This document shows positions 1 through 63,982 of a stretch of DNA of 63,982 bases, piece by piece. Position numbers and translations under genes: made by a program. The stretch comes from a virus: IMG/VR virus record IMGVR_UViG_3300027573_000001, positions 1-63,982 of that record; one strand, given 5' to 3'. Under the pieces are notes generated by a model. The model did no database searches. It was given only the letters and a program-made list of their open reading frames with translations, and was not told the DNA's origin. Positions within the stretch are counted from its first letter, which is position 1; the number at the start of each line of letters is the position of its first letter.

Positions 1-127
1 CATTACTAGAGCCCCACTCTAGGGATATGCAGGCATTCCAGAGACAGTACAAGAATGCTGTAGTTCTAGGAAAGAAGTTCTGGACGCTCCATGATGCAAT
101 GAAAGGAATGTTCTTTGTAGATTGGGA
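1..127. repeat. Terminal direct repeat; assembly overlap of a circular or circularly permuted genome
   Basis: nt 1-127 read identically to nt 63856-63982. Confidence 0.95.
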
Positions 128-257
128 AGTGGATGAGAAGCGTAATACTAGATTATGGAAGTTTAGATTGAAAGAGCCGCCGAGAATTAACGGTGTAGCT
201 AATCCTAATGGAGTAGCTGTGCCAACCCCTTTTAAGGTAAGAAATGAGACAGCGTAA
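1..257 (+). CDS. 3' end of the primase-helicase CDS that begins at 61635 (wraps across the window junction)
   Basis: Frame of ATG 61635 stays open to 63982. Position 63856 equals position 1, so it continues in the frame of ORF 27..257 and stops at TAA 255-257. Total 825 aa. Confidence 0.8.
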   Translation, partial: LLEPHSRDMQAFQRQYKNAVVLGKKFWTLHDAMKGMFFVDWEVDEKRNTRLWKFRLKEPPRINGVANPNGVAVPTPFKVRNETA

Positions 258-429
258 GAGTGAAACTGTAATAGTATGCTTGGAGCCTGACTTACGATCA
301 ATATTACAATTGTTATTAGTACGTCAAGACTCTAGTGCATCAGGATATTTCCGACGATTAGCCATAGAAGATTTAAAGAAGAAAGGATTACTTACTGACG
401 AGATACTTACTAAGATTACGGTCGGGTAA
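244..429 (+). CDS. Small protein, possible ribbon-helix-helix DNA binder
   Basis: ORF track. Beta-alpha-alpha pattern VIVCLEP / DLRSILQLLL / SGYFRRLAIEDL. Overlaps the upstream stop. Confidence 0.45.
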   Translation: MRQRKSETVIVCLEPDLRSILQLLLVRQDSSASGYFRRLAIEDLKKKGLLTDEILTKITVG

Positions 430-436
430 ACTAGGT

Positions 437-619
437 ATGCCAAACATAATACAGTTTCCAAAGTGTGATTACTGTAATAAGTCAACTGGCGATATATTCT
501 TCTGTAAGCGTTGTCAACGATACTCCCATTTTAGGTGCCTAGTCGAAATAACAGAGGCCGATCGCTGTACACATAAAGCGTATGTACCAGTTCAAGGGGA
601 AGGTTGGGATATTCCATGA
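437..619 (+). CDS. Cys-rich zinc-finger-like small protein
   Basis: CDYC...CKRC...H..C pattern in the ORF-track translation. Confidence 0.5.
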   Translation: MPNIIQFPKCDYCNKSTGDIFFCKRCQRYSHFRCLVEITEADRCTHKAYVPVQGEGWDIP

Positions 620-879
620 CATACGATGAAATGATTACATACGTAATTAATACAGGAGTATATCGCGAAACCTTAGAGCAAGGATTACTGGACGTTAAAG
701 GTAAGGGCCATAGTCCAGTACAAACTCCGCCCTCCAAGTATATAGTAGAGGCTGACTCAGTAGGTTATACTTGCTCTAGGTGTGGTGGTGTACTGAATGA
801 AATGTACAATAGCAAAGATAGCATTATCTACGGCGGGAGTATGCTCTATGGTACTTGTCACGCAGGTAGCGTACAATAA
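616..879 (+). CDS. Hypothetical protein (CxxC-containing)
   Basis: ORF track 604..879. ATG at 616 forms an ATGA overlap with the upstream stop. Confidence 0.5.
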   Translation: MTYDEMITYVINTGVYRETLEQGLLDVKGKGHSPVQTPPSKYIVEADSVGYTCSRCGGVLNEMYNSKDSIIYGGSMLYGTCHAGSVQ

Positions 880-1256
880 TGCAAATGTTAACAATGATGC
901 CTCAGCACTTATGGGTTTTTCGTGCTAGAGTAGAAAGGGTTATTGATGGAGATACTTTAGACGTAACTATTGATTGGGGATTTCATTCTTCTAAAGTAGA
1001 ACGTATACGACTATTAGGAATTAATACACCAGAGAAAACTGGTTCAACACGAGTGGAAGGAATAGCTGCACAGGAATTTACTAGCTTGTGGTATGCTAAT
1101 GCGTTACATATGGCAAAGTGGCCTCTCATTATTCAAACAGAAAAGTCCGATGCATTTGGTAGGTACTTAGCTACAGTGTGGCGTATTATAGACGGTGCGT
1201 GTCTAAATGACGATTTAATTACAGAGGGTATGGCTGTTATTGATATACGTAAGTAG
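879..1256 (+). CDS. Staphylococcal-nuclease-like (thermonuclease) protein
   Basis: RVIDGDTLDV ... RIRLLGINTPE ... FGRYLA, the typical SNase motif order. Confidence 0.8.
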   Translation: MQMLTMMPQHLWVFRARVERVIDGDTLDVTIDWGFHSSKVERIRLLGINTPEKTGSTRVEGIAAQEFTSLWYANALHMAKWPLIIQTEKSDAFGRYLATVWRIIDGACLNDDLITEGMAVIDIRK

Positions 1257-1261
1257 GCAAT

Positions 1262-1320
1262 AAGCGGCGGTAGTCGCTACGCGCTACTATACCCCCTGTG
1301 CAATGCGGTTTTTGAGATAC
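1262..1320 (-). repeat. Dispersed motif copy F (core CCCTGTGCAA 1294-1303 on plus; CGCTACGCG mini-hairpin 1275-1283)
   Basis: Reverse complement reads TATCTCAAAA..GCATTGCACAGGGGG..GCGCGTAGCG, matching the other copies. Confidence 0.8.
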
Positions 1321-1335
1321 GTGTAGGAATGTATT

Positions 1336-1533
1336 ATGCCTCTCCAAGATCGGAAATTAAAGTGTGACAAGTTAGATGGCGTGCATTTATTTGATATAGT
1401 ACGTCAACGACTTGGAGTAACTTGTAGGTGTGGGCAACGCAAACAAGACTTTGAGTACTTACAAGGTTATAACTTAACGGTACGTGTAAAGATTAAAGGT
1501 AAGAGTAAGATCAACTTTAGTGGGGTGAACTAA
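1336..1533 (+). CDS. Hypothetical small protein
   Basis: ORF track; packed with same-strand neighbours. Confidence 0.45.
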   Translation: MPLQDRKLKCDKLDGVHLFDIVRQRLGVTCRCGQRKQDFEYLQGYNLTVRVKIKGKSKINFSGVN

Positions 1534-1535
1534 TT

Positions 1536-1976
1536 ATGTTAAAGACTGTTATGTGTATGCATGGTGAGGCTATTAATTTCTATTCTTGCCCTGAATGTTA
1601 TAAAATGGCATATGAATATAAGCCTGACGGTAATATAACTCTTAGTCAAGCTATGTCTGAGTCATATAGTAATGCTAAGGAGAAAGGATTTCATAACGTA
1701 AATCAGTCGTTTGGCGATAAGATGATGCTTGCTGTTAGTGAACTAGCAGAGGCATTAGAAGAATATCGTAATGGGTGTGGAGTGCAAACAATATACTTTG
1801 TATTAGATAGTGAGGGTAAACCAAAGCCAGAAGGAGTGCCAATAGAAATAATAGATTGCATGATTCGCCTGTTCGATAATTGTGGGTATTATAATATACC
1901 TATTACACAAATATACATGCTAAAGACTGAGTATAACAAAAGCCGCCCACATTTACATGGTAATAAGAAGCTATGA
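1536..1976 (+). CDS. MazG-like nucleotide pyrophosphohydrolase (putative)
   Basis: Helical EXXE-type motif LAVSELAEALEEYRNG and a later acidic helix IEIIDCMIRLFD. Confidence 0.55.
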   Translation: MLKTVMCMHGEAINFYSCPECYKMAYEYKPDGNITLSQAMSESYSNAKEKGFHNVNQSFGDKMMLAVSELAEALEEYRNGCGVQTIYFVLDSEGKPKPEGVPIEIIDCMIRLFDNCGYYNIPITQIYMLKTEYNKSRPHLHGNKKL

Positions 1977-2143
1977 TTATTACGACTAAGAATGGTAAAC
2001 CTTACATGAGTAGCTGTCACAAGGTTATGCCGTTAAAGCGTATAGATACTAATAGCCTGAAAGAACGTGCTCAGCGATTGGCTGAGAAGCATAAGAAATC
2101 ACTTAAAATTTTAGAAGAAAGTGATAAAAGAGTAAATGGTACT
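1973..2143 (+). CDS. Hypothetical 56-aa protein (below ORF-track cutoff)
   Basis: ATGA overlap with the upstream stop; manual translation MIITTKNGKPYMSSCHKVMPLKR...; ends within the polymerase start. Confidence 0.3.
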
Positions 2144-4613
2144 AGCTGAGGCACAAACACACGTATACGGATCACAATGCCACTCGAATGGTATTCGAGG
2201 ATATGGTAATGCTAATGCAGAAATTATGTTCCTCGGAATCGCGCCAGGGCGTGATGAAGTACGTAAAGGTACGCCGTTTACTGGTCCTAGTGGGCAGTTA
2301 CTTAATAGTGTTCTGCATAGTGTTGGTCTTGAAAGAGATAGTGTCTATTGCACCAACCTTATCTGCTACTGGAAAAATGATCCGACGCCGTCTGAACAAG
2401 CGCCGTGCAGAGAACGCCTCAAAGCAGAGATTAAAGGCATTGGGCCTAAAGTCATATATCTTCTTGGAGCCATAGCTACTGAGGCTTTTGTAGGTCGAGT
2501 GCTTGCAGGTAAGAATGGTGCGCGTGGTGCAGTTATATGGAGTGAAGAATACCAAGCATATCTGATTCCTACATATCACCCGTCTGGTATTCTTCAAGGA
2601 TTAAATGACAGACATGGTAAGGATAGTAGAGGCGGAGAGTTTATCTATGACTTATATCGTGACTTAAAGAAGTGGAATTATGTACGTGAGTGGGGTTCAG
2701 GAATTACAAGTGATCCTACTCCTGGAGGCGGATCGCCATTAGCACAAATAACGTATGAGGTATTAAATGCTGAGGGTAGCAATGATAGTATCTCAGCTAA
2801 AATTAATGCTTTTCTGGATTTACTACCAAGAAATAGTCCAGTCGCCTTTGATGTGGAAACTTATAATCCTTCCCCTGATACTATTGACGTGTGGGGTGAT
2901 ACTCTACTGTGTTTTAGTATATCTACTAGTGAGAGAGCATGGGTCTTTCCGCTTGAACTAATTGAGCGAATGAAAGAACCAGAAGTAGCTAGTCAAATTC
3001 ACTGGCCTAACGATATTCAGTGGACATTCCACAATGCACAATTCGATACACAGATTATAAAGAAGAATCTTGATATATGGCTTACAGTTCATGAAGACAC
3101 TATGCTTATGTCATATAGTCTTGATGAGCGTGGTGGTGTGCATGGATTAAAGACATTAGCACGTGAGTATCTAGGTGCAGGATGGTGGGAGCAAGTACGA
3201 GAAAAGGGTAAGAAGCGGCTTAGTGAAATACCACGAGAACTATTGTACGAGTACAATGCTAAGGATGCGTGCTATACGGCTCGACTTGCAGAGTACTTTA
3301 AGCCACTACAAGAGGCTGACAACGTTCGACAAGTATATGAGAACATACTTATACCAGCCGTTAATGCTGTAAAAGAAGTTCAGTATCGAGGCTTTAAAAT
3401 TAGTCGTAAGAAGCACATGCAGTTTGCTATTGAATGGGGTAAGCTGTATTTAGAACTAGAAGAAAAGCTACAACAAATGGCTCGGGACAATGGATGGGAA
3501 GGTGAACTAAATTTACAGTCTCCGATACAGATTAGCAAGTTTCTATATACATATCTTAGCTTACCTATTAAGAAGATGGGCAAGACTGTAGCATCAACTG
3601 ACATGGAAACGCTAAAGGAATTAGCTGGACTACATGAATTTGTTGACGAGTTTATTCGATATAGACATGTAGCTAGGTATTATGATACTTACATTACAGG
3701 GTTCGGTAAACGTATTAAGGAAGACAGTCGAGTACACGCATACGTTAAAATTCACGGTGCTCGTACAGGACGATGGAGTTATGGCGACCCTCCACTACAA
3801 ACCATCCCCCAAACCTACGAAAAAGAAGGAGTAGAAGAAGACTTCCAGCAAACTAGAGAAATGTTCATACCGTCTACTAAAGATCATGTGATCCTTGAAG
3901 TAGACTATGGTAAGGGGGAGATTTGGTGTGGGCAGGCTCTTAGCGGTGATCCTGTCATGCTTGAAGACCTTATGAGTGGAGATTATCACAGTAAGGTAGC
4001 ATCAGATACTCAGGGAATACCATTACAGGAAGTAAACAAAGAACATAGATTCAAGGCTAAGAAAACAACATTTGGAGTTATGTATGCGATCGAAGCCAAC
4101 AGTCTTAGCAAGCAGATTAAAGTCTCTAAGCTCGAAGCTCAAATATACATTGACCGATTCTATCGGCGTTACCCTACTTATACTAAATACGTCGAGTGGG
4201 TCAAGAAGCAAGTCTTACAGTTGGGGGAACTGGTTTCTAAAACAGGAAGAAAGCGAAGATTCTTCATACTGGACAGTGGTGTACGCGCCCTCAAACAAGC
4301 CGTTAACTATCCAATTCAGTCGGCTCTTGGTGACTTCACAGTACTATCGTATATATACTTACACAATGAGTTTAAGGCTAGGAGTCTGGACGCGCACGTT
4401 CTCGTACAAGTACACGACAGCCTTGTTTTCGAGGTCCACAAATCCTGCTTGGACGAAGTTACTACATTAGTTCATGATGTTATGACAAAGAAGTGGTTTT
4501 CTAATTTTCCACGCTTGCCAGTAGAAATGAGCATGGGGCCAAATTGGGGTAAGACTAAAGGTTTCCATGACTGTGTGTTGAAAGGATGTGTAAATGAGTG
4601 GGCGAGTACCTGA
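2136..4613 (+). CDS. Fusion of family-4 UDG-like domain, 3'-5' exonuclease and family A DNA polymerase
   Basis: N-terminus GIAPGRDEVRKGTPFTGPSG and YHPSGIL (UDG family 4 motifs). Exo region FDVETY / NAQFDTQ. Pol A motifs VDYGKGEIW, RFKAKKTTFGVMY, QVHDSLVFE. Confidence 0.9.
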   Translation: MVLAEAQTHVYGSQCHSNGIRGYGNANAEIMFLGIAPGRDEVRKGTPFTGPSGQLLNSVLHSVGLERDSVYCTNLICYWKNDPTPSEQAPCRERLKAEIKGIGPKVIYLLGAIATEAFVGRVLAGKNGARGAVIWSEEYQAYLIPTYHPSGILQGLNDRHGKDSRGGEFIYDLYRDLKKWNYVREWGSGITSDPTPGGGSPLAQITYEVLNAEGSNDSISAKINAFLDLLPRNSPVAFDVETYNPSPDTIDVWGDTLLCFSISTSERAWVFPLELIERMKEPEVASQIHWPNDIQWTFHNAQFDTQIIKKNLDIWLTVHEDTMLMSYSLDERGGVHGLKTLAREYLGAGWWEQVREKGKKRLSEIPRELLYEYNAKDACYTARLAEYFKPLQEADNVRQVYENILIPAVNAVKEVQYRGFKISRKKHMQFAIEWGKLYLELEEKLQQMARDNGWEGELNLQSPIQISKFLYTYLSLPIKKMGKTVASTDMETLKELAGLHEFVDEFIRYRHVARYYDTYITGFGKRIKEDSRVHAYVKIHGARTGRWSYGDPPLQTIPQTYEKEGVEEDFQQTREMFIPSTKDHVILEVDYGKGEIWCGQALSGDPVMLEDLMSGDYHSKVASDTQGIPLQEVNKEHRFKAKKTTFGVMYAIEANSLSKQIKVSKLEAQIYIDRFYRRYPTYTKYVEWVKKQVLQLGELVSKTGRKRRFFILDSGVRALKQAVNYPIQSALGDFTVLSYIYLHNEFKARSLDAHVLVQVHDSLVFEVHKSCLDEVTTLVHDVMTKKWFSNFPRLPVEMSMGPNWGKTKGFHDCVLKGCVNEWAST

Positions 4614-4758
4614 TAACTGCCCTAAGTGTGGAGCAGTAACGGATACAGAATCCGCAGTAGGTGTAAATGAAAATCACACTACGTATATTTATTGTCTGTG
4701 GTGTGAGTATGTACTAGATGGAAACTATCTCGACGATGAAGGAACGGTGACTAAATGA
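4594..4758 (+). CDS. Zinc-ribbon small protein (54 aa)
   Basis: Manual translation MSGRVPDNCPKCG...CLWCEY; overlaps flanking genes. Confidence 0.4.
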   Translation: MSGRVPDNCPKCGAVTDTESAVGVNENHTTYIYCLWCEYVLDGNYLDDEGTVTK

Positions 4759-4928
4759 GTACTTCTAAGAAAGAAAGATTACTTAAAGTAATTTTACTTT
4801 TGCGTGATCTACCAAGTGCAATCGTATTTAATGAATTAGTTAAAGACAAAAGTAAAGCTAAGGAAGCGCAGCGTCATATTGACGCTGCTGCTGAAATACT
4901 TTACAAAGAATATATGAAACAGTATTAG
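4755..4928 (+). CDS. Hypothetical 57-aa helical protein
   Basis: ATGA overlap with the upstream stop; manual translation MSTSKKERLLKVILLLRD... Confidence 0.4.
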   Translation: MSTSKKERLLKVILLLRDLPSAIVFNELVKDKSKAKEAQRHIDAAAEILYKEYMKQY

Positions 4929-4940
4929 GAAACTTAGAGA

Positions 4941-5393
4941 ATGAAAATTCTTGCAATTGATCCTGGTGAGACTAATGGTGTAGCAGTATGTATTGATAAT
5001 TGTTATATGACTACAATACTAACTGAGCCAACAGACTTCTTTAAGTTCTTTCAGGAAGGCTTAGATGCTGTAGTTATAGAGCAGTTTGCTGCTAGTGTAA
5101 TTAGTAAATATGGACTGCACACAGTCCGTATAGTTGGAGGTATAGAGATTCTTTGTAAGTATTTAGATGTTCCGTTAAAGCATCAGACTCCACAATCGCG
5201 CTTAGCATTTGTAGATTTTGCTATTAGACTAGTACGTAAGCAAGGTACTTATACGTCTATCGGAGACAGGCATCATCATCAAGTAGATGCTTTAGCACAT
5301 TTATTACGTTACCAAAATGACATAGGTTCTATACGTATAAAAGGTGATGATCTAATAACTACTCAGGATAGGAGTGTAATTGTAAGTTTGTAA
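4941..5393 (+). CDS. RuvC-like Holliday junction resolvase
   Basis: MKILAIDPGETNGVAV, VVIEQF and HQVDALAH acidic motifs in the RuvC order. Confidence 0.75.
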   Translation: MKILAIDPGETNGVAVCIDNCYMTTILTEPTDFFKFFQEGLDAVVIEQFAASVISKYGLHTVRIVGGIEILCKYLDVPLKHQTPQSRLAFVDFAIRLVRKQGTYTSIGDRHHHQVDALAHLLRYQNDIGSIRIKGDDLITTQDRSVIVSL

Positions 5394-5404
5394 TACAAGT
5401 ATCC

Positions 5405-5463
5405 TTAATAATATCTTTTATCTTAAAACTCGCTTTGCACAGGGGTTAGGTAGCGCGAAGCGT
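5405..5463 (+). repeat. Dispersed motif copy A (TATCTTTTATCTTAAAA, core TTGCACAGGG 5435-5444, GCGAAGC mini-hairpin 5455-5461)
   Basis: Read directly; 18 nt upstream of ATG 5481. Confidence 0.85.
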
Positions 5464-5480
5464 AATAAAAAGGGGGTTGT

Positions 5481-5921
5481 ATGCCTGGATTTATTTACGA
5501 AAAGGAGGCTACTAGTTTGGGGGCAATACATAAGTTTATAAACATGCCTGAAAAACGTGAGTGTGGAGGGTGTGGACAAGAATTAAGTCATCCCGATCAT
5601 ATACAACCACAAACGTATCGCAAGCCAATCAAGGGAAGGTTTGACCTAATCCCGCCTGTGGCTTTACGTGCATTATCTAAAATATACGAAGAGGGTGCGA
5701 ATGTATATGGAGAGAGTCAGTACATTAGCTCGCCGATGCCTCATAGCGTAGTAATTAATCACTTAATTAATCACTTGACTCTGGCTCAAAGTGGAGATAA
5801 ATCAGAAGATCATTGGGCTAAGATAGCATGGGCTGCTTTCACAATGATAGTGTATGAAAGTATGGATTTAGGAGAAGCTGACTTAACAAGGTACGGAGTA
5901 GTACCTAAGAAGAACGACTAA
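5481..5921 (+). CDS. DUF5664-like protein (dATP/dGTP diphosphohydrolase-like N-terminal domain), putative
   Basis: RFDLIPPVALRALSKIYEEGANVYGESQY resembles the family signature as recalled; SD AAGGGGG upstream. Confidence 0.45.
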   Translation: MPGFIYEKEATSLGAIHKFINMPEKRECGGCGQELSHPDHIQPQTYRKPIKGRFDLIPPVALRALSKIYEEGANVYGESQYISSPMPHSVVINHLINHLTLAQSGDKSEDHWAKIAWAAFTMIVYESMDLGEADLTRYGVVPKKND

Positions 5922-5928
5922 ACAAAAA

Positions 5929-5958
5929 ACAGGCCAGTACAATTAAGTACTGGCCTGT
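5929..5958. terminator. Bidirectional intrinsic terminator between convergent blocks
   Basis: 12-bp perfect stem ACAGGCCAGTAC / GTACTGGCCTGT, 6-nt loop, A-run upstream and T-rich downstream. Confidence 0.75.
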
Positions 5959-5973
5959 TTGTGTGTGTGTGAA

Positions 5974-6129
5974 CTACTGGAACAAATCCTTTAAAGCGTA
6001 AAAGAACAGGCCAGCAGAAATAAATGAGAAACGTGCGATAGACTCGTGTGCCCTATAATTAATAAAAGCGCCTATAGCAAACAACACTATTGCAATTACA
6101 AGACATATAATCTGTGGTGTTACTGCCAT
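5974..6129 (-). CDS. Holin-like small membrane protein (51 aa, two hydrophobic segments)
   Basis: Manual translation MAVTPQIICLVIAIVLFAIGAFINYRAHESIARFSFISAGLFFYALKDLFQ; directly downstream of the amidase. Confidence 0.5.
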   Translation of the reverse strand: MAVTPQIICLVIAIVLFAIGAFINYRAHESIARFSFISAGLFFYALKDLFQ

Positions 6130-6142
6130 GAGTCTTCCCTTT

Positions 6143-6532
6143 CTATACGCTATTTTTCCATTCGTTAAAGTACGGTCCTGGGCATGATGTGGCGTAAGTG
6201 GTGTTATGTGCCATCTTTACTAGTGGCTTCTTTAGTTGTCGTTCACACCACAGACGAGCCTCCTTTAACCCGTCTATTTGTTTAGGCGTAGGACGTACAT
6301 CTCCTGTGTAGCATATACCAATGGCACGCTCGTTACGTCCTGGTGCGCCATTGTGCCACACACGACGATCTAGGTCTTGTGTGTAGTAGAACTTACCTGT
6401 GGAGTCTATTATTATATGATAGGCGATTGCAGGGAAGTCTGCTTGTGCAGTAGGCCCGATCTGATACTGTGCTATGGCCTGTACGCTAGTAACTATTGGC
6501 GATGCTGTGTAGTGGAAGTCTATACTGTCCAC
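6143..6532 (-). CDS. N-acetylmuramoyl-L-alanine amidase (PGRP / amidase_2 type)
   Basis: AYHIIID...VWHNGAPGRNERAIGICYTGD...CPG motifs. Confidence 0.8.
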   Translation of the reverse strand: MDSIDFHYTASPIVTSVQAIAQYQIGPTAQADFPAIAYHIIIDSTGKFYYTQDLDRRVWHNGAPGRNERAIGICYTGDVRPTPKQIDGLKEARLWCERQLKKPLVKMAHNTTYATSCPGPYFNEWKNSV

Positions 6533-6627
6533 GATGCTTATGTTACGTAATGGGTAAGGGTACCGTTGATCGTATCCTGATCGTACAGGTAATTTGCCTC
6601 GTAGGTCTACTGGCTCAGTAAGTGAGG

Positions 6628-8106
6628 CTACTTCTGAGCCGCTCGGAAAAAATATGACTTATTAGCGGATTTATAATACTCCATCTTACCAGTAGTAGTT
6701 AACTGATAAGAGTAGTCTGGATTAGGGTAGATTTCGTGTGTTAATGGGGTGCCAACGACTGCTGGCCCTAATTGATTTGCTAAATCTTTAAAGCCAAAAA
6801 TAAACTCTGGTGCAGTTGGCTGTGGTGTTGGCGTTGGCTGTGCGCTAGCTGGTTCTGCCCAATCCTTACCTAGAATAACATCTAAGTAATGGTGCATCTG
6901 TCCTACATAACAAGACGGTACAACATCCTCATGTGGGCATCGCCAATTACGTGTACCATCCCATGTAGGATGTGTAAGCCCATCCTTTGTGTATCCTGCT
7001 ACGTTGGCTGGCCCCCAATTATATGCAGCTAATGCTTTCTTCCAGGAACCAAACTGATTACGATATTGTTTCATTACGTCCATAGACTTAGTAAGATTAT
7101 TGAAAGGGTCTTCCCAATCACTCGGCGGATAGAAGCGTGAGTTTAACTGTCCTAGTCCTTTAGAGCCTGTAGGAGAGGTTAGTACAGAACCGTCGGCTCT
7201 ATAGTGATTCCAATTTGACTCTTGCCGTATTTGCTTGTTGTACATATCGTCAAATGGTATACCACGTATGGCACAGCCATCTTTAGCAAATACTATCCAC
7301 TGAGGCTGGTCAGCATTAGGATTAGTGGGCATATCAGGTTCCTCCTGTAAGCTAGCTTGATTCATAATTAAATCATAGCGCTCTGGGTTGTGTGCAATAT
7401 CAAATGCCTCAGACCACCACGGAGATGGATTGAACCATTCATATATGAAAAAATAGGACTCTAATCCCTGTTCTAATAAGTATGTAAATATCTGTTTCTC
7501 TTCTTCTAAGTCACCGTTGGCGTGGAATTCTGTTAGGGCTAATGGTAATGTAGAGAACTCTTGTGCATACAAAGTATGTTCAGTGTGTATATTCTCGAGA
7601 TTATCATATGCATGGAAGTTAATTACATCGTGACGGAGTGCTGCATCTTTCCATAAGTATACGTAGTCCATACATTGATGATCTTTGTTTGGAGTGAATG
7701 CAGGCCAGTGCATTTTAGTGTTAGGTAGAGCCTGCCGTAGTATACTTACTAAACGAGTAGCGAAAGCAGCTATTGTAGCATAGCGTCCAGGCAAGTCTTG
7801 GAAGTCGTCTTCATTATCTCCACGCTCGTAATTTAAATCTAATTCATTAGCCCATACAAGATCAGTTACTTGTAGGCCGTGAAGCTCGTCCAGTACCATA
7901 CTAGCGTATCGAGTAGCACTCCAGTTTAGTTCTGCTGGCCGTTTACCAGGGGGAGGTACTATACGATATAATACTTTCTTTCTATTATCATATGCCTCGT
8001 TTACATGCCAGTGCTCGCTACTCAACATGAGTAGTGATCCAGGCAAAGCTAGTATATGATCGTTTCCATGTGTAACAGGTCCATTAGGCCAGCCCACGCC
8101 TATCAT
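6628..8106 (-). CDS. Two-domain glycan hydrolase: N-terminal clan GH-A-like TIM barrel plus lytic transglycosylase (SLT) domain
   Basis: WANELDLN and LALTEFHAN (acid and nucleophile Glu candidates). IRQESNWN...GLGQLNSRFY...AYNWGPANV (SLT). Confidence 0.65.
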   Translation of the reverse strand: MIGVGWPNGPVTHGNDHILALPGSLLMLSSEHWHVNEAYDNRKKVLYRIVPPPGKRPAELNWSATRYASMVLDELHGLQVTDLVWANELDLNYERGDNEDDFQDLPGRYATIAAFATRLVSILRQALPNTKMHWPAFTPNKDHQCMDYVYLWKDAALRHDVINFHAYDNLENIHTEHTLYAQEFSTLPLALTEFHANGDLEEEKQIFTYLLEQGLESYFFIYEWFNPSPWWSEAFDIAHNPERYDLIMNQASLQEEPDMPTNPNADQPQWIVFAKDGCAIRGIPFDDMYNKQIRQESNWNHYRADGSVLTSPTGSKGLGQLNSRFYPPSDWEDPFNNLTKSMDVMKQYRNQFGSWKKALAAYNWGPANVAGYTKDGLTHPTWDGTRNWRCPHEDVVPSCYVGQMHHYLDVILGKDWAEPASAQPTPTPQPTAPEFIFGFKDLANQLGPAVVGTPLTHEIYPNPDYSYQLTTTGKMEYYKSANKSYFFRAAQK

Positions 8107-8127
8107 ATAATACCTATACTTTATAGT

Positions 8128-9462
8128 TTATCGAAGCGCGGTGTAACGATACGTAAAGCCGCTTTCATTAGTATACCCACCAGCAACAGACCCACCAACA
8201 ACGAACCCGTCACTAGCATGTAAATTGTTGTTAGTCAGTGGGCCACCAATGGAACTAGCTGCGAATCCTACACCAGTACTAGCAACTGAGCTATGGATTA
8301 CTGCTAAGGCGGGCTTGCTCTCAGAGGTTATAATAACAAGCTTAGGTACAAATCCTAAAGTTATTTGCCTAGCATTGGATCCATCACCAGAATACGTGCC
8401 TTGTACTCCTACTAGAGAAAATGCCGCAGCATGTAAGCCGTCTACCATATCTGCATTTAAGTTAGTATTTACTGTACCATTACTTATAGGTACATTACCG
8501 CTAGCATTTCCTGCATGTGCGCCATCTACCATATCCGCATTTAAGTTAGTATTTACAGTCCCGTTACTAATGGGTACTCGTCCACTAGCGTTACCAGAAA
8601 GCAAACCACTGAGCAAAGCTGCATTTAAGTTATCATTTAAAGTTCCGTTACTAATAGGTATATTACCGTTGGCATTACCAGACTGCTTACTATCTAGCTG
8701 ATCTGCATTGAGGTCTACATTTAAGGTGGTGTTATTAATAGGTATATTACCAGTAGCATTGCCAGAGTTTTTAGTATCTAGTAAGTCTGCGTTTAAGTTA
8801 GTGTTTAATGTACCATTGCTAATTGGGATTAGGCCAGTACCATTGCCAGCATCTAAACTATCTACTTTGTCTGCGTTTAAACCAGTACTTAATATAGCGT
8901 TATTAATAGGTATATCACCATTACCATTACCAGCATTTCTATTATCTAGTGAGTCTGCGTCTAATCCCGATCCTGAACCATCGTTGTTAGTATTCCATAA
9001 CTTGAACCAGCTACTAGGACTACCATTGATAATCCATCGTATGTAGCAATAATTATCATTAACGAGCCCCATAGCCATTTGTATTCTATGATCCACACTG
9101 TAGTTATAGTATCTATTTTGTATTAAGTACCAGTTAACAACGGCTCCAACTGGCCCGTCAACTACTCCACCAGGGCTATTTTCTATGATATAGAAACCAG
9201 AACCTAGAGCTAGAGCAGCAGCAAATGTAGTATGTACAGGGCTTACTTGATTAACTTTTTGCTCTAGCATAGCAGCGGACGGTAACAGTCCCCATGTAGC
9301 TGTACTCGCCCCTGTACTGTATAATGCTTTATTTATACCTCCTGGATCGGCATTTCCAAGAAGTACCCTGAGATGATTCATATTATCTCTAGTATAAGTA
9401 TTAAACATAGCAGCAGTATAGATATCGCCTGTTGCTACAGTGGGAGGGGCAGTCCAAGTCAT
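8128..9462 (-). CDS. Tail fibre protein with about 8 repeats of GNxxGxIPISNGTLNxxLNADxxD
   Basis: Repeats visible in the translation; LNADMVDGxHA motif is typical of phage fibres. Confidence 0.75.
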   Translation of the reverse strand: MTWTAPPTVATGDIYTAAMFNTYTRDNMNHLRVLLGNADPGGINKALYSTGASTATWGLLPSAAMLEQKVNQVSPVHTTFAAALALGSGFYIIENSPGGVVDGPVGAVVNWYLIQNRYYNYSVDHRIQMAMGLVNDNYCYIRWIINGSPSSWFKLWNTNNDGSGSGLDADSLDNRNAGNGNGDIPINNAILSTGLNADKVDSLDAGNGTGLIPISNGTLNTNLNADLLDTKNSGNATGNIPINNTTLNVDLNADQLDSKQSGNANGNIPISNGTLNDNLNAALLSGLLSGNASGRVPISNGTVNTNLNADMVDGAHAGNASGNVPISNGTVNTNLNADMVDGLHAAAFSLVGVQGTYSGDGSNARQITLGFVPKLVIITSESKPALAVIHSSVASTGVGFAASSIGGPLTNNNLHASDGFVVGGSVAGGYTNESGFTYRYTALR

Positions 9463-9896
9463 TGTAAACGCTCCGAGTTTTCAGCCTGTAACTGTTCTAA
9501 TGGTTCGTTTATGAACCATGTTCTATTAGCAGGATTAGGACGCTGTAGTAGTGTTTTTTCTATTTCATTCAGTACAGTAGGCTCTGGCATGATAATCATA
9601 CGACACTTCCCACCTATATCGGAATTGCCACATAGAGCGCATACCATTATATGTGGGCCTTTTCGCCATACATATTCTGCACCTAAACAATTAGGGCAGT
9701 CTGCAAGTAGTCTACTGTGCGATATATGTACTATCGCAGGATTTTGGTCACTAATATTCTTCTCGTCTGGTACAGTTATCCCTGAGCGTCTTGCGGTCTG
9801 TATCCATTTAGTACGCCAAAAGTCCCTTAGAGACATATCAAAGTTTGACTGCCCGTCTATTAAGTGCTGAGTTTGAGTTTTAGTTTGGGAAGGCAT
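9459..9896 (-). CDS. Hypothetical tail-module protein (Cys cluster CPNC...CALCG)
   Basis: ORF track; start and stop overlap both neighbours. Confidence 0.55.
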   Translation of the reverse strand: MPSQTKTQTQHLIDGQSNFDMSLRDFWRTKWIQTARRSGITVPDEKNISDQNPAIVHISHSRLLADCPNCLGAEYVWRKGPHIMVCALCGNSDIGGKCRMIIMPEPTVLNEIEKTLLQRPNPANRTWFINEPLEQLQAENSERLQ

Positions 9897-11071
9897 TATG
9901 TTAGTCTCGCATTTATTTTTACGTAGGCAGTTTGTCCTAGTAGTATTGCCGAGTGTCCAGCCGTTAGTCCAGCGGCCACTGTAGCTCTCATTAATGGAAG
10001 TATAGGACTAGTTCCTATTACACTAAGTGCTGTGACGTTAGTAGACCCTGCTTGTGTGTATACCTTTAAGTTAGCTATAGTATCTACGCTTACTGTAGGA
10101 GTAGCCCGTTTACGTTGAAATGGTACTAAGAAATCTGCTACTGTCGTACTGGTACAGAAACCAGTACCTACAGCAGTATTAACGTTGTTACCAAGTACTT
10201 CAAAATATCTCTTACACAGTAAATCTTCTATAGCATATGGCCTTACATCATACGGACCGCAATACGGCCCTGGTCGAGCAGTAAGGCCACATACTGAAAA
10301 GTCATTTGATACAGTACCAAGTACATTAGGCTGTACAGATGTGCTCATCTTTAAAGCAGATAGCCATGAGCCTGAAACATCTTGCTGATTAGCTCCGATA
10401 CCTAAAGCGAATCTAATTCTTAGTCCAGTACCAGTCTCATAGTTCCAAGTACCAGCAGTCGGACTAGCAGGTACAGTTATACTTTTTTCTTCCCACGTAT
10501 TAGCTGCGTTTATAGTATAGGTACCTATATAAGTTCTATCACTACCATCATTTACGAAAGCTATACTATATACGCCAGTAAGTGTAGCTTTCACCCAAAA
10601 CCTAATAGTAAACTCTCTTTGTGCTAGTATACCCCAAAGAAATCCCTCAGTAAGATGTTCTAGAAAATACCAGTCAGTAGCAGGGTCTAATGAAGCATCA
10701 GGCGTAGTTACTAATACTCGTAAAGAGTATGGTATTTTTGAGGCATTAACTCCAGGAGTAGGAGTATTAGTAGATATTGCTAAAGTAACTGCTCCCACTC
10801 CCCCCGCGGTATGCCAGCGCCATTGATCGGGGCCATATACTAAGTTACCAATTGCAGGGTAAGATAATGCATCAGACCATATTAGAGGTCCACCGTTTAC
10901 AATAGGATTAGTATTCCATTGTCCATTATATGAATTATCTATAAGAGCTAGGATATTGTCATTTGCTCTATTAATAAGCGAACGTAACCCTAGACCACCT
11001 GCTGCTGAACCAGGAGGGTCAGCAGGTTCAATATCTGGTAACTCAGGAATACCATTAGGAAAGTCAGTCAT
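9896..11071 (-). CDS. Tail or baseplate structural protein (putative)
   Basis: Position between distal tail genes and the fibre; translationally coupled. Confidence 0.5.
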   Translation of the reverse strand: MTDFPNGIPELPDIEPADPPGSAAGGLGLRSLINRANDNILALIDNSYNGQWNTNPIVNGGPLIWSDALSYPAIGNLVYGPDQWRWHTAGGVGAVTLAISTNTPTPGVNASKIPYSLRVLVTTPDASLDPATDWYFLEHLTEGFLWGILAQREFTIRFWVKATLTGVYSIAFVNDGSDRTYIGTYTINAANTWEEKSITVPASPTAGTWNYETGTGLRIRFALGIGANQQDVSGSWLSALKMSTSVQPNVLGTVSNDFSVCGLTARPGPYCGPYDVRPYAIEDLLCKRYFEVLGNNVNTAVGTGFCTSTTVADFLVPFQRKRATPTVSVDTIANLKVYTQAGSTNVTALSVIGTSPILPLMRATVAAGLTAGHSAILLGQTAYVKINARLT

Positions 11072-11076
11072 TAGCC

Positions 11077-12663
11077 TTATCCAAAGAAGTCATTACCAAA
11101 CTCGTCAATACCAAATCTAAAGGCTTCATCTTCGGCAACTAACTCACAACCTAATGTACAGGATACTAATTGCCCATTTAATATCTGTACTGTTTTGCTT
11201 TCTATGAAGTAATCATGATCCAAACCTTGTGCCGTTACAACAACATGTATTCTATCTGATATCCTACTTCTCATTATAAATAATGCCGCATCAACATTAC
11301 TATTATGCACTGTAAGAGTTAACTGATCTCTGGGTTCTCTGTATCTAGTTGCAATGGCGTTTACAATATCTTGTGCAATATTAGAATTAATCTCAGGCCA
11401 AATATCCACAGCTAAGCTGGAGGCACGATACCTAGCTAAAGAAAGTGCTACATCCACAGTAGACTGAACATGTGGAGTAGTAGTTATTACTAATTCTTGT
11501 GCTCTAAGATAAATACCGTCAGACTCCTGCCCTGATGGTCCCGTTATAACTGCACCAGCAGGGCCTGCTGTTATAGTAATACCTATATGTGTTCCACTAG
11601 TATTACTTAAAAGAACTGCGGTTACAGCACCACTAGAGACTAGGTAATCTACAGTATCTACTGGAGGTATAGCATTCTTAACAGGGTTATTGAGAGATGT
11701 CCATAAGGTCTTAATCTCATCAGCGCCTAATGTTAAGACTTGCCCGTAGTTCCATTTCTGGCCCGCTGGTGTAGTCAATTCTCTAACATTAGTTGTAGCA
11801 GTTACGTTGTTCCAAACCTCATCAGGATTTTGATTGAATACAGTAACAGGATTATGATATATAGGATTTCTAAAAGGGACAGTTACAGGATCAACTATCA
11901 TATCATATAAATACCATTGTACTGTATTAGACCTATAATTATTTATTCTATATTGCCTACCCTGAAAGTGTATCACTACCTGTTCGTCTATAACATCTGC
12001 ATATAAGAATGATCCTGGTCCCTCAGTAATCATTAATTTAGGAAATATATTAATAGGTAACTCATCGTCCATCCAGAAATAGTCTATTATTGCATCACCA
12101 GTATCAAAATCTCTAAAATTTGCTGGTATACCTAATTGATCGCATATAGCATGTAATATTAAATCTACTCTAGTATTCTCCATTAGTGGTAAAGTAACTC
12201 TCTTACTAACAAAGAATTCAAAATGCCCTAGAGAACTAATAGCTACGGATTTTATTGCTGCCAAAGTTTGTGGGGCCTGATCTACATATCCAAAGAATAT
12301 AGTAACAAACTCTGGATCATCTAATGTCCAGTCTTCTCCATCAAGGTCAATAGTATCTATCATATCAACATGTATGTCAGAGTTATGATATAATGCAGCC
12401 GCTGTAGACGGTCCCCTATTTACGAATCCTGCTAACGGACCAGCACCGTTATTATATTTTCCGTCTTGATTATTTAGAACAAACTCCATTGTTTCAACAC
12501 GGGCAGGTGCAGTACTCCTAGCTTGGTCCCTTCCCCACGTTGTTGAAAAAGTACCATTTAATACATCGTTAGTTACTTCCCAATAATCTGAGGTGTCAGC
12601 ATCCGTACCTTCACTCCAGTTTACTACTATTCTCTTTTCTAAAATTCTACTAAGCTCGGTCAT
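11077..12663 (-). CDS. Minor or distal tail protein (putative)
   Basis: Immediately downstream of the tape measure gene with a 4-nt overlap. Confidence 0.55.
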   Translation of the reverse strand: MTELSRILEKRIVVNWSEGTDADTSDYWEVTNDVLNGTFSTTWGRDQARSTAPARVETMEFVLNNQDGKYNNGAGPLAGFVNRGPSTAAALYHNSDIHVDMIDTIDLDGEDWTLDDPEFVTIFFGYVDQAPQTLAAIKSVAISSLGHFEFFVSKRVTLPLMENTRVDLILHAICDQLGIPANFRDFDTGDAIIDYFWMDDELPINIFPKLMITEGPGSFLYADVIDEQVVIHFQGRQYRINNYRSNTVQWYLYDMIVDPVTVPFRNPIYHNPVTVFNQNPDEVWNNVTATTNVRELTTPAGQKWNYGQVLTLGADEIKTLWTSLNNPVKNAIPPVDTVDYLVSSGAVTAVLLSNTSGTHIGITITAGPAGAVITGPSGQESDGIYLRAQELVITTTPHVQSTVDVALSLARYRASSLAVDIWPEINSNIAQDIVNAIATRYREPRDQLTLTVHNSNVDAALFIMRSRISDRIHVVVTAQGLDHDYFIESKTVQILNGQLVSCTLGCELVAEDEAFRFGIDEFGNDFFG

Positions 12664-15600
12664 ACTCGCAACCCTGGAACGCCGACATTTCTACCAGTCT
12701 TAGCCATGAGCTTCAAGCCGTAAATCATAATATTTTGTATCTGCTCATTACCGATTAAGACTGGTATCTGTATGGACTGCATAGGACCATCGTTACCATT
12801 ATTGTAATTAGCTGTAGCTGTAGTTCCTAATAACCGTTCAGGCTGTCCAGTTTCACCAGCTATACCCATCTCACCAGTACGCAAGCCTACCATTAATGTA
12901 GGTTCTACAATGTTCTTACCATGCTGGTAGCCTTGAATTATCTCTAAGTAGCGACGAGTTTCTCCAGGCATGTAGCCTTCTTGTAAGCTACCTTCACCAG
13001 CATTGTAAGCCCACAAAGCATTGCGTACACCTGGATTACCATGTAAACCACTGTACCTACGTTCCAAGTAATGCATGTATCGTGCGGCTTTGGTAAGAGA
13101 ATCTATAGGATCATAGACGTTTACACCTAGCATACGGGCCGTGCCGTCCGTGAACTGTGCTATACCCTTAGCTCCAGCGGAGGATTGTCGTCGTCCAGTG
13201 ATAACATCAGGATCGAAATTAGCAGACTCTTGACGCATCTGCCGCCCGAATAACTCTGGATCGCTAAAGTTTTCATTTTGTGCTATCTGTCGTGCTTTGC
13301 TTTCCCAATCAGTAGCCCTAACACGAATAACTACTACAGGACCGTTAGGGCCGAATGGATGTAATTCTAGTATCTCTCCAGTACCACCAATACTAGCCCC
13401 ACCAAGCGGATTAATAAATCCACCCATGTATGGTACAGGATCAATAGTACTGCCTACTGGATCACCGCCAGGACTCTTACGTACTTCATAATGTAAGTGT
13501 GGAGTATTCCACGGCTCTAGTCCAGTAGCACCCAACGTACCAATTAATTGACCACGAGTAAGGCGATCCCCTGCTTTTACCGATACATTATCTAAGTGAC
13601 CATAGTATTCATATAATCCAGTATCACGCATCCTAGTGATAAAGCCCTCACCACCAGCACTTTCACTCGTAGTATTTACTACATCAGCGTCAGTAAATGC
13701 TCCAAGTGGTGTGCCTCTACCACCATTAGGACCAGGCAAAGTTAAGTCAATACCTCTGTGACGTGAAGGGCCATTTGCCCACATGGCCCCACCAGCAAAC
13801 GGGCCGTTATATGGAGCATTATAAGGGAATAACGTATTAAACTGCCCGCCTGAGCTAGCCCCTACACCACCACCGCCGTCCATTCCACCACCACGACGCC
13901 CAGGACGGCCATCATCAGGACGTTGAAAGCCAGGGGCAATAAGTCCGCGTTGTTCTAACTCATTAATCTTATTAATAAAGTCACGTAAAGGTCCATCCAT
14001 TACATTACGTATACTTTGGTTTGTATCCCTCTCCCAACTATTCCACCATATTCTTTGATTTTCTATGCCTTGACGTATTCTTCTGTGTGCTTCTTCATTA
14101 CGAGTAATTAAGCCTTCGGGGCCGTCGTATACATCATGTATCTTACGCTTCTCTGCGTCGTAAGCTTCACTGATAATCCTGGTACGTTCATCATAAGCAG
14201 CTTTTGCCCGCTTATGCATCTCTTCCTGTTTGGCTAATAAGCCATCAACAGGATGGTCATAAACTGTCTTGATAGCCTCTATTTCTCTTTTGTAACCCTC
14301 TTCTACGAGTCTTGTACGTTCCGCATAACTCTCTCTAGCATTATCTATAGCACGTTTTAGTGCAGGAATGGAGCCTGTAAGCGGATCGTCATATGTAGCC
14401 TTAATGTCTTTTTGTTCAGCTTCATATGCTGAGTGAACTATTCTAGCTTTTTCAGCATACTGCTTTTGAGTTTCTTCTTTATTCTTACGTAAGCGTGCTA
14501 GTATACCATCAACAGGATCGTCGTATAAGTCTTGTAGTCTCTTCTTCTCATCATCGTAAGCCTGAGCAACAACTTTCTTACGATTATCAAAGTTTTCTTT
14601 TTCTTCTCTCTGTCGTTCCTTTAAAGCATCGACTGTTCTTTCGTAAGTCTCATTTACTTCATCACGTTCGCTTTCATACGCCTCAGTTATTTTTTCTTTA
14701 CGGCCTTCAAGAGCGTCATCTTCTTGCTTTCGTCTATCAGCTAGCAACTCCATTTGACGCTCATGTTCAGCATCTTCACGAGCGCGCTGATCTTCTATAT
14801 TTAGTTTTCTAGCCTCAAATGCTTGATCTTCTGCATAACGCTGATCGCTTACAGCACGAGAATAAGCTTCATACCTATCTCTAACTGCTTCTTTTTCGGC
14901 CTCAAAATTAAGTTTAACTGCGTCTGTTCGCTCTTTAAGTAGAGCTACCTGCGCGTCTCGACCAATTTCTAATTCAGTTCTTTGTTGCTCAATATGATTT
15001 TTTAGGAGGTTTAATTGGTCTTCTAGATTTACTCTAGCGGCTTCTTTTTCTTCATCTAAAGATGCTCTACGAGCAGCAACTTCATCTGTTAAAAGTATCT
15101 TAAGATTATCAAATCTTAATTTAGCAGTACTTTCTCTAAGATCATACTCAGCTTTAATAGTCGCTTCTGCGAGCTCGTATTCTGCCTTTAGCTGCTCTTC
15201 CCTATTCTTAAATTCTTTCTTAGCAGCATCTTCACGGAGCTTAAATTCGTCTTGTAACTGATCCTCTAGTAAGGATAATTCATCACTTACAGCATCTTTT
15301 TCTACTTTAAGAATTTCCTCAGCAGTCTCGTAGGACTGCCTGATACGCTCTCTACGTATCTCTTCTTCTATTCTTCTAACTTCTGTTACATCGCCTTTAC
15401 GCTCAGCTATAGTAAGAGACTGAGTAAGATCAGTTATTTTGTTTTCGCCAGCAAAAGCACGCTGTAGACTATTTACGGCTCGTATTCTAGAATCAAACTC
15501 ATCTAAACGAGCACGCTTCTCTTCTTGTATAGCCCCTAACGTTGCGCGCTTTTCTTCTTCTATCTGGTTTAATCTAACATCTCGTTCTTCTTCTAATTGA

Positions 15601-17897
15601 TTAAGTCTAGCATCACGCTCTTGCTCAATCTGGTTTAGTCTAGCATCTCCTTCAACCTCAATAGTGTCTAATGTTACACGTTCTTCTTCTTCAAGCTGAC
15701 GTAAACGAGTTGTATGCTCAGCCTTTAATGCGTTTTGTCTATCTTCTATATCATTAATAATTAATTGACTAGCTGCCTTAGACGCTTCTACTTGCGACTC
15801 GTAAGCGTCATTTATTATTTGTAATTGTTCTTGGTAAGCTTTCTGTACTGCTTGGGTTTCAGCCTGTAAAGCTTTTTCTACATTTCCTTGTCGGGACTCT
15901 AATGCTTCTAGTTCTTGTTCTTGTCTATCGCCTATTGCTCGATCTTCTAACTCACGACGACGATCAACACCCTCATTCTGTGCATCTAACGACCGATCTT
16001 CTAATTCACGCTGGCGCTCTATCTGGGCTAGACGTGCTTCTATACGTCGATCTTCTTGTATTCTAGCATTCTCTCTGGCTTTCTCTTGATCTTCTATACT
16101 CTCTAATGCATTATCACGTACTTCCTCAGCAGCCTGTAACTCTTTTTCTTTAGTATCTTCTGCTTGATCTAATCTAGATTGGAAGTACTTTTCCCTACGT
16201 GACTCTTCTATTTCTATATTTGCTAAAGCATTGTCACGAGTCTCATCAGCAGCACGCATTGCTAAGTCTTTAGCACGCTGCTGTTCAGCTATTTGTGTTT
16301 CTACAGCATCTACTATTGCGTCTTTCTCAGCATCCAAAGCTTCTAGCGTATTGTCTCTAGTCTCTTCTGCTAACTCTTTACGCTTATCTCGTGCAATTTC
16401 TTGCTGTGATATTTGCTCTTCCGCAGCTTTTATTACAGCTTCTTTTTCTACTTCTAAGCCACGAACAGCATTCTCTTTATTAGTTTCAGCAGTCTTTAAT
16501 TTCTCATCACGCTCGACACGTAGCTGAGTCATCCTCGCGTCGTGAGCATCATCCTCAGCACGCTTTTCATCTTCTAGAGCTTTTATCGCTCCATCTTTTC
16601 TATCTTCCGCTGCTTGTATAGCAGCATCCTTCGCGAATCCTGTTTGCTTTACTACATTATAATAGCGTTCGTCTTCCATCCGCATCTCTGCTTGTAAAGC
16701 AGCTTGAATGGACTCATTTCTTTCTTTGTTAGCTTTCTCCTGTGCAGTTAAAGCTGCTTTTAATGCAGTTTCAAATCTATCAAGTGCTTGCTTTTGCCTA
16801 GCCTCGTTATCCTCACCCTCTTGTAGAGTTGGACCAATAAATCCAGGCTCACCAGGAAACGGATCACGAGCCCCAGCTGCCGCTGCTTCTAAAGCATCTA
16901 ATTGTCTAATATATTCTTTTAATTCAGCAGTGGCTGCTATCCAATTACCAGCATGCTTAATTAATAAAAGATTAAATTGGGAAATAATATCCATAGCTTT
17001 TTGCTGACGAGCAGAATCAGTTATAAGTTTTGTCATAGCATTAGCGACATTAGTCATAGGAGGAAGTACTATTTGTAAAGCCTGATTAAGTTTTCCTCCT
17101 ATAGATTGACTTAGCTCAATAGTCGCTTTATTCCAAGCATCATATGTACCTAAGTCACTTTTAGCTCTATCTGTAATAGCACTTTGATACTGTAGTGACT
17201 GCTTTTGCGCTTCTGCTAAAAGTAGCTGTGCCCTTTCCGAATCTGATAAAGTATAGAAATGCTTACGTTGTGCTTCTGTCATTAAGCCAACGTTACGTAC
17301 AAAGTCTCGACCTAGAGTTAGGCCAAGCTTTTCCACAGCCTCACCCTCACCACGGATAGCTGCTTGAATATCTCTAGCAGACTGCTCCATATCTCTACCA
17401 CTCTTAGCAGAATATGCAGCAGTAAGTGTAGTAAGAGTCTTAATTTGATCGCTAGTCAAAGCATAGTTTTGCCGCAAGACTCCAAATGCTGTAATGCTGG
17501 CTTGAACCTCAGATGTGGCTCTATTAGTTTGTTTTCCTAAAGCTTCAGCAAATCTAGTATATTCAGAAGCTGAAGACTTGTAAGTTTGCGCTAATTCAAA
17601 CTGGACCTGTTGAAGTTTTATATTTGCAGCAACTGCCTCTGAAGTTACTTTGACTACGCCTTGTAGTCCTACACTAACACCAGCTAGAGCAGCACCAAGA
17701 GCTATAGCCGAGCCAGTGACACCCTTAAAAGAGGCACCTAGAGTATTACTACTCCCAGATGCTTGATTAATAGCAGTAGCTATTTTAGCAGACGACGCTC
17801 TAGCCGCAGCCTCACTCTGAGCAAATGCACGAAGCATCTGCTCATTGTTTGCCGTCATTAAGAATTCAGCTGCACCCAGACCGTATCTGTTTGCCAT
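12660..17897 (-). CDS. Tail tape measure protein (1745 aa) with C-terminal M23 peptidase and SLT lytic transglycosylase domains
   Basis: Long E/R/K-rich coiled coil. HRGIDL...HLHYEV (M23, about 13480-13780). RQESANF...GIAQFT...AYNAGEG (SLT, about 12990-13260). Confidence 0.9.
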   Translation of the reverse strand: MANRYGLGAAEFLMTANNEQMLRAFAQSEAAARASSAKIATAINQASGSSNTLGASFKGVTGSAIALGAALAGVSVGLQGVVKVTSEAVAANIKLQQVQFELAQTYKSSASEYTRFAEALGKQTNRATSEVQASITAFGVLRQNYALTSDQIKTLTTLTAAYSAKSGRDMEQSARDIQAAIRGEGEAVEKLGLTLGRDFVRNVGLMTEAQRKHFYTLSDSERAQLLLAEAQKQSLQYQSAITDRAKSDLGTYDAWNKATIELSQSIGGKLNQALQIVLPPMTNVANAMTKLITDSARQQKAMDIISQFNLLLIKHAGNWIAATAELKEYIRQLDALEAAAAGARDPFPGEPGFIGPTLQEGEDNEARQKQALDRFETALKAALTAQEKANKERNESIQAALQAEMRMEDERYYNVVKQTGFAKDAAIQAAEDRKDGAIKALEDEKRAEDDAHDARMTQLRVERDEKLKTAETNKENAVRGLEVEKEAVIKAAEEQISQQEIARDKRKELAEETRDNTLEALDAEKDAIVDAVETQIAEQQRAKDLAMRAADETRDNALANIEIEESRREKYFQSRLDQAEDTKEKELQAAEEVRDNALESIEDQEKARENARIQEDRRIEARLAQIERQRELEDRSLDAQNEGVDRRRELEDRAIGDRQEQELEALESRQGNVEKALQAETQAVQKAYQEQLQIINDAYESQVEASKAASQLIINDIEDRQNALKAEHTTRLRQLEEEERVTLDTIEVEGDARLNQIEQERDARLNQLEEERDVRLNQIEEEKRATLGAIQEEKRARLDEFDSRIRAVNSLQRAFAGENKITDLTQSLTIAERKGDVTEVRRIEEEIRRERIRQSYETAEEILKVEKDAVSDELSLLEDQLQDEFKLREDAAKKEFKNREEQLKAEYELAEATIKAEYDLRESTAKLRFDNLKILLTDEVAARRASLDEEKEAARVNLEDQLNLLKNHIEQQRTELEIGRDAQVALLKERTDAVKLNFEAEKEAVRDRYEAYSRAVSDQRYAEDQAFEARKLNIEDQRAREDAEHERQMELLADRRKQEDDALEGRKEKITEAYESERDEVNETYERTVDALKERQREEKENFDNRKKVVAQAYDDEKKRLQDLYDDPVDGILARLRKNKEETQKQYAEKARIVHSAYEAEQKDIKATYDDPLTGSIPALKRAIDNARESYAERTRLVEEGYKREIEAIKTVYDHPVDGLLAKQEEMHKRAKAAYDERTRIISEAYDAEKRKIHDVYDGPEGLITRNEEAHRRIRQGIENQRIWWNSWERDTNQSIRNVMDGPLRDFINKINELEQRGLIAPGFQRPDDGRPGRRGGGMDGGGGVGASSGGQFNTLFPYNAPYNGPFAGGAMWANGPSRHRGIDLTLPGPNGGRGTPLGAFTDADVVNTTSESAGGEGFITRMRDTGLYEYYGHLDNVSVKAGDRLTRGQLIGTLGATGLEPWNTPHLHYEVRKSPGGDPVGSTIDPVPYMGGFINPLGGASIGGTGEILELHPFGPNGPVVVIRVRATDWESKARQIAQNENFSDPELFGRQMRQESANFDPDVITGRRQSSAGAKGIAQFTDGTARMLGVNVYDPIDSLTKAARYMHYLERRYSGLHGNPGVRNALWAYNAGEGSLQEGYMPGETRRYLEIIQGYQHGKNIVEPTLMVGLRTGEMGIAGETGQPERLLGTTATANYNNGNDGPMQSIQIPVLIGNEQIQNIMIYGLKLMAKTGRNVGVPGLRV

Positions 17898-17912
17898 ACT
17901 AGTTTAACTCAC

Positions 17913-18179
17913 CTAAGCCACGTCTACGCTATCGCTACCAATCATAGTCTTAAACGCACGCTTCATCTGACGAGCAGACTTAAGTATCTTACCATTAAAG
18001 GAAACTACATTATGCGTATTAAACTTAGGCATAAGTAGTTTAGTTATACCTCTAAACCAATCTCTACGAGAACTGTTGCTAATGTGGGGTAGCATTACGA
18101 CATCTGCCATCTGTAAAGCAGCTAGTGCTTTTATGCGCTGCATTTCTCTTACATGTGCCTCAAACACAGCAGATGTCAT
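17913..18179 (-). CDS. Tail assembly chaperone-position ORF (possible T part of a G/GT pair)
   Basis: Sits between the chaperone-like ORF and the tape measure gene. No SD upstream. Its frame is -1 relative to 18209..18685 and open for about 26 codons of overlap. Confidence 0.45.
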   Translation of the reverse strand: MTSAVFEAHVREMQRIKALAALQMADVVMLPHISNSSRRDWFRGITKLLMPKFNTHNVVSFNGKILKSARQMKRAFKTMIGSDSVDVA

Positions 18180-18208
18180 AGTAGGAGTAATTTCGAATCC
18201 ATGATATA

Positions 18209-18685
18209 CTAAGCGGAGATCGGGGAGGATTCTTGAATAGTCGAGTTCTGATCCGTCTCCGCTTTCACTTCCGGGTCGTCGCTTTCAACTTCCGTAGCTG
18301 GATTCTCTTTCCAGTAACCTATATACTTAAGAGTCTTAATACAAAGCCCATTCTTTTCTTCGTCATCAGATGCAAGTAAATCAGCTTCGTCAAGACTCAT
18401 TCCAGGTATTAATGCTAAGAAACTATCTCTAGCAAATATCTGAAATGCAACGTCACTGAATCCATTAGCATCTACGTCTTCTCTGAATCTCTTACTTACT
18501 TGATGTAGAGTTGCTTTTACAAGTACAGGACATCTTGGGCCATACTTGTACGCTTGTAATACTATAGGCTGAGTTTTATAAACTTTAACTCCATCAGGAC
18601 CATCAAGGGACTCTTCAACTATACGATTAATTCTAACAGGCACATGCTCAGGTACTAAGTCGCCAAGTTCAAGTATGCCAACCAT
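18209..18685 (-). CDS. Tail assembly chaperone (putative)
   Basis: Position; acidic C-terminus. Start moved to internal MVGILELG to avoid overlap with the major tail gene. Confidence 0.5.
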   Translation of the reverse strand: MVGILELGDLVPEHVPVRINRIVEESLDGPDGVKVYKTQPIVLQAYKYGPRCPVLVKATLHQVSKRFREDVDANGFSDVAFQIFARDSFLALIPGMSLDEADLLASDDEEKNGLCIKTLKYIGYWKENPATEVESDDPEVKAETDQNSTIQESSPISA

Positions 18686-18728
18686 AAATATATAGGAGGG
18701 TACGTAATGTACCCTCCCATCCTCCCTA

Positions 18729-19343
18729 CTACGGCAACATGGGCTCGATGTCTCGAATCTTAGCAATACGAGCAGGAGTTACAGTTGTATCAGGTAACAA
18801 CTGCACTTCCAATGGAATCATTGCCTTGTTATCAGCAGTAAAGTCAAGTGTAGGACTACCCATAACCTGACCCTTCCAGCCGATAACTCTAACAGCTTCA
18901 TCATCACCGTTATGCTGAATGTCGAAGCCTAAGCTAATGTAGTTTTCAGCAATAGTAGAATTCAAGTCCCAATCACTATGGCCGCGAGTACCTACACCAG
19001 CGGCCACCGTAGTAATAGCTCCCTGACCAGTAGCATCAAGGATATTTGTCGGGCTAAACTCAGCTAAGTTTGTGCTCATACGCACATCACGTCCAGTAGC
19101 AGGACGCAGGACAGGGTCAAGCTCTTGATCTACTCTAATCTCTGCCCTATCTACGCTTGACGTGAAGTGCAGACCACCATCAACATAACCCGACTCTACC
19201 CACGGAGCAGGCATAGTACCAACAGTTCCCCATGTGGTACCATACAGAACAGTGTCAGCGGGGATAGCGTTATCGTTATCCCAATCTACAACGTATACCT
19301 TGTAGTCTCGACTAGCGAGTACCTTAGCTTGATTGAACGCCAT
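18729..19343 (-). CDS. Major tail protein (putative)
   Basis: Synteny: upstream of the chaperones and tape measure gene. Confidence 0.6.
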   Translation of the reverse strand: MAFNQAKVLASRDYKVYVVDWDNDNAIPADTVLYGTTWGTVGTMPAPWVESGYVDGGLHFTSSVDRAEIRVDQELDPVLRPATGRDVRMSTNLAEFSPTNILDATGQGAITTVAAGVGTRGHSDWDLNSTIAENYISLGFDIQHNGDDEAVRVIGWKGQVMGSPTLDFTADNKAMIPLEVQLLPDTTVTPARIAKIRDIEPMLP

Positions 19344-19369
19344 GTTTTACCCCTTAATTTAGTTGCGCG

Positions 19370-19624
19370 TTAGCGGCTAATAGTACCCGCACCCTCACCT
19401 ACACTTACAGCTTTTGTCTCAACTACAGACCCTTTACTAGCTGCCTTAGCTGCTTCTGCTTCACTACTCTTTAAAGCAGAAACAGGAGTAAAACGATGGC
19501 CTTGCTCAGTGTACCTATCAACTAACGCCTGTGCAAAATTACCAGTAGCCCCACGCCTTACCCCTTCATCATCCTCAGTCTTCTTGAAAAGGTGAGACGG
19601 ACCGTCATACCGAAACTCAGGCAT
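19370..19624 (-). CDS. Hypothetical protein
   Basis: ORF track; tight packing. Confidence 0.5.
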   Translation of the reverse strand: MPEFRYDGPSHLFKKTEDDEGVRRGATGNFAQALVDRYTEQGHRFTPVSALKSSEAEAAKAASKGSVVETKAVSVGEGAGTISR

Positions 19625-19626
19625 TA

Positions 19627-20223
19627 CTATGTCTCCAATCCTGGAAGAACTAACGCAGGCTTACGACCGTGAGCATTAATATTCCATACTAATGCAGCAG
19701 CCTTCTGTTTAGTTATTGGTTCTAATAATCCTAACGATACAGTACCAGCATCAAAGTCTGTTTCCTCAGTACCAAGCTTCTTAGCTGTCTCTGGATGACC
19801 AGTGGCAAAATCTGGTAGGGACTTTGCTAATACACCTTGTATAGCTTGGTAACGCTCTAACTCTACCTCCGTTAAGAAATTCTCTGCACCGTACCTACCA
19901 GCATGATACCAGTAGGCGTGCAAACCTTGCATCACGCCGTTAAAAGGTAATTCTATGCACATATCAGTAAAGTACATATGCTTACCTTTACAGCGTCTAC
20001 ATCGTAGTACCTCACCTAATGTGCCTTGCCGTATCAGAAAAAACTGACTTTCAAGTAGCTTTTTCTTAGCCGCCTGTTGTTCTGGACTTTCTACCCACCA
20101 CGGAATTTCTACTTCCGCTTCCTTTCCGTTAGGTAGTTGTACAGCAGTATGAACAGTTTTTCTGTCTCTAGCTTTTGATAAGTCATAAGGTACTAATATT
20201 TGTGGCTTTTGTGGGTTAAACAT
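19627..20223 (-). CDS. Hypothetical protein (CRRCKGKH Cys motif) inserted in the tail module
   Basis: ORF track; preceded by a 127-bp gap holding repeat copy D. Confidence 0.5.
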   Translation of the reverse strand: MFNPQKPQILVPYDLSKARDRKTVHTAVQLPNGKEAEVEIPWWVESPEQQAAKKKLLESQFFLIRQGTLGEVLRCRRCKGKHMYFTDMCIELPFNGVMQGLHAYWYHAGRYGAENFLTEVELERYQAIQGVLAKSLPDFATGHPETAKKLGTEETDFDAGTVSLGLLEPITKQKAAALVWNINAHGRKPALVLPGLET

Positions 20224-20240
20224 TAGCTATGCACCGATCC

Positions 20241-20313
20241 TATCTTAAGCTCATTGCACAGGGCTGGGCCTAGCGCCCGAGCGGTTAAATCCCTAACGCC
20301 GCGCTTATATTCA
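20241..20313 (+). repeat. Dispersed motif copy D (core TTGCACAGGG 20254-20263; GCGCTTATATTCAC tail)
   Basis: Read directly; plus orientation inside the minus-strand operon. Confidence 0.8.
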
Positions 20314-20350
20314 CGTTCGCGCCTGAATAGTGAGTACGAAGCCACACACA

Positions 20351-20791
20351 TTAGCTTACTGGTACGCCAGCCCACACAGCTACATATGATACCTGTGTGA
20401 ACGGGAGATTAGTAACATCAGTGTCTATTAGCTCGAATGGTCCTGACTCTAGCTCTACCCAAGCTACTCTACACTGTCCCTGTGTGAATCCGTGTACTTC
20501 GGCGCTACCCTGCCCTGGACATATGACAGGATGTACATTTAACCATAAATCATATGCTTGGTCTGGACTCGCGCCGTAGAATTCTATATCTAAACGTGAG
20601 GAGAACATACCTACTTCATACCACCGCTCTATACCAGGAGAGCCATTGATACGTATTACTATTGCCTTACCTGGAGTAGATGTCCATGACTTCCGTAGCG
20701 CACCAGCGATACGAGTAGTTTGTGCGGTGACTGTAGTTGAGGCTTCCAGTCGCTGTATAAATGCTGCTTTTATATCAGGTAAGCTAGCCAC
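20351..20791 (-). CDS. Tail terminator / tail completion protein (DUF3168-like, putative)
   Basis: N-terminus LPDIKAAFIQRLEASTTVTA resembles the family; synteny. Confidence 0.5.
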   Translation of the reverse strand: MASLPDIKAAFIQRLEASTTVTAQTTRIAGALRKSWTSTPGKAIVIRINGSPGIERWYEVGMFSSRLDIEFYGASPDQAYDLWLNVHPVICPGQGSAEVHGFTQGQCRVAWVELESGPFELIDTDVTNLPFTQVSYVAVWAGVPVS

Positions 20792-21158
20792 GTAATGCCG
20801 CCTGTAAGTACTGTGTTACTTTCGGTGCCCAAATGTCTAATGCTTCCCTAAGCTGTGGGTGATATCGGAATTCATGATATAGAGTATGTGGAGCATCGGA
20901 ACCTACGGCGAGAGTACGCTTGCCTCCTGTTACTATATGTAGTTCGGCGAACGCTTCGTCAGCCATTTGCCCCGTCCACTTGTGTAAGTTAGCATGTAAG
21001 TATTGTTCTATGTCCTGCCGCAAGTTTTCCATAGCTCGATTTATGTCGTCATTTATTGTTTTAAGTACAATACCCCCGCGCCAGGTTAGTTTGTAATTTG
21101 ACGTATTGTAAGCTACCATATTAATGCTATACCTACCACCGCTGTGGGTTTGTACCAC
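20784..21158 (-). CDS. HK97 gp10-like neck protein (putative)
   Basis: Synteny and size; true start may be internal. Confidence 0.45.
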   Translation of the reverse strand: MVQTHSGGRYSINMVAYNTSNYKLTWRGGIVLKTINDDINRAMENLRQDIEQYLHANLHKWTGQMADEAFAELHIVTGGKRTLAVGSDAPHTLYHEFRYHPQLREALDIWAPKVTQYLQAALRG

Positions 21159-21540
21159 GTAACTGTAATAAGTAGTTTGTTACTGAACCAAAGCCCATTG
21201 CTGGTTCTTTTATTTCTACATATAATGGGCCAACTTCTACTATCGTTCCATTAGAGTCTTTTATATTAGTTATTCTGTCGAATACTTTTATTGGATCGTC
21301 TTTAGAGACTAGTAAAGTAGGAGTCTGAATAGTGGTTATTGTATTGTCTCGATTGACAAGCTGTCCTTGAGATACATAGTTACATGGTACATCAACTGTT
21401 GCTGCACCCCAATCTAGTACCTCCATGTTCCAGTCGTCTTCTTCGTCTGCTGCGACGTTAGAAGCTTCTCTAGTATACTTATGATAGAGAGTACTCTCTA
21501 CTAAAGTTAGGTACCCTTGTAGTTCCTCAGACGATAGCAT
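21133..21540 (-). CDS. Head closure / head-tail adaptor protein (putative)
   Basis: Synteny only. Confidence 0.45.
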   Translation of the reverse strand: MLSSEELQGYLTLVESTLYHKYTREASNVAADEEDDWNMEVLDWGAATVDVPCNYVSQGQLVNRDNTITTIQTPTLLVSKDDPIKVFDRITNIKDSNGTIVEVGPLYVEIKEPAMGFGSVTNYLLQLRGTNPQRW

Positions 21541-21552
21541 CTTTAAGCATCC

Positions 21553-21876
21553 CTACTGCATCTTCCACGGTTTGAATATGTACAAACCAAAAGCTCCAGG
21601 CGCAGCGAACATAATAGCTAGTACCAATGAATTAAAAGGATCAGTCACAATGATCCAGTTTTCTAAGTCCTGTAACCACCCGTATACTACTACTAAAGAG
21701 GCGTATGTTATGGCTGTCATAAGCATTAGTAAGAAAGCGTACACTCTCTTCATCTCTAAGGATACTTGCTTATGTATGAGTCCTATGAGTGCTCCCAATG
21801 CTAATAATCCATAAGCTATGAAACAGAAGAATCTAAGTACAACAATAAGTACAGTTAGCCCCATATCTAAAGTCAT
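21553..21876 (-). CDS. Integral membrane protein (about 3 TM segments)
   Basis: Hydrophobic stretches LTVLIVVLRFFCFIAYGLLALGALIGL, VYAFLLMLMTAITYASLVVVYGW, LVLAIMFAAPGAFGLYIF. Confidence 0.6.
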   Translation of the reverse strand: MTLDMGLTVLIVVLRFFCFIAYGLLALGALIGLIHKQVSLEMKRVYAFLLMLMTAITYASLVVVYGWLQDLENWIIVTDPFNSLVLAIMFAAPGAFGLYIFKPWKMQ

Positions 21877-22364
21877 CCCTTGTATGCCTTTAATACTAAC
21901 TGCGCCATGTCGTATGTAGACAAAGCTTCATCTGCTATGGCTTCAAAATCAGCTTCCTGCATCTCTTCTAGTAATCTATGCTTCTCAATTATGATCTGCC
22001 TATCAATAAAGTCTGAATAACTTTTATCATCTACTACTCGTAGGCTAACTAGTGGGTACATGAGTATTACTAGTATTATCCCTAATGCTGCATGGATAGC
22101 AACACCAATTTTATATATTGGATTTACATAGTAAATATTTGGCATTAAATTCATATAGATAAACCACGCTATGTGTAAATATGTTAAGATACTAAATCCT
22201 ATAAATCCTGAAAACAGAGTCTTAACTACAGTCATCTTTCGTCTAGATGTAGCAGCATCTATTCTTGGTATGTATACTATACCTAGTATAAAATACACTA
22301 AAGCAGTACATACCTTTAGCGCAGCTAAGATTGCTTGTTGTAAATTTACACCAGTATCATCCAT
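21873..22364 (-). CDS. Integral membrane protein (about 4 TM segments)
   Basis: Several 20-aa hydrophobic segments; 4-nt overlap with the next gene. Confidence 0.6.
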   Translation of the reverse strand: MDDTGVNLQQAILAALKVCTALVYFILGIVYIPRIDAATSRRKMTVVKTLFSGFIGFSILTYLHIAWFIYMNLMPNIYYVNPIYKIGVAIHAALGIILVILMYPLVSLRVVDDKSYSDFIDRQIIIEKHRLLEEMQEADFEAIADEALSTYDMAQLVLKAYKG

Positions 22365-22475
22365 GTTCCAATCGGTCCCGTTCTGCTAATAACCACTTTA
22401 GTTTTTCTGCTCGTATAGCTTCTACAGACTCTCTGAGGCTACGAGCGGAACGTAAGGTGCTTTCAATGCTTACTT

Positions 22476-22871
22476 CTATCTGCTTGGTAATTTCTTCTGT
22501 AAGTTTTCCTGCGATTGTATGCTCAATCCCAGGATGTCCGCCATCGCCTGTAGTGATTTCGTGTTCTCCTGAGTGACTATTGTATTGTCCCTCATCATCT
22601 GGATTAATGCTAGATAAGTGGATTGCATTCCCTGTAGTCTCTGTTCGCAATCTTCTTCTGTTTTTTGTAATTGTGCTTGATGACTTTTCTCTAGATTTTC
22701 TATGCGGATTTTTATTTGTTCTCGTTCGTAGGTCAATTGTGTTTGCGTAGCAAGTAATTCCCGATCTCTGCCATTGAGCATTATCTTGAATACTAAGCCC
22801 AAAGGCGTAGTTAATGCACCTAATAAGACAGTTATTAATGCTATCTCTCCAGTAGTAAATGTTATGTCCAC
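22476..22871 (-). CDS. N-terminal TM plus coiled-coil protein; may continue by frameshift into the 22357..22560 frame
   Basis: MDITFTTGEIALITVLLGALTTPLGLVF followed by heptad-like sequence. A second frame is open to 22357 with protein-like sequence. Confidence 0.5.
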   Translation of the reverse strand: MDITFTTGEIALITVLLGALTTPLGLVFKIMLNGRDRELLATQTQLTYEREQIKIRIENLEKSHQAQLQKTEEDCEQRLQGMQSTYLALIQMMRDNTIVTQENTKSLQAMADILGLSIQSQENLQKKLPSR

Positions 22872-22884
22872 TCACGACCCATTC

Positions 22885-23463
22885 CTACACAATGTACACT
22901 GAACGAGGCGGTAGTAAGCTGCGTATTTCCGCTGATATTTCTTCGTCGCGGAACACTACTGAAATCGCCCTGTTGTCATTAATCGAGCGTACACGTTGCT
23001 GTATAGGATTCATTGAAGAATTCATTTTACTGGCTGCAAGTAGTATAGCTGCTAGCTTTACGTTAGCAGGTACATTAATGGTGTGAGTATAGGTTATTTC
23101 TATGGTATCATATGGTGATATTCCTGGGAAGCCTACGCTACTAGCTAACCTAAGTAAGCCTCTGCTAGCATCAGCTATTTCATATCCAGTACCACTTGCA
23201 AGAGTAACCCAACTTGAACCTACGTATGGTGAGCGTACCCGTACTAAGGTTACTCCAGTAATAGGCCGTCGAGATACGTATATGAAATCTCCGCGTACTA
23301 ATTTGAGTTCCGTTGCAGGGCTGGACGGATTCCATGACTTACCTGTCTGCTGATCTATCCATGCAGATGCAGCTTCAAGGTAGAATGTAGCTTGTACTAA
23401 TTGGTCGGATGTGAGCGACCTACCCATGTAGGTCGCCACATCCTGTGCTGTCGCATACGCCAT
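22885..23463 (-). CDS. Head-tail connector protein (gp6-like)
   Basis: ATAQDVATYMGRSLTSDQLVQATFYLEAASAWIDQQTG is the typical N-terminal signature. Confidence 0.7.
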   Translation of the reverse strand: MAYATAQDVATYMGRSLTSDQLVQATFYLEAASAWIDQQTGKSWNPSSPATELKLVRGDFIYVSRRPITGVTLVRVRSPYVGSSWVTLASGTGYEIADASRGLLRLASSVGFPGISPYDTIEITYTHTINVPANVKLAAILLAASKMNSSMNPIQQRVRSINDNRAISVVFRDEEISAEIRSLLPPRSVYIV

Positions 23464-23504
23464 AGTAGTTTAGTACCTTAAGTGCGTGTGCTTACTAGGG
23501 TATG

Positions 23505-24041
23505 CTACTTGTTACGCTCAGGACCGCGTACAGCCTTATCGGTAGTGGAGGCCCGATCGGCTGCCTTAGTCTCAGCGTTAACTTCTGTATCGTCAGCTTT
23601 CCGTACCTCTACTGGCGCTTCTGGAGTTAACCCTTCATCTTCCTTAGCATCTTCTGCTGCCCTATCCATCTGTAAACCTGCCTTAGCTACATCTTCATCA
23701 CTAAGAGTAGCTACTGGTGCATATGTAGGACCAAGCTTCGTGTGGCCTGACTCCATCATTGCACGGCGGTTGTTCTGTTCCATTTCAAGAGTAGCTTGTT
23801 CAGCTAACTTGTCGTGTACGGAACGCTCGTCGTACTCTTCGCCATCACCAAGAAGACCAAACTTCTTAGCATCTTCCATAGAAAGACTACCATCAGGACC
23901 AACCAACAGGAACGCTGCATCAGGACCAAGCTCTACAGTTTCAGTCTTAGCAAAATTCGTGTAAATCGGCTTACCTGTAGTGTTACGCCACATTGCAGTT
24001 CCTTTCGATGTTAAGTCTATAAGGTTAATCGTAAGTGCCAT
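23505..24041 (-). CDS. Acidic hypothetical head-module protein
   Basis: ORF track; position downstream of the capsid gene. Confidence 0.5.
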   Translation of the reverse strand: MALTINLIDLTSKGTAMWRNTTGKPIYTNFAKTETVELGPDAAFLLVGPDGSLSMEDAKKFGLLGDGEEYDERSVHDKLAEQATLEMEQNNRRAMMESGHTKLGPTYAPVATLSDEDVAKAGLQMDRAAEDAKEDEGLTPEAPVEVRKADDTEVNAETKAADRASTTDKAVRGPERNK

Positions 24042-24049
24042 TTTTACGC

Positions 24050-24274
24050 CTACGTCTGTGCCCCGATTACAGTCCAGGTCACGTTAGAAATCGTACCAGT
24101 GTTGGAATACCAAATACCAGTAAGTATATTTACTAATTGCTGTCCCTTTTCGGCTATACCTACACCAGTACCAGAAGCACCGTTAACAGGTACTCCAGAG
24201 AACGCAAAGGGCTTCATTTCCCAATGCGCTAGGCCACCAGAACCAAGTATATTTCCACCACTAATTACAGGCAT
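24050..24274 (-). CDS. Small Gly-rich head-module protein (decoration-like position)
   Basis: ORF track; position. Confidence 0.45.
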   Translation of the reverse strand: MPVISGGNILGSGGLAHWEMKPFAFSGVPVNGASGTGVGIAEKGQQLVNILTGIWYSNTGTISNVTWTVIGAQT

Positions 24275-24376
24275 GTAAAATTATCCTTTCTAAAGTACAA
24301 GGTAGTTATACGGGAGGATATAACTACCTTGTACTCTAGATACGCGCGCATAACGTGTGCTTAACTGTGGGGCTGG

Positions 24377-25639
24377 TTAAGCACCAGTTACCGTAGCAAA
24401 GGCCGAGGCACGGTAAATCTCTAAGGAGAGCCGTTCCTCGATACGAATAGCAAGTTTGTTAGCAATGAAGTAGTCAGAGTGCTGATCGCTAACATCCAGT
24501 GTTACACCCATCTTACGGGAGATGTGGGAGTAAAGCTGGAAGTCACCAAGCAGTAAGGTATTCTCTGTAGCAGCGGGAGTGCTAATTACAGGAAGTCCCC
24601 ATACACGCTCTACACCAGGATCAGCGGGCGAGCCCCAAATATACACACCGTCTGGAGTACGCAAGAGGCGTATAGTCATCCAGTCATTCGGGTGCATAAT
24701 AACACCGCTAGGCTCAGCGAATCCTGTACCTGCTACTGTACCACGAACCTTCGTCATAGCCTTGAAGATTGCATCAGGTACAGGATCGGCACCTACAGCC
24801 TGAGTCTGAATACCAGCCTTGTTGTAGAAACCAGTCAGGTCAGGAGTAGTACCGCTACCATTAAGAAGCTGATCTTCCTCAGCTAATGCAAGCATTGTAC
24901 GCATACGGTTTTCGATCAATGCTTGAAGCTGTGCTACATCGTCAAGCTGCTGACGAGTAACAGGAATCCACGTAGCAATTACCTCAACAGGTACGGTGCG
25001 CTGCGTGTATGCTAACGCGGATTCTGGCTTAGCCGCACCCTCAGCTACAGTATCGGCTGCGTTAGTAAACGTCGTCTCTTCCATGTAGACAACTGACGGC
25101 TGGTCAATGTTGTCCTGTGGAACTAAGTCTGCTACTACAGGCCGACGTAGTGCATAAGGTACAAGTAATCCACTACGGGTACTTTCAGGCGGAAAGCCAG
25201 CAGTACTCGTCATAAGAGTCTTAGCAGTAAGATCAACCTCTGGAATTTCAAATGCGAACCGAGGCTTTGCAGCACCCTTATTCGTTAAGTAAGTCTGGTT
25301 AGTAGCAATAGCCTTAGCAATGCTAAAGTTCTTTGGTCCTCTTATCCCATAGCCTTCGTCGTCATCATCTTTAGTAGCTTTACCAGACGGCAGCGGTACA
25401 GGGGAATGCTCACGCTGTACCTGGTCACGAATACCACTCAATTCACGCATGGTTTCGTAACGCTTCATACCAGCCTGTAAGTCAAGATTCCTCTTACCAA
25501 TATCCTCTGCTACTTCATCTGACATATTCATGTCAGGGTGCTTCTCAAAGATACCATGAAGCTCTTGGCGCTTTTCGGCGAGAGCCTCACCGATCTCAGC
25601 CATATTAAGGCTTTCCCAAGTAACGGTGTCCGTAGCCAT
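24377..25639 (-). CDS. Major capsid protein, HK97 fold
   Basis: Helical delta region, then IMHPNDWMTIRL...GVYIWGSP...VWGLPVISTPA...LLGDF. Confidence 0.85.
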   Translation of the reverse strand: MATDTVTWESLNMAEIGEALAEKRQELHGIFEKHPDMNMSDEVAEDIGKRNLDLQAGMKRYETMRELSGIRDQVQREHSPVPLPSGKATKDDDDEGYGIRGPKNFSIAKAIATNQTYLTNKGAAKPRFAFEIPEVDLTAKTLMTSTAGFPPESTRSGLLVPYALRRPVVADLVPQDNIDQPSVVYMEETTFTNAADTVAEGAAKPESALAYTQRTVPVEVIATWIPVTRQQLDDVAQLQALIENRMRTMLALAEEDQLLNGSGTTPDLTGFYNKAGIQTQAVGADPVPDAIFKAMTKVRGTVAGTGFAEPSGVIMHPNDWMTIRLLRTPDGVYIWGSPADPGVERVWGLPVISTPAATENTLLLGDFQLYSHISRKMGVTLDVSDQHSDYFIANKLAIRIEERLSLEIYRASAFATVTGA

Positions 25640-26799
25640 TATACTAATACTCCGTTTAATTGCGCTTCAAGCTTAAGGAAATCTATGTAGGCTTGCTTTC
25701 CAGCACTAGCAGCCTTGCCGTCAGTGTCAGAATCACTAGGTGCAGTTTCATCTAGAAGTGCTCGTATTTCAGTTACAGCAGCTTCTAGGTTTGTAGCTAC
25801 ACCTGACATACGTTCACGGCGTGCGCTGGAAATTGGCCTACCCTCTTTACGCCTGCTATCGGACACCGATTTGGAGCGGCGTATGTATTCAGACGCCATA
25901 ACACATAGCGTATCTGCATGAGCAGCATAGGTCATAGTTTGTGTCTGCCCTGTAGCCACAGTAACAGGTACAAACTCAGTGTGCGGTTCTACTTGCTTAG
26001 GATCACCTAGCAGTAGTTCTCCAGAATCATTCCGCGAGTACGATACCTCCCAATAGGATTCCTCTTCGTCATCCCATCGCCACATCATAGCGACAAAATG
26101 ATCGTCGAATGTAGCTACTACATAACTGTAGCCACCGTACATTTCATCAGTAAACTGTCTATCGCGGAAGGCTGTATTTAATTCATCTTTTAGTTCCTCA
26201 TAGGAACCGTCTACTTTTCCATCCAAAAACTTAAGTACATTAGTATCAATGTTATTATTGCTGCTATCAATGTCTGAATGAATGGTGATCGTAGACGTGT
26301 TAGCAGCTTCATTTATTGTAACCTTATGATCGGCACTTCTCGTTTTAACTTCTAAAGTGCCTGTTTCTCGATTAGCCCCCACTAGTACGGGACTAACTTC
26401 AAACTCTTCTGTAGATGTAATAAAGTTAACTGCCCGTCCGTCTTGCTCACCCTTTTCCTGCTTTAGTACACGAAAGCCCCATGAGTACTCTTGAAGATCA
26501 CCCATGCCTTTAACAGTCTCATAGGCATCTTTACCCCAAGAAGTATTTAAAAAGAAATTACCTTCAAATATAGCTTGTTTGCCATCGTTTTTGATAGTAC
26601 CTTTACCAATTGGCCTAGACCAGTCATGTGACCATACTAACGGTATTTGCTTACCATTTTTAATAGCCTCCGACTTGATGACATCACCATCACTATCTAT
26701 AACATCAAAGACGGAGAATACTGCTTTTAAAGTACCTTCATCTGTAAGTTCTTCTGCTTTAAATTGGTACTTCTTTAGTCTAGTATCTGTAGTTGTCAT
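25639..26799 (-). CDS. Prohead protease (HK97/S78 type) with long C-terminal scaffold-like extension
   Basis: FSVFDVIDSDGDVI...VWSHDWSRPIGKG...EYSWGF. Confidence 0.8.
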   Translation of the reverse strand: MTTTDTRLKKYQFKAEELTDEGTLKAVFSVFDVIDSDGDVIKSEAIKNGKQIPLVWSHDWSRPIGKGTIKNDGKQAIFEGNFFLNTSWGKDAYETVKGMGDLQEYSWGFRVLKQEKGEQDGRAVNFITSTEEFEVSPVLVGANRETGTLEVKTRSADHKVTINEAANTSTITIHSDIDSSNNNIDTNVLKFLDGKVDGSYEELKDELNTAFRDRQFTDEMYGGYSYVVATFDDHFVAMMWRWDDEEESYWEVSYSRNDSGELLLGDPKQVEPHTEFVPVTVATGQTQTMTYAAHADTLCVMASEYIRRSKSVSDSRRKEGRPISSARRERMSGVATNLEAAVTEIRALLDETAPSDSDTDGKAASAGKQAYIDFLKLEAQLNGVLV

Positions 26800-26813
26800 T
26801 ATTCATATAATCC

Positions 26814-27170
26814 TTACGGAGCAAAAGCTATGTCGCCTTTACCTACAGTTGTTTCTATTCCATTCGCCTCTTCTACATGTACCCTACAACGATACGTAGT
26901 TTTAATAGTTATAGGATCAGTGTCTTCTGGATTTATAGCTACTATTACTACACCGTCTTCTGAGGTACCTTCTAAAGCTATACCAGCACCTAGAGACTTT
27001 CCTATACTCTGTACAGGAGCAGCAGCATCAGGTAAAGCTAATGTAGCACTAAATGTAACTGTAGCTCCAGTTAAGTCTACTGGCGTAGATACGCCATTTA
27101 CTGTACGTACTATTGGTACACGTATGAATACTGTATCACCACGTACTAAGTCAAAATAAAAATCAGACAC
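26814..27170 (-). CDS. Ig-like (BppU-type) domain small protein, putative
   Basis: FDLVRGDTVFIRV...PVDLTGATVTF pattern. Confidence 0.45.
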   Translation of the reverse strand: MSDFYFDLVRGDTVFIRVPIVRTVNGVSTPVDLTGATVTFSATLALPDAAAPVQSIGKSLGAGIALEGTSEDGVVIVAINPEDTDPITIKTTYRCRVHVEEANGIETTVGKGDIAFAP

Positions 27171-30100
27171 GAGTTACACTCGCAGTCGCGTTGTTATGTA
27201 AGGTAATATCGGCTGTTCTCTGGTTTACCAATGTTATATTAGCTGTAGGAGTAACTAGCACAATTATTATTTCCGCAGTACTCGACATCCCTAGCAAAAA
27301 GCCTGTAAACGTTACGCTAGTTGCTCGTCCTGCTACAAACTGTGTCTTTAATTGACTTGCGCCTCTAATATTACTAGTAGATTGTCTATTAGCTATAAAC
27401 TGTGATCTTAATCTAGCTAAGTTACGGATATTAGTAGTGGATTGCCTATTAGCTATAAACTGTGATCTTAATGTAGCCGAATTACGAATTATTGAAGTGT
27501 TAGACCTGTTCGGCACAGTAGCTATAGCCATATGCCCATATGAAGTTGTTATTATAATAGTAGTACTAGCTCGTAGTCCAACACTACGTATGTGTGATCG
27601 TGTACGTGTAGATGTAGTGCTACTTGATCCACGTATTGCGGTAGAGGTCATACGCCCTATAGCGCGTAATGCAGCAACACCTTCCGTACCAATAACTGTA
27701 AGAGTAGTAGATGCTATACGTGCTCGACCATGTATACGTGCTAATGCAGTGCGAGCACTAGTAACAACTAAACGTGAATCAACCGTTCCACGTTCACTTG
27801 CAATACCAGCAGAGGCTTTCGTAGCTTGTATAGTAGCTCGTATAAAGGAACGTAACGCTGTTGTAGTAGTACCAGCATGTACACCAGCAGTAATAGATCG
27901 GCCAAAGCTCCGTATGTTAGTTACGGTTGCAGTCGCTTTTACTCCTGAATTGACAGCATGTGTAGCCGCACGTATGGATGCAGTAGTTATACTGTTTCGT
28001 GTGACTACTATTATTTCTCGAAGAGACGTACTATGTATACGCGCAGTATTTGTACTAGCTTTAATACTAGTTGTAATTAGCCGCGCTGTACCTTGTATAC
28101 GAGCAGTGTTAGCTACAGCTTTTGTAGCAATTATGGATTGACGTATTGTACCACGTATACTTATAGTAGAAGATACTGCCTTTGTACTAGCCGTTAGTAA
28201 TCGACCTACTGCATGTATTCGCGTGGTATTGAATGCCGCCTTTGTACTAGTAGTTACAGCCCTATTTGTTGTATGTATTCGAGTGGTATTGGATACTGCC
28301 TTTGTACCAACACTTAATAGTCGGCCTACTGCATGTATCCTAGCATTAGAAGTACTAGCCGCATCCTTTATTGCAATATCAGATAGCCTACCTAATCCAT
28401 GTATACGAATAGTATTTGATACTGCTTTTGTAGCACTAATAACATCTCTGCTTAATCCATGTATACGAGCAGTATTTGATACTGCCTTTGTAGTACTAGT
28501 GATATTTCTGCCTAATCCATGTATACGAATAATAGTTGATACTGATTTCGTACTGACATCAGATAGCCTACCTGATCCGTGTATCCGAATAGTATTTACA
28601 GCTCCCTTTGTAGTACTAGTAATATTTCTACTTAATCCATGTATAAGAGTAGTATTTGCTACTGCTTTTGCAGCAACGTCAGACAGTCTACTTAATCCAT
28701 GTATACGAGTAGTATTTGCTACTGCTTTTGCAGCATTAGCAATACTTCTACCTGATCCATGTATACGAGTAATAGTTGATACTGCTTTTGTACTAACAAT
28801 ACTGGACCTACTTGCGCCATGTATACGAATCGTGTTTGCAGCTACTTTTAAGCTAATATCAGAGAGTCGCCCTAATGCGTGTAATCGAATAGTATTAGAT
28901 GCTGCCTTTAATCCTAGAACTACCTCCCTACCTGATCCTTGTATACGAGTAGTATTTGCTACTGCCTTTGCTGCTATTGCTATTACTCGCTGTGTACCTC
29001 TTATGGAAGTAGTAACTGTACCAGCATGAACACCTGCTGTTACTGAACGGCCATCTCCTAATAGAGTTGCTGGTAAACCAGCGCCTACTGCATTTATTCC
29101 TGTAAGTCGTAAAATCGGTCCGCTACCAGACTCAGGGTCAGACTGTGCTTTATCACCTAGACTAATATATGCTTGTGTACCATCAGGACTCCAGGTAAGT
29201 CTACCTACTACGTACCCTTCATATGGAGCAGGAGGTATCCCACTACCATCTTGATGTTGATGCCCAGGAGCATAATTAACGAATGTTAGACGACGCTTAT
29301 TTGCACCTGTACTATCCATAAGCCATATGTCCATAGGTAGCCTATCGATAAATGTATTATCTCTATTCGAAGCCCACGCAATTACTCTTGGAGTAGTTGG
29401 TGAGTAATGAGCATGTTCATCCCAATTGAACAATTCTCCCGACTGACCATGAGAACCTACCAAACGAGTTACATTTGTGCCATCTAAGTCACAAATGAAT
29501 ATGTCCAATGTTTCTTGTACGTGATTAGCAACAGCTACGTTACCTGTAAATATTATTTTATATACACCAGCACCTAGTCCTGGTATAAATTCATGAGTTT
29601 CATAGAATTTACCCTCAGGGGTAGGGTCAACAATAACTGGTGAGATGTTTGCAACTGATGATAATGTAGGTACTCCACCAGGCCAGCTTAATGTAGCGGT
29701 ATTAATTCTCCAGTATCCATATGGTGCATTAGCATCTGCTGCTGATCGTAAGCTAGCCCATGCTACACGTAAGCCATCTTGGCTTACGCAAGGTTGTAGG
29801 CTACCTATTGAGCCATCAGTATCATATTGCCATACACGAGTATGTCCTGTGCCATCTGCTGCACATACCCATAAATCACAATGCCAGCCTTGTCCTGGTG
29901 TCCCTGGTAGCGATGGCCCATCACGCTGAGCCATGTATAAGATATATGTACCTACAGTTGGACGTGTAAACCAAAATCCGTTTCCACAGTGCGATTGCGG
30001 CGCACCAGAAACGCCATATGTTAAAGCAACTTTGTTGCTTACGAAATCAGAATCAACAGCATACATGTGGAAAGTAAGAGTACCGCCAATATCAACATGT

Positions 30101-30339
30101 TCACTATAGAGTACCCTATTAGAGCCTAAATGATCCCAACGTGGGGCCGATGCTCTTGGATGTACCATATGAGCGGATACAAATACACCCTTACTACCAA
30201 ATGACTTTATTTGTCCGTTAGCATAAAAACCTGCTGCTCCAGACGTAGCAGGTGCAGTCGAACCTGCAAACGGAGTAGTACGTCTATGTGGTTGCGGTTG
30301 GTAAGGAGTACGAGTAGGTTGCGGACGAAATAAAGACAT
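27163..30339 (-). CDS. 1058-aa protein: TolB/PD40-like beta-propeller N-terminal half plus about 28 tandem 20-aa repeats
   Basis: DIWLMDSTGANKRRLT, LTWSPDGTQAYISL and VSQDGLRVAWAS (PD40-like). Repeats TKAVSNTTRIHGLGRLSDVS. Confidence 0.8.
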   Translation of the reverse strand: MSLFRPQPTRTPYQPQPHRRTTPFAGSTAPATSGAAGFYANGQIKSFGSKGVFVSAHMVHPRASAPRWDHLGSNRVLYSEHVDIGGTLTFHMYAVDSDFVSNKVALTYGVSGAPQSHCGNGFWFTRPTVGTYILYMAQRDGPSLPGTPGQGWHCDLWVCAADGTGHTRVWQYDTDGSIGSLQPCVSQDGLRVAWASLRSAADANAPYGYWRINTATLSWPGGVPTLSSVANISPVIVDPTPEGKFYETHEFIPGLGAGVYKIIFTGNVAVANHVQETLDIFICDLDGTNVTRLVGSHGQSGELFNWDEHAHYSPTTPRVIAWASNRDNTFIDRLPMDIWLMDSTGANKRRLTFVNYAPGHQHQDGSGIPPAPYEGYVVGRLTWSPDGTQAYISLGDKAQSDPESGSGPILRLTGINAVGAGLPATLLGDGRSVTAGVHAGTVTTSIRGTQRVIAIAAKAVANTTRIQGSGREVVLGLKAASNTIRLHALGRLSDISLKVAANTIRIHGASRSSIVSTKAVSTITRIHGSGRSIANAAKAVANTTRIHGLSRLSDVAAKAVANTTLIHGLSRNITSTTKGAVNTIRIHGSGRLSDVSTKSVSTIIRIHGLGRNITSTTKAVSNTARIHGLSRDVISATKAVSNTIRIHGLGRLSDIAIKDAASTSNARIHAVGRLLSVGTKAVSNTTRIHTTNRAVTTSTKAAFNTTRIHAVGRLLTASTKAVSSTISIRGTIRQSIIATKAVANTARIQGTARLITTSIKASTNTARIHSTSLREIIVVTRNSITTASIRAATHAVNSGVKATATVTNIRSFGRSITAGVHAGTTTTALRSFIRATIQATKASAGIASERGTVDSRLVVTSARTALARIHGRARIASTTLTVIGTEGVAALRAIGRMTSTAIRGSSSTTSTRTRSHIRSVGLRASTTIIITTSYGHMAIATVPNRSNTSIIRNSATLRSQFIANRQSTTNIRNLARLRSQFIANRQSTSNIRGASQLKTQFVAGRATSVTFTGFLLGMSSTAEIIIVLVTPTANITLVNQRTADITLHNNATASVTRV
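27310..29050. repeat. Tandem 60-bp intragenic repeat array (about 28 degenerate units)
   Basis: Units stay in register with the 60-column sequence layout (for example lines 28381-28741 share ..atccatgtatacga..agtatttg.tactgc.tttg). Confidence 0.9.
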
Positions 30340-30358
30340 GTGTAGTTAGTAGTTAGTA

Positions 30359-30859
30359 TTAGTTTTCGTCTAGTACTAGTACAATGTCCCAACCACCTAA
30401 TATAGATGGTGCAGCTAAAAACCGAACAACAAATAATGTAGATGGCGGTACCAAAATCTCTTCTGTAGGATCGGGTTTATATAAGTATCCTGCTGTATTA
30501 GCAAAGGCAAAAGGATGAATACTAGCATACGTACCACCAGAATCAGCCGAAGAGTTAACACCAGAACGTGCGGTACCGCCAGCAGGCGCGGTGTTACCAG
30601 TTAATCCAGATGCAGGTCCGTCTAACGGTCGAATATTACGTGGAGTAGCTGCCGTCATTGTTAATGTACCAGCAGTATTACGAGTAGCTAACTCACCACG
30701 TACCATCGCTAATGTAGTAGAAGCATGCTGACTAATCTCTATACGCTTTATAAGTACGTGAGCCGCGGCATTATTAACAGCAGCACTTTGAAATGCTACT
30801 AATACGAAACCTGTACTTAGTGTCAAGTTTTCGCCTACTAGTTCTGTTACACGGCCCAC
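30359..30859 (-). CDS. Hypothetical protein
   Basis: ORF track; same-strand packing. Confidence 0.5.
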   Translation of the reverse strand: MGRVTELVGENLTLSTGFVLVAFQSAAVNNAAAHVLIKRIEISQHASTTLAMVRGELATRNTAGTLTMTAATPRNIRPLDGPASGLTGNTAPAGGTARSGVNSSADSGGTYASIHPFAFANTAGYLYKPDPTEEILVPPSTLFVVRFLAAPSILGGWDIVLVLDEN

Positions 30860-30880
30860 GTTTTAATCCTTTTTAGTATG

Positions 30881-32086
30881 CTACTGTACTAGCAATTGAT
30901 TCATTTGTCTATGACCACTTAAACCAAATGGTCTACCATGTAATTCTGGTGTATCTTGTGGAGTGTAAGCTACGTATATTCCAGCCCAACATAGATGTAC
31001 TTCGCCAGTATTAGCATTTGTTTTAGCAATACGTACTACTGGCTGTGTAGTTAGAGTTACTGTTGGCGACTCTGTAACTGGACCACTTCTAGTATACCAG
31101 TTAGTAGAATATGTGCCAATAGCTCCAACATTCACCCCCGCTAGGAATGTATTGCTAGAACCGCTAGCAGGATTGGATAGGATCTCTACTGTACCAGTTT
31201 TGCTACCCGATGCTGCTCCCTCTCCATGAACCGTAGTAGCATGTACTGCCCTAATGATGTCATCTTCTTTTAATCCGAAATTACTATATGACTGACATGC
31301 TAAATCTAAATTATTTGGTACTGTCGCATTTGCATTTTTAACCTGAGATGTATTCGTATCAGCGGTTGTCGCTACACCAACAGGAGGAACATTATTTACT
31401 GCTTCGAATAAGTTTGTTGTTCCTCCTGCACCACCTACCCAAGAATTGATAGCACTATCAGATACAGGTAGTAGGATACCAACTTTCCAACTACCCCAAA
31501 TAGTAGCTAAATTTGCGTCATCTGATACAATACCACTAAACAACAGATAAGCCGTTGTTGCATCAATCACACCAAAAACTTGTCTACCCTTAGCGACTGA
31601 TGCAGTAGTCGCTACACTAGCCCATTCTTCACCATCTACAAATACCCTTCTACCATTACCACTAGACCAGCCTACATCAAATTCTATCCAGTGTAATTTC
31701 CCATCAGGTATAAAGGCTTTGGTACTTGTAGCATCGAGAACAAGTGCCCTACCAATGCTTAATGTCCCATTTGAGTTTAGAGTCAACATATCAAAGTATG
31801 ATGTTCCATCAGATAAAGCAACAATTCTAGTACCTGCCGATGGTAAAGCAGCTATCCGTAACCCAAATCTTACTGATCTATAAATTGATGGCACCGTACC
31901 AGCACTATCTACCTGTCCCAATTGTACGAGTGCTGCCGCTGCTGTCGGATTTGTTCGTACTTCATAGTTATGACTTGCACCTAGTGGTGAAGGTACAATA
32001 CCTACTGTGCCCGACGCAAGATTTGATTCACCACCCGCTACTGCTATTGAACCCGACTCTGGCCCATATATGTTTGTTGTAGCCAT
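30881..32086 (-). CDS. Hypothetical protein, possible concanavalin/LamG-like lectin fold
   Basis: GKLHWIEFDVGWSSGNGRRVFVDGEEWAS resembles LamG-type strands; weak. Confidence 0.45.
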   Translation of the reverse strand: MATTNIYGPESGSIAVAGGESNLASGTVGIVPSPLGASHNYEVRTNPTAAAALVQLGQVDSAGTVPSIYRSVRFGLRIAALPSAGTRIVALSDGTSYFDMLTLNSNGTLSIGRALVLDATSTKAFIPDGKLHWIEFDVGWSSGNGRRVFVDGEEWASVATTASVAKGRQVFGVIDATTAYLLFSGIVSDDANLATIWGSWKVGILLPVSDSAINSWVGGAGGTTNLFEAVNNVPPVGVATTADTNTSQVKNANATVPNNLDLACQSYSNFGLKEDDIIRAVHATTVHGEGAASGSKTGTVEILSNPASGSSNTFLAGVNVGAIGTYSTNWYTRSGPVTESPTVTLTTQPVVRIAKTNANTGEVHLCWAGIYVAYTPQDTPELHGRPFGLSGHRQMNQLLVQ

Positions 32087-32129
32087 AGTATATTAATACT
32101 AACAATATCAGTACTGGTAAATACTAGTA

Positions 32130-32744
32130 CTAATCTATCTGCATGGTAACGCTAGTGACAGTGTGAGTACCCTGTGCGCCAAATACTTCAGCAACAATAC
32201 GCTGTAAGAAACCAGAACCTACAGCAGTAATATTAATAGCCGCGCCACCACTCGTAAGAGACAACTGCAAGTCATCAGTTGTAGCAGTAATAACAAAGTA
32301 AATAGTACCTTCAACTAATGGAGCAGGTAGGGACGCTCCAGGCACAGCCCATACTACAACAGTCTGTCCGTTGGTAAATCCGTGTGATGGAGCCTCTAAT
32401 ATATCATTAGCAATATCTGGTACTGCAAACGCTTCAGGTATTCCTGCACCATTCGGTACCATACCCTTAAAGTCACCAACAGTAATAGCGTCCCAACCAC
32501 CAATCCATGCTACAGTAGAACCTGCTGGTACATCAAATACTGGTGCAGTAGATGTAGCTTTGCTTCTACCTGTAGCAGCGGCCCAGGTCGCGACCTCTCT
32601 AGTGTAGGCGGGAGCACCACCAGTAAGCTCGTTAGTACCAGTAGCACTATACGCAGAGTGCAAACTAAAGTGGGTTATGCCCTCGGCATTGGCTTCATCA
32701 AGGGCATCTAACATTACACGTACTGCTTGGTCGCTAAATCTCAC
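32130..32744 (-). CDS. Hypothetical structural-type protein
   Basis: ORF track; SLHSAYSATGTNELTGGAPAYTREV resembles a motif common in phage virion proteins. Confidence 0.45.
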   Translation of the reverse strand: MRFSDQAVRVMLDALDEANAEGITHFSLHSAYSATGTNELTGGAPAYTREVATWAAATGRSKATSTAPVFDVPAGSTVAWIGGWDAITVGDFKGMVPNGAGIPEAFAVPDIANDILEAPSHGFTNGQTVVVWAVPGASLPAPLVEGTIYFVITATTDDLQLSLTSGGAAINITAVGSGFLQRIVAEVFGAQGTHTVTSVTMQID

Positions 32745-32763
32745 GTTAGTCTCCTTTTAACTA

Positions 32764-32970
32764 TTATTCGTTATAATAAGCTGAAACAGCTTCTAAATCG
32801 ACCTTTTTACCGCAATTTAAACAATCTACACGAGTTCCCATAGCATGTGGATTACCGTCTTTATCTAAAGCGTCCACAGCCATAAAATCTCGACCAACTG
32901 GCACAGAATAAGCGAAAAATGCCGTTTTTTCGCACTCTGGATGCCTAATTTCACGTAATCTAAGCGCCAT
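32764..32970 (-). CDS. Small zinc-ribbon protein
   Basis: HPEC...CLNCG; start set to MALRLREI. Confidence 0.45.
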   Translation of the reverse strand: MALRLREIRHPECEKTAFFAYSVPVGRDFMAVDALDKDGNPHAMGTRVDCLNCGKKVDLEAVSAYYNE

Positions 32971-34420
32971 TCGTGTACTCTCCTGGTCCAATTGGTATAG
33001 GATTAATCTTAGCTAATGCTTCGATAAAATCCGTTTGTGATACATAACCATTTTTACGTGATCTATTTTGTGCTTCTGGATCGTCATTTGTAGGTGCTCC
33101 GCCCTCAGGATTACCCCCTATATCATCCTCATTATCACCAGTATTATTTGGTGCTATAGCAGTACCAGGAGATTGCGCTACAGTTACTCCATTCGGTACG
33201 TACCATACGTCCGAATCACTTACTGGAGGATATCCAAGTTGCTTTCTTCCTTCATTAACAGATATAATACCAGTAAGTACATCACCACGCACCCTAACAT
33301 GTAGAGCATTAATATCAGGCTGCAATACCCTAACTTTACTAATATCGTACTGTATAACATGAGTATCTATATTATGTAATTCAGGTAGTAATTGATTAGT
33401 TAGTGTTTCGGCAAAGTCATCCTGCATAGGAATCATGCAGCTTTCGTATGCAGCCTCCCTTGCCTCACTAAAGTTAGCAAATGTGGAGTGAACTAATCCT
33501 GCACCTAAACCTACCACTACAGCAGGTACACCAATAGCTGCTGTAATTCTTTCTTCATCTGAGTGCCTTAAAGCAGTTAGATTCATTTGTTCTGGATCGA
33601 ATGCTAGCTTTTGAACATCAATAGCACCTGACATTATAAGCGGTAATCCACGATTAGAGCCTGTAAAGCGTTGCGTATAGTCTTCTTTTATCTGTTCTGC
33701 ATCTTCTAGAGCTATGGAAGAGTCTTTAGTACCACTAATAATAATTCCTGGTACTCCACTATTCATCAATAGTGCAAGCTTCCAATTAGCTGCTTCGTTA
33801 TCACCTAATAATTCACGTAGTAGAGACGAAAATGCAGATATACCATATCGAGGATTTTTTGGATCAAAGCCATCTCTAAAATGGACAATATCTCGCGGAT
33901 CAATTTCTTGCTTAAATCCATCAACTTCGTATACATAGTGCTTAATAAATACTGTATTGTCATCGGGATCACCTTCGGGTACAATCATGAAGGATGGTAC
34001 CCACCACAGACTATCTACACGCCCTCTACCGTCTATGCCGCCCTCAGCCGTGGAGCGCATTTTTAATAAATAAGCATTTCCAGTATAAATATAATCAGCC
34101 ACAACGCCCTTGAACATAGCAAGGCCGCTATAGTGACTATTTGGCCTCTTTAGGAGTTTTAGTAATCTACTATTTATTACTTTTACAATATCCTGTGAGT
34201 CTACTTTGCCAACCATAATTGGTGCTTCAGACCAATTACGTTGAATCCAGCGAACAGTAGCTACAGCAGCAGAATTACGTACCGCTTCATCAGAAGCATG
34301 ATAAGTATTTAAGTTTAAAGGTCGCCCACGGCCTAGTATAGTAAAGAACTGTGTTGCCGCAGTCCCCCACCGTACAGTGAGTCTTTTAAGAGTATTTACA
34401 CTTCGAGATAAGAGATTCAC
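32960..34420 (-). CDS. Portal protein (HK97 family-like)
   Basis: Size, and position directly downstream of TerL. Confidence 0.8.
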   Translation of the reverse strand: MNLLSRSVNTLKRLTVRWGTAATQFFTILGRGRPLNLNTYHASDEAVRNSAAVATVRWIQRNWSEAPIMVGKVDSQDIVKVINSRLLKLLKRPNSHYSGLAMFKGVVADYIYTGNAYLLKMRSTAEGGIDGRGRVDSLWWVPSFMIVPEGDPDDNTVFIKHYVYEVDGFKQEIDPRDIVHFRDGFDPKNPRYGISAFSSLLRELLGDNEAANWKLALLMNSGVPGIIISGTKDSSIALEDAEQIKEDYTQRFTGSNRGLPLIMSGAIDVQKLAFDPEQMNLTALRHSDEERITAAIGVPAVVVGLGAGLVHSTFANFSEAREAAYESCMIPMQDDFAETLTNQLLPELHNIDTHVIQYDISKVRVLQPDINALHVRVRGDVLTGIISVNEGRKQLGYPPVSDSDVWYVPNGVTVAQSPGTAIAPNNTGDNEDDIGGNPEGGAPTNDDPEAQNRSRKNGYVSQTDFIEALAKINPIPIGPGEYTNGA

Positions 34421-34511
34421 TTAACGCTCATTAACCAGAATGAAAACTACAAGTAATATAACTACTATAATAACTATTAAATCAAAGGGTGGCCTATATC
34501 GCGGCATTAAT

Positions 34512-35849
34512 TTATCCTAAGCTCCGTACTTTCTGCTTCTCTTCTTTTTCGTCAATCATTAAGTGGGTGAATAGCCATACAGCAGCATCTAGTCTATCAG
34601 GGCTATCCATCCCAGGTTCCCACTCTGTTAGCTGTGTCTCTAACTCAGGAAACTGTCCTAAGTGGTGTATTCGTTCTTTTTCGTATAAGGTGGAAACTGG
34701 CTCTGCTCGTGTACGCTTACCTCTAGAGGCATGTACTAATGTTACTTTTAAGTGTGGTGCTAGGGACTGAATTACATACTTCACCATAGCGCCACCATTA
34801 TTTGCTTCTGCAACCACTTCATCAGCATGGTGTCTATATACAGCGGATACTACTTGCTCACCCCACTTAGCAGGATTACCTTTAATCGTCTCATCTGCTA
34901 GTAAATATCCATGTGAGCTAGTATCACGCTTTTGACCTTTGATACCACCTACAACTATTCCACACTCTGATGTTTCATCAGTAGGTTTATCGGAGACTGA
35001 GGGGTCTACTGCAACAATAATTTTTGTGAGTTCCGGTATCTTATTGACACGAGTTTTGTCTATAATATCACTAGTCCATAAAGCGTTAGGATTATCGTCT
35101 AGTACTTCTCCACCAATTTCTTGTCGTCCTAGACGTGTACCCTGATACGTACCTACAATGTCTTTAATCCATGCCTCAGATACATTACCCCGATTAGCTA
35201 ATGTACTCTCTGTAGTAACATGAACGGTATCACCATTCTTTGCTACTAGGTCTTTAACTATTTTAACTGGTCTAGGTGTTGACGTCGCTACGCACTGAGG
35301 ATTGATTCCTAAGCGTAGACCGAACATTAAGTTATTCCAAGTTTCTTCTAAGTATCTCCATGCTGCAATCTCATCTGCCCAAGCAAAACCACATTGAGGA
35401 CCACGTAGTAGGTTAGGCTCATCAGCAGTAAAGCATAGTGCCTTTGCGCCATTGGGCCAAATAAGACTCCTAGTAGTACTTCTATAAACAGGACGATCCC
35501 AGGGAGGGCTAATAGCAAGTATACCACTCTCACCCTCAATCATTACATCTCGAACGTCTGCTGCTGTACGTCCTACTAAGTGGATTCGTTCTATTGTTTC
35601 TGCTTTTTTACGTGTAGTCTCTGCACCTGTTCTTGTCTTACCTGCACCACGACCACTCTTTAGTAGCCATACACGCCATGCCCATGCAGGCATCTTTTGT
35701 GAGTCTCTAGCCCAAAAGTCCCAATCATAAAACAGTCTTTCTGCTTCATAATCAGGTAGCTGCTGTATTTCATTGTAAACGTACTCAATTCCGTATTCGC
35801 TTATTAAATTGTGGACTGATATATTAGTTGGGTGATCTACAATTACCAT
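34512..35849 (-). CDS. terL: Terminase large subunit
   Basis: Walker A KSGRGAGKTRTG; nuclease half IVAVDPS... Confidence 0.9.
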   Translation of the reverse strand: MVIVDHPTNISVHNLISEYGIEYVYNEIQQLPDYEAERLFYDWDFWARDSQKMPAWAWRVWLLKSGRGAGKTRTGAETTRKKAETIERIHLVGRTAADVRDVMIEGESGILAISPPWDRPVYRSTTRSLIWPNGAKALCFTADEPNLLRGPQCGFAWADEIAAWRYLEETWNNLMFGLRLGINPQCVATSTPRPVKIVKDLVAKNGDTVHVTTESTLANRGNVSEAWIKDIVGTYQGTRLGRQEIGGEVLDDNPNALWTSDIIDKTRVNKIPELTKIIVAVDPSVSDKPTDETSECGIVVGGIKGQKRDTSSHGYLLADETIKGNPAKWGEQVVSAVYRHHADEVVAEANNGGAMVKYVIQSLAPHLKVTLVHASRGKRTRAEPVSTLYEKERIHHLGQFPELETQLTEWEPGMDSPDRLDAAVWLFTHLMIDEKEEKQKVRSLG

Positions 35850-35851
35850 TA

Positions 35852-36049
35852 TTATTCAACGTTTAGTAGTTCTTTTTCTAGTTGTCCCATGTAAGCTACA
35901 CACTTTTCGCCATATGTAGAATCTTTACCATTAGAAGACTCTTGTAGAAATTCCGTTACAGCCTGGAACTGGTCATGAAATTTCTTAGGGTCTTCTATGT
36001 ATCGTTGCATCCATAAATTAAATACTCTTATCATATTAGCATGACGCAT
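35852..36049 (-). CDS. Hypothetical protein
   Basis: ORF track; tight packing. Confidence 0.5.
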   Translation of the reverse strand: MRHANMIRVFNLWMQRYIEDPKKFHDQFQAVTEFLQESSNGKDSTYGEKCVAYMGQLEKELLNVE

Positions 36050-36051
36050 AA

Positions 36052-36489
36052 CTAGCCAACATCTTCTGAGGTGGAAGGTACATCAATAATGTCGGATTCT
36101 TTTTCTCTCTTCCACTGTTCTAGTCGAGTAACTAGCTTCGTCTTCGTAGCATTAGCATTCGCTACTTCACCATTAAGCTCAGGAGTTGGCTGATTGGATA
36201 ATGTAGCAAATGTCTGTAACAACGAGCTAAGTGCCTTAGATATAGCATCAGGACTCATCGAAGGTAGACTAGCCTGATACGCTAACTGTGTCTGCGTGAT
36301 AGTCTCAAACAAGCTCAGTACCAATAATGCACGTAAGCCCTCAGTGAGACTTGCAGCATCACCACCACAAATTAGTGCTACTAATTCTTTTTTATCTACA
36401 CCAGCACGTTCGGCAGCTAACGGTAAATTACCACCAGCGGCTACAACAAACTTCATTAATTCTTGTGGGCTGCGTGTAGTTGGAATCAT
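36052..36489 (-). CDS. Terminase small subunit (putative)
   Basis: Position upstream of TerL; HTH-like GGNLPLAAERAGVDKKELVALI. Confidence 0.5.
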   Translation of the reverse strand: MIPTTRSPQELMKFVVAAGGNLPLAAERAGVDKKELVALICGGDAASLTEGLRALLVLSLFETITQTQLAYQASLPSMSPDAISKALSSLLQTFATLSNQPTPELNGEVANANATKTKLVTRLEQWKREKESDIIDVPSTSEDVG

Positions 36490-36507
36490 AATCTCTTTTA
36501 TACTAAC

Positions 36508-36600
36508 CTAGTTCTTAAAGAAGCACTTAGTACATACCCACTTAGTTTCATTTTTCTTAATTAAGCCATTAGTATGTATACCACATAGAGAGCATTGCAT
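36508..36600 (-). CDS. 30-aa zinc-ribbon micro-ORF (MQCSLCG...CTKCFFKN)
   Basis: AGGAG 9 nt upstream of the ATG; CxxC...CxxC; first ORF after the candidate late promoter. Confidence 0.3.
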   Translation of the reverse strand: MQCSLCGIHTNGLIKKNETKWVCTKCFFKN

Positions 36601-36620
36601 AGTTCTCGACTCCTGTACAC

Positions 36621-36629
36621 AGTATATCA
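36621..36629 (-). promoter_or_regulatory. Extended -10 promoter candidate (TGaTATACT) for the late/structural operon
   Basis: Reverse complement of 36621-36629; no good -35; embedded in the CCTGTACA..TGTACAGG inverted repeat 36611-36638. Confidence 0.4.
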
Positions 36630-36690
36630 CATGTACAGGCTGCGTGCGGTATATGTTTTTCTTTATGTTTTTCCAATAATAAATGCAGTA

Positions 36691-36719
36691 TTGTTTTTTC
36701 GCGGGAATCGTGCTATACT
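36691..36719 (+). promoter_or_regulatory. Sigma70-type promoter TTGTTT-17-TATACT (with TGc extension)
   Basis: Read directly; followed by AGGAGAG SD and ATG 36739. Confidence 0.55.
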
Positions 36720-36738
36720 GTCTATAGCAGGAGAGCGC

Positions 36739-37296
36739 ATGGCAGATATATATTATATTTCAGACTCAGCATACGAAAAGTTATTACAGTTAGCCTCTGA
36801 CCAGGGATTTACTAAGTTTCATTACAAGTCCCACAGAGGCTTATCAGATTTTCTAAACAAACTAAGTTATAGTGAATTTATTGATACTAGATCGGAATTT
36901 ATTAAAGAACGACATAGTAAATTACTAAAGGAACATCGACGGCCACAGTGGGCACACGGACTATCTCCTAAGCTACCACGTTGTCTAACATTAACTGACG
37001 AAGCAATATATAATTATGTAGAAACAGCTTTAAGGCTAAAAATACATTTATTGCGTAGACTAGTACGTGGAGGGCAACCGAATCGAAGTGCCGTAGCTAT
37101 TTGTGGATTAGCTTTAGAAGCTTTAGGAGCTGGTTTTATACATCCAGTACAAGTACCAATCTGGTCTGCACCAGCAGGCTCGCCAGTAGTAAGAAGTAAC
37201 AAGAGTAGCCCAAAATCTATTACAGACTCTTCTCTACTAGAAAATCCGTACATAATCTACTTAAGAAAAATACCAAAGAAAGTAGCAGAAGGTTAA
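36739..37296 (+). CDS. Hypothetical protein with RHH-like N-terminus
   Basis: IYYISDSAYEKLLQLASDQG...GLSDFLNKL; paralogous N-terminus in the next gene. Confidence 0.55.
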   Translation: MADIYYISDSAYEKLLQLASDQGFTKFHYKSHRGLSDFLNKLSYSEFIDTRSEFIKERHSKLLKEHRRPQWAHGLSPKLPRCLTLTDEAIYNYVETALRLKIHLLRRLVRGGQPNRSAVAICGLALEALGAGFIHPVQVPIWSAPAGSPVVRSNKSSPKSITDSSLLENPYIIYLRKIPKKVAEG

Positions 37297-37297
37297 A

Positions 37298-37783
37298 ATG
37301 GAAGAATATCAAGTGTGGAGACAAGCACAGGGATTAGCACGCGCCACTCCAAAATACCCAAAACGTTCTCGACCATTTTTTGTATCCGATAACGCTTTTG
37401 AGGGGCTACATAGACTTGCCGAGCAATTTGGATTAATGCATGGTACTAAGCCATCAGCTAGTGGATTAGTAGAAGCCATTGGCTTGAATACTATTCTAGT
37501 ATATCAAGAAGAAGAGACAGACTCAGGTTATGGTTCAGCAGCATATGTAGATACTGACGGACTTACAGTATCACAATGCTTTGAATTAGGTAAAGAAGAC
37601 TACATAGAAAAAAGGCCGATGGCTTTTAGCACATCGGCCCTTGCAGGAGGAAGGAAACGGTCTAGAGTCTTTGTAGAAGCCTATGTTAAAGGCTATACTA
37701 CTGGATTCATAGACGACGAAGTTAGCTATGAACCAAACTCATTTGAAGCGTTATTTGAGACTAACACCCCTTCTAATGAGTGA
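37298..37783 (+). CDS. Hypothetical protein with RHH-like N-terminus (paralog of 36739..37296 N-terminus)
   Basis: PFFVSDNAFEGLHRLAEQFG...SGLVEAIGL. Confidence 0.55.
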   Translation: MEEYQVWRQAQGLARATPKYPKRSRPFFVSDNAFEGLHRLAEQFGLMHGTKPSASGLVEAIGLNTILVYQEEETDSGYGSAAYVDTDGLTVSQCFELGKEDYIEKRPMAFSTSALAGGRKRSRVFVEAYVKGYTTGFIDDEVSYEPNSFEALFETNTPSNE

Positions 37784-38095
37784 TTCTGCAATACGCTGCG
37801 CGTCACGCTGTCGCTGCTGTGCCCTATGGTCGTCAAGCAACCTACGCTGAATATCATACCTATCGCGTGCGCGCTGGCGTGCAGCTTCTTTTGCCTCTTC
37901 TGGTGTACTATACTTACGCGGACGGCCTCGACGCTCTACTTGGTTACGCTTTTCTTCTTCCAAGTCATACCCCGTATATTGCGCTAATGCTTCACGAATA
38001 ACGCACGTTAGAGACTTATCCCCTCTTTGTGCAAATTTATCTGCATGATCTCGTTGTTCCTCACTTAGTTTAACGGTGATAATTACTTTTGCCAT
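37751..38095 (-). CDS. Ribbon-helix-helix (CopG-like) protein with basic tail
   Basis: KVIITVKLSEEQRDHADKFAQRGDKSLTCVIREALAQY; its 3' end overlaps 37298..37783 by 33 nt (convergent). Confidence 0.6.
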   Translation of the reverse strand: MAKVIITVKLSEEQRDHADKFAQRGDKSLTCVIREALAQYTGYDLEEEKRNQVERRGRPRKYSTPEEAKEAARQRARDRYDIQRRLLDDHRAQQRQRDAQRIAESLIRRGVSLK

Positions 38096-38239
38096 ACCAC
38101 CCCCACACAGTAAGCATACCACAGAAAAGCGGCAATGTCAATAAAACAGAGATTGCAATTTCGTTACAAAAAGGTATTACTTTTTCTTATATAAGGTATA
38201 ACGATTTGTTATACCTGTTGGACTGAAAGGATATTATTA

Positions 38240-38431
38240 ATGAATATAGAACCAAAGACTTTCATTTGTGACTCTTGTGGAGAAGAAAGCATAGCAGAGA
38301 GGTCAGAAGAAGAAGTCATACAGGAATATGAAAATAATTTTCAGAGGCCATTCAACAAAGAAGATGCCGCTGCAATTTGTGATGATTGCTACGATAAATT
38401 CATGTCTTGGTATAGACAACAATCTTCTTAA
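38240..38431 (+). CDS. Cys-rich small acidic protein
   Basis: CDSCGEE...CDDC; SD AGGA upstream. Confidence 0.5.
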   Translation: MNIEPKTFICDSCGEESIAERSEEEVIQEYENNFQRPFNKEDAAAICDDCYDKFMSWYRQQSS

Positions 38432-38565
38432 TAATATCTTTTATCTTAAAATTGCGAGTAGCACAGGGGCTGGGTCTGGGCTACGCCCGTAAACTACAGG
38501 TGTTTTGAATATTTAACTTGTACACAAATGGGCTGATCTAGGGGCGGCGCTTATATTCAGAGATA
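38427..38565 (+). repeat. Dispersed motif copy B, long form (core variant TAGCACAGGG 38459-38468; GGCGCTTATATTCAGAGATA tail)
   Basis: Aligns along its length with copy C. Confidence 0.85.
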
Positions 38566-38589
38566 CACGCAGGAAGGTAATAACTAAAA

Positions 38590-38742
38590 ATGGACGCTAA
38601 AGTAAAAGACTTTTTTAATTTTAAAGTAAATTGCCCTAGTAATGGCGCATTTCACTGTGAATGTTACTACGCAATTATGAGAGACGACGATGGCAAGCTA
38701 ATACATCGACAGTGCTGTTACTGCGACGCTGAGCCAGAATAG
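38590..38742 (+). CDS. Cys-rich 50-aa protein
   Basis: Manual translation MDAKVKDFFNFKVNCPSNGAFHCECYY...CCYCDAEPE. Confidence 0.4.
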   Translation: MDAKVKDFFNFKVNCPSNGAFHCECYYAIMRDDDGKLIHRQCCYCDAEPE

Positions 38743-38750
38743 GAGAGAAC

Positions 38751-38930
38751 ATGGATACGTTTAATGTGTATGATGGACTTAAAATAGTAAATAAGCATAG
38801 ATGGGAGAAAGACTGCATTAGGTGCGGGATGCATATGACTTTCACACAAACAATGTGTAGGCACTGTAAGGGACACTTTTGTAAGTGGTGCATGAGTATG
38901 CATCAGTACTTAGACCGAGCGCATGAATAA
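38751..38930 (+). CDS. Cys-rich 59-aa zinc-finger-like protein
   Basis: AGGAGAG SD; CIRCG...CRHCKGHFCKWC. Confidence 0.5.
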   Translation: MDTFNVYDGLKIVNKHRWEKDCIRCGMHMTFTQTMCRHCKGHFCKWCMSMHQYLDRAHE

Positions 38931-38951
38931 GCATAAGATATGGGTGAAGGA

Positions 38952-39206
38952 ATGAGCAATCAAGGCACCGCTAAAGTGCTAAAAACTATGGACGGCGATA
39001 TATTGTACCTACGATTAACGCCTCTTGATTCCGATATACCTACTGTATTCTTTGGGCATTCAATTATGTCAATAAGTCCAAGTGACCTTGACGACGATAC
39101 TGCACTCGCCGTTGTATCGTTCCTTACTGGAGAAAGTATAACAATGGAAAACTCATATAAAGAGGTCATGAGTGAACTAGGGATTCTTAAGTATTTTGAT
39201 ATATAA
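38952..39206 (+). CDS. Hypothetical protein, paralog of 39548..39814
   Basis: Shared DG.LY..RL....FFG.SI...SP..DD...SYK pattern; internal ATG with GAAGGA SD chosen. Confidence 0.55.
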   Translation: MSNQGTAKVLKTMDGDILYLRLTPLDSDIPTVFFGHSIMSISPSDLDDDTALAVVSFLTGESITMENSYKEVMSELGILKYFDI

Positions 39207-39315
39207 ATAAGTGCGAGTACACGTAACTGAACACACAGTTTTTGTAGTTCTCACTGTTTAAGTCGAAAGCTGTGGTAAGTAGAGAGTCTATAGACAGCTG
39301 AAAGATTTATAGTCC

Positions 39316-39451
39316 CTTAATAATATCTTTTATCTTATAATTGCCTTTGCACAGGGTCCGGGTGTAGGGCGTAGCCCGTAAATGGTAGGAATCGTAAAAC
39401 TTAACTTGTACATGAGGGTTTGACGCGGGGCCGCGCTTATATATCGAGATA
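39316..39451 (+). repeat. Dispersed motif copy C, long form (core TTGCACAGGG 39347-39356)
   Basis: Aligns with copy B. Confidence 0.85.
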
Positions 39452-39547
39452 GCGATTAGGGATTAATGAATATAGAACAGCACGGACATACGTATACTGA
39501 TAGCCTGCACGTGAACGGCGAGGGGCGAGTGAGGGCACAGAGGCGCA

Positions 39548-39814
39548 ATGGAATACATAAAGTACTTTAAAGATTATGATGGACACTTGTACTGTATTAG
39601 ATTGAAAGAGTACCATAGTGGAGTTAATAGGCTATTCTTTGGGCGTAGTATTACTGGATTCTCGCCTGCTAGTGATGATACAGCATTTGTTCACTTGATT
39701 GGAAGGGAAACAGTTAGAGTAAGCGAAAGCTATAAGGATATACTGCAACAGGTCGTGTTGCATAATTCCTCTTTAGAGATGGAGGAATTACAAGAATGGG
39801 CGAGGAGTACCTAA
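39548..39814 (+). CDS. Hypothetical protein, paralog of 38952..39206
   Basis: See paralog. Confidence 0.55.
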   Translation: MEYIKYFKDYDGHLYCIRLKEYHSGVNRLFFGRSITGFSPASDDTAFVHLIGRETVRVSESYKDILQQVVLHNSSLEMEELQEWARST

Positions 39815-39841
39815 CATGGCATACTTGGGAGTAGTAAACTA

Positions 39842-41110
39842 ATGGCATACTTTAGTAGTAAAGTTCGGAATGTAAGCCTATGGACGGCGAATGGTGCACG
39901 GTGCCAGATTGCACCCGATAGTACTTATGCAGCGTATGACTACATAGGTACGGATTCGATGTATGATATTAGGCTGGCTTTCCTTGATAGGCCAGGGAGG
40001 TACATTGAGTTAACTAAGGGTAAGGCAGGTGTACCACAACTGAATAACGGCAACCCTGCTTTTCACCCGCTGTGGCCTGCTGTACCTATTATAGTATTTA
40101 CTAGTGAAGCTCCTGAGCATTACTTTGACCACATACCAAGTGTCGGCGACCCAGGCGTGGGTTTGTTCCATGACGTATGGGCAATGAACGTAAGTACTGG
40201 TAGAGTGTATAAGCTTACAAATTACCCTATTAAGATGACGCTAGAGGATGGCATTGTAACTACAGGTTCAGTGTTTCCGAGATTCAATACTGATGGTACT
40301 AAGCTATTATGGACGCATAGGTACGCTAGTGGCGGCGGAGTTAGTACGGCGAGTGATTGGGGTAAGTGGCGATTAATAGAGGCTAACTTTAGTGTTAGTA
40401 GGGGGCGGCCGAGCTTAGGAACACAGGCTACAGTGTATGATCCTGATGTAGCAACTACTGGCGTAGGGAACTATGTAGTTAGTACAGCAGGGTACATACC
40501 TAATACTGATGTAGTTGTTATGGCAAGCAATCATGATGGTCAGCATGAGTACAATATGGATTTATACCTGTTGGACATTAGCGCGCACTTAGCAGCAGGT
40601 GGCGTGGGTAGTGCGGGTATAGCTAACTTAATGCCGCTATGGGGTGCGGGTACATGGGAGGAAGGTAGTGCAATATGTCCGATTTCAGTACCAGGTGGGG
40701 GATTCGCTGGCGCGGCAGGACACAAGATACTTTACATGAGCAGCAAGACTACACCCTTCGCGATAGATTACAATCAGGATTGGGGCGGTCAGGAGAAGTG
40801 GAACGAGTTGTGGTACATGACTACTGACGGCTTAGTGAAGGATCAACTCACTAAGTTTAATAAGTATGTACCTGTGATCGGCGGGGGTGGGCCTGGAGCA
40901 AATATTGATGATAGTGGAATGAATGAGGGACAGGGAGTATATGATGAGTTCATCCGTCCTTATGGACGAGCGCACCCAGCAGTAATGGGTTTCAGTCCTG
41001 ACGGCTTAATTATACTTGCTGCTGTGGGTAGTCGAGCTGATGCGCCGTACCCCGAGGAAGGTACGCATATAATTAGTATTTATCGAATTGATTTGAATGA
41101 ACTTTTGTGA
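39842..41110 (+). CDS. TolB/PD40-like beta-propeller protein
   Basis: RFNTDGTKLLWTH, GFSPDGLIILAAV, LWYMTTDG. Confidence 0.65.
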   Translation: MAYFSSKVRNVSLWTANGARCQIAPDSTYAAYDYIGTDSMYDIRLAFLDRPGRYIELTKGKAGVPQLNNGNPAFHPLWPAVPIIVFTSEAPEHYFDHIPSVGDPGVGLFHDVWAMNVSTGRVYKLTNYPIKMTLEDGIVTTGSVFPRFNTDGTKLLWTHRYASGGGVSTASDWGKWRLIEANFSVSRGRPSLGTQATVYDPDVATTGVGNYVVSTAGYIPNTDVVVMASNHDGQHEYNMDLYLLDISAHLAAGGVGSAGIANLMPLWGAGTWEEGSAICPISVPGGGFAGAAGHKILYMSSKTTPFAIDYNQDWGGQEKWNELWYMTTDGLVKDQLTKFNKYVPVIGGGGPGANIDDSGMNEGQGVYDEFIRPYGRAHPAVMGFSPDGLIILAAVGSRADAPYPEEGTHIISIYRIDLNELL

Positions 41111-41112
41111 GT

Positions 41113-41168
41113 ACTAGTATGATTTGAGATATACTATACATCTAGTATGATTTGAGATATACTATACA
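41113..41168. repeat. 28-bp tandem duplication (CTAGTATGATTTGAGATATACTATACA x2)
   Basis: Read directly. Confidence 0.9.
41135..41163 (+). promoter_or_regulatory. Candidate promoter TATACA-17-TATACT created by the tandem repeat
   Basis: Spacing counted directly; weak -35. Confidence 0.35.
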
Positions 41169-41242
41169 ACTTGTGTATGGTTGGGAACCCCCACGAGAAA
41201 AATTGTAAAATTTGCGATTATCCACTACGGGGGTGATAATTT

Positions 41243-41328
41243 ATTGATACAGTGTATCAATGCACAAATGCGCTCAATCGTTGCACGCATTGCAACTGAG
41301 CATTTGTGCATTGATACACTGTATCAAT
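41243..41328. repeat. Perfect inverted repeat, 29-bp arms (ATTGATACAGTGTATCAATGCACAAATGC), 28-nt spacer holding a further GTTGCA/TGCAAC hairpin
   Basis: Arms 41243-41271 and 41300-41328 are exact reverse complements. Each arm contains a 19-bp near-palindrome. Confidence 0.9.
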
Positions 41329-41344
41329 ACATAATCAAAAGAGA

Positions 41345-41384
41345 AGACCCAATGAACCGTAATTGATTCATTGGGTCTTTTGTT
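41345..41384. terminator. Bidirectional intrinsic terminator
   Basis: 12-bp stem AGACCCAATGAA/TTCATTGGGTCT, then TTTTGTT on plus. T-rich on minus as well. Lies between convergent units. Confidence 0.7.
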
Positions 41385-41387
41385 GCG

Positions 41388-41651
41388 CTACGCTAACGGC
41401 CATCCGTGCGGTATCTCTGGCATTGTCGCTTGGTAACTAATCGCAACACACGGTACACCATTGCGCTTATTGCGTGCGACATGCTCCGCATTATCACAAA
41501 CAAACATGGTGTACCGTGGTACAACCGTTGTGACAGTGTACCGTGCATCCTCTAGGCAAACCTTCACCATACGGACGTAATCCTCCTGACACCGCATGGT
41601 GGATTGTTTCCTCATTGTTAGCGTACCGTGGTCGTATATCGCAACATACAT
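41388..41651 (-). CDS. Hypothetical protein
   Basis: Strong SD AAGGGAGGG upstream of the ATG. Confidence 0.6.
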   Translation of the reverse strand: MYVAIYDHGTLTMRKQSTMRCQEDYVRMVKVCLEDARYTVTTVVPRYTMFVCDNAEHVARNKRNGVPCVAISYQATMPEIPHGWPLA

Positions 41652-41715
41652 ACACCCTCCCTTGTAGGAATACAGTAGGAACCTACCCGTATTCCTAAGT
41701 ACATCCCTAGTATAT

Positions 41716-41827
41716 GCACATAATAGATACTACTTACCAACCCATTGACCAAAATTAACTATACATATATCTATACATAAGTATAGATATACTAAAAGGG
41801 ATCGTAGGTAAGTGGTATCTATTATGT
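41716..41827. repeat. Long-range inverted repeat (22-nt arms, 21/22 match) enclosing the palindrome ATATCTATAC-ATAA-GTATAGATAT
   Basis: CACATAATAGATACTACTTACC (41716-41737) versus GGTAAGTGGTATCTATTATGTG (41806-41827). Confidence 0.8.
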
Positions 41828-41876
41828 GTAAATGTTATGAGGAAATGAGGGGTTATACACCCCTCATTCCACGCAC

Positions 41877-43547
41877 TCACTCCACGCTCATACTATCCAC
41901 ATACACTAGTTCTTCCTTAGCGCGTGTCACGCTAACATACTGTAAGTTCTTTTCCTGTACTAACTCCCATTCCTGCTTTGCCCACCTACTCGGCATGAGC
42001 CCACGATCCAAGACAAACACTCGCCGTGCTTCCAGCCCCTTACTCTTGTGCACACTAGCGCACACTACATACTTACCCTTGATACCATCCTCCCCTGCAC
42101 TCTTCGGAAACATGGTATCAATCGTGTCGTTTAGGTAAGTAATGTCCTGCTTACCGTCATCAATCAACGAATCACTAAGCAGCAACAGGCAATCAACCTT
42201 GTCTGCCACTGCCGCCGCCTTACCCTCCTGTTTCCGCTCAACACACCTACTTACTTCCGCCGCGCCCCACTCCCGCAACCTACTCTGAAACTCACTCAAT
42301 CCCTTACACTTACTCCCTGCAACCCGCCGAATAAGTGCCTTCAACCCTGCACCAATGTCCCGTCCCATCACCTTGACAGGTACCCTAGCCTTCAGGCACT
42401 TATACGCCACGCCTAGCAACGGTGCATTATTCCTGCACACCACTAGATCATCCTTACCCTCACTCCACCTCCAATCTTCCACACTCCATTCCGACACCCC
42501 TCGCACAATCCCTACACTTGCCCCTTCCCGTGCTTCAATATGCGGCACGTATTGTTGTGCCTCACGTACCACACTTGCCGCACACCTATACGAAATACTG
42601 AGCGGTAGCTCCACGCAACCAAACGTATCCCTTATGAGCGCCATGCTATCAGCATCGGCACCCCTAAAGCCATATATAGCTTGGTACTCGTCGCCTACTG
42701 CAATCAACCGTGCATTCCCTCGCGGACCGCTTTGCAGCAATCTTTGCAGTATGTCACGCTGCACGGCGTTAGTATCCTGGCTTTCGTCCACCATGACGTA
42801 CTGCCACGGACTTCCGTACTTATTGCCTACCCTTGCACCCAAGAGTGGCACAAAGTACAGCATATCGTCAAAATCAATCATACCCCCGCACCCAACAATA
42901 TCGTTATTCCGTGTCAGCACCGCCCGAGCGCACATAATCACGGCCTCATCACTAATAGAATCGTCATCCGATTCTATGTCGTAATGTGCCATCAAAGCGC
43001 GCAATTCCTCCGCCGACTGGTCGGGCATCATTACGTTAGCTTTCATGAGGCTAACAAGTTTCTTGACGGCACTCTTGGCCCCACTAAGCGCCTCATCCTT
43101 ACCGTACAACTCATCAAAGATACCGTCCACTTTATAGGCGTCGGTATCCTTTGGGCCAAACTTACGCCCCGTTCTACTCTCAATCACTGGCACAATCGCT
43201 GCACGACCTAGTGCATGGAACGTACTAGCTACTACGTTCGCGGGTAGTTTACGCTTTAGCTCTTCAGCGATGGCCTTATTGAACGCCAGGAATACGCCAC
43301 TCTTCCCACTCTTTGCCATCTCCCGCGCCAGCATGACTAGCGTACTAGTCTTACCACTACCAGCAACCGCCTGGATAATACCGTTACTCGTTTCCGTCTT
43401 GAACCAATCTAGAATCGCCTGCTGATATACGCTAGGCTTATGCTCAATCGGCGTACTAACCTCATTCCGAACGGCGGGCGCACCATACTGCCCATGTCCG
43501 CGCCCCGTACTACCGTACTTCTTAGGCTGCCACTTACCGTAAGCCAT
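41877..43547 (-). CDS. UvrD/Rep/PcrA-family SF1 helicase
   Basis: AVAGSGKTSTLV, VMVDESQDTN, GDEYQAIYGFRGA, SISYRC, VHKSKGLEARRVFV, YVSVTRAKEEL. Start set to MAYGKW (AGGAG SD); the ORF track starts at 43595. Confidence 0.9.
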   Translation of the reverse strand: MAYGKWQPKKYGSTGRGHGQYGAPAVRNEVSTPIEHKPSVYQQAILDWFKTETSNGIIQAVAGSGKTSTLVMLAREMAKSGKSGVFLAFNKAIAEELKRKLPANVVASTFHALGRAAIVPVIESRTGRKFGPKDTDAYKVDGIFDELYGKDEALSGAKSAVKKLVSLMKANVMMPDQSAEELRALMAHYDIESDDDSISDEAVIMCARAVLTRNNDIVGCGGMIDFDDMLYFVPLLGARVGNKYGSPWQYVMVDESQDTNAVQRDILQRLLQSGPRGNARLIAVGDEYQAIYGFRGADADSMALIRDTFGCVELPLSISYRCAASVVREAQQYVPHIEAREGASVGIVRGVSEWSVEDWRWSEGKDDLVVCRNNAPLLGVAYKCLKARVPVKVMGRDIGAGLKALIRRVAGSKCKGLSEFQSRLREWGAAEVSRCVERKQEGKAAAVADKVDCLLLLSDSLIDDGKQDITYLNDTIDTMFPKSAGEDGIKGKYVVCASVHKSKGLEARRVFVLDRGLMPSRWAKQEWELVQEKNLQYVSVTRAKEELVYVDSMSVE

Positions 43548-43604
43548 TACACACTCCTGGTCACGTTTGTTTCGTTCTGACAATGCTTCAAACATGCACG
43601 GTTC

Positions 43605-43650
43605 GACCGCTCGCGGCCACTCTGTACCCTGTGCAAAGAGCTAAAGATAC
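43605..43650 (-). repeat. Dispersed motif copy I (core CCCTGTGCAA 43627-43636 on plus)
   Basis: Reverse complement reads TATCTTTAGCTCTTTGCACAGGGTACAGAGTGGCCGCGAGCGG; upstream of the helicase gene. Confidence 0.8.
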
Positions 43651-43991
43651 AATCCGTGCACGCCTACCGCTCACACTTGCACGTACATGGTTTGCCATCA
43701 TCAGGCCGTAAGTGACCAACTTACGACGACAATACATGCGCCATTCGACGCATGTACTGTTTCGGCATTACTACTCCAATCCGAACTCGGAACGGTTGTA
43801 TACCATGACCGCTCTGATATGCCGCACAATCAACGCCGTAACGTTATCGTGCACTCTCTCACTATTCACGCGGGCCGACATCCAAGTGCAACGCAATCCT
43901 CCATGCATCACGTTGCTACTATAGATGTTACTTTGAACGTTCAATACACGGCAGATATCGTCCGCCGCCGTATCCTCCGAAACTGTCACGT

Positions 43992-44225
43992 CTAGTCGAT
44001 ATGCACAGAACATGACCAAATACCCCAATTCCATGGACTATCTGCACTAACGCGCTTGACGAAACTATTGTCAAGCGTATCCGAAACGATAATCGTATCG
44101 TTTCGGTACTTATACTCTAACAACCTGACGCACTGGTCGCGCATACCCTTTACCGAGTCGGTCCAGTAGACAATCTCATTGTCCACGTATGCACGAAACC
44201 TATCACCGCGAGCCTTACGTGCCAT
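43992..44225 (-). CDS. Hypothetical protein
   Basis: GAGGG/AGGA SD before MARKARGDRF. Confidence 0.5.
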   Translation of the reverse strand: MARKARGDRFRAYVDNEIVYWTDSVKGMRDQCVRLLEYKYRNDTIIVSDTLDNSFVKRVSADSPWNWGIWSCSVHID

Positions 44226-44333
44226 TCCTAATCCCTCAGCGACTAACGACCATCGCTGCAATAGCCAACGCGGCTACTGCGTCATACATCACGAATAACG
44301 CTAACGCAATCAAGCGCCGATCCTCAGCGTTCA

Positions 44334-44486
44334 CTACAATCTAACCTCGCCTCTATCGTCTACGTCCATTCCGAACGTAAACACCGCCAGCATCTCCGAA
44401 CAATCGGCGCAAACATCGGCGGCGTATGGCTGCATGCTTACAGTCATGTGACCGCAAATACTGCACGGCATCTCGTCGTCGAACAT
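44334..44486 (-). CDS. 50-aa zinc-ribbon protein (below ORF-track cutoff)
   Basis: Manual translation MFDDEMPCSICGH...CADCSEML. Confidence 0.35.
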   Translation of the reverse strand: MFDDEMPCSICGHMTVSMQPYAADVCADCSEMLAVFTFGMDVDDRGEVRL

Positions 44487-44493
44487 ATCCCCA

Positions 44494-44709
44494 TCATGCG
44501 CGCGCATACGTCACCCCTTCCTGTACTTCCTCCACGGTGTACATTCGACGCATACCACAATATCGAATCAACTCGTTAGCTGATTCGATACTGATATCTG
44601 CCACTGAACCGTCACTAGTCACCACAACGGCGTGCGTGCTAAACGCTGGAATAGTGATGCTACTCCAAACATCACTATCTGTCAGGTGCCGTACAACGTA
44701 TTCCCTCAT
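44494..44709 (-). CDS. Hypothetical protein
   Basis: GGAG SD upstream. Confidence 0.55.
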   Translation of the reverse strand: MREYVVRHLTDSDVWSSITIPAFSTHAVVVTSDGSVADISIESANELIRYCGMRRMYTVEEVQEGVTYARA

Positions 44710-44714
44710 GGTCG

Positions 44715-45068
44715 TTACTCCAACGTCTCGAAGTACTTATAGATACGATCCATGACCGTATCGTCTAGGGTAGTGCCATAATCGGCGATGCAATCAATAC
44801 CGTTACCCAACACGACAAAAAACCATGATTTTCTGTCGCCATTGCTAACGCTAACGGTAGACTCATCAACGGAAAAGATAACGTCTAGCGTTTCCTTTTC
44901 CGTCAATACTTGATACCGTTCTTCCCCATCGTGTACGTGTGTCACGATCCAGCCAGCGTACTTTAGCTGACGGATCGCGTACCGAATGCACTTCTTTTCA
45001 AGTGCAATCCGATCATGGGCTATGTTGCACGGTTGCCTACACGTTGTACTGCACTTACCCTGCACCAT
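44715..45068 (-). CDS. Hypothetical protein
   Basis: GAGGG SD upstream. Confidence 0.55.
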   Translation of the reverse strand: MVQGKCSTTCRQPCNIAHDRIALEKKCIRYAIRQLKYAGWIVTHVHDGEERYQVLTEKETLDVIFSVDESTVSVSNGDRKSWFFVVLGNGIDCIADYGTTLDDTVMDRIYKYFETLE

Positions 45069-45159
45069 CGCTATACCCTCACAATCGCGTTTCCTGGCTC
45101 GTACAGGCCGCTATGGCCCACTAGCGTACTTTCGTACCCTAGTGGGCTATGGCGGACCG

Positions 45160-45300
45160 TCAAGCCTTACCGTATCGCTTTGCGATCCACTGATAGAACG
45201 CTACGTAAACGTTTATGTCACTAGGGTCTGTAGCGTAAAGCAAAGCGATTGCCATAAAGACAATCGCGGGCAGAACCAAGTAACCCAACACAACTTCCAT
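45160..45300 (-). CDS. Small single-TM protein
   Basis: AGGAG SD before MEVVLGYLVLPAIVFMAIALLY. Confidence 0.45.
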   Translation of the reverse strand: MEVVLGYLVLPAIVFMAIALLYATDPSDINVYVAFYQWIAKRYGKA

Positions 45301-45663
45301 GATCGTCACTCCTGGTCGGCATACGTGCCGCACTAACCCACTAGCTTTCACTAGTGGGCTAGGTCAGACGTAGTACCATAGCGTGCCGCTCATAACGGCC
45401 ACGCATAAGAGAGTAAAGAGCTAATGAGACGTATTGCTGACTATGTACGCTACCGTCACTTACCCGATTCATCCCTACGTAACTGCCTACACTGTCACCA
45501 ATTCGAGGCGTTCACTTCCGCCGTACCGATGGCCGCTAGCAGTGTTCCGAGTCTACTGTCGTTCGTTCTGTGAACGTAGGGTGTAAGGCTAGACGCCCGC
45601 GCTGCACGGATGTTTTACGCTCGCCCCCTGGTGGGGCTTGCAACCGTGTCACCAGTTTTATGC

Positions 45664-45775
45664 GTTGAGAGTGGAGATTACTCCGCCGTTCTTACTAGTG
45701 GCGTTTCCGTCCTACCAGACCGTTGTACGCTAACGGACCAACGTGTGTCGGTAGACTACTGTCGCCACTCTCAAC
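45664..45775. other. 112-nt closed multi-hairpin element (candidate structured RNA) in the GC-rich non-coding stretch
   Basis: 11-bp perfect closing pair GTTGAGAGTGG (45664-45674) / CCACTCTCAAC (45765-45775) with internal CCGTT..AACGG and CGCC..GGCG hairpins. Confidence 0.35.
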
Positions 45776-46202
45776 TTGTAAATGTGCCCGCCCGTGCTTC
45801 AAGTCACAGTATGCTCCTTTCCTGGTCGGCCTACAATAGATATGTGCGCCCAAAAGCCTCATAACGAGCGCACTATGTATCCTATAATTCAAGTATGCTC
45901 ATAACCCTACGCTTTGTGCAGTCGAACGGCGAGCTAATGATACAGCGTATCAATAAACACTACATGACAATACTGTCAGGCAAATACACTTTACATCGTG
46001 TCATTTTGGCTATTTAGGGATATCGTTTATCTCAATTAGGGTAGTGTCTCCGCATGGTTTGACACGTATTGTCGCTGTACGGGCCTACAAACGCCATTTT
46101 CAGGGTGTACAATTTGAGCTAAACAAGTTTAGTACACTAGATCGGAGTTTTGAGCTAAAATGTAAAGAAATAACTAATAAAACGTTTTACCTCGAATAAC
46201 TA

Positions 46203-46214
46203 GAACATTTGTTC
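46203..46214. promoter_or_regulatory. GAAC-N4-GTTC box (Gram-positive-type LexA/Cheo-box-like), arms extend to TAGAAC/GTTCTA
   Basis: GAACATTTGTTC read directly. Confidence 0.5.
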
Positions 46215-46232
46215 TACGGCGACCGATAGCTA

Positions 46233-46279
46233 GGGATATTTACTCTACAGTAGTTTTATTCTAAGGGTATTTACTATAC
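46233..46279 (+). repeat. Iteron pair GGGATATTTACTCTAC / GGGTATTTACTATAC
   Basis: Read directly; same motif at 46515, 46561, 50074 and 50114. Confidence 0.8.
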
Positions 46280-46324
46280 GCTAGTTTTATTATTCCTTTA
46301 CATTAGCAAATATGTATCACGGAA

Positions 46325-46375
46325 TCTCGGCTGCGCGAGCTACCCTGTGCAAATCGCAAACTTGCGATATGAGAT
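46325..46375 (-). repeat. Dispersed motif copy G (core CCCTGTGCAA 46343-46352) abutting the palindrome ATCGCAAACTTGCGAT (46353-46368)
   Basis: Read directly. Confidence 0.75.
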
Positions 46376-46514
46376 CGCAATAATGCTAATTTTGAGATAA
46401 AACGTTTTATGCCGAAATTTGAGATAAAACCTTTTTGTAGAACATATGTGCTCCGCGGCAAGTGTAGCAAATTTGCACTCTCATATCTAACTTTTAGACT
46501 AGAACATATGTTTG

Positions 46515-46600
46515 GGGATATTTACTATACGTTAGTTTTATTATTTTACTAAAATGCTGGGGGATATTTACTATACGTTAGTTTTATTATTTTACTAAAA
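46515..46600 (+). repeat. 46-bp tandem duplication carrying iterons GGGATATTTACTATAC (46515-46530, 46561-46576)
   Basis: GGGGATATTTACTATACGTTAGTTTTATTATTTTACTAAAAT occurs twice. Confidence 0.9.
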
Positions 46601-46646
46601 TTGTCGAGTTTGCCGATCTAATAACTAGACAATTCCTCCCGCGGTA

Positions 46647-46658
46647 GAACAAATGTTC
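46647..46658. promoter_or_regulatory. GAAC-N4-GTTC box (LexA-like)
   Basis: GAACAAATGTTC read directly. Imperfect copies at 46440-46451 and 46502-46513. Confidence 0.5.
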
Positions 46659-46814
46659 TGTTAGTATGGGCTAACAAAAAAGGCTAGCACATGCTAAGGC
46701 TTATCCTTAGTACGTACTAACCTTTTTCATTAGCCTATACTTTCATCTCAAATTAGCTTATGCTCATACACGCCGTTAGCGTAGGCTAACCTATTTTTTA
46801 GGGTCCAACTCAAA

Positions 46815-46935
46815 AAAGGTACGATGGGTAAAATTCAGTCGAAATATTTTAAACTAGAAATTCAAAATTTGTAAAACCAAATTGAAATTCAAAATGGGTT
46901 TACAAATTGGAATTATTAACATTTTGGAATTCTGA
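46815..46935 (+). repeat. AT-rich block, paralog of 50688-50800
   Basis: Shared AAAAAGGTACGATGGGTAAA.TTC....GAAATATTTTAAACT.GAAA...AAAATG..TTTACAAATTG.AA. Confidence 0.8.
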
Positions 46936-46942
46936 TTTATAT

Positions 46943-47446
46943 TTATTCTTCCAAGTTTTTGACTGGTTCTAGTTTGCAAACATATCGAATATTGTTTGGT
47001 AAACTTAGAATAAAGGAGTGTGCGAGGTATTCACAATTAATCTTCTTCATTCCTATATCATACGGATCGAATGGTGGACACTCTCCCTTTGCATGAACTA
47101 TACAGGAATCGTAGTTACCATATATACTAACTCCTTCCAATGCTCGGTCATCAAAGCGTTGCCTGCTTTTCCGTACACTATCCATAATGGCACGTACTAG
47201 AGTACCCTGCCGTGGTATGCCACTGTTAGGTACGCCGAATGTACGTTGAGTATCAATATACTCATTTACTGCATTAGTAATCAGGATAGCTTCTTTTTCT
47301 TCTAATACAGTAGTTACTAGTACACCCTCCGCATTAAAGATACCATATTCCTTTTCTTCATGCAGATCATATGTATCTAACTTGTACGTCCAGTGTCGGT
47401 CAACGGCTTGTAACTTCTGACGGTTAGCGTTACTTTTACTTGCCAC
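46943..47446 (-). CDS. Hypothetical protein
   Basis: GTG start with GGAG SD. Confidence 0.55.
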   Translation of the reverse strand: MASKSNANRQKLQAVDRHWTYKLDTYDLHEEKEYGIFNAEGVLVTTVLEEKEAILITNAVNEYIDTQRTFGVPNSGIPRQGTLVRAIMDSVRKSRQRFDDRALEGVSIYGNYDSCIVHAKGECPPFDPYDIGMKKINCEYLAHSFILSLPNNIRYVCKLEPVKNLEE

Positions 47447-47448
47447 TA

Positions 47449-47775
47449 TTACTCTCCGATTCTACACGCTTTGCACAGTAGGTCGCTTGCTATATTCAGT
47501 CGCTTTAGATCGGCATACTCGTCATTCCTTCCACAGTAAGCACAGCCGTTTTCCTTGTCTTGCACTCGCTGTAAGTGCTTACAAATATCAGGGTTAGCAC
47601 TACTCTTCTTTACTGCCCAGGGACAGGTACAGTACCATACACCATTCTTAGCTAATAGCACACTATAGCTACTACCCTTAGCTACATTGTATACTCGGTA
47701 TTCTGTCTCGCTTACCTTGTGCGCCTGTAGCCTTTCAGCTACAGCGCGCACACGGTTTAGCTTACTATCTGCCAT
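47449..47775 (-). CDS. SWIM-type zinc-finger protein
   Basis: YCTCPWAVKKSSANPDICKHL (CxC..CxH). Confidence 0.6.
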   Translation of the reverse strand: MADSKLNRVRAVAERLQAHKVSETEYRVYNVAKGSSYSVLLAKNGVWYCTCPWAVKKSSANPDICKHLQRVQDKENGCAYCGRNDEYADLKRLNIASDLLCKACRIGE

Positions 47776-47953
47776 TCTTCCTTACCTCATTGTAGCATGT
47801 AAAGTGATAATAGTTTGCACTAATCTGCATCATTACAATAGTTTGTACTTCTACTGCATGTGTGCCGACAGGGTTTTGGCAGTAATCACAATATGTACGC
47901 ATGAATTTATGTGGTAGAGCTACACCGCGAGTCTTAGTGTACATTATCTCCAC
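47765..47953 (-). CDS. Hypothetical small Cys/His-containing protein
   Basis: ORF track; overlaps the next gene's start. Confidence 0.45.
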   Translation of the reverse strand: MEIMYTKTRGVALPHKFMRTYCDYCQNPVGTHAVEVQTIVMMQISANYYHFTCYNEVRKNGR

Positions 47954-48037
47954 TCTAGTTTAGTGTAGGGTATTGGTCACTAGGAGTACCGCTGCTTTAT
48001 GTGCTGTATCCTTACGGTATACAGTATCCTACATTGG

Positions 48038-48271
48038 TTAGCTAACTACTTCTAGCTTATTTATCGCGCTATCAATCGCTCGCAATACTACATCATAGCT
48101 ACGCTCGATCTTGGCACGCTTAGTGATATCCTTTTCCTTTTGGCTAGTTAGCTTCTTTTCTGCTCCCTTGATACGCTTTTGATTATCTAGTGCTCCGAGA
48201 ATCGCAAGCCGTTCATACTCCGTTAGCATGTACTGTGTAACGCTTGATTTTATCTTAGTCCTGGTAGCCAC
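48038..48271 (-). CDS. Hypothetical helical protein
   Basis: ORF track. Confidence 0.5.
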   Translation of the reverse strand: MATRTKIKSSVTQYMLTEYERLAILGALDNQKRIKGAEKKLTSQKEKDITKRAKIERSYDVVLRAIDSAINKLEVVS

Positions 48272-48494
48272 TGTATGATACCTCCTGTACTCTTACTGTA
48301 CCATATATGCCGTTTGCTGTCTGTTCCCTAGAGCACACTTGATCGAACTTACGAATATTCTTCCTATGGCCTAGATAAATATATCCGTGGTACCTACCTT
48401 TACACTGACACTGACATACATCGTTAGTAGCATACTGACATCGACCATCGCACAGCGGATATTGTTTGATATACTTAACCTGAGACTGTGCCAC
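48255..48494 (-). CDS. Cys-rich hypothetical protein
   Basis: TAGGAGG SD; CDGRCQY...CQCQCKGRYH. Confidence 0.55.
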   Translation of the reverse strand: MAQSQVKYIKQYPLCDGRCQYATNDVCQCQCKGRYHGYIYLGHRKNIRKFDQVCSREQTANGIYGTVRVQEVSYSGYQD

Positions 48495-48628
48495 CGAATA
48501 ACCTCCTAGTCTCTATACTAGATTTAGTTCGGTAGGCAAGCTAGGCGGTGAACCTAGTACACACTCTCTCTTGCCTTATGGCAGCTAACGTAAACTCTAC
48601 CTTATGCGCGTTAGCCTTTACTGTAGAG

Positions 48629-48856
48629 TTAGCCCATCTTAGTACGTTTCTTAGCATAACTCTCCGCACACTTCCAAGAGCAAAGATGTCTAGGCTGGTT
48701 TGTATCGTGGTACACTACTAGTCCACTAATTAACACTCCTTCCTCATTAAATGTAATGTAGTTACTGCACGGTCGTCTAGTTCGTGCATTATTCTCACAA
48801 AATGTCTGCTTTGTACCGTTAGATCGTGGAAGATACATACTTAGGTTATGCTTCAT
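48629..48856 (-). CDS. Hypothetical protein
   Basis: GAGGA SD. Confidence 0.5.
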   Translation of the reverse strand: MKHNLSMYLPRSNGTKQTFCENNARTRRPCSNYITFNEEGVLISGLVVYHDTNQPRHLCSWKCAESYAKKRTKMG

Positions 48857-49312
48857 TTTATCCTCAGATAAATTAGACGCCTCATGTACCAGTAGCTAGC
48901 ATACTAGTACAATCCATTTACTACATACTCGTCGCGTCCTAGTTTCGCGAGATATATGTGGCGTCCCATTGTTATGTCTTTTGTGCCATGAGTGTATGGT
49001 TTCCCTAAGATATATGTTTATTTGTGTCCAGTAGTAGGCTAACGGTTCTATAAATCGCCCGACTCATCTACTACTGTATAAGCCTTACGGCTAAGGTTTA
49101 CCTAATGCGTTGACACGCATTGTCTATCCTCCTGTTACGGAATACGGTACCCTGCATCGGTCATGAACCGTCGGCATCTTATGCGTGCAGGGTTACTATT
49201 GATAGCTAGTAGCGTTAGCACTGCGTTAGCAGGCTTAATAGCCTTGTGTATGTACTAAGTAGCATAGCTATAGTTAGCAGTGATTAGCTTAGTTAGCCTT
49301 GTGTGTTGATTA

Positions 49313-49350
49313 GTGAGAGTGTAGACTGCCGTTGCTTCCTACACTCTCAC
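49313..49350. other. 12-bp perfect hairpin (GTGAGAGTGTAG..CTACACTCTCAC) about 40 nt past the RHH gene stop
   Basis: Read directly; no clear U-tract, so terminator status is uncertain. Confidence 0.4.
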
Positions 49351-49391
49351 TATAGCACGTTTTACGCGCTGTGTCTGTTCTCTAGGTTACA

Positions 49392-49820
49392 TTACTCGTC
49401 GTCGTCATCCTCATCATCGACCAGGGATGCAAGGTCGATGTTACCCTCATTGTAAGCCTTAAGAAGAGACTTAATCAACTCGTTACGCTTCTTGCTAGCG
49501 GCCTTTTGTGCGGCCTGCCGTTCCTCGTCAGTGGCGTATTTCTTAGCACGCTGACGGATAACATTAGGCAACTCAACATCGAACGTATCTGCAAGCGTCT
49601 CGCGGACGAAACGCGCAAGGGTCATATTCTCGCCACTCTTAGCTGCCTCATCGAGAAGCTTAATCTTCAACTCAACAGGCATCGTCACCATAACACTAAC
49701 GCGCGTTCCTGGTGCCAACTCGGTAAGCGCCGCTCGTTCGTCCTTATCCTTTTCGTCGTCGTCGTTATCGGCGCCGTTTGCGTTCTGTGTCTGTTCGACA
49801 TCCTTAGCACTGGTAGCCAT
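49392..49820 (-). CDS. Ribbon-helix-helix protein with acidic tails
   Basis: VSVMVTMPVELKIKLLDEAAKSGENMTLARFVRETLA. Start set to MATSAKD (AGGA SD) because the ORF-track start overlaps the promoter. Confidence 0.6.
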   Translation of the reverse strand: MATSAKDVEQTQNANGADNDDDEKDKDERAALTELAPGTRVSVMVTMPVELKIKLLDEAAKSGENMTLARFVRETLADTFDVELPNVIRQRAKKYATDEERQAAQKAASKKRNELIKSLLKAYNEGNIDLASLVDDEDDDDE

Positions 49821-49877
49821 CGTTCCTATTCCTTGTGACCGCGCTTCTGTGAGCGCCGCGCCATTCCTTACACTCTT

Positions 49878-49906
49878 AATGTACCACACCCTATAGGCTG
49901 TGTCAA
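49878..49906 (-). promoter_or_regulatory. Sigma70-type promoter TTGACA-17-TACATT
   Basis: Reverse complement of 49878-49906 reads TTGACAcagcctatagggtgtggTACATT. Confidence 0.55.
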
Positions 49907-50073
49907 TAGGTTTTCAGCGGATTTCGGACCAATTTTAGAAACTCGTTTGATCGTAGTATGATCCGTCTGGAACTAGAACAAGTGTTTCACTTGACAAGCC
50001 CATTATGAGTATGGTATTCGCGCGCACGCGCGCAGCTAACTAGAATAGCAGGAGAGTCCGAACGGCGGTTGGA

Positions 50074-50151
50074 GGGATATTTACTGTACAAGAGTCAAAT
50101 ACCTGGCCTACTGGGGATATTTACTATACATGAGTCAAATACCCTCCTACG
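50074..50151 (+). repeat. Iteron pair GGGATATTTACT(G/A)TACA.GAGTCAAATACC, 40-bp period; each unit is an imperfect palindrome
   Basis: Read directly. Confidence 0.8.
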
Positions 50152-50687
50152 CTCTTGTTAGCCTACGCTAACTACTTGCATTAGTACGTGCTTATAGCTT
50201 GCATTAGCATACTCGCATGGGTTGCATTAGCCCGTGTGTTTCTGGTATAGTGTCATTAATGTAGTAGTGCAACGCTTTGATTGAATACATAACAGATATG
50301 CTAATGAATACGTACCGCTATAGTCTTGATAATACATACAAGGATTACAAGTGTAGTACACTCGCATATTGCAAGTGTAGTACGCTTGACGGTGCGTCGC
50401 GATTAGTATTAGCTAACGCTACATACAATAATTACATGCGCTACAGGGTAGTACGCTCTCACTAGCGGAGTGATGGTGTACTGCCTAATTTTATTTGTTC
50501 GGGTGTACTAATGTAGTTAGTTTGTATGAATTAGTATAGTTAGTATGTACTCACTAAAGCACTAAGCATGGGAGGTTAGCATGGGCTAAGGTAATGGGTT
50601 AGCCCATGCTCAGGTCCAGGGTGAGCATAGGCTCATTCGATCGGCGAGGGGATGCTAAGGTGTTTTGAATTCTAAGTACAACGTAAA

Positions 50688-50800
50688 AAGAGTACGATGG
50701 GTAAATTCCAACTGAAATATTTTAAACTGAAAATGTAAAATTGTGAAAATGAAAACAAAAACCAAAATGCATTTACAAATTGAAAATGTTAACAAAACGG
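50688..50800 (+). repeat. AT-rich block, paralog of 46815-46935
   Basis: See 46815-46935. Confidence 0.8.
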
Positions 50801-50804
50801 ATTT

Positions 50805-50850
50805 GCCGCTACGCGCTACAACTACCCTGTGCAACGGCGAACAAATGTTC
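50805..50850 (-). repeat. Dispersed motif copy H (core CCCTGTGCAA 50825-50834; CGCTACGCG 50807-50815) fused to the LexA-like box CGAACAAATGTTCT (50838-50849 core)
   Basis: Read directly. Confidence 0.75.
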
Positions 50851-50875
50851 TTATTCTCCAAAAAATAATACATAC

Positions 50876-50904
50876 TTGTTTTTTTCATATAAGTATGGTA
50901 CTAT
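50876..50904 (+). promoter_or_regulatory. Sigma70-type promoter TTGTTT-17-TACTAT (TGg extension)
   Basis: Read directly; AGGAG SD and ATG 50927 follow. Confidence 0.55.
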
Positions 50905-50926
50905 GATATAGACAGGAGATCGCGAG

Positions 50927-51169
50927 ATGCCCACTGTAAAGATAGTAAAAAACAAATCAATTACAGATATATTAACTGACCAGGATATCTCAGCGTTGGA
51001 AGTAAATGTCCTAGTAGCACTAAAGAAAGGCGGTAGCGAACTACAAGTAATAGACCTGATTGATAGCGTGCGTAAGCACAATGCAATGTCATATAAGTTT
51101 GTAGACGACCGTCGTTTTTATCATGCAATAGCTAGACTAGTTAAGCGTAAGTATCTAACGTATGGGTGA
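50927..51169 (+). CDS. Winged-helix-like DNA-binding protein (putative)
   Basis: LEVNVLVALKKGGSELQVIDLIDSV...YHAIARLVKRKYLTY pattern. Confidence 0.5.
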   Translation: MPTVKIVKNKSITDILTDQDISALEVNVLVALKKGGSELQVIDLIDSVRKHNAMSYKFVDDRRFYHAIARLVKRKYLTYG

Positions 51170-51174
51170 GGGAA

Positions 51175-51537
51175 ATGGCACGTAAGAATAGTAGCCGCAA
51201 GATGCCTAACAGGCCACGGTACCTGCCTCTTATTGGTGATCCTAGTCCACTACCGCCAGTACAAGATACAACTACTAGTGACGATATTGCACGTCAAATG
51301 CTGCATGAGGAAAAAGTTAACGGCTTTAGTATTGACGATCAATTGGCAAACATGGATGAAAGAGAACTATTTAATATTGGTCTACTGCTAGGTATCAAAG
51401 CAACAGATATGCTTGGAGTTGATAAGTGTATTGAACATAGAGGAATGAAGGAATATATTGGTGTAGTTAGTAGTGTACGATACTCATTGGATATTGTATG
51501 GTGCCGTGGTTGTTTTGTTTCGTATAGGTGGCCTTAA
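51175..51537 (+). CDS. Hypothetical protein
   Basis: ORF track (51166 GTG); ATG 51175 preferred. Confidence 0.5.
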   Translation: MARKNSSRKMPNRPRYLPLIGDPSPLPPVQDTTTSDDIARQMLHEEKVNGFSIDDQLANMDERELFNIGLLLGIKATDMLGVDKCIEHRGMKEYIGVVSSVRYSLDIVWCRGCFVSYRWP

Positions 51538-51546
51538 GCACTGAAC

Positions 51547-51738
51547 ATGGGTATAGCTTCTCGACTATTCAAAACTTATTGTGTAAGGTGTGAGAGGCGT
51601 ACTCAGCACACTTTAATTAATACTGTAACAGAAGCAAGTGTTGAATGTAAAGAGTGCTACCGTAAAATATATGCATATATTACATGGGGAGATAGTGAGA
51701 GTGCCGAAGGCCAAGAAAACGAGAACGGTAAAAATTAA
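51547..51738 (+). CDS. Zinc-ribbon protein
   Basis: CVRCERR...CKECYRK. Confidence 0.5.
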   Translation: MGIASRLFKTYCVRCERRTQHTLINTVTEASVECKECYRKIYAYITWGDSESAEGQENENGKN

Positions 51739-51898
51739 TCGCACTTATACTTTAACTTCTATTAATAGTCCAGGAATGGACGAAGAACTGGATATCATAG
51801 AAAAATACTTAACTCGTACTTGCCTAGACGAAGTAGCAATTAGACAGTTTGCAAAAATATTCAACGCTAATATATCTATTGAGATACATAATGAGTAA
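51638..51898 (+). CDS. Hypothetical protein (true start possibly GTG 51701)
   Basis: ORF track; overlaps the previous ORF. Confidence 0.4.
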   Translation: MLNVKSATVKYMHILHGEIVRVPKAKKTRTVKINRTYTLTSINSPGMDEELDIIEKYLTRTCLDEVAIRQFAKIFNANISIEIHNE

Positions 51899-52418
51899 AT
51901 GGGGACAGGCTGAACCAGAGAGAACAAATTGTAGTATATGTACTTATAACTTTATTACTATAGGTTATCTACCGTGTGAATCTTGTAAGCAATATGTATG
52001 TGAAGCATGTTTCCAGTTTAGGAAGCAATGTTGTAGCGACATGACAATGATTGATGCACGTACACTTAAGCGTAGAGTACCTGATATGTTTGTTGAAAAG
52101 ACGATTGATAGTAAACCTACACAAAATCCTCACTTGCATACAATACAGTGCCAGAGTATTAGATGTATGTATCGTAGTACCTTTGGCAAGTACCCTAATC
52201 CAAGTATAATAAATAGAGAGTATAAGTTTTGCCCTATGTGTGGTTCTGACGCTATAGTAACAGAGTACAATACTGAGGAATACTGGAAGCTACTAGCAAA
52301 GAAGTATAATATACCTGCTAATATACTTAAGAGCCTCTATGATATATGGGATCGTAAAGAATACGAGCGGTTCCAAGACTTTGTAGCTGCGTTCACAAAA
52401 GAGGCTTTGGCAACATAG
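51891..52418 (+). CDS. Multi-Cys zinc-finger protein
   Basis: CSICTY...CESCKQYVCEAC...CPMCG; ATG overlaps the upstream stop region. Confidence 0.55.
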   Translation: MSKWGQAEPERTNCSICTYNFITIGYLPCESCKQYVCEACFQFRKQCCSDMTMIDARTLKRRVPDMFVEKTIDSKPTQNPHLHTIQCQSIRCMYRSTFGKYPNPSIINREYKFCPMCGSDAIVTEYNTEEYWKLLAKKYNIPANILKSLYDIWDRKEYERFQDFVAAFTKEALAT

Positions 52419-52444
52419 GATGACTAGTATGGAGTATATTTTAA

Positions 52445-53791
52445 ATGGTACTAGCTGCTGAACCATTACAAGAAACTACCAATGAGTTACTTACTTTACG
52501 TGAGTATCAACGTATAGGTCGGGACTTCTTAATAGATAAGAAGCGTGCATTCTTAACTGACTGGCCGGGTTTGGGTAAGACACTACAAGCGGCTGAGGCT
52601 ACTGTAGAATTCCCTGCTATAGTTAGTGCGCCTGCTTACTTAACTGAACAATGGTATAATTTCCTTGTTAAGCAGTATCCTAACAAGCGTGTGATTATGG
52701 CTACTGGTGCTACTATGCATCGTTTTGAGCGCCAGAAGATGTTAAATAAGCGTGCCGATTGGTATGTAGTAAACCACCAAATGTTCCGTGGTTGGTTTAC
52801 TATACCAGAATGTAAGACGGTTATATTTGATGAATGCCATCATCTACGCAATCGAACCGCGTTACAGTCTAAGGGAGCAGCAAAGTACGCGGCTAATATG
52901 GATAGACGGGTTTATATGTTATCAGCAACTCCCATGTGGAAAGATACTGATGACATTTGGATGCAGCTTCATATTGTCCAACCGCAAATCTTTACTTCTT
53001 ACAGAGATTTCGTGGACTATTTCATGCTTGTTGATGAAACAGCCTATGGACCCAAAGTACTTGGATTAAAGCGTCAAACTAAAAAAGAACTAGAAGCTAT
53101 GCTTTCAGTTCTAATGCTAGGTCGTTCATATAAGGATGTAGGACGGCAGTTACCTGATACAATTGAAACAGAAATTATTGTAGACTTTCCTAAACCTATA
53201 CAAGAGAAGTATGACGAACTACGAAAGAAGTACCGAGTACAATTCAATGAGGATGAAACGCTCATACTTTCTAGTTACTTGCAGGTACTGCGGTTACTAC
53301 GCTTGTTCACAAACTTTAAGGATAAACAAGAAGCAGCCCTTTCGCGCATTGAAGATGTTGATAAGCCAACATTGGTATTTACATGGTACATTGATACCGC
53401 AGAAGATATCTCAAAACTGATAGCGCAACGGTTCGGTAAGGATAATGTGTACTGTTTAACAGGTCATATTGATCCACAAGAGCGCCATAAGTTAGCACAC
53501 GAAGCACAAAGGAAAGGTAAGCATATTGTAGCTACTCTAAGCTCGCTTGGTGAAGGAATTAATCTGTATCAATATCGACACGTTCTCTTCTATGAAGAAG
53601 ATTGGCCTCCTGGACGAAACTACCAGGGATTGAGTAGAGTTGTACGTGACCGTAATGATGACGGACACAATACTGAACCTGTATTAGTATCATACGTCCA
53701 TGTCAACCGTAGTGTAGATGTCGCTATTCATAAGTCTAGTAAGAAGCGATCGTCTAACATCAAACAAGTTATGCAGGACATATTACTATAA
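52445..53791 (+). CDS. SNF2-family (SF2) helicase/translocase
   Basis: DWPGLGKTLQA, DECHHLRN, LSATP, GEGINL, QGLSRVVR. Confidence 0.85.
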   Translation: MVLAAEPLQETTNELLTLREYQRIGRDFLIDKKRAFLTDWPGLGKTLQAAEATVEFPAIVSAPAYLTEQWYNFLVKQYPNKRVIMATGATMHRFERQKMLNKRADWYVVNHQMFRGWFTIPECKTVIFDECHHLRNRTALQSKGAAKYAANMDRRVYMLSATPMWKDTDDIWMQLHIVQPQIFTSYRDFVDYFMLVDETAYGPKVLGLKRQTKKELEAMLSVLMLGRSYKDVGRQLPDTIETEIIVDFPKPIQEKYDELRKKYRVQFNEDETLILSSYLQVLRLLRLFTNFKDKQEAALSRIEDVDKPTLVFTWYIDTAEDISKLIAQRFGKDNVYCLTGHIDPQERHKLAHEAQRKGKHIVATLSSLGEGINLYQYRHVLFYEEDWPPGRNYQGLSRVVRDRNDDGHNTEPVLVSYVHVNRSVDVAIHKSSKKRSSNIKQVMQDILL

Positions 53792-53795
53792 AGGA

Positions 53796-54767
53796 ATGAG
53801 TATGAGAGATTTGTCAGGCTATCAAGCTAAGATTGTCTGTGATACTACAAATGGTGTAGGTACTCGTGTAACTACATTTGAGCTACAAATGCCTAAGTGG
53901 CTTGTAGCCGAATTGAATACGCATCGTAGTGCGCCCGAGGTTACTCGTCATCTTGCCCGTAATAGTGCTAGTAGCAGAGCAGTACCTACATCACGTATCA
54001 TTGCTGCTGTTACAACCAACCCTGTATACCCTACAGGATGGGAACTACAAGAAGATTTTATAGACGGACTGATTAATAATCCTGTTGTACCTACTGATTG
54101 GCGTGAGAACACAGGAGGTATGCAACAGGATACTATTCTTAGTGACTCAACTATAGCTACGCTTGACTACCTCTGGTTGCGTGCTAGAGATAGTATGATA
54201 AACTACGCTAGGCGTATGCTTGAACTAAAGGCTGATAAGCAGCGTGTGAATCGAATGCTTGAACCGTGGATGTGGACTAAAGTAGTAATTACTAGTACGG
54301 AGTGGGATGCATTCTTTGAACTAAGGAATCATCCCGCTGCACAACCTGAGTTTGGACACATTGCTCACTTAATGCATACAGAGTATAGTTCAAATGAGCC
54401 TAAATTAGCATACTGGCACATGCCATATTTACTTAATGATGATGATTTACAAGATGAGCATATAAACTACTTAAGAGGACTAAAGTTAGCAGGACACGAG
54501 CTTGTTAATCTTAACACTCCAGTCTTTGCTTATTTGCTTATTAGTGCTGCTAGGTGTGGGAGGGTTACATACTATCGTCAAGGAGAGACTAAAGACTTAC
54601 TAGATGATATACAGCGTGGACTCAGCTTTGCTAATAATAAGCATTGGTCACCTTTAGAGCACTGTGGTAGATTAATGAACGATAACAAGTGGTACGGGCC
54701 ATTCTTCGAGTTTAAATCACTACGTAAATATTTCCTTAATGAGTCTGGAAAAGGACGCCGACGGTGA
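53796..54767 (+). CDS. thyX: ThyX-like flavin-dependent thymidylate synthase (divergent motif)
   Basis: ELNTHRS..TRHLARNSASSRAV in place of RHRxxSxxxxSxR; WDAFFELRNHPAAQPEFGHIAHLM. Start moved to the ATG after the AAAGGA SD. Confidence 0.7.
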   Translation: MSMRDLSGYQAKIVCDTTNGVGTRVTTFELQMPKWLVAELNTHRSAPEVTRHLARNSASSRAVPTSRIIAAVTTNPVYPTGWELQEDFIDGLINNPVVPTDWRENTGGMQQDTILSDSTIATLDYLWLRARDSMINYARRMLELKADKQRVNRMLEPWMWTKVVITSTEWDAFFELRNHPAAQPEFGHIAHLMHTEYSSNEPKLAYWHMPYLLNDDDLQDEHINYLRGLKLAGHELVNLNTPVFAYLLISAARCGRVTYYRQGETKDLLDDIQRGLSFANNKHWSPLEHCGRLMNDNKWYGPFFEFKSLRKYFLNESGKGRRR

Positions 54768-54952
54768 ATAAAGACATTATGGTAGCTGATATTAGAGTTA
54801 TATTTGATAACACAAAAGGAGTATTTGTCGTAGGATGCCATACTTGTGAGCAAGAAGTAGAAGCCCCGCTAAACGCTACAGCAACAATTATCAATATGAT
54901 ACCTGAGTTTTCTGTTAAGCATCTACAACGATGTGGGAAGGAAATACAGTGA
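54764..54952 (+). CDS. Hypothetical small protein
   Basis: ORF track; coupled overlaps. Confidence 0.45.
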   Translation: MNKDIMVADIRVIFDNTKGVFVVGCHTCEQEVEAPLNATATIINMIPEFSVKHLQRCGKEIQ

Positions 54953-55455
54953 TTGCTGACGAACAAGAACTAGATCAAATATGGGAACCATATCCGCTAC
55001 AGCTAGGAGCAGTAGTTCGTATTAATATTAGTAACGAATGTAGTGTTGAGATGGAGTCAAGATTACATATTGAACAAATTAATAAAACTTTTGAGGATAA
55101 TAGAAAACACGCCCATCCAAAAGCTTATGATAAACAAATAGGAGTTGTTATTGGTATAGAAGATGATCCAGATAGACGAGGACATAGATATAGAGTTTTT
55201 ACCATCAAGGCTATATCCCACAACAACGAAGATTTATTAGGAGCAGACTTTGCAGGCGTAGAGCTAGAGTACATAGAGAGACATTTAACACGGCATGAAT
55301 GGAGCTTTGTTGTAGGTAGTGCAGTTCTCTTTGGCTTGCCTTGTCCTGAATACTGGAGTATACATCGAGTAGAATACTCTGATACAGGAGAGCCACAGGA
55401 CAAGGTTATTTGTATGGGCAGCTTACTAGACAATACATGTGGAAGGCATAGATAA
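54931..55455 (+). CDS. Hypothetical protein
   Basis: ORF track. Confidence 0.5.
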   Translation: MWEGNTVIADEQELDQIWEPYPLQLGAVVRINISNECSVEMESRLHIEQINKTFEDNRKHAHPKAYDKQIGVVIGIEDDPDRRGHRYRVFTIKAISHNNEDLLGADFAGVELEYIERHLTRHEWSFVVGSAVLFGLPCPEYWSIHRVEYSDTGEPQDKVICMGSLLDNTCGRHR

Positions 55456-55542
55456 TACGTACTTTTCTACGGAAAAAAGTACCTACTTGAATATTTCCTA
55501 TATGTGTGGTACTATGTAATAGTGGGGAGAAACGCACCAGTC

Positions 55543-56589
55543 ATGATTACATCTATTAGCGACATTCAGACGTATTTACGCTGTCGCAGACAGTGGGATT
55601 ACCAGTCTTCAAATAGGCGCAACCTTACTCGCGGCGGTATGAAAGCACCTGAGTTAGAACTAGGCACACTTATCCACGCTGCGTTAGCTGATTGGACACT
55701 TAGACCAGACATTGATCCCGTAAAGCTATTCATGCAGCATAGCGCAAAGCGTCTAAACGAAATTCAGAAGCAGTATCTAGAACTAGTAGGTACAAGTATT
55801 AGTGACGATGAACTATCATCATTCTATGCCTCAATAGATCTAGGCAAGGATATGATAGCTAACTACAAAGAACACTGGAAGACTCCACTACCTAATAACT
55901 TTGAATATGCATTCCCTGAACAAGAGGTTATAGTAGATATTCCTGGCACTGAACATAGATGTAAGTCATGCTTTGATTCAGCATATAAGAATGAAAGCAT
56001 AACAGTTATTTACTCAAATGATGCAGAAATTAAATTCTCTGCTAATAGTGATTGTCCTAAGTGTCATGGTACTGGTGTAGAAAAGCATCAAATCCGTGCT
56101 ATTCTTGATGGCTTGCTAAAGAGTAAGCGTGGTACGTATGTTGTGCTAGAGCGTAAGACATTTGATCCACGCTATGCCCCTACTGAGGAAAGTTTACAGA
56201 CTAACTTTCAGTTTGTAGGGTATACATGGATCGTGCGTGAGTTAGGTATGACACCTGTAGCTGGTGTAGCCTATGATGGACTACGTAAGCAAAAGGCACC
56301 AGGAAAGACAGGTAAAGCAACACGATTGGAAGACTTGTTTATCCGTACAATGGTGCAGTTTACAACTGAGCAACTTGATTTATGGGCAGTAGACCTAGCG
56401 GCTATTGTTAATGAAATGGCTAACAATCCTGTGATTTATCCTCATAGGCCGTGGGATGGATGTCGTCGTTGTTCATTCGATAGCCTGTGCCAGTCACAAT
56501 CACGCGGCGAAGACTTTGAGCACTTGATTCAACTTAACTACGTACAGCGGCCAAACACACGCCCTATTCTTACGGTGGTAAATAACTAA
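55543..56589 (+). CDS. PD-(D/E)XK nuclease, Cas4/RecB-like with C-terminal Cys cluster
   Basis: ISDIQTYLRCRRQW at the N-terminus; ILDGLL..VVLERKT; CRRCSFDSLC at the C-terminus. Confidence 0.7.
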   Translation: MITSISDIQTYLRCRRQWDYQSSNRRNLTRGGMKAPELELGTLIHAALADWTLRPDIDPVKLFMQHSAKRLNEIQKQYLELVGTSISDDELSSFYASIDLGKDMIANYKEHWKTPLPNNFEYAFPEQEVIVDIPGTEHRCKSCFDSAYKNESITVIYSNDAEIKFSANSDCPKCHGTGVEKHQIRAILDGLLKSKRGTYVVLERKTFDPRYAPTEESLQTNFQFVGYTWIVRELGMTPVAGVAYDGLRKQKAPGKTGKATRLEDLFIRTMVQFTTEQLDLWAVDLAAIVNEMANNPVIYPHRPWDGCRRCSFDSLCQSQSRGEDFEHLIQLNYVQRPNTRPILTVVNN

Positions 56590-57176
56590 TGCCTGTTCTG
56601 AGTGATTTTGATTTACTACAACTTGGTGGAAGATTAACTGAACCTTTCATACCTACTAATGTACAGCCTAATAGTATTGATGTGCATTTAGGACAATCGG
56701 TTAAGTACTCAAACATCCCTGTCGATTATGTGTATGATATGCGAAAGGCACATCTTGACGGGATTGATTACACAGAACATGATCTAACTAAAAGTGACTT
56801 AATAATTCCATCAAGACGATTTTGTTTAGGGGTAACTCTAGAAACTATTAAAGTACCACAAGTTTATTATAATTATGCTGGAATCTTCTCTCTTACTGCG
56901 AAGATTGAAGGTAGGTCAGGAGTAGGTAGGACAGGTCTTTGTGTTGTCAATGCAGGTAGAGTAGACACAGGATGGGAAGGTAAGCTAACATTAGAACTAT
57001 ACAACTCGGAGCAGTTTCCTATTGTGTTATTCTATGGTATGCCGATCGCACAAGTAGTATATGAGACTACAGTATCTCCAGTAGGCATACCCTATGGTGC
57101 ACCAGCATTGCACAGTAAGTATCAAGGTGATACTAAAGCTGAACCATCAAAGATGTGGAAGAATTATGCTGATTGA
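56589..57176 (+). CDS. dcd: dCTP deaminase / dUTPase-superfamily protein
   Basis: NSIDVHLG; GRSGVGRTGL..NAGRVDTGWEGKLTLELYN; MPIAQVVY. Confidence 0.8.
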   Translation: MPVLSDFDLLQLGGRLTEPFIPTNVQPNSIDVHLGQSVKYSNIPVDYVYDMRKAHLDGIDYTEHDLTKSDLIIPSRRFCLGVTLETIKVPQVYYNYAGIFSLTAKIEGRSGVGRTGLCVVNAGRVDTGWEGKLTLELYNSEQFPIVLFYGMPIAQVVYETTVSPVGIPYGAPALHSKYQGDTKAEPSKMWKNYAD

Positions 57177-57354
57177 ACTTAGTATAATATACATACTATG
57201 TGCTGTGTCTATCTGTATATCACTCTACTTGTGGTACAAAGTAGGAGAACTAACAGAGGGAAGTAGTCATAATGCATGGACAGTAGAATATAGACTAAAT
57301 AACCTACTAAAGCGAATAGAGAAGTTAGAAGCTGCACAGAAGATAGAAGAGTAA
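57166..57354 (+). CDS. Small single-TM protein
   Basis: MLIELSIIYILCAVSICISLYLWY then a coiled tail; start moved to the internal ATG. Confidence 0.45.
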   Translation: MLIELSIIYILCAVSICISLYLWYKVGELTEGSSHNAWTVEYRLNNLLKRIEKLEAAQKIEE

Positions 57355-57402
57355 ACACTATGGGCGTGGACCGAACGGTTTGACGGTGATTGTCTTATAA
57401 AC

Positions 57403-57476
57403 GGGGCGGAAGCATAACTGGTATATGCAGGCGTCTTATAAGCGCCAGATAGTGCGTTCAAGTCGCACCCGCCCTA
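57403..57476 (+). tRNA. tRNA-Ile (anticodon UAU), tentative
   Basis: Hand fold: acceptor GGGGCGG/CCGCCCT (G1-U72), D stem GCAT/ATGC, anticodon stem GGCGT/GCGCC with loop CTTATAA, T arm GTGCG-TTCAAGT-CGCAC. A at position 8 is atypical. Confidence 0.55.
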
Positions 57477-57478
57477 CC

Positions 57479-57568
57479 GAGTAGAAAGATGACTAATACC
57501 GTGAGGATTAGTGGTGAGTAGTTAGCTATTCGGACTAGCTAATTATCCTATGCAGCATCTTTCTACTC
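57479..57568 (+). ncRNA. Closed structured element 1 (13-bp closing stem, two inner hairpins, GUGA tetraloop)
   Basis: GAGTAGAAAGATG (57479-57491) pairs perfectly with CATCTTTCTACTC (57556-57568). Inner hairpins ACTAAT.CC[GTGA]GG.ATTAGT and TAGTTAGCTA..TAGCTAATTA. Confidence 0.5.
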
Positions 57569-57570
57569 AT

Positions 57571-57654
57571 GCCCGCATGGCGGAATTGGCAGACGCAACT
57601 GATTTAAAATCAGTCGCCAGTAATGGCATCAGGGTTCGAGTCCCTGTGTGGGCA
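57571..57654 (+). tRNA. tRNA-Leu (anticodon UAA), long variable arm
   Basis: Acceptor GCCCGCA/TGTGGGC, anticodon arm ACTGA-TTTAAAA-TCAGT, T arm CAGGG-TTCGAGT-CCCTG. Confidence 0.85.
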
Positions 57655-57656
57655 CC

Positions 57657-57749
57657 GAGTTAGAGATGCTACTAATCGTGAGGTTAGTAGGAAGTTAAGT
57701 AGTATCGTGCCCATCAGTATTACTTAGTTTCTGCCCACATCTCTAACTC
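57657..57749 (+). ncRNA. Closed structured element 2 (paralog of element 1)
   Basis: GAGTTAGAGATG (57657-57668) pairs perfectly with CATCTCTAACTC (57738-57749). Inner hairpin CTACTAATC[GTGA]GGTTAGTAG. Confidence 0.5.
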
Positions 57750-57777
57750 TACTAATTGCGCGGAGGAAGGTTAGGTA

Positions 57778-58089
57778 TTGATTGCTTTAATTATCGGCAC
57801 AGCTATGCTTTGGTGTCAAGAAGCAAGAGTAACTGGATATGTCAGGACGGAGTTTAGCTCATATACTTATGACGGTACACACATCATGACGGATGAACCT
57901 ATTGTAGCTGCCTCGTGGAATATCCCTATTGATTCATATGTATGGATAGAAGGGCTAGGGACATATAGAGTAGCAGATAGGGGTCATCTAGGATCGTCTG
58001 GATGGATTGACATTCCAGTATGGTCTAGACAAGAGGCATACTCTTTGACTGGTTATCGTACAATTTGTATACATCCAAGTGGACAGTAA
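57778..58089 (+). CDS. 3D-domain (MltA/RlpA-like double-psi barrel) protein
   Basis: TTG start after GGAGGAAGG; IVAASWNIPIDSYVWIEGLGTYRVADRGHLGSSGWIDIPVWS. Confidence 0.6.
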   Translation: MIALIIGTAMLWCQEARVTGYVRTEFSSYTYDGTHIMTDEPIVAASWNIPIDSYVWIEGLGTYRVADRGHLGSSGWIDIPVWSRQEAYSLTGYRTICIHPSGQ

Positions 58090-58091
58090 TT

Positions 58092-58421
58092 ATGGATAAA
58101 ATATGGGGGCTACCTATAGTAATAGTAGATAATGGTTCGATACCTAACGATGTTATTATAGTCTCTAACCAAGAGTTACACATTCCGCACGCAAATGAGG
58201 TACGTACTATGAAGCGCACTGTACAGATTGATGTAACGACGAGCATTCCTGTTGAGGTGGCACAAGAAGCATTGGCTAGTCGAGCACTTGAACTATTGAA
58301 GCGTGAGATTGAAATGGCTACTCGTAAGGCTATTCGTGAGTTCATTGCTAATGGTATCAGTGCTAGCCTTGAAGACTTAGCAATTAAGGCCGAGAAGAAG
58401 ACGGTGAAGTATAGTGGATAA
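58092..58421 (+). CDS. Hypothetical protein
   Basis: ORF track; ATG just after the upstream stop. Confidence 0.5.
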   Translation: MDKIWGLPIVIVDNGSIPNDVIIVSNQELHIPHANEVRTMKRTVQIDVTTSIPVEVAQEALASRALELLKREIEMATRKAIREFIANGISASLEDLAIKAEKKTVKYSG

Positions 58422-58508
58422 ATGGATGGCTGCTATGTGTATGTATATCCTAGTAATTGCGGCAACACTAGCGGGACTAATCTTGCTACTAACAACTGGA
58501 GGTAATTA

Positions 58509-59363
58509 GTGGTACAGAGTGTAGTTGACGATACGGCTTCTTACGATATTCCAGAGACATTCGGTGGAGTACCTATTCGTCCCATTGCTAATATTAGTAC
58601 TAGTATGGGTACGTTCATGGCTTTGTATGGGGGAGGGGGAGTAGGTAAAACAGCAACTATTGGTAAGGTAGCTCATAGTCACGGACCGCTATTGTACGTT
58701 GATGCTGAGGGTGGAGGTAAGTCTATTACACATATTCCAGGAATTCATATCGCCGAGGTTACTACATGGAGAGAGATAGCTAATATAACTCGTGACTTGA
58801 AAGGAAAAGCAGGTAAGTACCCCTTCAAGACTATATGTTTCGATAATTTATCGGAGATACAGTCTCTATGCTTAAATGATATTGTCCCAGTAGGTAGCGC
58901 AGTACAAATTCAGCATTACGGCGAAGCTACAGCTAGAATGCTAAAACTTACTAGGGACTTACGAGAAGTAGCACGTACACAGGGGGTGCATGTATTTCTT
59001 ATTGCATGGGATAGTCCAGAAATGAGTGAAGGTGGAGTAGTCACAAAGCGTGGAGTAGGATTCACTCCATCACTCGCACGGCAGTTTCCAGGGATTGTAA
59101 CCTATGTCGGTTATTTACAAGCCGTTGATGGGTACCCGACTATACGCAGACTTAGCTTCACTGTTAGTAGCAAAACCGATGCCAAGTTCCGTGTATCACC
59201 TAGTGAAGCTGTTGCGGAAATACCGCTTGAATTATGGATTCGTCAGGAAGATAACATACTTGGTGATATTATCGAGACAGAAGCAAAAGGAAAGAAGTTC
59301 CCTGCCAACAAGTACGGTAAACCCAACGAGACTGAGCGTGAGAAAGAGCGAGTGCGTATCTAG
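58509..59363 (+). CDS. P-loop ATPase (AAA_24/Sak4-like recombination ATPase, putative)
   Basis: GTG start after GGAGG; ALYGGGGVGKTAT Walker A; ICFDNLSE Walker B-like. Confidence 0.65.
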   Translation: MVQSVVDDTASYDIPETFGGVPIRPIANISTSMGTFMALYGGGGVGKTATIGKVAHSHGPLLYVDAEGGGKSITHIPGIHIAEVTTWREIANITRDLKGKAGKYPFKTICFDNLSEIQSLCLNDIVPVGSAVQIQHYGEATARMLKLTRDLREVARTQGVHVFLIAWDSPEMSEGGVVTKRGVGFTPSLARQFPGIVTYVGYLQAVDGYPTIRRLSFTVSSKTDAKFRVSPSEAVAEIPLELWIRQEDNILGDIIETEAKGKKFPANKYGKPNETEREKERVRI

Positions 59364-59458
59364 TACACGTACTCATACTAACCTACATACATTCTGGTAC
59401 AGGAGTAGAGCACCGCCCATAAACAGAACAAGTTAATCCAGTCCACACCCCCAACATC

Positions 59459-59522
59459 TAAACACTACCTACTAAGTCACATAGTTTAAGACGCGAACGG
59501 TCCGCTTAGTAGGTAGTGTTTA
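59459..59522. repeat. Perfect 18-bp inverted repeat TAAACACTACCTACTAAG / CTTAGTAGGTAGTGTTTA, 28-nt spacer
   Basis: Read directly. Confidence 0.9.
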
Positions 59523-59526
59523 TTCA

Positions 59527-59566
59527 GCATAAACCTACAAATGTAGGCATAAACCTACAAATGTAG
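59527..59566. promoter_or_regulatory. Two tandem 20-bp units, each with the palindrome CCTACAAATGTAGG (operator-like)
   Basis: GCATAAACCTACAAATGTAG x2, 45 nt upstream of the GTG at 59612. Confidence 0.6.
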
Positions 59567-59611
59567 GTACAAGCCTCCTCCCGTTAATCGGGCAAGAAAG
59601 AGGAAACTTCC

Positions 59612-60004
59612 GTGCCAATTATTGACTTTAGTGGTGTGCAAGAGCTTGAAGCTCTTCCCGAAGATACGTACCCCTGCATCATTGCTGATATCAGCCGTGA
59701 GACTGCAAAGGAAGCGGGAAAGTACGACTACTACAAGGTAAAGTTCACGGTCAGCGATGATACCTCCGACGTTAATGGGCGCTCAGTGTACCGTAACTAC
59801 AGCCTTAGCCCTAAGTCGCTGTGGGCACTTAAGCAGTTCATGGTTATTGCTGGTACTGACCCTGAGAAGTTCAGTGGTGAAGTGGACACAGACGAAGAGA
59901 TGCTTGAGCTTAAGGGTGCAGAGGTAGACGTTACTGTATCCGTTAAGACCTATAACGATAAGCTCGTTAATGAGGTCACAAAGGTAGCGCCTCCAGGTAT
60001 CTAA
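59612..60004 (+). CDS. DUF669-like protein (putative ssDNA-binding partner of the Sak4-like ATPase)
   Basis: N-terminal IIDFSGVQELEALPEDTYPCIIADI resembles DUF669; adjacency to the AAA_24-like gene. Confidence 0.45.
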   Translation: MPIIDFSGVQELEALPEDTYPCIIADISRETAKEAGKYDYYKVKFTVSDDTSDVNGRSVYRNYSLSPKSLWALKQFMVIAGTDPEKFSGEVDTDEEMLELKGAEVDVTVSVKTYNDKLVNEVTKVAPPGI

Positions 60005-60101
60005 GAGTACACCACTAGTATTAGGTGGTCAAGTCAGCGGTAAAGAGTATGTGTACGGAGGCTGACTGGCATATACATACTTACCACTTTAGGAGAACAT
60101 A

Positions 60102-60290
60102 ATGCGTAAGACTATTGCAGCGTTTGTTTTCGCACTCACCTTAATGGTGACTACTACTAGTGCTACTTTTGCTGCTCCGTCGCCACCGACGAATGGTGGT
60201 AACGGTGCTGGTTCTAGTGGTAATTGTACTGGTCCTGCCAGTGAGCGTCCGACTTCCTGTCAGTCGCCAGGTGGTGTATCAGGTCGCTAA
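60102..60290 (+). CDS. Secreted small peptide precursor (signal peptide plus 37-aa Pro/Gly/Ser-rich, 2-Cys peptide)
   Basis: AGGAG SD; MRKTIAAFVFALTLMVTTTSATFA|AP... Confidence 0.55.
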   Translation: MRKTIAAFVFALTLMVTTTSATFAAPSPPTNGGNGAGSSGNCTGPASERPTSCQSPGGVSGR

Positions 60291-60479
60291 CTAAAAATAC
60301 TGGCGCCGTAGGGTACTTGGAAGGTAACAACCAAGCTAGTATTTGTGTAGTAGTACATCTCCAAACGCAGTTGGTCAAGCGAACAACGTAAAAGCGTGCG
60401 TTGCCCATTTGGGGCATAGGAACCACTACCACGCTACTGTGTAGACTACTACCCTACATTTATTATACGGAGAATAATT

Positions 60480-60683
60480 ATGACTGAGGAAGATTTTCAG
60501 ACGAAATATCATACTTACTCAACATATAATTATGAGAATGCGAAAGCCGAAGCAGAATCAATTACTCTTAGCGATGGAAGGCATCCTGAGGTAATAGGCT
60601 TTCCATTTGGACAAAATATCCAATATTGCTTAGTTCTACCTAGAGCAGCAAAATATATTAGTAGTCTGTATCTAGCTAGTTAG
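60480..60683 (+). CDS. Hypothetical protein
   Basis: GGAG SD; ORF track. Confidence 0.5.
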   Translation: MTEEDFQTKYHTYSTYNYENAKAEAESITLSDGRHPEVIGFPFGQNIQYCLVLPRAAKYISSLYLAS

Positions 60684-60688
60684 CGCAT

Positions 60689-60765
60689 AGGACCGTTAGC
60701 TCAATCGGCAGAGCACATGGTTTACATCCATGAGGTTCCGCGTTCGAGTCGCGGACGGTCCACCA
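60689..60765 (+). tRNA. tRNA-Val (anticodon UAC), CCA encoded
   Basis: Acceptor GGACCGT/ACGGTCC, anticodon arm CATGG-TTTACAT-CCATG, T arm CCGCG-TTCGAGT-CGCGG. Confidence 0.85.
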
Positions 60766-60854
60766 GAGAGGTTTAGTAACCCTACTGTGATGGACGCATC
60801 CTCCTTAAGATACTCATATAGTGGACTGTATACAGTTCGGCGAACAACTCTCTG
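60764..60854 (+). ncRNA. Closed structured element 3a (starts inside the CCA of tRNA-Val)
   Basis: CAGAGAG (60764-60770) pairs with CTCTCTG (60848-60854), plus 2 more pairs past a bulge. Inner ACTGTATACAGT hairpin. Confidence 0.35.
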
Positions 60855-60857
60855 AAT

Positions 60858-60951
60858 GTAGAGTACGCAGCATAGCTGTGGACCGTAGGGGAAGGTACCC
60901 CCACTCAATAGGTACAACGGAATCTGTGAGAGAGACACAGACGTACTCTAC
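60858..60951 (+). ncRNA. Closed structured element 3b
   Basis: GTAGAGTACG (60858-60867) pairs with CGTACTCTAC (60942-60951). Inner GGGG..CCCC and TCTGTG-AGAGAGA-CACAGA hairpins. Confidence 0.4.
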
Positions 60952-60954
60952 TCT

Positions 60955-61012
60955 TTATAATATCTTTTATCTTAGAATTCGCTTTGCACAGGGCCTAGCT
61001 CGCGCAGCGTAA
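60955..61012 (+). repeat. Dispersed motif copy E (core TTGCACAGGG 60984-60993; CGCGCAGCG 61001-61009)
   Basis: Read directly; upstream of ATG 61041. Confidence 0.85.
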
Positions 61013-61040
61013 TTCGTAGTACTACCAAAAGGATAGCGTA

Positions 61041-61322
61041 ATGCCAATAGAAATCACTAAAATAGATATTCAGCCAGAAACTTTCTACGACGAAGAGACA
61101 GATGAAACCTTTGAATTGCCTGCACGTATTGCTCTAAGTGGAGAGTGTGACGTACATAAAGTAGGGGCTTATGTACCTATTAATGCCTCATGGGCATACG
61201 ACGATCCCAAAACTATGAAATTACTGACCAATCGCCTGCTATATTATATGAGACAAGAAGGCTGTACTTGTGTAGATAATCATCCAGATTATGTACCGCC
61301 AGTAGTCGACGCTGAACGCTGA
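61041..61322 (+). CDS. Hypothetical acidic protein
   Basis: AAAGGA SD; ORF track. Confidence 0.5.
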   Translation: MPIEITKIDIQPETFYDEETDETFELPARIALSGECDVHKVGAYVPINASWAYDDPKTMKLLTNRLLYYMRQEGCTCVDNHPDYVPPVVDAER

Positions 61323-61339
61323 ACGTCAGGGGCGCGATT

Positions 61340-61612
61340 ATGAGTAACTATCTCAACCAAAATGTATTACGAATAGCATCACATAAAGGAAGACAAAAAA
61401 GCTCACTAGCTGATATATACAAACAGAAGTACCGTAACTTAAACGGGCGGCGAAAGAAGCCTAGTAAGCTACCTAAGAGCAAAGAACGAGAAATATTCTA
61501 CACCGAAACAGAATACAATAATATACCAAAGACTTCTAATGCACTACCGAAAAGACATATCGACGAAACCTTTGAGGAATACTACAACAGAATACGAAGT
61601 GGAATTGTATGA
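61340..61612 (+). CDS. Hypothetical basic protein
   Basis: AGGGG SD; ORF track. Confidence 0.5.
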   Translation: MSNYLNQNVLRIASHKGRQKSSLADIYKQKYRNLNGRRKKPSKLPKSKEREIFYTETEYNNIPKTSNALPKRHIDETFEEYYNRIRSGIV

Positions 61613-61634
61613 GTTAGGGGCGTAATCGGATAAC

Positions 61635-63982
61635 ATGAAGTTAGCCGAATTTCTGGAAGAAGTAGTAACTGGTGGAGAGGGCTGGTTTAACCTTTGCCAC
61701 GCGAAAGCTAATGGTACAGGATGGAAAGAAGAGTGGTTCAGATACCCTAATCAGCTTAACGATATATGTAGTAGAATAGGCCAGCTAAAAGCAGAAAATG
61801 TATACTTCTCACCGTACTTGTTTGAGACGAAACAAAGTACAAAAGAGGCTGCGATTGTCGGTCGGACTATAGTCGCCGATCTAGACGATGCTAATGTATT
61901 AACTATTCAACCACGACCTAGTATACTTGTGCAAACAAGTGCTGGAAGGCATCAAGCATATTGGATACTAACTGATGCTCTTTCTCGTAATGCTCATGAA
62001 CACCTTAGCAAGCGCATCACTTATGGTATTCCTGCTTGTGACCGTACAGGATGGTTTATCGGCAAAAGGGTTCGCGTTCCTGGAACTAACAATTATAAGT
62101 GGGATCGTGACAGTGATATCGTTAGAGTGCTTCCTTCAACACATAAACAACATACAGCGGCAGACTTCCAACACTTACCAGAAATCCCTACACGATCAAC
62201 TAATTCAAATGAAGAGGCTGGAGACGCAGATAATTTTATTAGAGACGCGCTTACAGTCAGTAGCGGCCCTCAGGAATTCTTAGAGAAAGTACGCAGCAAG
62301 TTACCACCTAAAGTAGTTACACAGTATAACTTTGAGGCAAGGGACCGTAGTGCTGCACTGTGGACACTGAATATAGCAGCTTTCCGTGCAGGACTAAGTT
62401 CTAAGGAAGTATTCTTCTTAGCACGAGGTAGTGCTAATAATAAGTTCACCAGTCTCCGATTCAACGGCGATGTTGAATTGATGAAGGATGTTCTGCGTGC
62501 ACAACAACAAGTGTACAGCGAGCATATGTCTGGTGATTACAGAGAAAAGATTAAAGAGATTAGGCGGTTTCCAGGATTGGGACACGAGAAGCTAGCTTAC
62601 CTTGCACAAACAGTTAGAGAGAACATGAAAGCTCGCGGACAGTTCATCAACTGTGCCGATGGTACTTCATGGTTCATAGACAATGTACTTGGTAAGCCTA
62701 TGGCGGTTCTAGCTCGCTCAGAAGCTCTACAAACAACACTGGATGCATGGTATGGACTCAATCCTATTGAACGCGAATCAGCATACACTATTGGTCACTT
62801 ATCGTCCTACGTAGCTGGTCTGCCTCCTGTGGGTAGACTCGCTGCGCTATCCTACTATGACATGGACACGAATGCACTGTACCTGCATACTGGACGCAAG
62901 GAAGTTCTCAGGGTTACTTCACGAGACATTACTACAGTTACAAATGGCTATGACAGCTTAGTATTCCATTGGGCATCTTTAAATGAAACAATTAATCCTC
63001 ACTACAAGCACTATGACACTAAATGGGAGGATATTCTCTTCGAGAACGCTTTAGACAATATGATAGGATTGAAGATAAGTGAAGCTAAAGCGTTGCTCAA
63101 AGTGTGGATGCTTATGCTGTTGCTCAGAAGCTCTGTCGTCACGCGTCCTATACTCTGTATCTTTGGTCAACCTGGTGCTGGAAAAAGTACTTTATTCAGG
63201 CGTGTATATACTCTTCTTTATGGGAGGGGTCGCAGCCTTTCTAGTATTACTACTCCTGATAACTTTGATTACGCAACGGCTTCTGATCCTTTGGTAGTAT
63301 TTGATAATGTTGATACATGGGAACGGTGGCTACCTGATAGACTTGCCCTCGCTGCGGCGGTTAGCGAAGTCAAGAAGCGAAAACTGTATACTAACAATGA
63401 CACAATTACTCTTACTAGACAAGCATTCATCGGTCTTACAGCCCACAACCCAAAATTTGGGAGAGAGGATGTTACGGACAGACTTATTATCCTCACTCTC
63501 GAACGACTCAAAAAGTTCGACAGCGAGACAGATATTCTAGGGTATATACATAGCAATCGTAGCACCATTTGGGGACTAATTATTCAAGACATCCAGAAAA
63601 TCTTAAGTACGGAAGTACCTGTTAGTGGATTCACAGACTTTCGTATTCAAGACTTTGCTCGTTACGGAGCTTGGATAGCAAAAGCAGTAGGTATATTAGA
63701 CGAGTTTAACTCGGCACTTGCTACCATAGTTTCGGAACAGAAGACATTTGCTATGGAGGAAGATGGCTTATTACTTGATGCACTGTATAAGTACTTAACT
63801 ATTAAGCACAACTCGAATGAGGAACAAGTATTCCGCCCGCCGAGTAATTGGTGGGCATTACTAGAGCCCCACTCTAGGGATATGCAGGCATTCCAGAGAC
63901 AGTACAAGAATGCTGTAGTTCTAGGAAAGAAGTTCTGGACGCTCCATGATGCAATGAAAGGAATGTTCTTTGTAGATTGGGA
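61635..63982 (+). CDS. Primase-helicase: RepB'-like primase/prim-pol N-terminal domain plus VirE/D5-like P-loop helicase (runs off the window end and continues at 1..257)
   Basis: Manual translation: VYFSPYLF, VADLDD, SAGRHQAYW, RVPGTNNYK. Walker A IFGQPGAGKST; Walker B PLVVFDNVD. No in-frame stop to 63982. Confidence 0.8.
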   Translation, partial: MKLAEFLEEVVTGGEGWFNLCHAKANGTGWKEEWFRYPNQLNDICSRIGQLKAENVYFSPYLFETKQSTKEAAIVGRTIVADLDDANVLTIQPRPSILVQTSAGRHQAYWILTDALSRNAHEHLSKRITYGIPACDRTGWFIGKRVRVPGTNNYKWDRDSDIVRVLPSTHKQHTAADFQHLPEIPTRSTNSNEEAGDADNFIRDALTVSSGPQEFLEKVRSKLPPKVVTQYNFEARDRSAALWTLNIAAFRAGLSSKEVFFLARGSANNKFTSLRFNGDVELMKDVLRAQQQVYSEHMSGDYREKIKEIRRFPGLGHEKLAYLAQTVRENMKARGQFINCADGTSWFIDNVLGKPMAVLARSEALQTTLDAWYGLNPIERESAYTIGHLSSYVAGLPPVGRLAALSYYDMDTNALYLHTGRKEVLRVTSRDITTVTNGYDSLVFHWASLNETINPHYKHYDTKWEDILFENALDNMIGLKISEAKALLKVWMLMLLLRSSVVTRPILCIFGQPGAGKSTLFRRVYTLLYGRGRSLSSITTPDNFDYATASDPLVVFDNVDTWERWLPDRLALAAAVSEVKKRKLYTNNDTITLTRQAFIGLTAHNPKFGREDVTDRLIILTLERLKKFDSETDILGYIHSNRSTIWGLIIQDIQKILSTEVPVSGFTDFRIQDFARYGAWIAKAVGILDEFNSALATIVSEQKTFAMEEDGLLLDALYKYLTIKHNSNEEQVFRPPSNWWALLEPHSRDMQAFQRQYKNAVVLGKKFWTLHDAMKGMFFVDW
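63856..63982. repeat. Terminal direct repeat (copy of 1-127)
   Basis: Identical sequence. Confidence 0.95.

Follow-up and report, generated by a model that had tools for sequence, protein, structure and literature searches.

A small composite cassette, built of an AT-rich box, a 10-mer core (TTGCACAGGG) and a short G+C hairpin, occurs exactly nine times in the 64-kb window (63,982 nt, the whole stretch of DNA analysed here), always between genes, and a strand-specific DNA-type mini-hairpin is one of its parts. The cassette is restricted to one phage clade. We tentatively favour a reading in which the core and mini-hairpin may form a single-strand priming signal for the phage's own RepB′-like primase, possibly exposed by the adjacent promoter-like box; a promoter followed by a conserved leader is a close rival.

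The window is a circular assembly of a tailed phage; its opening 127 bases are the same as its closing 127, which fits circularity. Its intergenic share is 11%, and its genes lie in strand-wise blocks (Table 1). The phage has a family-A polymerase with a UDG-like N-domain, and the identity of this enzyme to its counterparts in SPO1-like Bacillus phages does not exceed 28%; no near relative was found among the isolated phages searched, and no prophage close to the window phage among the genomes searched. Scanning of about 50 ORFs recognised no integrase or repressor and no RNA polymerase or sigma domain, and many small ORFs were without matches.

All nine core coordinates given in an earlier, sequence-only reading of this DNA were right, and its placement of copies in intergenic gaps is true of every one (chance of nine of nine falling in the 11% intergenic DNA, P ~3e-9). 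The core is exact in seven copies and reads TAGCACAGGG in copy 38459. At no more than one mismatch, the core has 10 matches in the window against 2.97 expected, a number that 0 of 100 shuffles reach. A covariance model of core plus hairpin, scanned over the window, ranks the nine copies first (E 7e-12 to 0.025) and finds no further cassette copies there: an intragenic site at 19527 (E 0.12) is unsupported, as is the degenerate intragenic copy formerly proposed at 47471 (E 1.2). Among 8-mers, those of the cassette recur in more intergenic gaps than any others, with no competing intergenic motif. Five copies lie on the plus strand and four on the minus strand.

Table 1. Gene blocks, primase ORF and cassette copies of the window (copies are named by the first position of the core)
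Feature	Span (strand)	AT box	Core	Hairpin	Other elements and context
Replication and nucleotide-metabolism genes	50927 through junction to 5921 (+)				
Structural and lysis genes	36489 down to 5974 (−)				
Small genes	36595-41366 (+)				
Small genes and UvrD-like helicase	~50.8 kb down to 41388 (−)				
Primase ORF, main part	61635..63982 (+)				RepB′-like primase (residues 1-312) fused to P-loop NTPase
Primase ORF, end	128..257 (+)				Continues across window junction
Copy 1294	1271..1319 (−)	TATCTCAAAA 1310-1319	1294-1303	CGCGTAGCG 1275-1283	Antisense to replication operon; orthologous copies in L015, L229
Copy 5435	5404..5466 (+)	Extended, 5404-5429	5435-5444	CGCGAAGCG 5454-5462, then TAAT	Upstream of gene at 5481; orthologous copies in L229, L230, L232
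Copy 20254	20241..20313 (+)	20241-20250	20254-20263	Variant CGCCCGAGCG 20274-20283	3′ block GCGCTTATATTCA 20301-20313; antisense to tail genes; counterpart at same place in L063 and, judged by distance from terminase, in L072
Copy 38459	38427..38559 (+), long form	Extended, 38427-38452	TAGCACAGGG 38459-38468	GGGCTACGCCC 38478-38488 (loop inverted)	3′ block 38547-38559
Copy 39347	39316..39445 (+), long form	Extended, 39316-39341 (holds TATAAT)	39347-39356	GGGCGTAGCCC 39367-39377	3′ block 39433-39445
Copy 43627	43603..43649 (−)	43640-43649	43627-43636	Variant CCGCGAGCGG 43607-43616	Upstream of UvrD-like helicase
Copy 46343	46322..46399 (−)	46390-46399	46343-46352	Around GCGCAGC, 46326-46339	41-nt insert with palindrome TTGCGATctcatATCGCAA; within iteron-rich, ORF-poor region
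Copy 50825	50803..50851 (−)	None	50825-50834	CGCGTAGCG 50807-50815	Palindrome AGAACATTTGTTC 50838-50850 abuts core
Copy 60984	60953..61013 (+)	Extended, 60953-60978	60984-60993	CGCGCAGCG 61001-61009, then TAAT	Head of primase operon

Read 5′ to 3′, the cassette consists of an AT-rich box (TATCTYAAAA), then the core, and then the hairpin, which a spacer of 4-14 nt sets off from the core. A TATCT(T/C)-type box precedes the core in eight of the nine window copies, all except 50825, in keeping with the earlier statement that a TATCTT(A/T)AAA-like box is usual there; its spacing from the core varies (7, 10, 11 or 41 nt). In the class-I window copies (5435, 38459, 39347 and 60984), together with copy 7120 of relative L229 and copy 706 of relative L015, the box is extended to 22-25 nt, has the near-invariant sequence CTT(A/T)ATAATATCTTTTATCTTANAAT and finishes with TANAAT, 5 nt short of the core; other boxes, of the TATCT(T/C) type, are shorter and lie at 7, 10 or 41 nt. 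Strong conservation marks the AT box, in which TATAAT, TAGAAT or TAAAAT stands 4-8 nt upstream of the core. Relatives with another AT box carry TAWWCAATTG at 6 nt, with an 18-bp palindromic operator before it. Within the core, G3-C-A-C-A-(G/A)-G9 is invariant in all copies of all phages.

The hairpin is mostly of one class. In 15 of 22 clade copies, the motif strand has GCGNAGC or GCGNNAGC no more than 35 nt from the core (background 1.2%, p ~3e-24), and a stricter test, requiring at least three G-C pairs and a G..A loop, is passed by 13 of the 22 (background 0.4%, p ~3e-26), with G..A loops outnumbering the complementary T..C by 13 to 1. The loop-proximal pairs are always G-C then C-G, and the outer stem pairs vary (CGC/GCG, GGGC/GCCC, CGGC/GCCG, ACAGGC/GCCTGT). 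Triloops outnumber tetraloops; all four canonical GCGNNAGC tetraloops fit GNRA, and the hairpin of relative L068 is exactly GCGGAGC. Hairpins lie 14-24 nt downstream of the core start, have stems of 3-6 bp and are followed by no U tract. The proposed C/G-clamped triloop hairpin 3′ of the core holds for six window copies, which carry GCGNAGC on the motif strand, but the loop is inverted in 38459, and 20254 and 43627 have different, tetraloop hairpins. Nearest-neighbour folding energies of the cassette regions do not differ from those of shuffled sequences (z ~0), so that selection is on this specific mini-hairpin class rather than on bulk stability; a longer conserved RNA or DNA structure was rejected on the same z-scores. 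Mini-hairpins of this kind are far less stable as RNA than as DNA, and their natural uses include the G4 primase site, RSF1010 ssiA and the N4 promoters (PMC13037366).

Beyond the hairpin, the 3′ flank is purine-rich and often reads GTAA, in a loose register: A occupies position +3 in 11 of 16 copies, and about 11 of 18 copies have G-(T/C/A)-A-(A/T) at the hairpin's 3′ base, again without a fixed register. The 3′ GC(G) block described earlier was found as GCGCTTATAT at 20301, 38547 and 39433; in the long copies the block, (G)CCGCGCTTATAT, stands 35-85 nt downstream and is common to relative L063. The leaders are 36-190 nt long and are followed by Shine-Dalgarno sites.

The cassette was found in every close relative retrieved (terminase at least 59% identical). 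These relatives are L015 (DNA 83-88% identical), L229 (polymerase 86%), L230 and L068 (72% and 78%), L063, L064 and L232 (terminase 71%), L065-L067 (67%) and L072 (59%). About 85 loci from more distant terminase relatives, searched with the covariance model or the core, lack it. Three positions are conserved: a sense copy precedes a dGTP-pyrophosphohydrolase-like gene (window 5435, L229, L230 and L232), an antisense copy precedes the polymerase region (window 1294, L015, L229 and L232), and another antisense copy lies between two tail genes (window 20254, L063 and L072). At all three, the outer stems differ between phages. In L065 and L068, related antisense copies occupy two other places in the head module.

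The edges of the cassette can be sharp. Between window copy 60984 and its L015 counterpart, only ~62 nt are common, from the AT box to GCGCAGCGTAAT, and the flanks are otherwise unalignable; indels relative to L229 adjoin copies 1294 and 5435. Palindromes also recur beside copies, with ACTAAGTACGTACTTAGT next to three L065 copies, and in the more distant phage L073 the GAAC-N4-GTTC palindrome GGAACATATGTTCC, which precedes a gene, has a TCGCACAGG repeat on either side. Two other candidates for the same design, in phages with the primase family described below, were rejected: TCGCACAGG repeats in L231 lie inside or beside called genes and have no hairpins, and GCGYGAGC matches in L234 are part of an unrelated array of alternating boxes. 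An exact-pattern scan of viral contigs gave 62 single matches, about the chance level, with L015 the only relative among them, and a literature search for the core 10-mer returned primers only. In Rfam, no match at E ≤5 overlaps a copy, and beyond tRNA genes no family reaches its gathering score; the cassette is not a member of any curated RNA family. Under either leading reading, it serves as a clade marker and a likely recombination point.

The replicon encodes a primase (~825 codons, from 61635 over the junction to 257) whose N-domain has a RepB′-like fold, as profile comparison and structure prediction together show. The window protein's own match to Pfam RepB_primase is weak (E 2e-4 to 8e-4, below cut-off), but its family is clear: an exhaustive search returned 1506 relatives, and 18 of 22 sampled family members match that Pfam family, the best at E 3e-13. 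Searched against the PDB, a profile of the N-domain family has RSF1010 RepB′ as its only meaningful match (3H20 and 3H25, E 0.005 and 0.013), with the catalytic DxD and SP..YQaW motifs aligned. An AlphaFold model (pLDDT 90) retrieves full-length RepB′ and its DNA complex as the top two matches in a fold search (E 8e-11 and 2.5e-7), with both domains covered, and the cyanophage S-2L PrimPol as the third. The family is rare in isolated phages (139 of 50,697 records). RepB′ recognises six specific 5′ nucleotides and a hairpin at nt 7-27 with the tip CCGAAGG, and starts at T32 within GTG 3′ of the hairpin (PMC8567376, PMC13037366); most primases need only a triplet, and RepB′ is described as unusual in needing so complex a signal (PMC8567376).

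On this analogy with RSF1010 ssiA and ssiB, we infer a mechanism that extends to binding, priming, its start site, transcription starts and the role of the AT box. Each copy would act as single-stranded DNA on the motif strand, where the primase would bind a specific sequence 5′ of the hairpin, and the mini-hairpin would keep the site free of single-strand-binding protein and position the enzyme. Primer synthesis would begin just 3′ of the hairpin and run back over hairpin and core. The AT-rich, −10-like box could aid duplex opening, either by melting easily or through transcription that displaces the motif strand, an arrangement that would resemble promoter-dependent origins. This reading draws support from the mini-hairpin, which is of the DNA class found in known priming signals, and from the RepB′-like character of the primase by profile and fold. 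The presence of copies on both strands, the location of some in iteron-rich, ORF-poor regions (window copies 46343 and 50825, on the same strand, and one L066 copy) and the antisense orientation of the late-operon copies also speak in its favour.

Other features fit a priming signal less well. The strongly conserved −10-like AT box is not explained by priming alone, and palindromic operators abut the three L065 copies as well as window copies 50825 and 46343, which suggests transcriptional control. The spacer of 4-14 nt and stems of 3-6 bp depart from ssiA, in which the tail abuts a 21-nt hairpin; the nine copies are scattered instead of being paired in inverted orientation within one origin; conservation of the 3′ flank is loose; and Clostridium phage CPAS-15, which has a distant member of the same primase family, carries no comparable motif. 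The suggestion in the sequence-only reading that the motif primes synthesis by the prim-pol has gained real support from the enzyme and from the hairpin class, but spacer, stems and dispersal remain unlike ssiA. We consider less likely a version in which initiation is coupled to a promoter, so that the AT box fires or melts, the displaced non-template strand folds GCGNAGC and the core recruits the primase-helicase.

Orientation statistics do not discriminate between the priming and promoter readings. Seven of the nine window copies point with their downstream genes and two against them, as had been claimed, and late-operon copies are antisense to genes in five of five phages examined; the sense bias of the seven is not significant (p = 0.09). 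A two-arm replication model of orientation was rejected: it fits eight of nine copies, but also 60% of random orientation strings, and it fails in L066.

The close rival to priming, which we regard as possible and hold with somewhat less conviction, is a promoter and conserved leader only. Here, host or phage-modified RNA polymerase would use a −10-type AT box without a −35 and begin its transcripts at the core or immediately upstream of it. Core and hairpin would be the first ~30 nt of the RNA or an operator at +1, with a part in regulation, in factor binding or in the stability of the mRNA, and the cassettes would double as recombination points, like the PeSLs of T4-like phages. The near-invariance of the class-I box in the window, L015 and L229, and its TANAAT end, at a distance that fits transcription starting at the core, suit this reading, as do the alternative TAWWCAATTG box with its preceding operator in relatives, the seven sense copies, the leaders with their Shine-Dalgarno sites and the palindrome flanked by repeats in L073. 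Sharp cassette edges in non-homologous flanks and adjoining indels likewise recall PeSLs (PMC2839356, PMC4122927). However, the sequence-only reading was correct that no consistent sigma-70 −35/−10 spacing can be fitted: only a −10-like hexamer is present, with no −35 at 16-18 nt, and a consensus scan of 36-52 kb found no enrichment of sigma-70-like sites. Spacings fit none of the sigma-70, sigma-54, sigma-B-like or Bacteroidota promoter models, and TTGCAC was rejected as a −35 element, since window copies have no −10 at 16-18 nt downstream of it.

Further points weigh against the promoter and leader. Three of the four operon blocks (starts 36489, 36595 and 50927) have no copy at their head, the late-operon copies run antisense, and the invariant core is given no function. 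The 3-bp CGC/GCG triloop hairpins would be marginal as RNA, and both the predominance of triloops and the invariant loop-proximal GC...GC match the DNA mini-hairpin consensus (PMC13037366). The promoter or leader role proposed from the sequence is supported by the −10-like box and by operator palindromes beside some copies, but the lack of a −35 and the non-significant sense bias tell against it. Terminators are not enriched, and the idea of a terminator after each cassette was dropped, being seen only at L063 17261.

The cassette might instead resemble a stoperator: a regulator made by the phage would bind the asymmetric core as duplex and would either block or activate RNA polymerase at numerous intergenic sites, the hairpin being incidental. 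Known stoperators are asymmetric, 13 bp long and located in short intergenic spaces (PMC9283540), and the asymmetric 10-mer, its nine intergenic, clade-conserved copies and the palindromic operators adjoining some cores are in line with such a function. We nevertheless judge it improbable, and the earlier suggestion of stoperator-like sites is weakened: orientation should track transcription, yet two of nine window copies and all late-operon copies in the five phages are reversed; a strand-specific mini-hairpin, needless for a duplex site, travels with the core (p ~1e-24); and the ORFs scanned offered no recognisable repressor or integrase.

A signal of the nut type, in which a linear box and a hairpin with a GNRA-like loop load an antiterminator or direct processing on transcripts from upstream promoters, appears slightly less probable again. 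The layout of linear element, 4-14 nt spacer and G..A-loop hairpin does recall boxA, spacer and boxB, the four canonical GCGNNAGC tetraloops fit GNRA, and the core is kept while outer stem pairs vary. The core is unlike the boxA consensus. Also against this reading, no N-like protein was found, terminators are unenriched, antisense copies occur among the nine, triloops dominate and Rfam gives no match at E ≤5.

We also see little prospect that the cassette is selfish or serves recombination alone, as a small MITE- or REP-like mobile element between genes would, with no function other than its own spread or the shuffling of modules. The ~62 nt kept in unrelated flanks between 60984 and its L015 counterpart, the related copies at differing head-module places in L065 and L068, and the indels that adjoin copies would all suit such an element. 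Orthologous positions are, however, kept at 60-86% protein identity while the outer stems change, the core is invariant despite drifting flanks, and the copies showed neither terminal inverted repeats nor target duplications, nor was a transposase seen. The earlier notion of module-boundary recombination sequences is retained as a side effect, reflected in the sharp edges within non-homologous flanks, but not as the main role.

The explanation to which we give least credence is an N4-type hairpin promoter, at which the mini-hairpin, on a single-stranded template, would be read by a phage-encoded RNA polymerase that escaped recognition among the ORFs. In the early promoters of N4, the mini-hairpins are of the GCGGAGC type and have a loop of 3 nt (PMC13037366). 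The L068 hairpin has exactly this sequence, and a head-module ORF of 1058 amino acids in the window, which has no detectable homologues, could be a candidate enzyme. That ORF is, however, missing at the same place in the motif-bearing relatives L063, L065 and L068, no RNA polymerase or sigma domain was recognised in the ORFs scanned, and a G..A hairpin on the template strand would direct transcription away from seven of the nine downstream genes.

Returning to the priming reading, this phage clade pairs a RepB′-fold primase with a dispersed motif of the same design as the RepB′ signal. If the reading is true, the cassette would show how some tailed phages choose the sites at which DNA synthesis starts. 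In the less likely, promoter-coupled version, replication of a tailed phage would begin at some nine scattered priming sites, each specified by its sequence; no ssi-type system would have preceded it outside IncQ plasmids, and none with multiple copies. If the promoter-leader reading is true instead, the cassettes would mark out the transcription units of a phage lineage not yet cultured, and a consensus of the DNA mini-hairpin type would be at work in RNA or in a promoter.

Compared with known systems, the cassette has some, not all, features of IncQ ssi sites; PeSLs, stoperators, nut sites and N4 promoters each have defining features that it lacks. Like the PeSLs of T4-like phages, it is a small composite intergenic cassette in many copies, combining an AT-rich promoter region with a stem-loop, and its copies are linked with indels and gene replacements between close relatives. 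PeSLs, however, have a near-consensus sigma-70 −35/−10, and their stem-loop lies inside or overlaps the promoter and is a terminator, whereas the cassette has no −35, a conserved 10-mer follows its AT box, and its hairpin is tiny, downstream of the core and devoid of a U tract. The stoperators of cluster A and the SAS/ESAS of cluster K are similarly short, asymmetric, clade-specific intergenic repeats beside unrelated genes; stoperators follow the direction of transcription and have no hairpin, in contrast to the strand-specific mini-hairpin here, and SAS lie 3-7 bp from start codons and include the ribosome-binding site, in contrast to leaders of 36-190 nt. N4 early promoters share the use of GCGNAGC-type DNA hairpins with 3-nt loops as single-stranded recognition elements, but no virion RNA polymerase was detected in the window and the orientation would send transcription away from most downstream genes.

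The remaining comparisons concern priming. At the phage G4 origin, a primase starts on single-stranded DNA at a DNA mini-hairpin (GCGAAAGC); there the enzyme is host DnaG, the genome is single-stranded and one origin has three hairpins, whereas the window phage is tailed and double-stranded, encodes an AEP-type primase itself and has nine sites. The cassette differs from the ssiA and ssiB sites of RSF1010 in having nine dispersed copies in a 64-kb phage rather than one inverted pair in oriV, stems of 3-6 bp rather than the 21-nt hairpin of ssiA (nt 7-27), a 10-mer parted from the hairpin by a variable 4-14 nt, a conserved 5′ AT-rich box and a primase fused to an NTPase, and it has no sequence similarity to ssiA. 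The likenesses to these sites are a RepB′-fold primase encoded by the replicon, a strand-specific hairpin with a GNA mini-hairpin tip, and the location of some copies beside iterons; the conserved 10-mer that lies 5′ of the hairpin in all copies and the G-T-purine near the 3′ base of that hairpin may be further ones.

The first 127 bp of the window recur exactly at its end (1-127 and 63856-63982), and because this terminal overlap is exact the contig is a circular assembly of ~63,855 bp. The window ends interrupt the primase ORF (61635 to 257), which is absent from the ORF list. The endonuclease gene at 879-1256 (+; phrog_452), an insertion relative to the related locus L229, directly adjoins the cassette copy with its core at 1294. 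For the UvrD-like gene on the minus strand, a start at 43547 is more likely than one at the first ATG, at 43595; an AGGAG lies 7 nt upstream of the former. The head module includes a 1058-aa ORF (27163-30339, -) that had no sequence match in Pfam, PHROG or PDB and is absent from the equivalent position in the related loci L063, L065 and L068. The short stretch with cassette copies 38459 and 39347 also has three small cysteine-rich (zinc-ribbon-like) ORFs (38240-38930, +), of which two lie between the copies; MNIE is the N-terminal start both of the ORF at 38240 and of one with 33 codons at 39467.

Three window genes (see table) encode a polymerase whose N-terminal domain is UDG-like, together with a ThyX-like protein and a dCTP deaminase, whereas the more distant relatives L231, L233 and L234 carry 7-deazaguanine genes instead. 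These gene sets hint that the lineage uses modified DNA bases.

Other repeats were also observed. A 28-nt unit, TGTATAGTATATCTCAAATCATACTAGA, occurs twice in tandem at 41110-41165 (-), with TATCTCAAAT boxes and lacking the cassette core, and CATAAACCTACAAATGTAGG forms a two-copy direct repeat at 59520-59570. The interval 41235-41379 contains a long inverted repeat (~100 nt) and, where two gene blocks converge, a terminator with a 15-bp stem; microRNA matches to both strands of the inverted repeat are spurious. Among the relatives, L065 has local direct repeats at 3790-4000 (-), in ~60-nt units with ATCCATATACTATATTGGTA, and a gene-poor part of L234 (16140-17850) carries a long array of G(T/A)GTACC alternating with G(C/T)GAGCC, the boxes ~10-12 nt apart. 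In L073, a more distant phage with a 60% identical terminase, the palindrome GGAACATATGTTCC lies between two TCGCACAGG repeats upstream of a dCTP-deaminase-like gene; this site (1036-1078, -) has no mini-hairpin.

Positions of the polymerase, ThyX-like and dCTP deaminase genes and of repeats in the ORF-poor regions
Feature	Window position
Polymerase with N-terminal UDG-like domain	2136-4613
ThyX-like protein	53718-54767
dCTP deaminase	56589-57176
Iteron, 46-nt tandem	46508-46599
Iteron copies	46226-46302; 50112-50129
Palindrome AGAACAnnTGTTCT	46202; ~46437; ~46498; 46646; 50839

Two ORF-poor stretches of ~1 kb each, at 45900-46940 and 49890-50830, are likely to represent an origin or regulatory region. 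Both contain iterons beginning GGGATATTTACTATACG and short AT-rich repeats, together with a common block of 37-50 nt (46805-46855 and 50680-50730). They also carry palindromes, AGAACAnnTGTTCT (see table), and GAAC-N4-GTTC resembles the LexA box of Gram-positive bacteria.

Follow-up and report, generated by a model that had tools for sequence, protein, structure and literature searches.

Genes at the locus

The stretch of DNA analysed here, called the window throughout, comprises 63,982 nucleotides of the IMG/VR virus record IMGVR_UViG_3300027573_000001. The genome around the repeat gene is that of a complete-looking phage, with a long tape measure protein. The repeat gene lies inside a tight, same-strand structural operon, with the portal gene on one side and the prohead protease and major capsid genes on the other, and it is placed in the head module, not in the tail module. 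The open reading frame claimed in the original prediction is a real gene (Table 1), and four contigs, among them one JGI and one Logan assembly, encode exactly this protein. Two plus-strand open reading frames across it (27437-28141 and 28223-29029) are unsupported as genes and represent by-products of the repeat. A promoter and terminator scan gave no signal distinguishing the cassette. Cultured-phage records, searched with tblastn and megablast, held no match to the 1058-aa protein or its neighbourhood, and IMG/VR scans with the whole protein and with the repeat half alone returned no relatives.

Table 1. Features of the repeat gene and its neighbours, in window coordinates
Feature	Position	Strand	Basis or remark
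Coding sequence including stop, 1058 aa	27163..30339	minus	ORF list, ATG start
N-terminal peptide, aa 1-54	30178..30339	minus	'LFRPQP', 'APATS' (aa 29-33), one degenerate unit before the propeller
Beta-propeller, aa ~55-415, roughly six blades, PD40/TolB-like	29095..30177	minus	AlphaFold2 and Foldseek
Well-conserved 20-aa units, aa 437-778	28006..29031	minus	Consensus xKAVSNTxRIHGxGRxxxxx
Degenerate 20-aa units, aa 779-954	27478..28005	minus	Lag-20 identity and register listing
Three sub-family units (A/S)xL(R/K)(S/T)QF(I/V)A(N/G)R..., aa 955-1014	27298..27477	minus	TRF and listing
C-terminal element, aa 1015-1058	27166..27297	minus	Hydrophobic strand AEIIIVLVTPT and three ~10-aa mini-repeats
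Partner gene, 118 aa, pI 4.4	26814..27170	minus	GTG start overlaps repeat-gene stop by 8 bp
Two genes, 401 aa and 166 aa	30359..32086	minus	Tight operon, between Gp80-like and repeat genes
Gp80-like gene, 204 aa, GP4 'fibre I protein gp80'-like	32130..32744	minus	Identity to relatives' neighbours

Two of the neighbouring genes, the acidic partner and the linked GP4 fibre-I-like gene, had been overlooked. The 118-aa partner gives a weak LtfC-like beta-sandwich match (E 0.0099), and in L006, L092, L008, L009, L012 and L013 the same slot is taken by a gene for a small acidic protein (94-115 aa, pI 4.4-4.9). The downstream DNA is available at seven places with related arrays, the window included, and each of them has an acidic gene behind the array gene. 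The match of the window's own gene is positional only, and homology to the partners at the other six places was not detected.

The 204-aa Gp80-like protein has 671 homologues and is 68-79% identical to proteins matching PF23140, including the array-gene neighbours in L006, L008 and L009 (68-70%); by itself, it has no Pfam match at E up to 1. In PHROGs, its N-terminal half corresponds to PHROG 240 'head protein' and its C-terminal half to tail-fibre PHROGs. Six of these array loci also have such a gene nearby (68-72% identity), the contig of the seventh (L092, 3.1 kb) being too short to reach it. The 401-aa and 166-aa products between the Gp80-like and repeat genes have no family match. Similar-sized genes (446 aa and 156 aa) stand in the same order in L009, with no similarity detected between the two pairs, and the window's pair was rejected as homologues of the N-terminal domains of the related proteins P0068 and P0142.

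Repeat array, propeller and protein ends

The predicted 20-aa period of the C-terminal half was confirmed over aa ~431-1014. Identity at lag 20 is 0.35, against ~0.08 at other lags (aa 431-1010), and the shuffle control gave 0.129 +/- 0.006 (2000 shuffles, maximum over lags 5-60), hence z = 35. At the DNA level, TRF reports periods of 60-bp, 120-bp and 180-bp at 28172-28970 and, at 27368-27486, a 60-bp repeat in two copies with 88% matches. With a unit HMM, 17 units are significant (aa 437-861), and some 11 further degenerate units extend to aa 1014, with a lag-20 identity of 0.20 at aa 801-900 and 0.36 at aa 901-1010 over a background of ~0.1. The proposed figure of about 28 units is correct if the degenerate ones are counted, but not by the clear units alone (~17). 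The register slips slightly at two points, by +2 aa near 657-678 and by +1 near 779.

Within the well-conserved block, units with RLSDV alternate with units with RNITST, creating a 40-aa super-period. The first half of the core unit is marked by K2 (15/15), N6 (12/15), T7 (13/15), R9 (13/15) and I10 (14/15), and the second half by H11 (12/15), G12 (11/15) and R15 (14/15). Thr, RIHG and GR were correctly named beforehand as conserved, whereas the invariant Lys (K2) and the Asn (N6) had been missed. The C-terminal sub-family of three is present, although only two copies are near-identical and the third has diverged. That the array is so extremely positive in charge had also escaped notice: it has a pI of 12 and a net charge of +71, its 580 residues include 6 Phe, 1 Tyr and no Trp, and the sequence-related arrays of its relatives are equally basic.

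The repeat, not recognised in the original prediction, indeed appears to be an undescribed family, having no sequence match in Pfam, PHROGs, NCBIfam or PDB sequences, the last also searched with a two-sequence profile of the protein, and no significant fold match in the PDB. YD/RHS repeats, an idea taken from the 'GRL' tripeptide, were rejected on consensus misfit, the lack of a Pfam match and the near absence of Tyr; pentapeptide repeats, suggested by 4 x 5 = 20, likewise misfit the consensus and have no Pfam match. The choline-binding repeats (PF01473) of LytA, Cpl-1 and the clostridial toxin CROPs share the 20-residue period, being beta-hairpin-like units that stack as a solenoid and bind cell-surface polymers. 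Their consensus, however, is aromatic (GW...WYY), while the window array has no Trp and a single Tyr, and neither PF01473 nor any other Pfam family matches it even at E up to 10.

The array is old and diverged, not recently amplified, identity among its 60-bp units being no more than 55-85%. The strong proneness to slippage that had been proposed was overstated, since the exact identity of the units extends over 29 bp at most. Change in repeat number does receive support from two homologues of different samples, otherwise identical, which differ by exactly one unit; the window's own array, on the other hand, is identical on its four contigs. Tandem repeats are hazardous for short-read assembly, and collapsed or expanded repeats would be one way to account for such an array. 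We nevertheless regard an assembly artefact as extremely improbable, given the divergence of the units, the longest exact direct repeat of 29 bp, the recovery of the same protein on four contigs, JGI and Logan assemblies included, a frame open over 1058 codons and an architecture common to the homologues.

AlphaFold models the repeat region as all-beta (pLDDT 67.6, pTM 0.66), the unit consisting of a 6-residue strand, a turn, a 10-residue strand and a second turn. The regular solenoid thought plausible beforehand was thus returned at moderate confidence, one strand-turn-strand rung per unit, by a monomer model built on 7 alignment rows, with a trimeric fibre fold lying beyond its reach. A PDB fold search with this model gave no significant match, and fibre shafts, such as the homotrimeric triple beta-spirals or triple beta-helices of adenovirus, reovirus, PRD1 P5 and T4 gp5, were absent among the matches of the monomer. 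The weak Foldseek neighbours are all beta-solenoids, namely autotransporter passengers, LpxA/GlmU, RsaA and curli CsgA, and the model suggests that the 20-aa array forms a beta-solenoid rod. By the model, the array would resemble CsgA in its rung of ~20 residues, Gly-x-Gly turn motif and Asn at the other turn. The CsgA consensus Sx5QxGxGNxAx3Q is nevertheless missing, the ladders here are of Arg, Lys and His instead of Gln and Asn, and the fold match to CsgA 8c50 is not significant (Foldseek E 1.9).

The propeller was modelled by AlphaFold2 (62 sequences) with pLDDT 82.5, pTM 0.82 and 21 strands in blade-like groups. Its best Foldseek match in the PDB is oligogalacturonate lyase 3pe7 (E 3.9e-9; superposition TM 0.42-0.48, rmsd 8 A), followed by TolB 4pwz (E 9.7e-8), S9 peptidase propellers and sialidases. 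The PD40/TolB-like propeller proposed for the N-terminal half is upheld by this fold and by homologues (P0006, P0007, P0009, P0010, P0012 and P0017) matching PD40 above threshold at 36-50 bits, although the PD40 score (PF07676) of the 1058-aa protein itself is sub-threshold (16.1 bits, E 0.011, where the cut-off is 20.9). About 500 sequence relatives of the propeller exist, and those scanned exceed the PD40 threshold. The domain shares with TolB and the PL22 oligogalacturonate lyase the general beta-propeller fold and the 'WSPDG'-type PD40 motifs, and differs from them in a TM of only 0.4-0.5, the sub-threshold PD40 score and the histidines. Several histidines conserved across the wider propeller family are replaced here (HPHFS to QPCVS, WHPSG to WFTRP); catalysis is therefore doubtful, and by its sequence binding may be the sole activity of the propeller. 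What had gone unseen is that the propeller is an insertion within an otherwise all-repeat protein.

Both ends of the protein recur among its relatives. The N-terminal peptide, modelled at pLDDT <50, begins the arrays of L009 (534 aa), L012 (619 aa), L013 (246 aa) and P0001 with the same APATS-type motif, and ahead of its propeller, P0152 has an N-terminus 46% identical to that of the L009 all-repeat protein. At the other end, the expected hydrophobic segment is present and is followed by mini-repeats not mentioned before (TANITLVNQR / TADITLHNNA / TASVTRV). A comparable ending, of a hydrophobic strand and short repeats, is found in P0001, P0068 and the 534-aa protein of L009.

Relatives of the array and the wider 20-aa class

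Sequence relatives of the array were found only in a few metagenomic phages. BLAST and phmmer identified P0001/P0152, P0068, P0142 and the proteins of L009 (534 aa), L012 (619 aa) and L013 (246 aa). A basic array, an APATS-type start, a hydrophobic C-terminal strand and a small acidic gene downstream are common to the set. The array is a module swapped among N-terminal domains, its partners being Laminin_G_3 in P0068 and an unknown domain in P0142, with the 534-aa protein of L009 lacking any. Against cultured-phage records, P0068 had no match, and P0142 was matched in its N-domain only. The genomic position of the module varies as well. In L008 and L009, the array gene belongs to the tail module, past the tape measure and distal tail genes, and in L006 it stands between portal and protease, with a Laminin_G_3 protein and two glycosyltransferases encoded next to it.

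A wider class of proteins emerges around the Gp80-like gene. At 50 of 80 viral loci carrying a Gp80-N-like gene, a same-strand open reading frame with 20-aa periodicity was found, the other lags giving 0-2 loci each, apart from lag 30 with 8. Several of these periodic frames carry carbohydrate-active heads, namely SASA esterase and alginate lyase, and one combines a phytase-type propeller with Laminin_G_3. Only 3 of the IMG/VR periodic frames match window-type arrays by phmmer, and neutral 'GTGxxSQT' 20-aa arrays were rejected as homologues of the window array (hhalign probability 4%). Because sequence homology was undetected, the wider class is an analogy with shared gene linkage and not one family, and its enzyme heads lend support to the reading of the window protein by analogy only.

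A candidate fibre module and its alternatives

We consider, with modest confidence, that the 1058-aa protein is probably an accessory fibre or adhesin on the virion of a siphovirus-like phage. The fibre or adhesin role offered by the original prediction is consistent with the gene neighbourhood and with the domain swaps of the relatives; virion presence, the attached end, the oligomeric state, the ligand and the geometry of the solenoid are what we infer. The core would be a rod of ~28 rungs, each 20-residue unit making one strand-turn-strand layer, with a length of ~13 nm at 4.8 A per rung. Asn6 and Gly12/Gly14 would be placed in the two turns of the unit, Ile10 and neighbouring aliphatics would point inward, and Lys2, Arg9, His11 and Arg15 would form positive-charge ladders on the rod exterior. 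The PD40-type propeller, apparently inserted right after the first repeat unit, would contribute a specific function, which is most likely to bind or cut an acidic host surface polysaccharide, while the polycationic stalk may add non-specific affinity for polyanionic cell-surface polymers. The short conserved C-terminal element, with its hydrophobic strand and three mini-repeats, could cap or dock the rod. The small acidic protein, translationally coupled downstream, could act as a chaperone, cap or adaptor. Together, the repeat protein, its acidic partner and usually the highly conserved GP4 fibre-I-like protein would constitute a mobile gene module.

Two known systems bear a resemblance to this arrangement. 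Depolymerase tailspikes and fibres also combine a globular sugar-directed domain with a repetitive beta rod in a structural operon. In the classical case, however, the right-handed parallel beta-helix of ~22 residues is itself the enzyme and the N-terminus anchors, whereas the globular domain of the window protein is on the N-terminal side and its rod has no family match. The other is the Ralstonia podophage GP4, in which a small Ig-like adapter mediates fibre attachment, the fibres being attached via an adapter ring that encircles the head-to-tail adapter (PMC11445570). The window's Gp80-like gene has close relatives matching PF23140, and a beta-sandwich-like protein of ~100 aa lies beside its fibre gene, as GP4 has a 93-aa immunoglobulin-like adapter. 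GP4 differs in being a podovirus, the window phage having a long tape measure protein. GP4 chains in the PDB show no sequence match to the proteins of this module, and the available texts on GP4 were found to describe no 20-aa array like that of the window.

The attachment of the GP4 fibres through a ring around the head-to-tail adapter (PMC11445570) also speaks for a capsid or neck decoration, such as a head fibre or collar whisker, in place of a tail fibre or primary receptor-binding protein. The rod would then be anchored on the head or portal-connector region and aid sticking to surfaces or polymers. The window and L006 genes between portal and prohead protease, in the head module, and the PHROG 240 match of the linked 204-aa protein point the same way. 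We judge such a decoration unlikely on balance, as the homologous module of L008 and L009 lies past the tape measure and distal tail genes, and gene position alone does not fix the location in the virion.

A product outside the virion, be it a soluble or cell-associated late enzyme or binder (for instance, in exopolysaccharide degradation at lysis) or moron-like mobile cargo, appears improbable. Its embedding in structural operons without a promoter or terminator signal of its own argues against this, as does the translational coupling to a small partner gene, which is typical of fibre and assembly-factor pairs. What speaks for it is the differing genome position of the module among phages, the Gp80-like gene lying away from structural genes in L010 and L011, and a cassette far better conserved (68-72% identity) than portal and capsid (~35%). 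Lastly, the repeat gene lies just past the portal and minor head genes, a location that in some phages holds the genes for internal head proteins, and with its extreme charge the polycationic rod might bind packaged DNA or enter the cell with it. An internal, DNA-associated or ejected protein is nonetheless very improbable: the domains joined to the array (PD40 propeller, Laminin_G_3) are binding or enzyme folds of extracellular type, relatives are encoded in tail modules, and a folded propeller of ~40 kDa would presumably be hard to pass through the tail channel.

Beyond the accessory fibre or adhesin that we favour, a more far-reaching proposal is put forward tentatively, as possible though doubtful. 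The array may define a new beta-solenoid family, a polycationic rod for polyanions (uronic-acid exopolysaccharide, teichoic acid or nucleic acid) that would need a dedicated acidic partner and, with the GP4 fibre-I-like protein, would make up a mobile plug-in fibre module for varied enzyme and lectin heads. In any case, the repeat, which is missing from current domain libraries, gains a family definition. Analogous modules occur in cultured actinobacterial genomes, those of Microbacterium sp. CJ88 and Kribbella qitaiheensis.

Receptor-binding and depolymerase proteins set phage host range and are the parts most often engineered. Should the fibre reading hold, the window would present an undescribed modular stalk accepting a propeller, a lectin domain or no head, with esterase and lyase heads on analogous 20-aa stalks elsewhere in phages, and the very conserved neighbour gene would serve as a search handle for such proteins in metagenomes. 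The positive-charge ladders would then be a possible adhesion principle, and under the more far-reaching proposal the 20-residue rung would be a general, so far unnamed stalk design among many uncultured phages.

The 20-residue repeat array

There is no doubt about the 20-residue period of the array in the repeat protein. At lag 20 the array scores an identity of 0.35, other lags giving about 0.08 (z = 35 relative to shuffles), and the DNA periods reported by TRF, 60 bp and 120 bp, match the 20-residue period. A unit HMM recognises 17 units, a further eleven or so being degenerate. Core units have the consensus xKAVSNTxRIHGxGRxxxxx, and in 15 of them Lys2 never varies. The distinct sub-family that the original prediction placed at the C-terminus was found as the last three units of the array. 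The array has no match in Pfam, PHROGs, NCBIfam or the PDB sequences, which agrees with the earlier view that the repeat belongs to no described family. It is also exceptionally basic, with a pI of 12 and a net charge of +71 across its 580 residues, and it has almost no aromatic residues and one proline.

It is very unlikely that the array is an assembly artefact, because its 60-bp DNA units share just 55-85% identity, exact repeats reach 29 bp at most, and four contigs, a JGI and a Logan assembly among them, encode the identical protein. Two antisense ORFs run through the array, left open by the absence of stop codons on the strand opposite the repeat; they are by-products of the repeat and are not to be annotated as genes.

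Gain or loss of units happens in the array family, since the proteins of two metagenomic relatives from different samples, P0001 and P0152, differ solely by one exact 20-residue unit. Their contigs are >99.8% identical in DNA, and the difference is one 60-bp indel with a flanking 7-bp direct repeat (11/12 bases). The predicted variation in repeat number is thus borne out between these homologues; the phage of the window itself showed no such variation.

Structurally, the AlphaFold2 model of residues 437-778, a monomer built from seven array segments aligned in register, is all-beta (pLDDT 67.6, pTM 0.66). In each modelled unit, a strand of six residues (T7 to G12) and a two-residue turn lead into a strand of ten residues (R15 to V4 in the following unit), and a second turn lies at S5-N6. 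The Asn and Gly conserved in these turns are features that a beta-solenoid would require. A Foldseek search of the PDB gave nothing significant (best E 0.18); the weak fold neighbours are all beta-solenoids, and the matches in a viral structure library are mostly unnamed proteins of uncultured phages. The array would form a solenoid with two strands per rung, some 28 rungs and a length of roughly 13 nm, bearing external Lys/Arg/His ladders, a geometry drawn from the monomer model, which could not reveal a trimeric fibre fold.

The propeller and the relatives of the array

For the N-terminal half, Pfam returned a sub-threshold PD40 match only. An exhaustive profile search retrieved about 500 relatives of residues ~87-448, and PD40 scored above threshold in those that were scanned. 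With 62 sequences, AlphaFold2 predicted a confident beta-propeller over residues ~55-415 (pLDDT 82.5, pTM 0.82). Its first Foldseek match in the PDB was an oligogalacturonate lyase (PL22, E 3.9e-9), followed by TolB, S9 peptidase propellers and sialidases, all with modest TM-scores of 0.4-0.5. Several histidines kept across the wider propeller family are substituted in the window's protein, so the modelled propeller may cut polysaccharide or may only bind it, and both readings are kept.

The array has few relatives by sequence, all from metagenomes, and the pI of their arrays is near 12 throughout. P0001 and P0152 have the same architecture as the window's protein (41% identity), P0068 joins Laminin_G_3 to the array, P0142 has an unknown N-domain before it, a 534-aa protein of locus L009 is almost pure array, and L012 and L013 carry one further relative each. 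These proteins share three features: the array is opened by a short N-terminal peptide containing an APATS-type motif, and the C-terminus has a hydrophobic strand and short mini-repeats. The stretch preceding the propeller in P0152 and the N-terminus of the L009 all-repeat protein share 46% identity, and for this reason the propeller seems to have been inserted into an ancestor that consisted of repeats only.

Genome context and gene partners

The window is a siphovirus-like phage genome, matched by JGI contig Ga0105252_10000116 (63,978 bp). Its annotated genes include terminase, portal, prohead protease, HK97-type capsid protein, DNA polymerase, helicases and three tRNAs. The repeat gene lies inside a tight same-strand operon in the order portal, 204-aa, 401-aa, 166-aa, repeat gene, 118-aa, prohead protease and major capsid protein. 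The spacer before its ATG has no Shine-Dalgarno-like sequence, which may point to a host whose use of such sequences is weak. Elsewhere in the genome, the tape measure protein would bring two predicted cell-wall-degrading activities, and a stretch of high G+C may have been acquired separately.

Coordinates of the features in the window and in two related loci
Feature	Position	Strand	Remarks
Repeat protein	27163..30339	-	1058 aa
Acidic partner	26814..27170	-	118 aa
Gp80-like gene	32130..32744	-	204 aa
Spacer before repeat gene	30340-30360	-	7-bp tandem repeat TAACTAC, ~3 copies
Antisense ORF	27437-28141	+	234 aa
Antisense ORF	28223-29029	+	268 aa
Tape measure protein	12660-17897	-	1745 aa; metallo-endopeptidase-like region aa ~1378-1491 (PHROG matches annotated metallo-endopeptidase, peptidase, endolysin); transglycosylase-like region aa ~1546-1656
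Second repetitive structural protein, tail region	8128-9462	-	444 aa; four repeated stretches matching PHROG 30680 (unknown function)
High-G+C stretch	42001-46000		G+C 0.50-0.52 vs ~0.41 elsewhere; GC skew strongly negative; includes the helicase gene
Helicase gene	41877-43595		
Three tRNA genes	57403-57656 and 60690-60765	+	Ile-TAT, Leu-TAA, Val-TAC; all read A-ending codons
L006, two glycosyltransferase genes	14018-15744		high-GC relative; between repeat-protein cassette and prohead protease
L013, ORF upstream of array gene	12368-13072		LAGLIDADG-type motif (YIAGYFDGEGC)

Two genes recur near the array gene in seven places, the window's own and six others with homologous arrays. An acidic partner (94-118 aa, pI 4.4-4.9) is directly 3' of the array gene in 7/7 and often overlaps its stop codon. 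The window's 118-aa gene fits by place, size and charge, with no sequence homology detectable between its protein and the partner family. The second neighbour, of about 205 aa, has relatives that match Pfam PF23140 ('Podophage GP4 fiber I protein gp80') and is near the array gene in six of the seven, the 3.1-kb contig of L092 being too short to show it. The copies share 68-72% identity, against only ~35% for portal and capsid of the same phages. The Gp80-like family has 671 members at E <= 0.001, the best 120 at 62-79% identity. Gp80-like genes occur in head modules, tail modules and amid small non-structural genes. In phage GP4, fibres attach via a 93-aa immunoglobulin-like adapter that forms a ring (PMC11445570); this system serves as a working analogy for the window's module, and membership is not claimed. 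In L013, the ORF immediately upstream of the array gene is possibly a homing endonuclease beside the module.

The pattern extends to a survey of 80 IMG/VR loci encoding a Gp80-like or Gp80-N-like protein. In 50/80 the flank holds an ORF on the same strand with 20-residue periodicity, compared with 0-2 loci each at lags 14-26 and 8 at lag 30, and this ORF often starts 80-100 bp downstream of the Gp80-N-like gene. In some of these proteins the repeats are preceded by a SASA carbohydrate esterase (L075), an alginate lyase (L080), a phytase-type propeller with Laminin_G_3 (L091) or DUF4082 (L090). The repeats of these ORFs differ in sequence, some being neutral or acidic, and profile comparison did not show homology with the window's array. 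The wider set has its gene linkage and a design that recurs in common, which does not amount to a demonstrated superfamily. Comparable pairs are found in genomes of cultured Actinomycetota (Microbacterium sp. CJ88, NZ_CP196042.1, around 641-644 kb; Kribbella qitaiheensis).

A putative accessory fibre or adhesin

On balance, the most economical reading is that the repeat protein is probably a virion-associated accessory fibre or adhesin. The position of its gene varies between phages: in L006 the homologue occupies the portal-to-protease gap, as in the window, and adjoins a 712-aa Laminin_G_3 protein and two glycosyltransferases, and in L008 and L009 it comes after the tape measure and distal tail genes. 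Decoration of the head or neck is a less probable role. A non-virion late protein or mobile cargo is an unlikely identity for the repeat protein, and an internal DNA-binding protein is a distinctly improbable reading.

As a fibre or adhesin, the protein would have a cationic beta-solenoid rod as its core and a grafted propeller directed at sugars. The coupled acidic partner could act as chaperone, cap or adaptor, and the conserved fibre-I-like companion would complete the assembly. Given the glycosyltransferase genes of L006, the Ser/Thr-rich rod or other proteins of the virion might be glycosylated. None of the libraries searched describes the repeat family, the pattern of its charges or the gene partners conserved with it. 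The 20-residue periodic ORFs look like an unnamed recurring stalk design, and the role itself, as fibre, adhesin or depolymerase carrier, is already familiar.

Follow-up and report, generated by a model that had tools for sequence, protein, structure and literature searches.

The DNA analysed here (63,982 nucleotides; hereafter, the window) was assembled as a circle and represents a complete genome of 63,855 bp, that of a 64-kb tailed phage from an uncultured lineage. Its gene content has the look of a virulent phage (its own PolA, nucleotide-metabolism genes and three tRNAs), and its protein matches are spread across many phyla. Two regions of non-coding DNA, 3.9 kb apart and in direct orientation, bracket a minus-strand module of small genes, as described in a sequence-only reading of this genome. 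Divergent early operons flank region 2, which is placed beside replication genes and at the minimum of the cumulative GC skew. Each region contains GAACAWWTGTTC boxes, a 30-bp repeat specific to the lineage (the 'iteron') in one or two pairs, and one or two arrays of four to six TTAGY-N4-RCTAA palindromes; in each region an array leads up to an A-rich block that is conserved and about 119 bp long. The features of region 1, and then those of region 2, are:

45352..46200, left part of region 1; GC-rich 45352-45960 is partly deleted in the relative L029; two non-coding blocks (45585-45660 and 45960-46110) show about 95% conservation and are followed by TTGAGMTAAAAC repeats and AAAACGTTTT palindromes
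46203..46214, perfect LexA-type box GAACATTTGTTC; segment deleted in L029
46233..46293, plus strand, iteron pair, units at 46233 and 46264 (31-bp spacing)
46320..46368, minus strand, TTGCACAGGG at 46343-46352, directly preceded on that strand by the 16-bp palindrome ATCGCAAACTTGCGAT (46353-46368) and followed by a GC mini-hairpin whose triloop is GCA; conserved in L029
46440..46451, LexA-type box GAACATATGTGC, one mismatch; perfect (GAACATATGTTC) in L029
46502..46601, plus strand, half-degenerate LexA-type box (46502-46513) abutting a 46-bp tandem duplication (iterons at 46515 and 46561); junction conserved in L029 and L031
46647..46658, perfect LexA-type box GAACAAATGTTC, 2 nt from the palindrome array
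46661..46789, array of six palindromes, strict 23-bp period (46661, 46684, 46707, 46730, 46753, 46776)
46803..46921, plus strand, AT block, 74% A+T, 60% purine on the plus strand, beginning A6-GGTACGATGGGTAA
49878..49906, minus strand, promoter P_L1 of the putative ribbon-helix-helix (RHH) gene, TTGACA-17-TGTGgTACATT; conserved in five relatives
49976..50020, plus strand, candidate rightward promoter P_x, TTGACA (49991-49996) ... TATGgTATTCG, with a LexA-type box (49976-49987) 3 nt upstream of the -35; box kept in four of five relatives, TTGACA and TATGGTA in all five
50014..50034, GC tract CGCGCGCACGCGCGCA, alternating purine-pyrimidine; conserved in five of five relatives
50074..50143, plus strand, iteron pair, 30-bp units at 50074 and 50114
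50158..50240, left array of four palindromes, 23-bp period (50158, 50181, 50204, 50227)
50222..50251, plus strand, promoter P_y, -35 TTGCAT, extended -10 TGgTATAGT; core identical in L029, L032 and L034, variant in L031
50258..50500, plus strand, candidate ncRNA of about 240 nt, fold z=-4.3
50517..50658, right array of palindromes at 50517 and 50540 and, after a register shift, at 50576, 50599, 50622 and 50645 (23-bp period), ending 18 nt before the AT block
50676..50794, plus strand, AT block, 75% A+T, 65% purine on the plus strand
50805..50850, minus strand, TTGCACAGGG (50825-50834), with a GCGTAGC-type mini-hairpin downstream and a perfect LexA-type box (50839-50850) 4 nt upstream; arrangement kept in L029, L032, L034 and L031, with compensatory changes in the hairpin stems
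50876..50904, plus strand, promoter P_R, TTGTTT-17-TATGgTACTAT, for the early/replication operon that runs rightward; conservation in L029 about 100%

Regions 1 and 2 are real and related. All elements in the parts list of the sequence-only reading were recovered, in place or at most 1 nt away, and every one of them is non-random and kept in five relatives from metagenomes (identity of their RHH protein to that of the window, 56-93%). The description of the regions as paralogous holds for the AT block, the sole long homologous stretch (119 nt, 76% identity, 85 bits, against 37 bits for the best of 174 control segments); the remainder consists of short motifs shared in colinear order. Neither region contains a conserved ORF, in agreement with the earlier reading, and two independent gene callers gave nothing real; the single ORF retained in the close relative has no bias at third positions, and a relative further removed carries it in broken form. 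The six good copies of the iteron, GGGATATTTACTRTAC (46233, 46264, previously placed at 46265, 46515, 46561, 50074 and 50114), are restricted to the two regions; allowing up to three mismatches, nine matches are found where 1.9 are expected, a number reached in none of 100 shuffles. Two of the iterons lie within the 46-bp tandem duplication, as proposed (46514-46601, 100% identical), and two within the 40-bp units at 50074 and 50114, previously called palindromic, which are direct repeats of the 30-bp unit and only weakly palindromic. The motif TTGCACAGGG, with one minus-strand copy in each region (46343 and 50825), occurs eight times exactly in the genome and, with up to one mismatch, 10 times (3 expected; 10 reached in 0 of 100 shuffles). 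The palindromes said to be limited to region 1 are likewise present.

The genome's three perfect GAAC-N4-GTTC boxes (46203, 46647 and 50839) all fall within regions 1 and 2, as do the one-mismatch boxes that likewise have an A..T centre (46440, 46502 and 49976). Boxes 46203 and 46647 together form a 20-nt inverted repeat, and the boxes adjoin promoter elements. They match the Gram-positive LexA box (CGAAC-N4-GTTCG in B. subtilis; PMC4551915), a consensus that may not be that of the host; we infer that host LexA binds them. Region 2 has four sigma-A-like promoters, all conserved, whose extended -10 elements are of the TRTG type; the two divergent ones recognized earlier, P_L1 and P_R, are both conserved in the five relatives. 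The end of the left palindrome array covers the -35 and spacer of P_y, its last palindrome (50227) lying inside the spacer. With P_y as its promoter, region 2 holds a candidate promoter-to-terminator unit, conserved and previously unseen, for the ncRNA of about 240 nt. Its predicted intrinsic terminator is a hairpin (50446-50486) followed by a U-rich tail, nine pairs of the stem show double (compensatory) changes, and the substitution pattern of the unit (7/10/14) is non-coding; no Rfam family matched 50258-50500. The sequence-only reading had named small expressed ORFs or known ncRNAs that explain the regions as evidence against its view, and this candidate unit would explain part of region 2 in that way.

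The TTAGC/GCTAA-rich tracts noted earlier resolve into a 14-bp palindrome, TTAGY-N4-RCTAA, present in 16 copies in three arrays, two of which adjoin the AT blocks. Perfect copies number six in the whole genome, every one of them in region 1 or 2 and on the 23-bp period. This period is strict in every relative, and the number of copies in the region 1 array is six in the window versus 13-14 in L029. Half-sites are conserved and centres variable, which gives the palindrome the look of a DNA-binding site. A two-site pattern was found in 65 IMG/VR contigs, 31 of them with chains of three to seven sites; these contigs represent about five phage lineages with no detectable neighbouring protein in common, which argues for a conserved trans factor. 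Bacteria carry the pattern in their genomes at no fewer than 120 loci, upstream of genes for Fe/Mn uptake and for repressors of the DtxR family (among 38 downstream ORFs: FeoA, five; FTR1, DtxR-family repressor and DUF3793, three each; Nramp and ZnuA, one each). Since it precedes Fe/Mn genes in bacteria, the palindrome is most likely an operator of the DtxR/IdeR/MntR type, as predicted from regulon composition in other genomes. A strict -35/-10 bracket is seen in only eight of 120 bacterial pairs, and most members of the phage arrays overlap no recognisable promoter. Two TTAGN-N4-NCTAA 14-mers that overlap make up the DtxR consensus, TTAGGTTAGCCTAACCTAA, with two dimers per operator (PMC7762939), and for MntR, arrays bound cooperatively have been described (PMC11882963). 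The palindrome arrays of an unrelated phage lineage ('group A', 29 IMG/VR loci) are accompanied by DnaA boxes, enriched 15-fold, by an A/T run and by a second repeat type; this module of about 0.9 kb is missing from the closest cultured relative.

We tentatively favour, with slightly less than even confidence, the view that regions 1 and 2 are composite early-control hubs, built largely of docking sites for global regulators of the host type. Of the three options raised earlier, a genetic switch not built around CI/Cro comes nearest to this view. Host LexA would occupy the GAAC boxes, and a metal-activated dimer of the DtxR/IdeR/MntR family, presumably host-encoded because no such protein was found in the phage, would occupy the palindromes, with dimers on neighbouring 23-bp-phased sites binding cooperatively, as does B. 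subtilis MntR at the four-site mneP array. Occupancy would tie the small RNA and the flanking early promoters, and could likewise tie the start of replication, to host DNA damage and Fe/Mn status. As the genome is amplified, the sites, at least 16 palindromes per copy, could titrate the host regulator, and the duplicated layout around the small-gene module may allow pairing of the two protein-coated regions. That the motifs are non-random, confined to the two regions and conserved in relatives, that an array overlaps the conserved P_y, that the ncRNA terminator covaries, and that no phage regulator family was among those listed in the Pfam screens, all speak for this view. The AT block adjoining arrays in both regions and the DnaA boxes of 'group A' are not accounted for by regulation alone; the 23-bp phase (19 bp for MntR), Y and R in place of G and C at positions 5 and 10, and the scarcity of sites at promoters also count against it. 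With protein matches spread over so many phyla, the host may lack a LexA or a DtxR-family protein of these specificities, and an orphan phage protein (the 80-aa winged-helix protein or the putative RHH protein) could bind instead.

A role of the regions in replication is possible. The sequence-only reading regarded iterons plus an AT-rich block as the grammar of a theta or plasmid-type origin, which our analysis does not support as it stands: the AT blocks are not the stability minima of the genome (that of region 1 is the fourth least stable segment, that of region 2 is outside the top 10), the regions have no DnaA-box cluster, and no initiator, helicase loader, DnaB or other replicative helicase, or primase was detected in the window by searches that included Pfam, among the families listed, so that the primase-helicase invoked earlier is not confirmed either. 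Moreover, the most iteron-like repeats, the phased palindromes, match the Fe/Mn operator type, and the GAAC boxes the LexA box; a palindrome that marks bacterial metal-regulon promoters and recurs in unrelated phages is unexpected as a replicon-specific initiator site. One or both regions could still be origins of the lambda/SPP1 type, with the palindromes as initiator-dimer sites and the A-rich block as unwinding element, the second copy being a second origin or an auxiliary site like P4 crr, and with transcription from P_x or P_y activating or priming initiation for the phage family-A DNA polymerase. We consider this rather unlikely. In its favour, phased dyad-symmetric repeats in both regions adjoin an AT-rich, strand-asymmetric block, as in lambda, whose iterons are dimer-binding inverted repeats and whose ori needs transcriptional activation (PMC5043065), and SPP1 has two origins of a similar repeats-plus-AT design (PMC6316719). 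The position of region 2 and the 'group A' arrays also fit, although GC skew is confounded by transcription direction.

More doubtful is a CI-less switch encoded by the phage, in which small orphan proteins (the putative RHH protein, 49392-49820, the 80-aa winged-helix protein, 50927-51169, or zinc-ribbon proteins) would bind iterons, palindromes or GAAC boxes and loop region 1 to region 2, controlling the enclosed module. Two operator clusters a few kb apart are reminiscent of the paired clusters of lambda, OL and OR. The RHH-like and winged-helix genes lead the two divergent operons; the former product has a beta-alpha-alpha secondary structure (model pLDDT 60) and the latter winged-helix matches (pLDDT 79), but fold searches were not significant and neither shows homology to any repressor family. 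All six window iterons share the variant ATATTTACTATAC, against ATATACACTGTAY in relatives (where the region 2 iteron is the variant GGGATATACACTGTAY), and the opening motif of the AT block has changed in concert in both regions, changes that fit co-evolution with a phage factor or gene conversion. However, L029 differs from the window in its iteron variant even though both proteins are 93% identical in the two genomes, and the recurrence of the palindrome in unrelated phages and bacterial metal regulons is left unexplained. In agreement with the earlier reading, no integrase or CI-type repressor, and no phage HTH, S24 peptidase, Par or Rep family, was among the families listed (25 of 32) in either Pfam screen (105 ORFs at E<=1e-3; 51 small ORFs at E<=0.05). 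The lack of an integrase in these listings suits plasmid-prophage maintenance, in which the RHH protein would bind the arrays as partition sites resembling centromeres and LexA would keep an episomal prophage quiescent. Centromeres are repeat arrays of variable copy number, and RHH centromere-binding proteins exist. Phage GIL01 offers a precedent, being LexA-controlled and non-integrating (PMC4551915; PMC11511902). We nevertheless regard maintenance as very improbable, given the absence of any ParA, ParM or TubZ-type partition NTPase or plasmid Rep among the families listed, the virulent-phage-like gene content, and the absence of the conserved box+TTGCACAGG pattern from 185,579 reference genomes.

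If regions 1 and 2 are indeed control hubs, phage control regions would integrate host signals, of the SOS/LexA type and of the Fe/Mn DtxR/MntR type. The corynephage tox gene is the classical case in which a host metal repressor controls a phage-borne gene. Lambda OL/OR resembles the window in its two clusters of phased palindromes around a regulatory module and in a centre-to-centre spacing of 23-24 bp, which permits cooperative dimers; the window differs in having no CI/Cro pair and many more sites, mostly not over promoters. With lambda ori and SPP1 oriL/oriR the window shares regularly spaced dyad or direct repeats beside an AT-rich, strand-asymmetric region, with SPP1 the duplication of the entire design within one genome, and with lambda a nearby promoter that could activate the origin (PMC5043065; PMC6316719); it differs in having no recognisable cognate initiator gene (O in lambda, gp38 in SPP1), repeats that are not replicon-specific, an AT block that is not the stability minimum, and copies merely 3.9 kb apart, both non-coding. 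GIL01 also has GAAC-N4-GTTC boxes at early promoters and neither a CI-type repressor nor an integrase (PMC4551915; PMC6182141), but it is a tectivirus with a linear genome of 15 kb, its boxes, one or two in number, follow the P1 start, and its co-factors gp7 and gp6 are known, whereas the window phage, in which no gp7 or gp6 homologue was identified, is tailed and has six boxes in two regions, most of them upstream of promoter elements. The likeness to DtxR-family operators lies in the palindromic TTAG...CTAA half-sites, the 19-bp DtxR box being two overlapping 14-mers (PMC7762939), with G and C at positions 5 and 10 where the window motif has Y and R, and the likeness to B. subtilis mneP in the adjacent MntR sites, four in number, at which several dimers bind cooperatively and one of which overlaps the -35 (PMC11882963). 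Unlike the 19-bp MntR array, those of the window have a 23-bp phase and four to six sites each (13-14 in a relative), and, unlike DtxR-type systems, the genome has three arrays, which lie in non-coding hubs with most of their sites away from promoters.

The window begins and ends with the same 127 nt and is thus a circular assembly, 63,855 bp in length; independent assemblies of this genome, differing in start point, came from an ENA sample and a JGI soil sample, the source soil metagenomes being JGI 3300009678 and ENA ERZ27267619. The phage is tailed and carries three tRNAs. Its PolA shows less than 28% identity to that of any cultured phage, and megablast and blastn searches of GenBank phages returned no DNA-level match to the window regions.

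Gene blocks of the phage genome
34512-35849 (TerL) to the tape-measure gene, minus strand: structural block
50927, over the junction, to about 5900, plus strand: replication and nucleotide-metabolism block
41877-49820, minus strand: second early block

The plus-strand block codes for an SNF2 helicase, a ThyX-like protein, a PD-(D/E)XK exonuclease, a dCTP deaminase, Sak4, SSB and PolA. Two MazG/MazZ-like pyrophosphatases, one of which matches dATP/dGTP diphosphohydrolase, co-occur with the ThyX-like protein and a dCTP deaminase/dUTPase (1536-1976, 5481-5921, 53718-54767 and 56589-57176); a UDG-family match was also found in the genome, its ORF not being placed, and the set as a whole suggests a modified-base DNA pathway. 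In the head module, a 1058-aa ORF (27163-30339, minus strand), with portal and protease genes on either side, has no match in Pfam or PHROGs.

Region 1 (45352-46942) and region 2 (49890-50926) are non-coding and flank a minus-strand module of small genes (46943-49820). The sequence-only reading described them as paralogous and sharing a list of parts, and every element of that list proved to be real. The iteron, a repeated 16-mer, has six good copies, all inside the two regions, and 0 of 100 shuffles reached the observed number of hits. The AT blocks of the two regions align over 119 nt with 76% identity (85 bits, against 37 for the best control). Paralogy holds for the AT block, which is homologous; otherwise the regions have in common a set of short motifs, which follow one another in the same order from left to right, with no other long homology. 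No conserved ORF was found in either region, and the ORFs at 50655-50888, 50277-50465, 46303-46470 and 46044-46199 were dropped because they are not conserved as proteins. The GC content rises from about 40% elsewhere to 49-52% at 41800-46000, a jump that suggests a horizontally acquired module; the stretch takes in the left part of region 1 along with the UvrD-like helicase and small genes of the minus strand.

Both regions are covered by one metagenome contig, L029 (75-87% DNA identity), and three further contigs, L031, L032 and L034, were reached via homologues of the putative ribbon-helix-helix (RHH) protein (49392-49820; 56-88% identity); searches of IMG/VR with the SNF2 protein gave no relatives, and with the UvrD protein distant matches only. 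All four contigs keep the same gene plan, with the gene for an 80-aa winged-helix protein (50927-51169 in the window), region 2, the RHH gene, small genes, genes for 108-aa and 167-aa proteins and region 1, and all four retain the iterons, the AT blocks and arrays of TTAGY-N4-RCTAA palindromes (see below). Also retained in all four is a GAAC box (GAAC-N4-GTTC) followed, after 4 nt, by TTGCACAGGG and a GNA-triloop mini-hairpin in which stem changes are compensatory; the DNA pattern formed by the GAAC box and TTGCACAGG had no match in IMG/VR or in reference genomes. The iteron of the relatives has the form GGGATATACACTGTAY, whereas the six copies in the window all have the TTTACT version, and the opening motif of the AT block is likewise altered in both regions of the window. 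This concerted change points to gene conversion between the regions or to the co-evolution of sites and a binding factor; the RHH and winged-helix proteins of the window and L029 have 93% identity, and so do not obviously track the change. The iterons were rejected as promoters (inconsistent hexamer spacing, absent from what the relatives conserve), and the AT block both as a promoter, the predicted minus-strand promoters not being kept in L032, L034 or L031, and as curved DNA, the A-runs being spaced by 6-7 bp and not 10-11 bp. At the left edge of region 1, a hairpin, CCCACTAG-N6-CTAGTGGG (45338-45368), is found upstream of an ORF (start 45302) for a small membrane protein, and its L029 counterpart, CCTACTAG/CTAGTAGG, carries a compensatory double change; at 45620-45665 two mutually exclusive hairpins are possible, one of which is followed by a T-run.

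The tracts rich in TTAGC resolve into palindromes of the form TTAGY-N4-RCTAA, with the fuller consensus GTTAGTACGTACTAAC, arranged as follows.

Palindrome arrays (site positions; period 23 bp)
46661, 46684, 46707, 46730, 46753, 46776: region 1 array
50158, 50181, 50204, 50227: region 2 left array
50517, 50540, then 50576, 50599, 50622, 50645: region 2 right array

The array ends 14 nt from the AT block in region 1 and, for the right array, 18 nt from it in region 2, and region 1 of L029 holds 13-14 copies. Conserved half-sites with variable centres are the pattern expected where a dimeric protein binds DNA, and not that of an RNA hairpin. In all relatives, the region 2 left array has its last site in the spacer of P_y, a predicted promoter described below.

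A search of 185,579 reference genomes for the paired-site pattern matched at least 120 loci, most of which were simple pairs located in promoter regions. Among 38 ORFs downstream of the bacterial paired sites, a set filtered by hand to remove junk ORFs, Pfam matches included FeoA (five), the FTR1 iron permease (three), DUF3793 (three), DtxR-family repressors (Fe_dep_repress/Fe_dep_repr_C; three), ABC transporters (three), Nramp (one) and ZnuA (one). The motif marks, in bacterial genomes, metal-homeostasis genes together with the regulator's own gene, and the downstream gene set is, by its composition, the predicted regulon of a metal-dependent repressor of the DtxR/IdeR/MntR type. The DtxR consensus, TTAGGTTAGCCTAACCTAA, consists of two overlapping TTAGN-N4-NCTAA 14-mers, with two dimers bound per operator (PMC7762939); TTAGY-N4-RCTAA has the half-site register of each 14-mer and differs from it at positions 5 and 10. 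In B. subtilis, four cooperative MntR dimers occupy a phased four-site array, with one site over a -35 element (PMC11882963). Given the motif and the regulon, we read the phage arrays as putative phased DtxR/MntR-type boxes. Among the families listed in the Pfam screens there was no DtxR-family protein encoded by the phage, and the winged-helix protein, considered as a DtxR relative, did not resemble the DtxR N-terminal domain in a profile comparison.

In IMG/VR, two sites 23 bp apart occur in 65 contigs, and 31 of these carry chains of three to seven sites. Twenty-nine of the 31 belong to a single unrelated phage lineage of about 38 kb (group A; GC 50-56%); chains also occur in L053, a distant relative of the window phage, and in L071, L095 and L099. 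The group A arrays lie upstream of putative terS and terL genes, in the following module.

Group A module
L087 5936-6862 (also in L036 and L074): divergent non-coding region of about 0.9 kb

It combines 23-bp-phased palindromes, DnaA boxes (TGTGGATAA, TTGTCCACA), ATGTTGGCTA repeats and a 30-bp A/T run; DnaA boxes are enriched 15-fold within 500 bp of the arrays, and DSL-LC05, the closest cultured phage to group A, is without the module. No protein common to the array-bearing lineages was found near the arrays by phmmer, which argues for a conserved trans factor not encoded by the phages themselves. A pac site for the terminase small subunit (TerS) was rejected, since the arrays are 10-14 kb from the terminase genes of the window and the closest cultured relative of group A has terminase and no arrays. 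A literature search with the palindrome as a string returned primers only.

GAAC-N4-GTTC boxes are confined to regions 1 and 2, with three perfect and three one-mismatch cores and an A..T centre (GAACAWWTGTTC). They fit the Gram-positive LexA consensus, CGAAC-N4-GTTCG with the core GAAC-N4-GTTC (PMC4551915); a Gram-positive host is hinted at by the TRTG extended -10 promoters and strong Shine-Dalgarno sites predicted in the genome. In region 2, the box at 49976 ends 3 nt short of the -35 element of P_x, and that at 50839 lies upstream of both TTGCACAGGG, at a distance of 4 nt, and the -35 element of P_R, at 25 nt; in region 1 the boxes adjoin iterons or arrays, not recognisable promoters. The promoters concerned, all predicted, are the following.

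Predicted promoters
49906-49878, minus: P_L1, conserved TRTG-type extended -10
49991-50020, plus: P_x, conserved TRTG-type extended -10
50222-50251, plus: P_y, conserved TRTG-type extended -10
50876-50904, plus: P_R, conserved TRTG-type extended -10
48295-48323 and 49349-49377, minus: two more promoters of the P_L1 design within the module, GACA-17-TG(G/C)TAYAKT(A/G)AGAGT

The four in region 2 share the TRTG-N-TANNNT extended -10 and are kept across relatives; with the two additional copies, the small-gene module has three near-identical promoters. Downstream of P_y, a conserved 5' segment is followed by a 41-nt hairpin (50446-50486) and a U-rich tail. The sequence of this terminator stem differs in each relative and its pairing is kept, with compensatory double changes at nine pairs, and the unit as a whole has a folding z of -4.3. 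An overlapping ORF shows 7, 10 and 14 substitutions by codon position and is broken by stop codons in L032. Thus, with a conserved promoter, a covarying terminator and no coding signal, region 2 encodes a candidate non-coding RNA of about 240 nt (50258-50500). It has no Rfam family; at the gathering threshold the Rfam scan gave tRNAs only, and sub-threshold MIR774 matches were dismissed as artefacts of the palindromes. At the predicted start of P_x lies CGCGCGCACGCGCGCA, a 16-nt GC tract of perfectly alternating purines and pyrimidines (50014-50034), conserved in 5/5 relatives in a genome of 40% GC; it is possibly a Z-DNA, cruciform or supercoil-sensitive element.

The TTGCACAGGG element is dispersed through the genome and limited to this phage lineage.

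Copies of TTGCACAGGG
1294 (minus), 5435 (plus), 20254 (plus), 39347 (plus), 43627 (minus), 46343 (minus), 50825 (minus), 60984 (plus): exact copies
19527 (minus), 38459 (plus): one-mismatch copies

Each copy has, 5-10 nt downstream, a GC mini-hairpin whose triloop is of the GNA type (such as GCGAAGC or GCGTAGC), and 6/8 have TATCTTA 6-9 nt upstream; the orientation matches the next gene in 6/8, two being antisense, and three copies have a 45-nt upstream sequence in common. Considered as a sigma-54 or sigma-A promoter, TTGCACAGGG lacked the GG at -24 and had no usable -10; a phage-specific promoter is one possible role, a 5'-leader (nut-like) element another. Convincing ORFs are also few at 61600-63982 and 37800-39800, from which the motifs of regions 1 and 2 are absent except for the TTGCACAGGG copies at 39347 and 38459.

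The main rival to a regulatory role, with which it is compatible, is that the arrays and AT blocks form an origin of replication, which the sequence-only reading, for which iterons plus an AT-rich block are typical of a theta or plasmid-type origin, gave as one of three options. The duplicated phased dyad repeats beside an A-rich block do resemble the lambda ori and the SPP1 oriL/oriR pair (PMC5043065; PMC6316719), the arrays offer 4-6 sites at a strict 23-bp period, where an origin would call for at least 3-4 repeats, and in group A they are accompanied by DnaA boxes. However, the AT blocks, which abut the arrays, are not stability minima (ranked by low duplex stability, they come fourth in region 1 and below tenth in region 2, with a moderate purine asymmetry of 60-65%), a DnaA-box cluster is absent from regions 1 and 2, and the repeats are not replicon-specific. 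Nor is there a recognisable initiator, loader, DnaB or primase: neither Pfam nor PHROGs matched Rep, O-like, DnaD, DnaB, primase or AAA+ initiator families, though an orphan protein may serve in such a role. A theta origin is not established, and we regard an origin here as possible but doubtful; the case cautions against taking every region of repeats plus AT-rich DNA for an origin.

The absence of an integrase and of a CI-type repressor, also remarked on from the sequence, was upheld by Pfam screens (25 of 32 families listed): among the families listed there was no integrase, S24 repressor, HTH family, ParA/ParB or Rep, and none of the genes of a CI/Cro-type lysogeny switch (an HTH repressor with or without S24, and an integrase). 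Of the parts of a partition locus, the phage has repeats and possibly an RHH protein, but no ParA, ParM or TubZ NTPase was found among the families listed in these screens. The RHH assignment is putative, being drawn from the beta-alpha-alpha succession seen in a model of low confidence, with which a fold search was uninformative; the 80-aa protein gave a winged-helix model (pLDDT 79) whose best matches, to Fur/PerR/Mur DNA-binding domains, are non-significant. PDB sequence searches with the RHH, winged-helix and 422-aa proteins returned no matches, and 51 small ORFs gave, at E<=0.05, weak zinc-finger matches only.

On sequence grounds, regions 1 and 2 are best described as putative control hubs that would integrate host signals and also encode a small RNA. 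A bolder extension, which we consider improbable, is that the phased DtxR/MntR-type arrays of several unrelated lineages, here with LexA boxes, act as regulator sponges and gate a CI-less switch and small RNA. As the genome is amplified, the arrays would deprive the host of its Fe/Mn repressor, and also of LexA, so that metal uptake and SOS functions of the host would be turned on, to the benefit of the phage; box occupancy would also gate the CI-less early switch and the phage small RNA. Phased arrays of 4-14 host-repressor boxes, if confirmed as such, would give phages a novel means of reading, or rewiring, host physiology. The arrays recur in non-coding hubs of several lineages, here with LexA boxes and without a repressor of the phage's own, and the analysis provides testable outputs in a 14-bp motif phased at 23 bp, a small-RNA candidate and the promoter family of an uncultured phage lineage. 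That a phage genome may carry a single box for a host repressor is textbook knowledge, as with DtxR at tox, Fur at stx and LexA in GIL01; what appears to be new is the phased array of host-type metal-regulator boxes, common to several phage lineages and here combined with LexA boxes. For the latter, GIL01 is a precedent, as a CI-less phage that uses host LexA; the window phage shares with it LexA-type boxes and the lack of a CI repressor.
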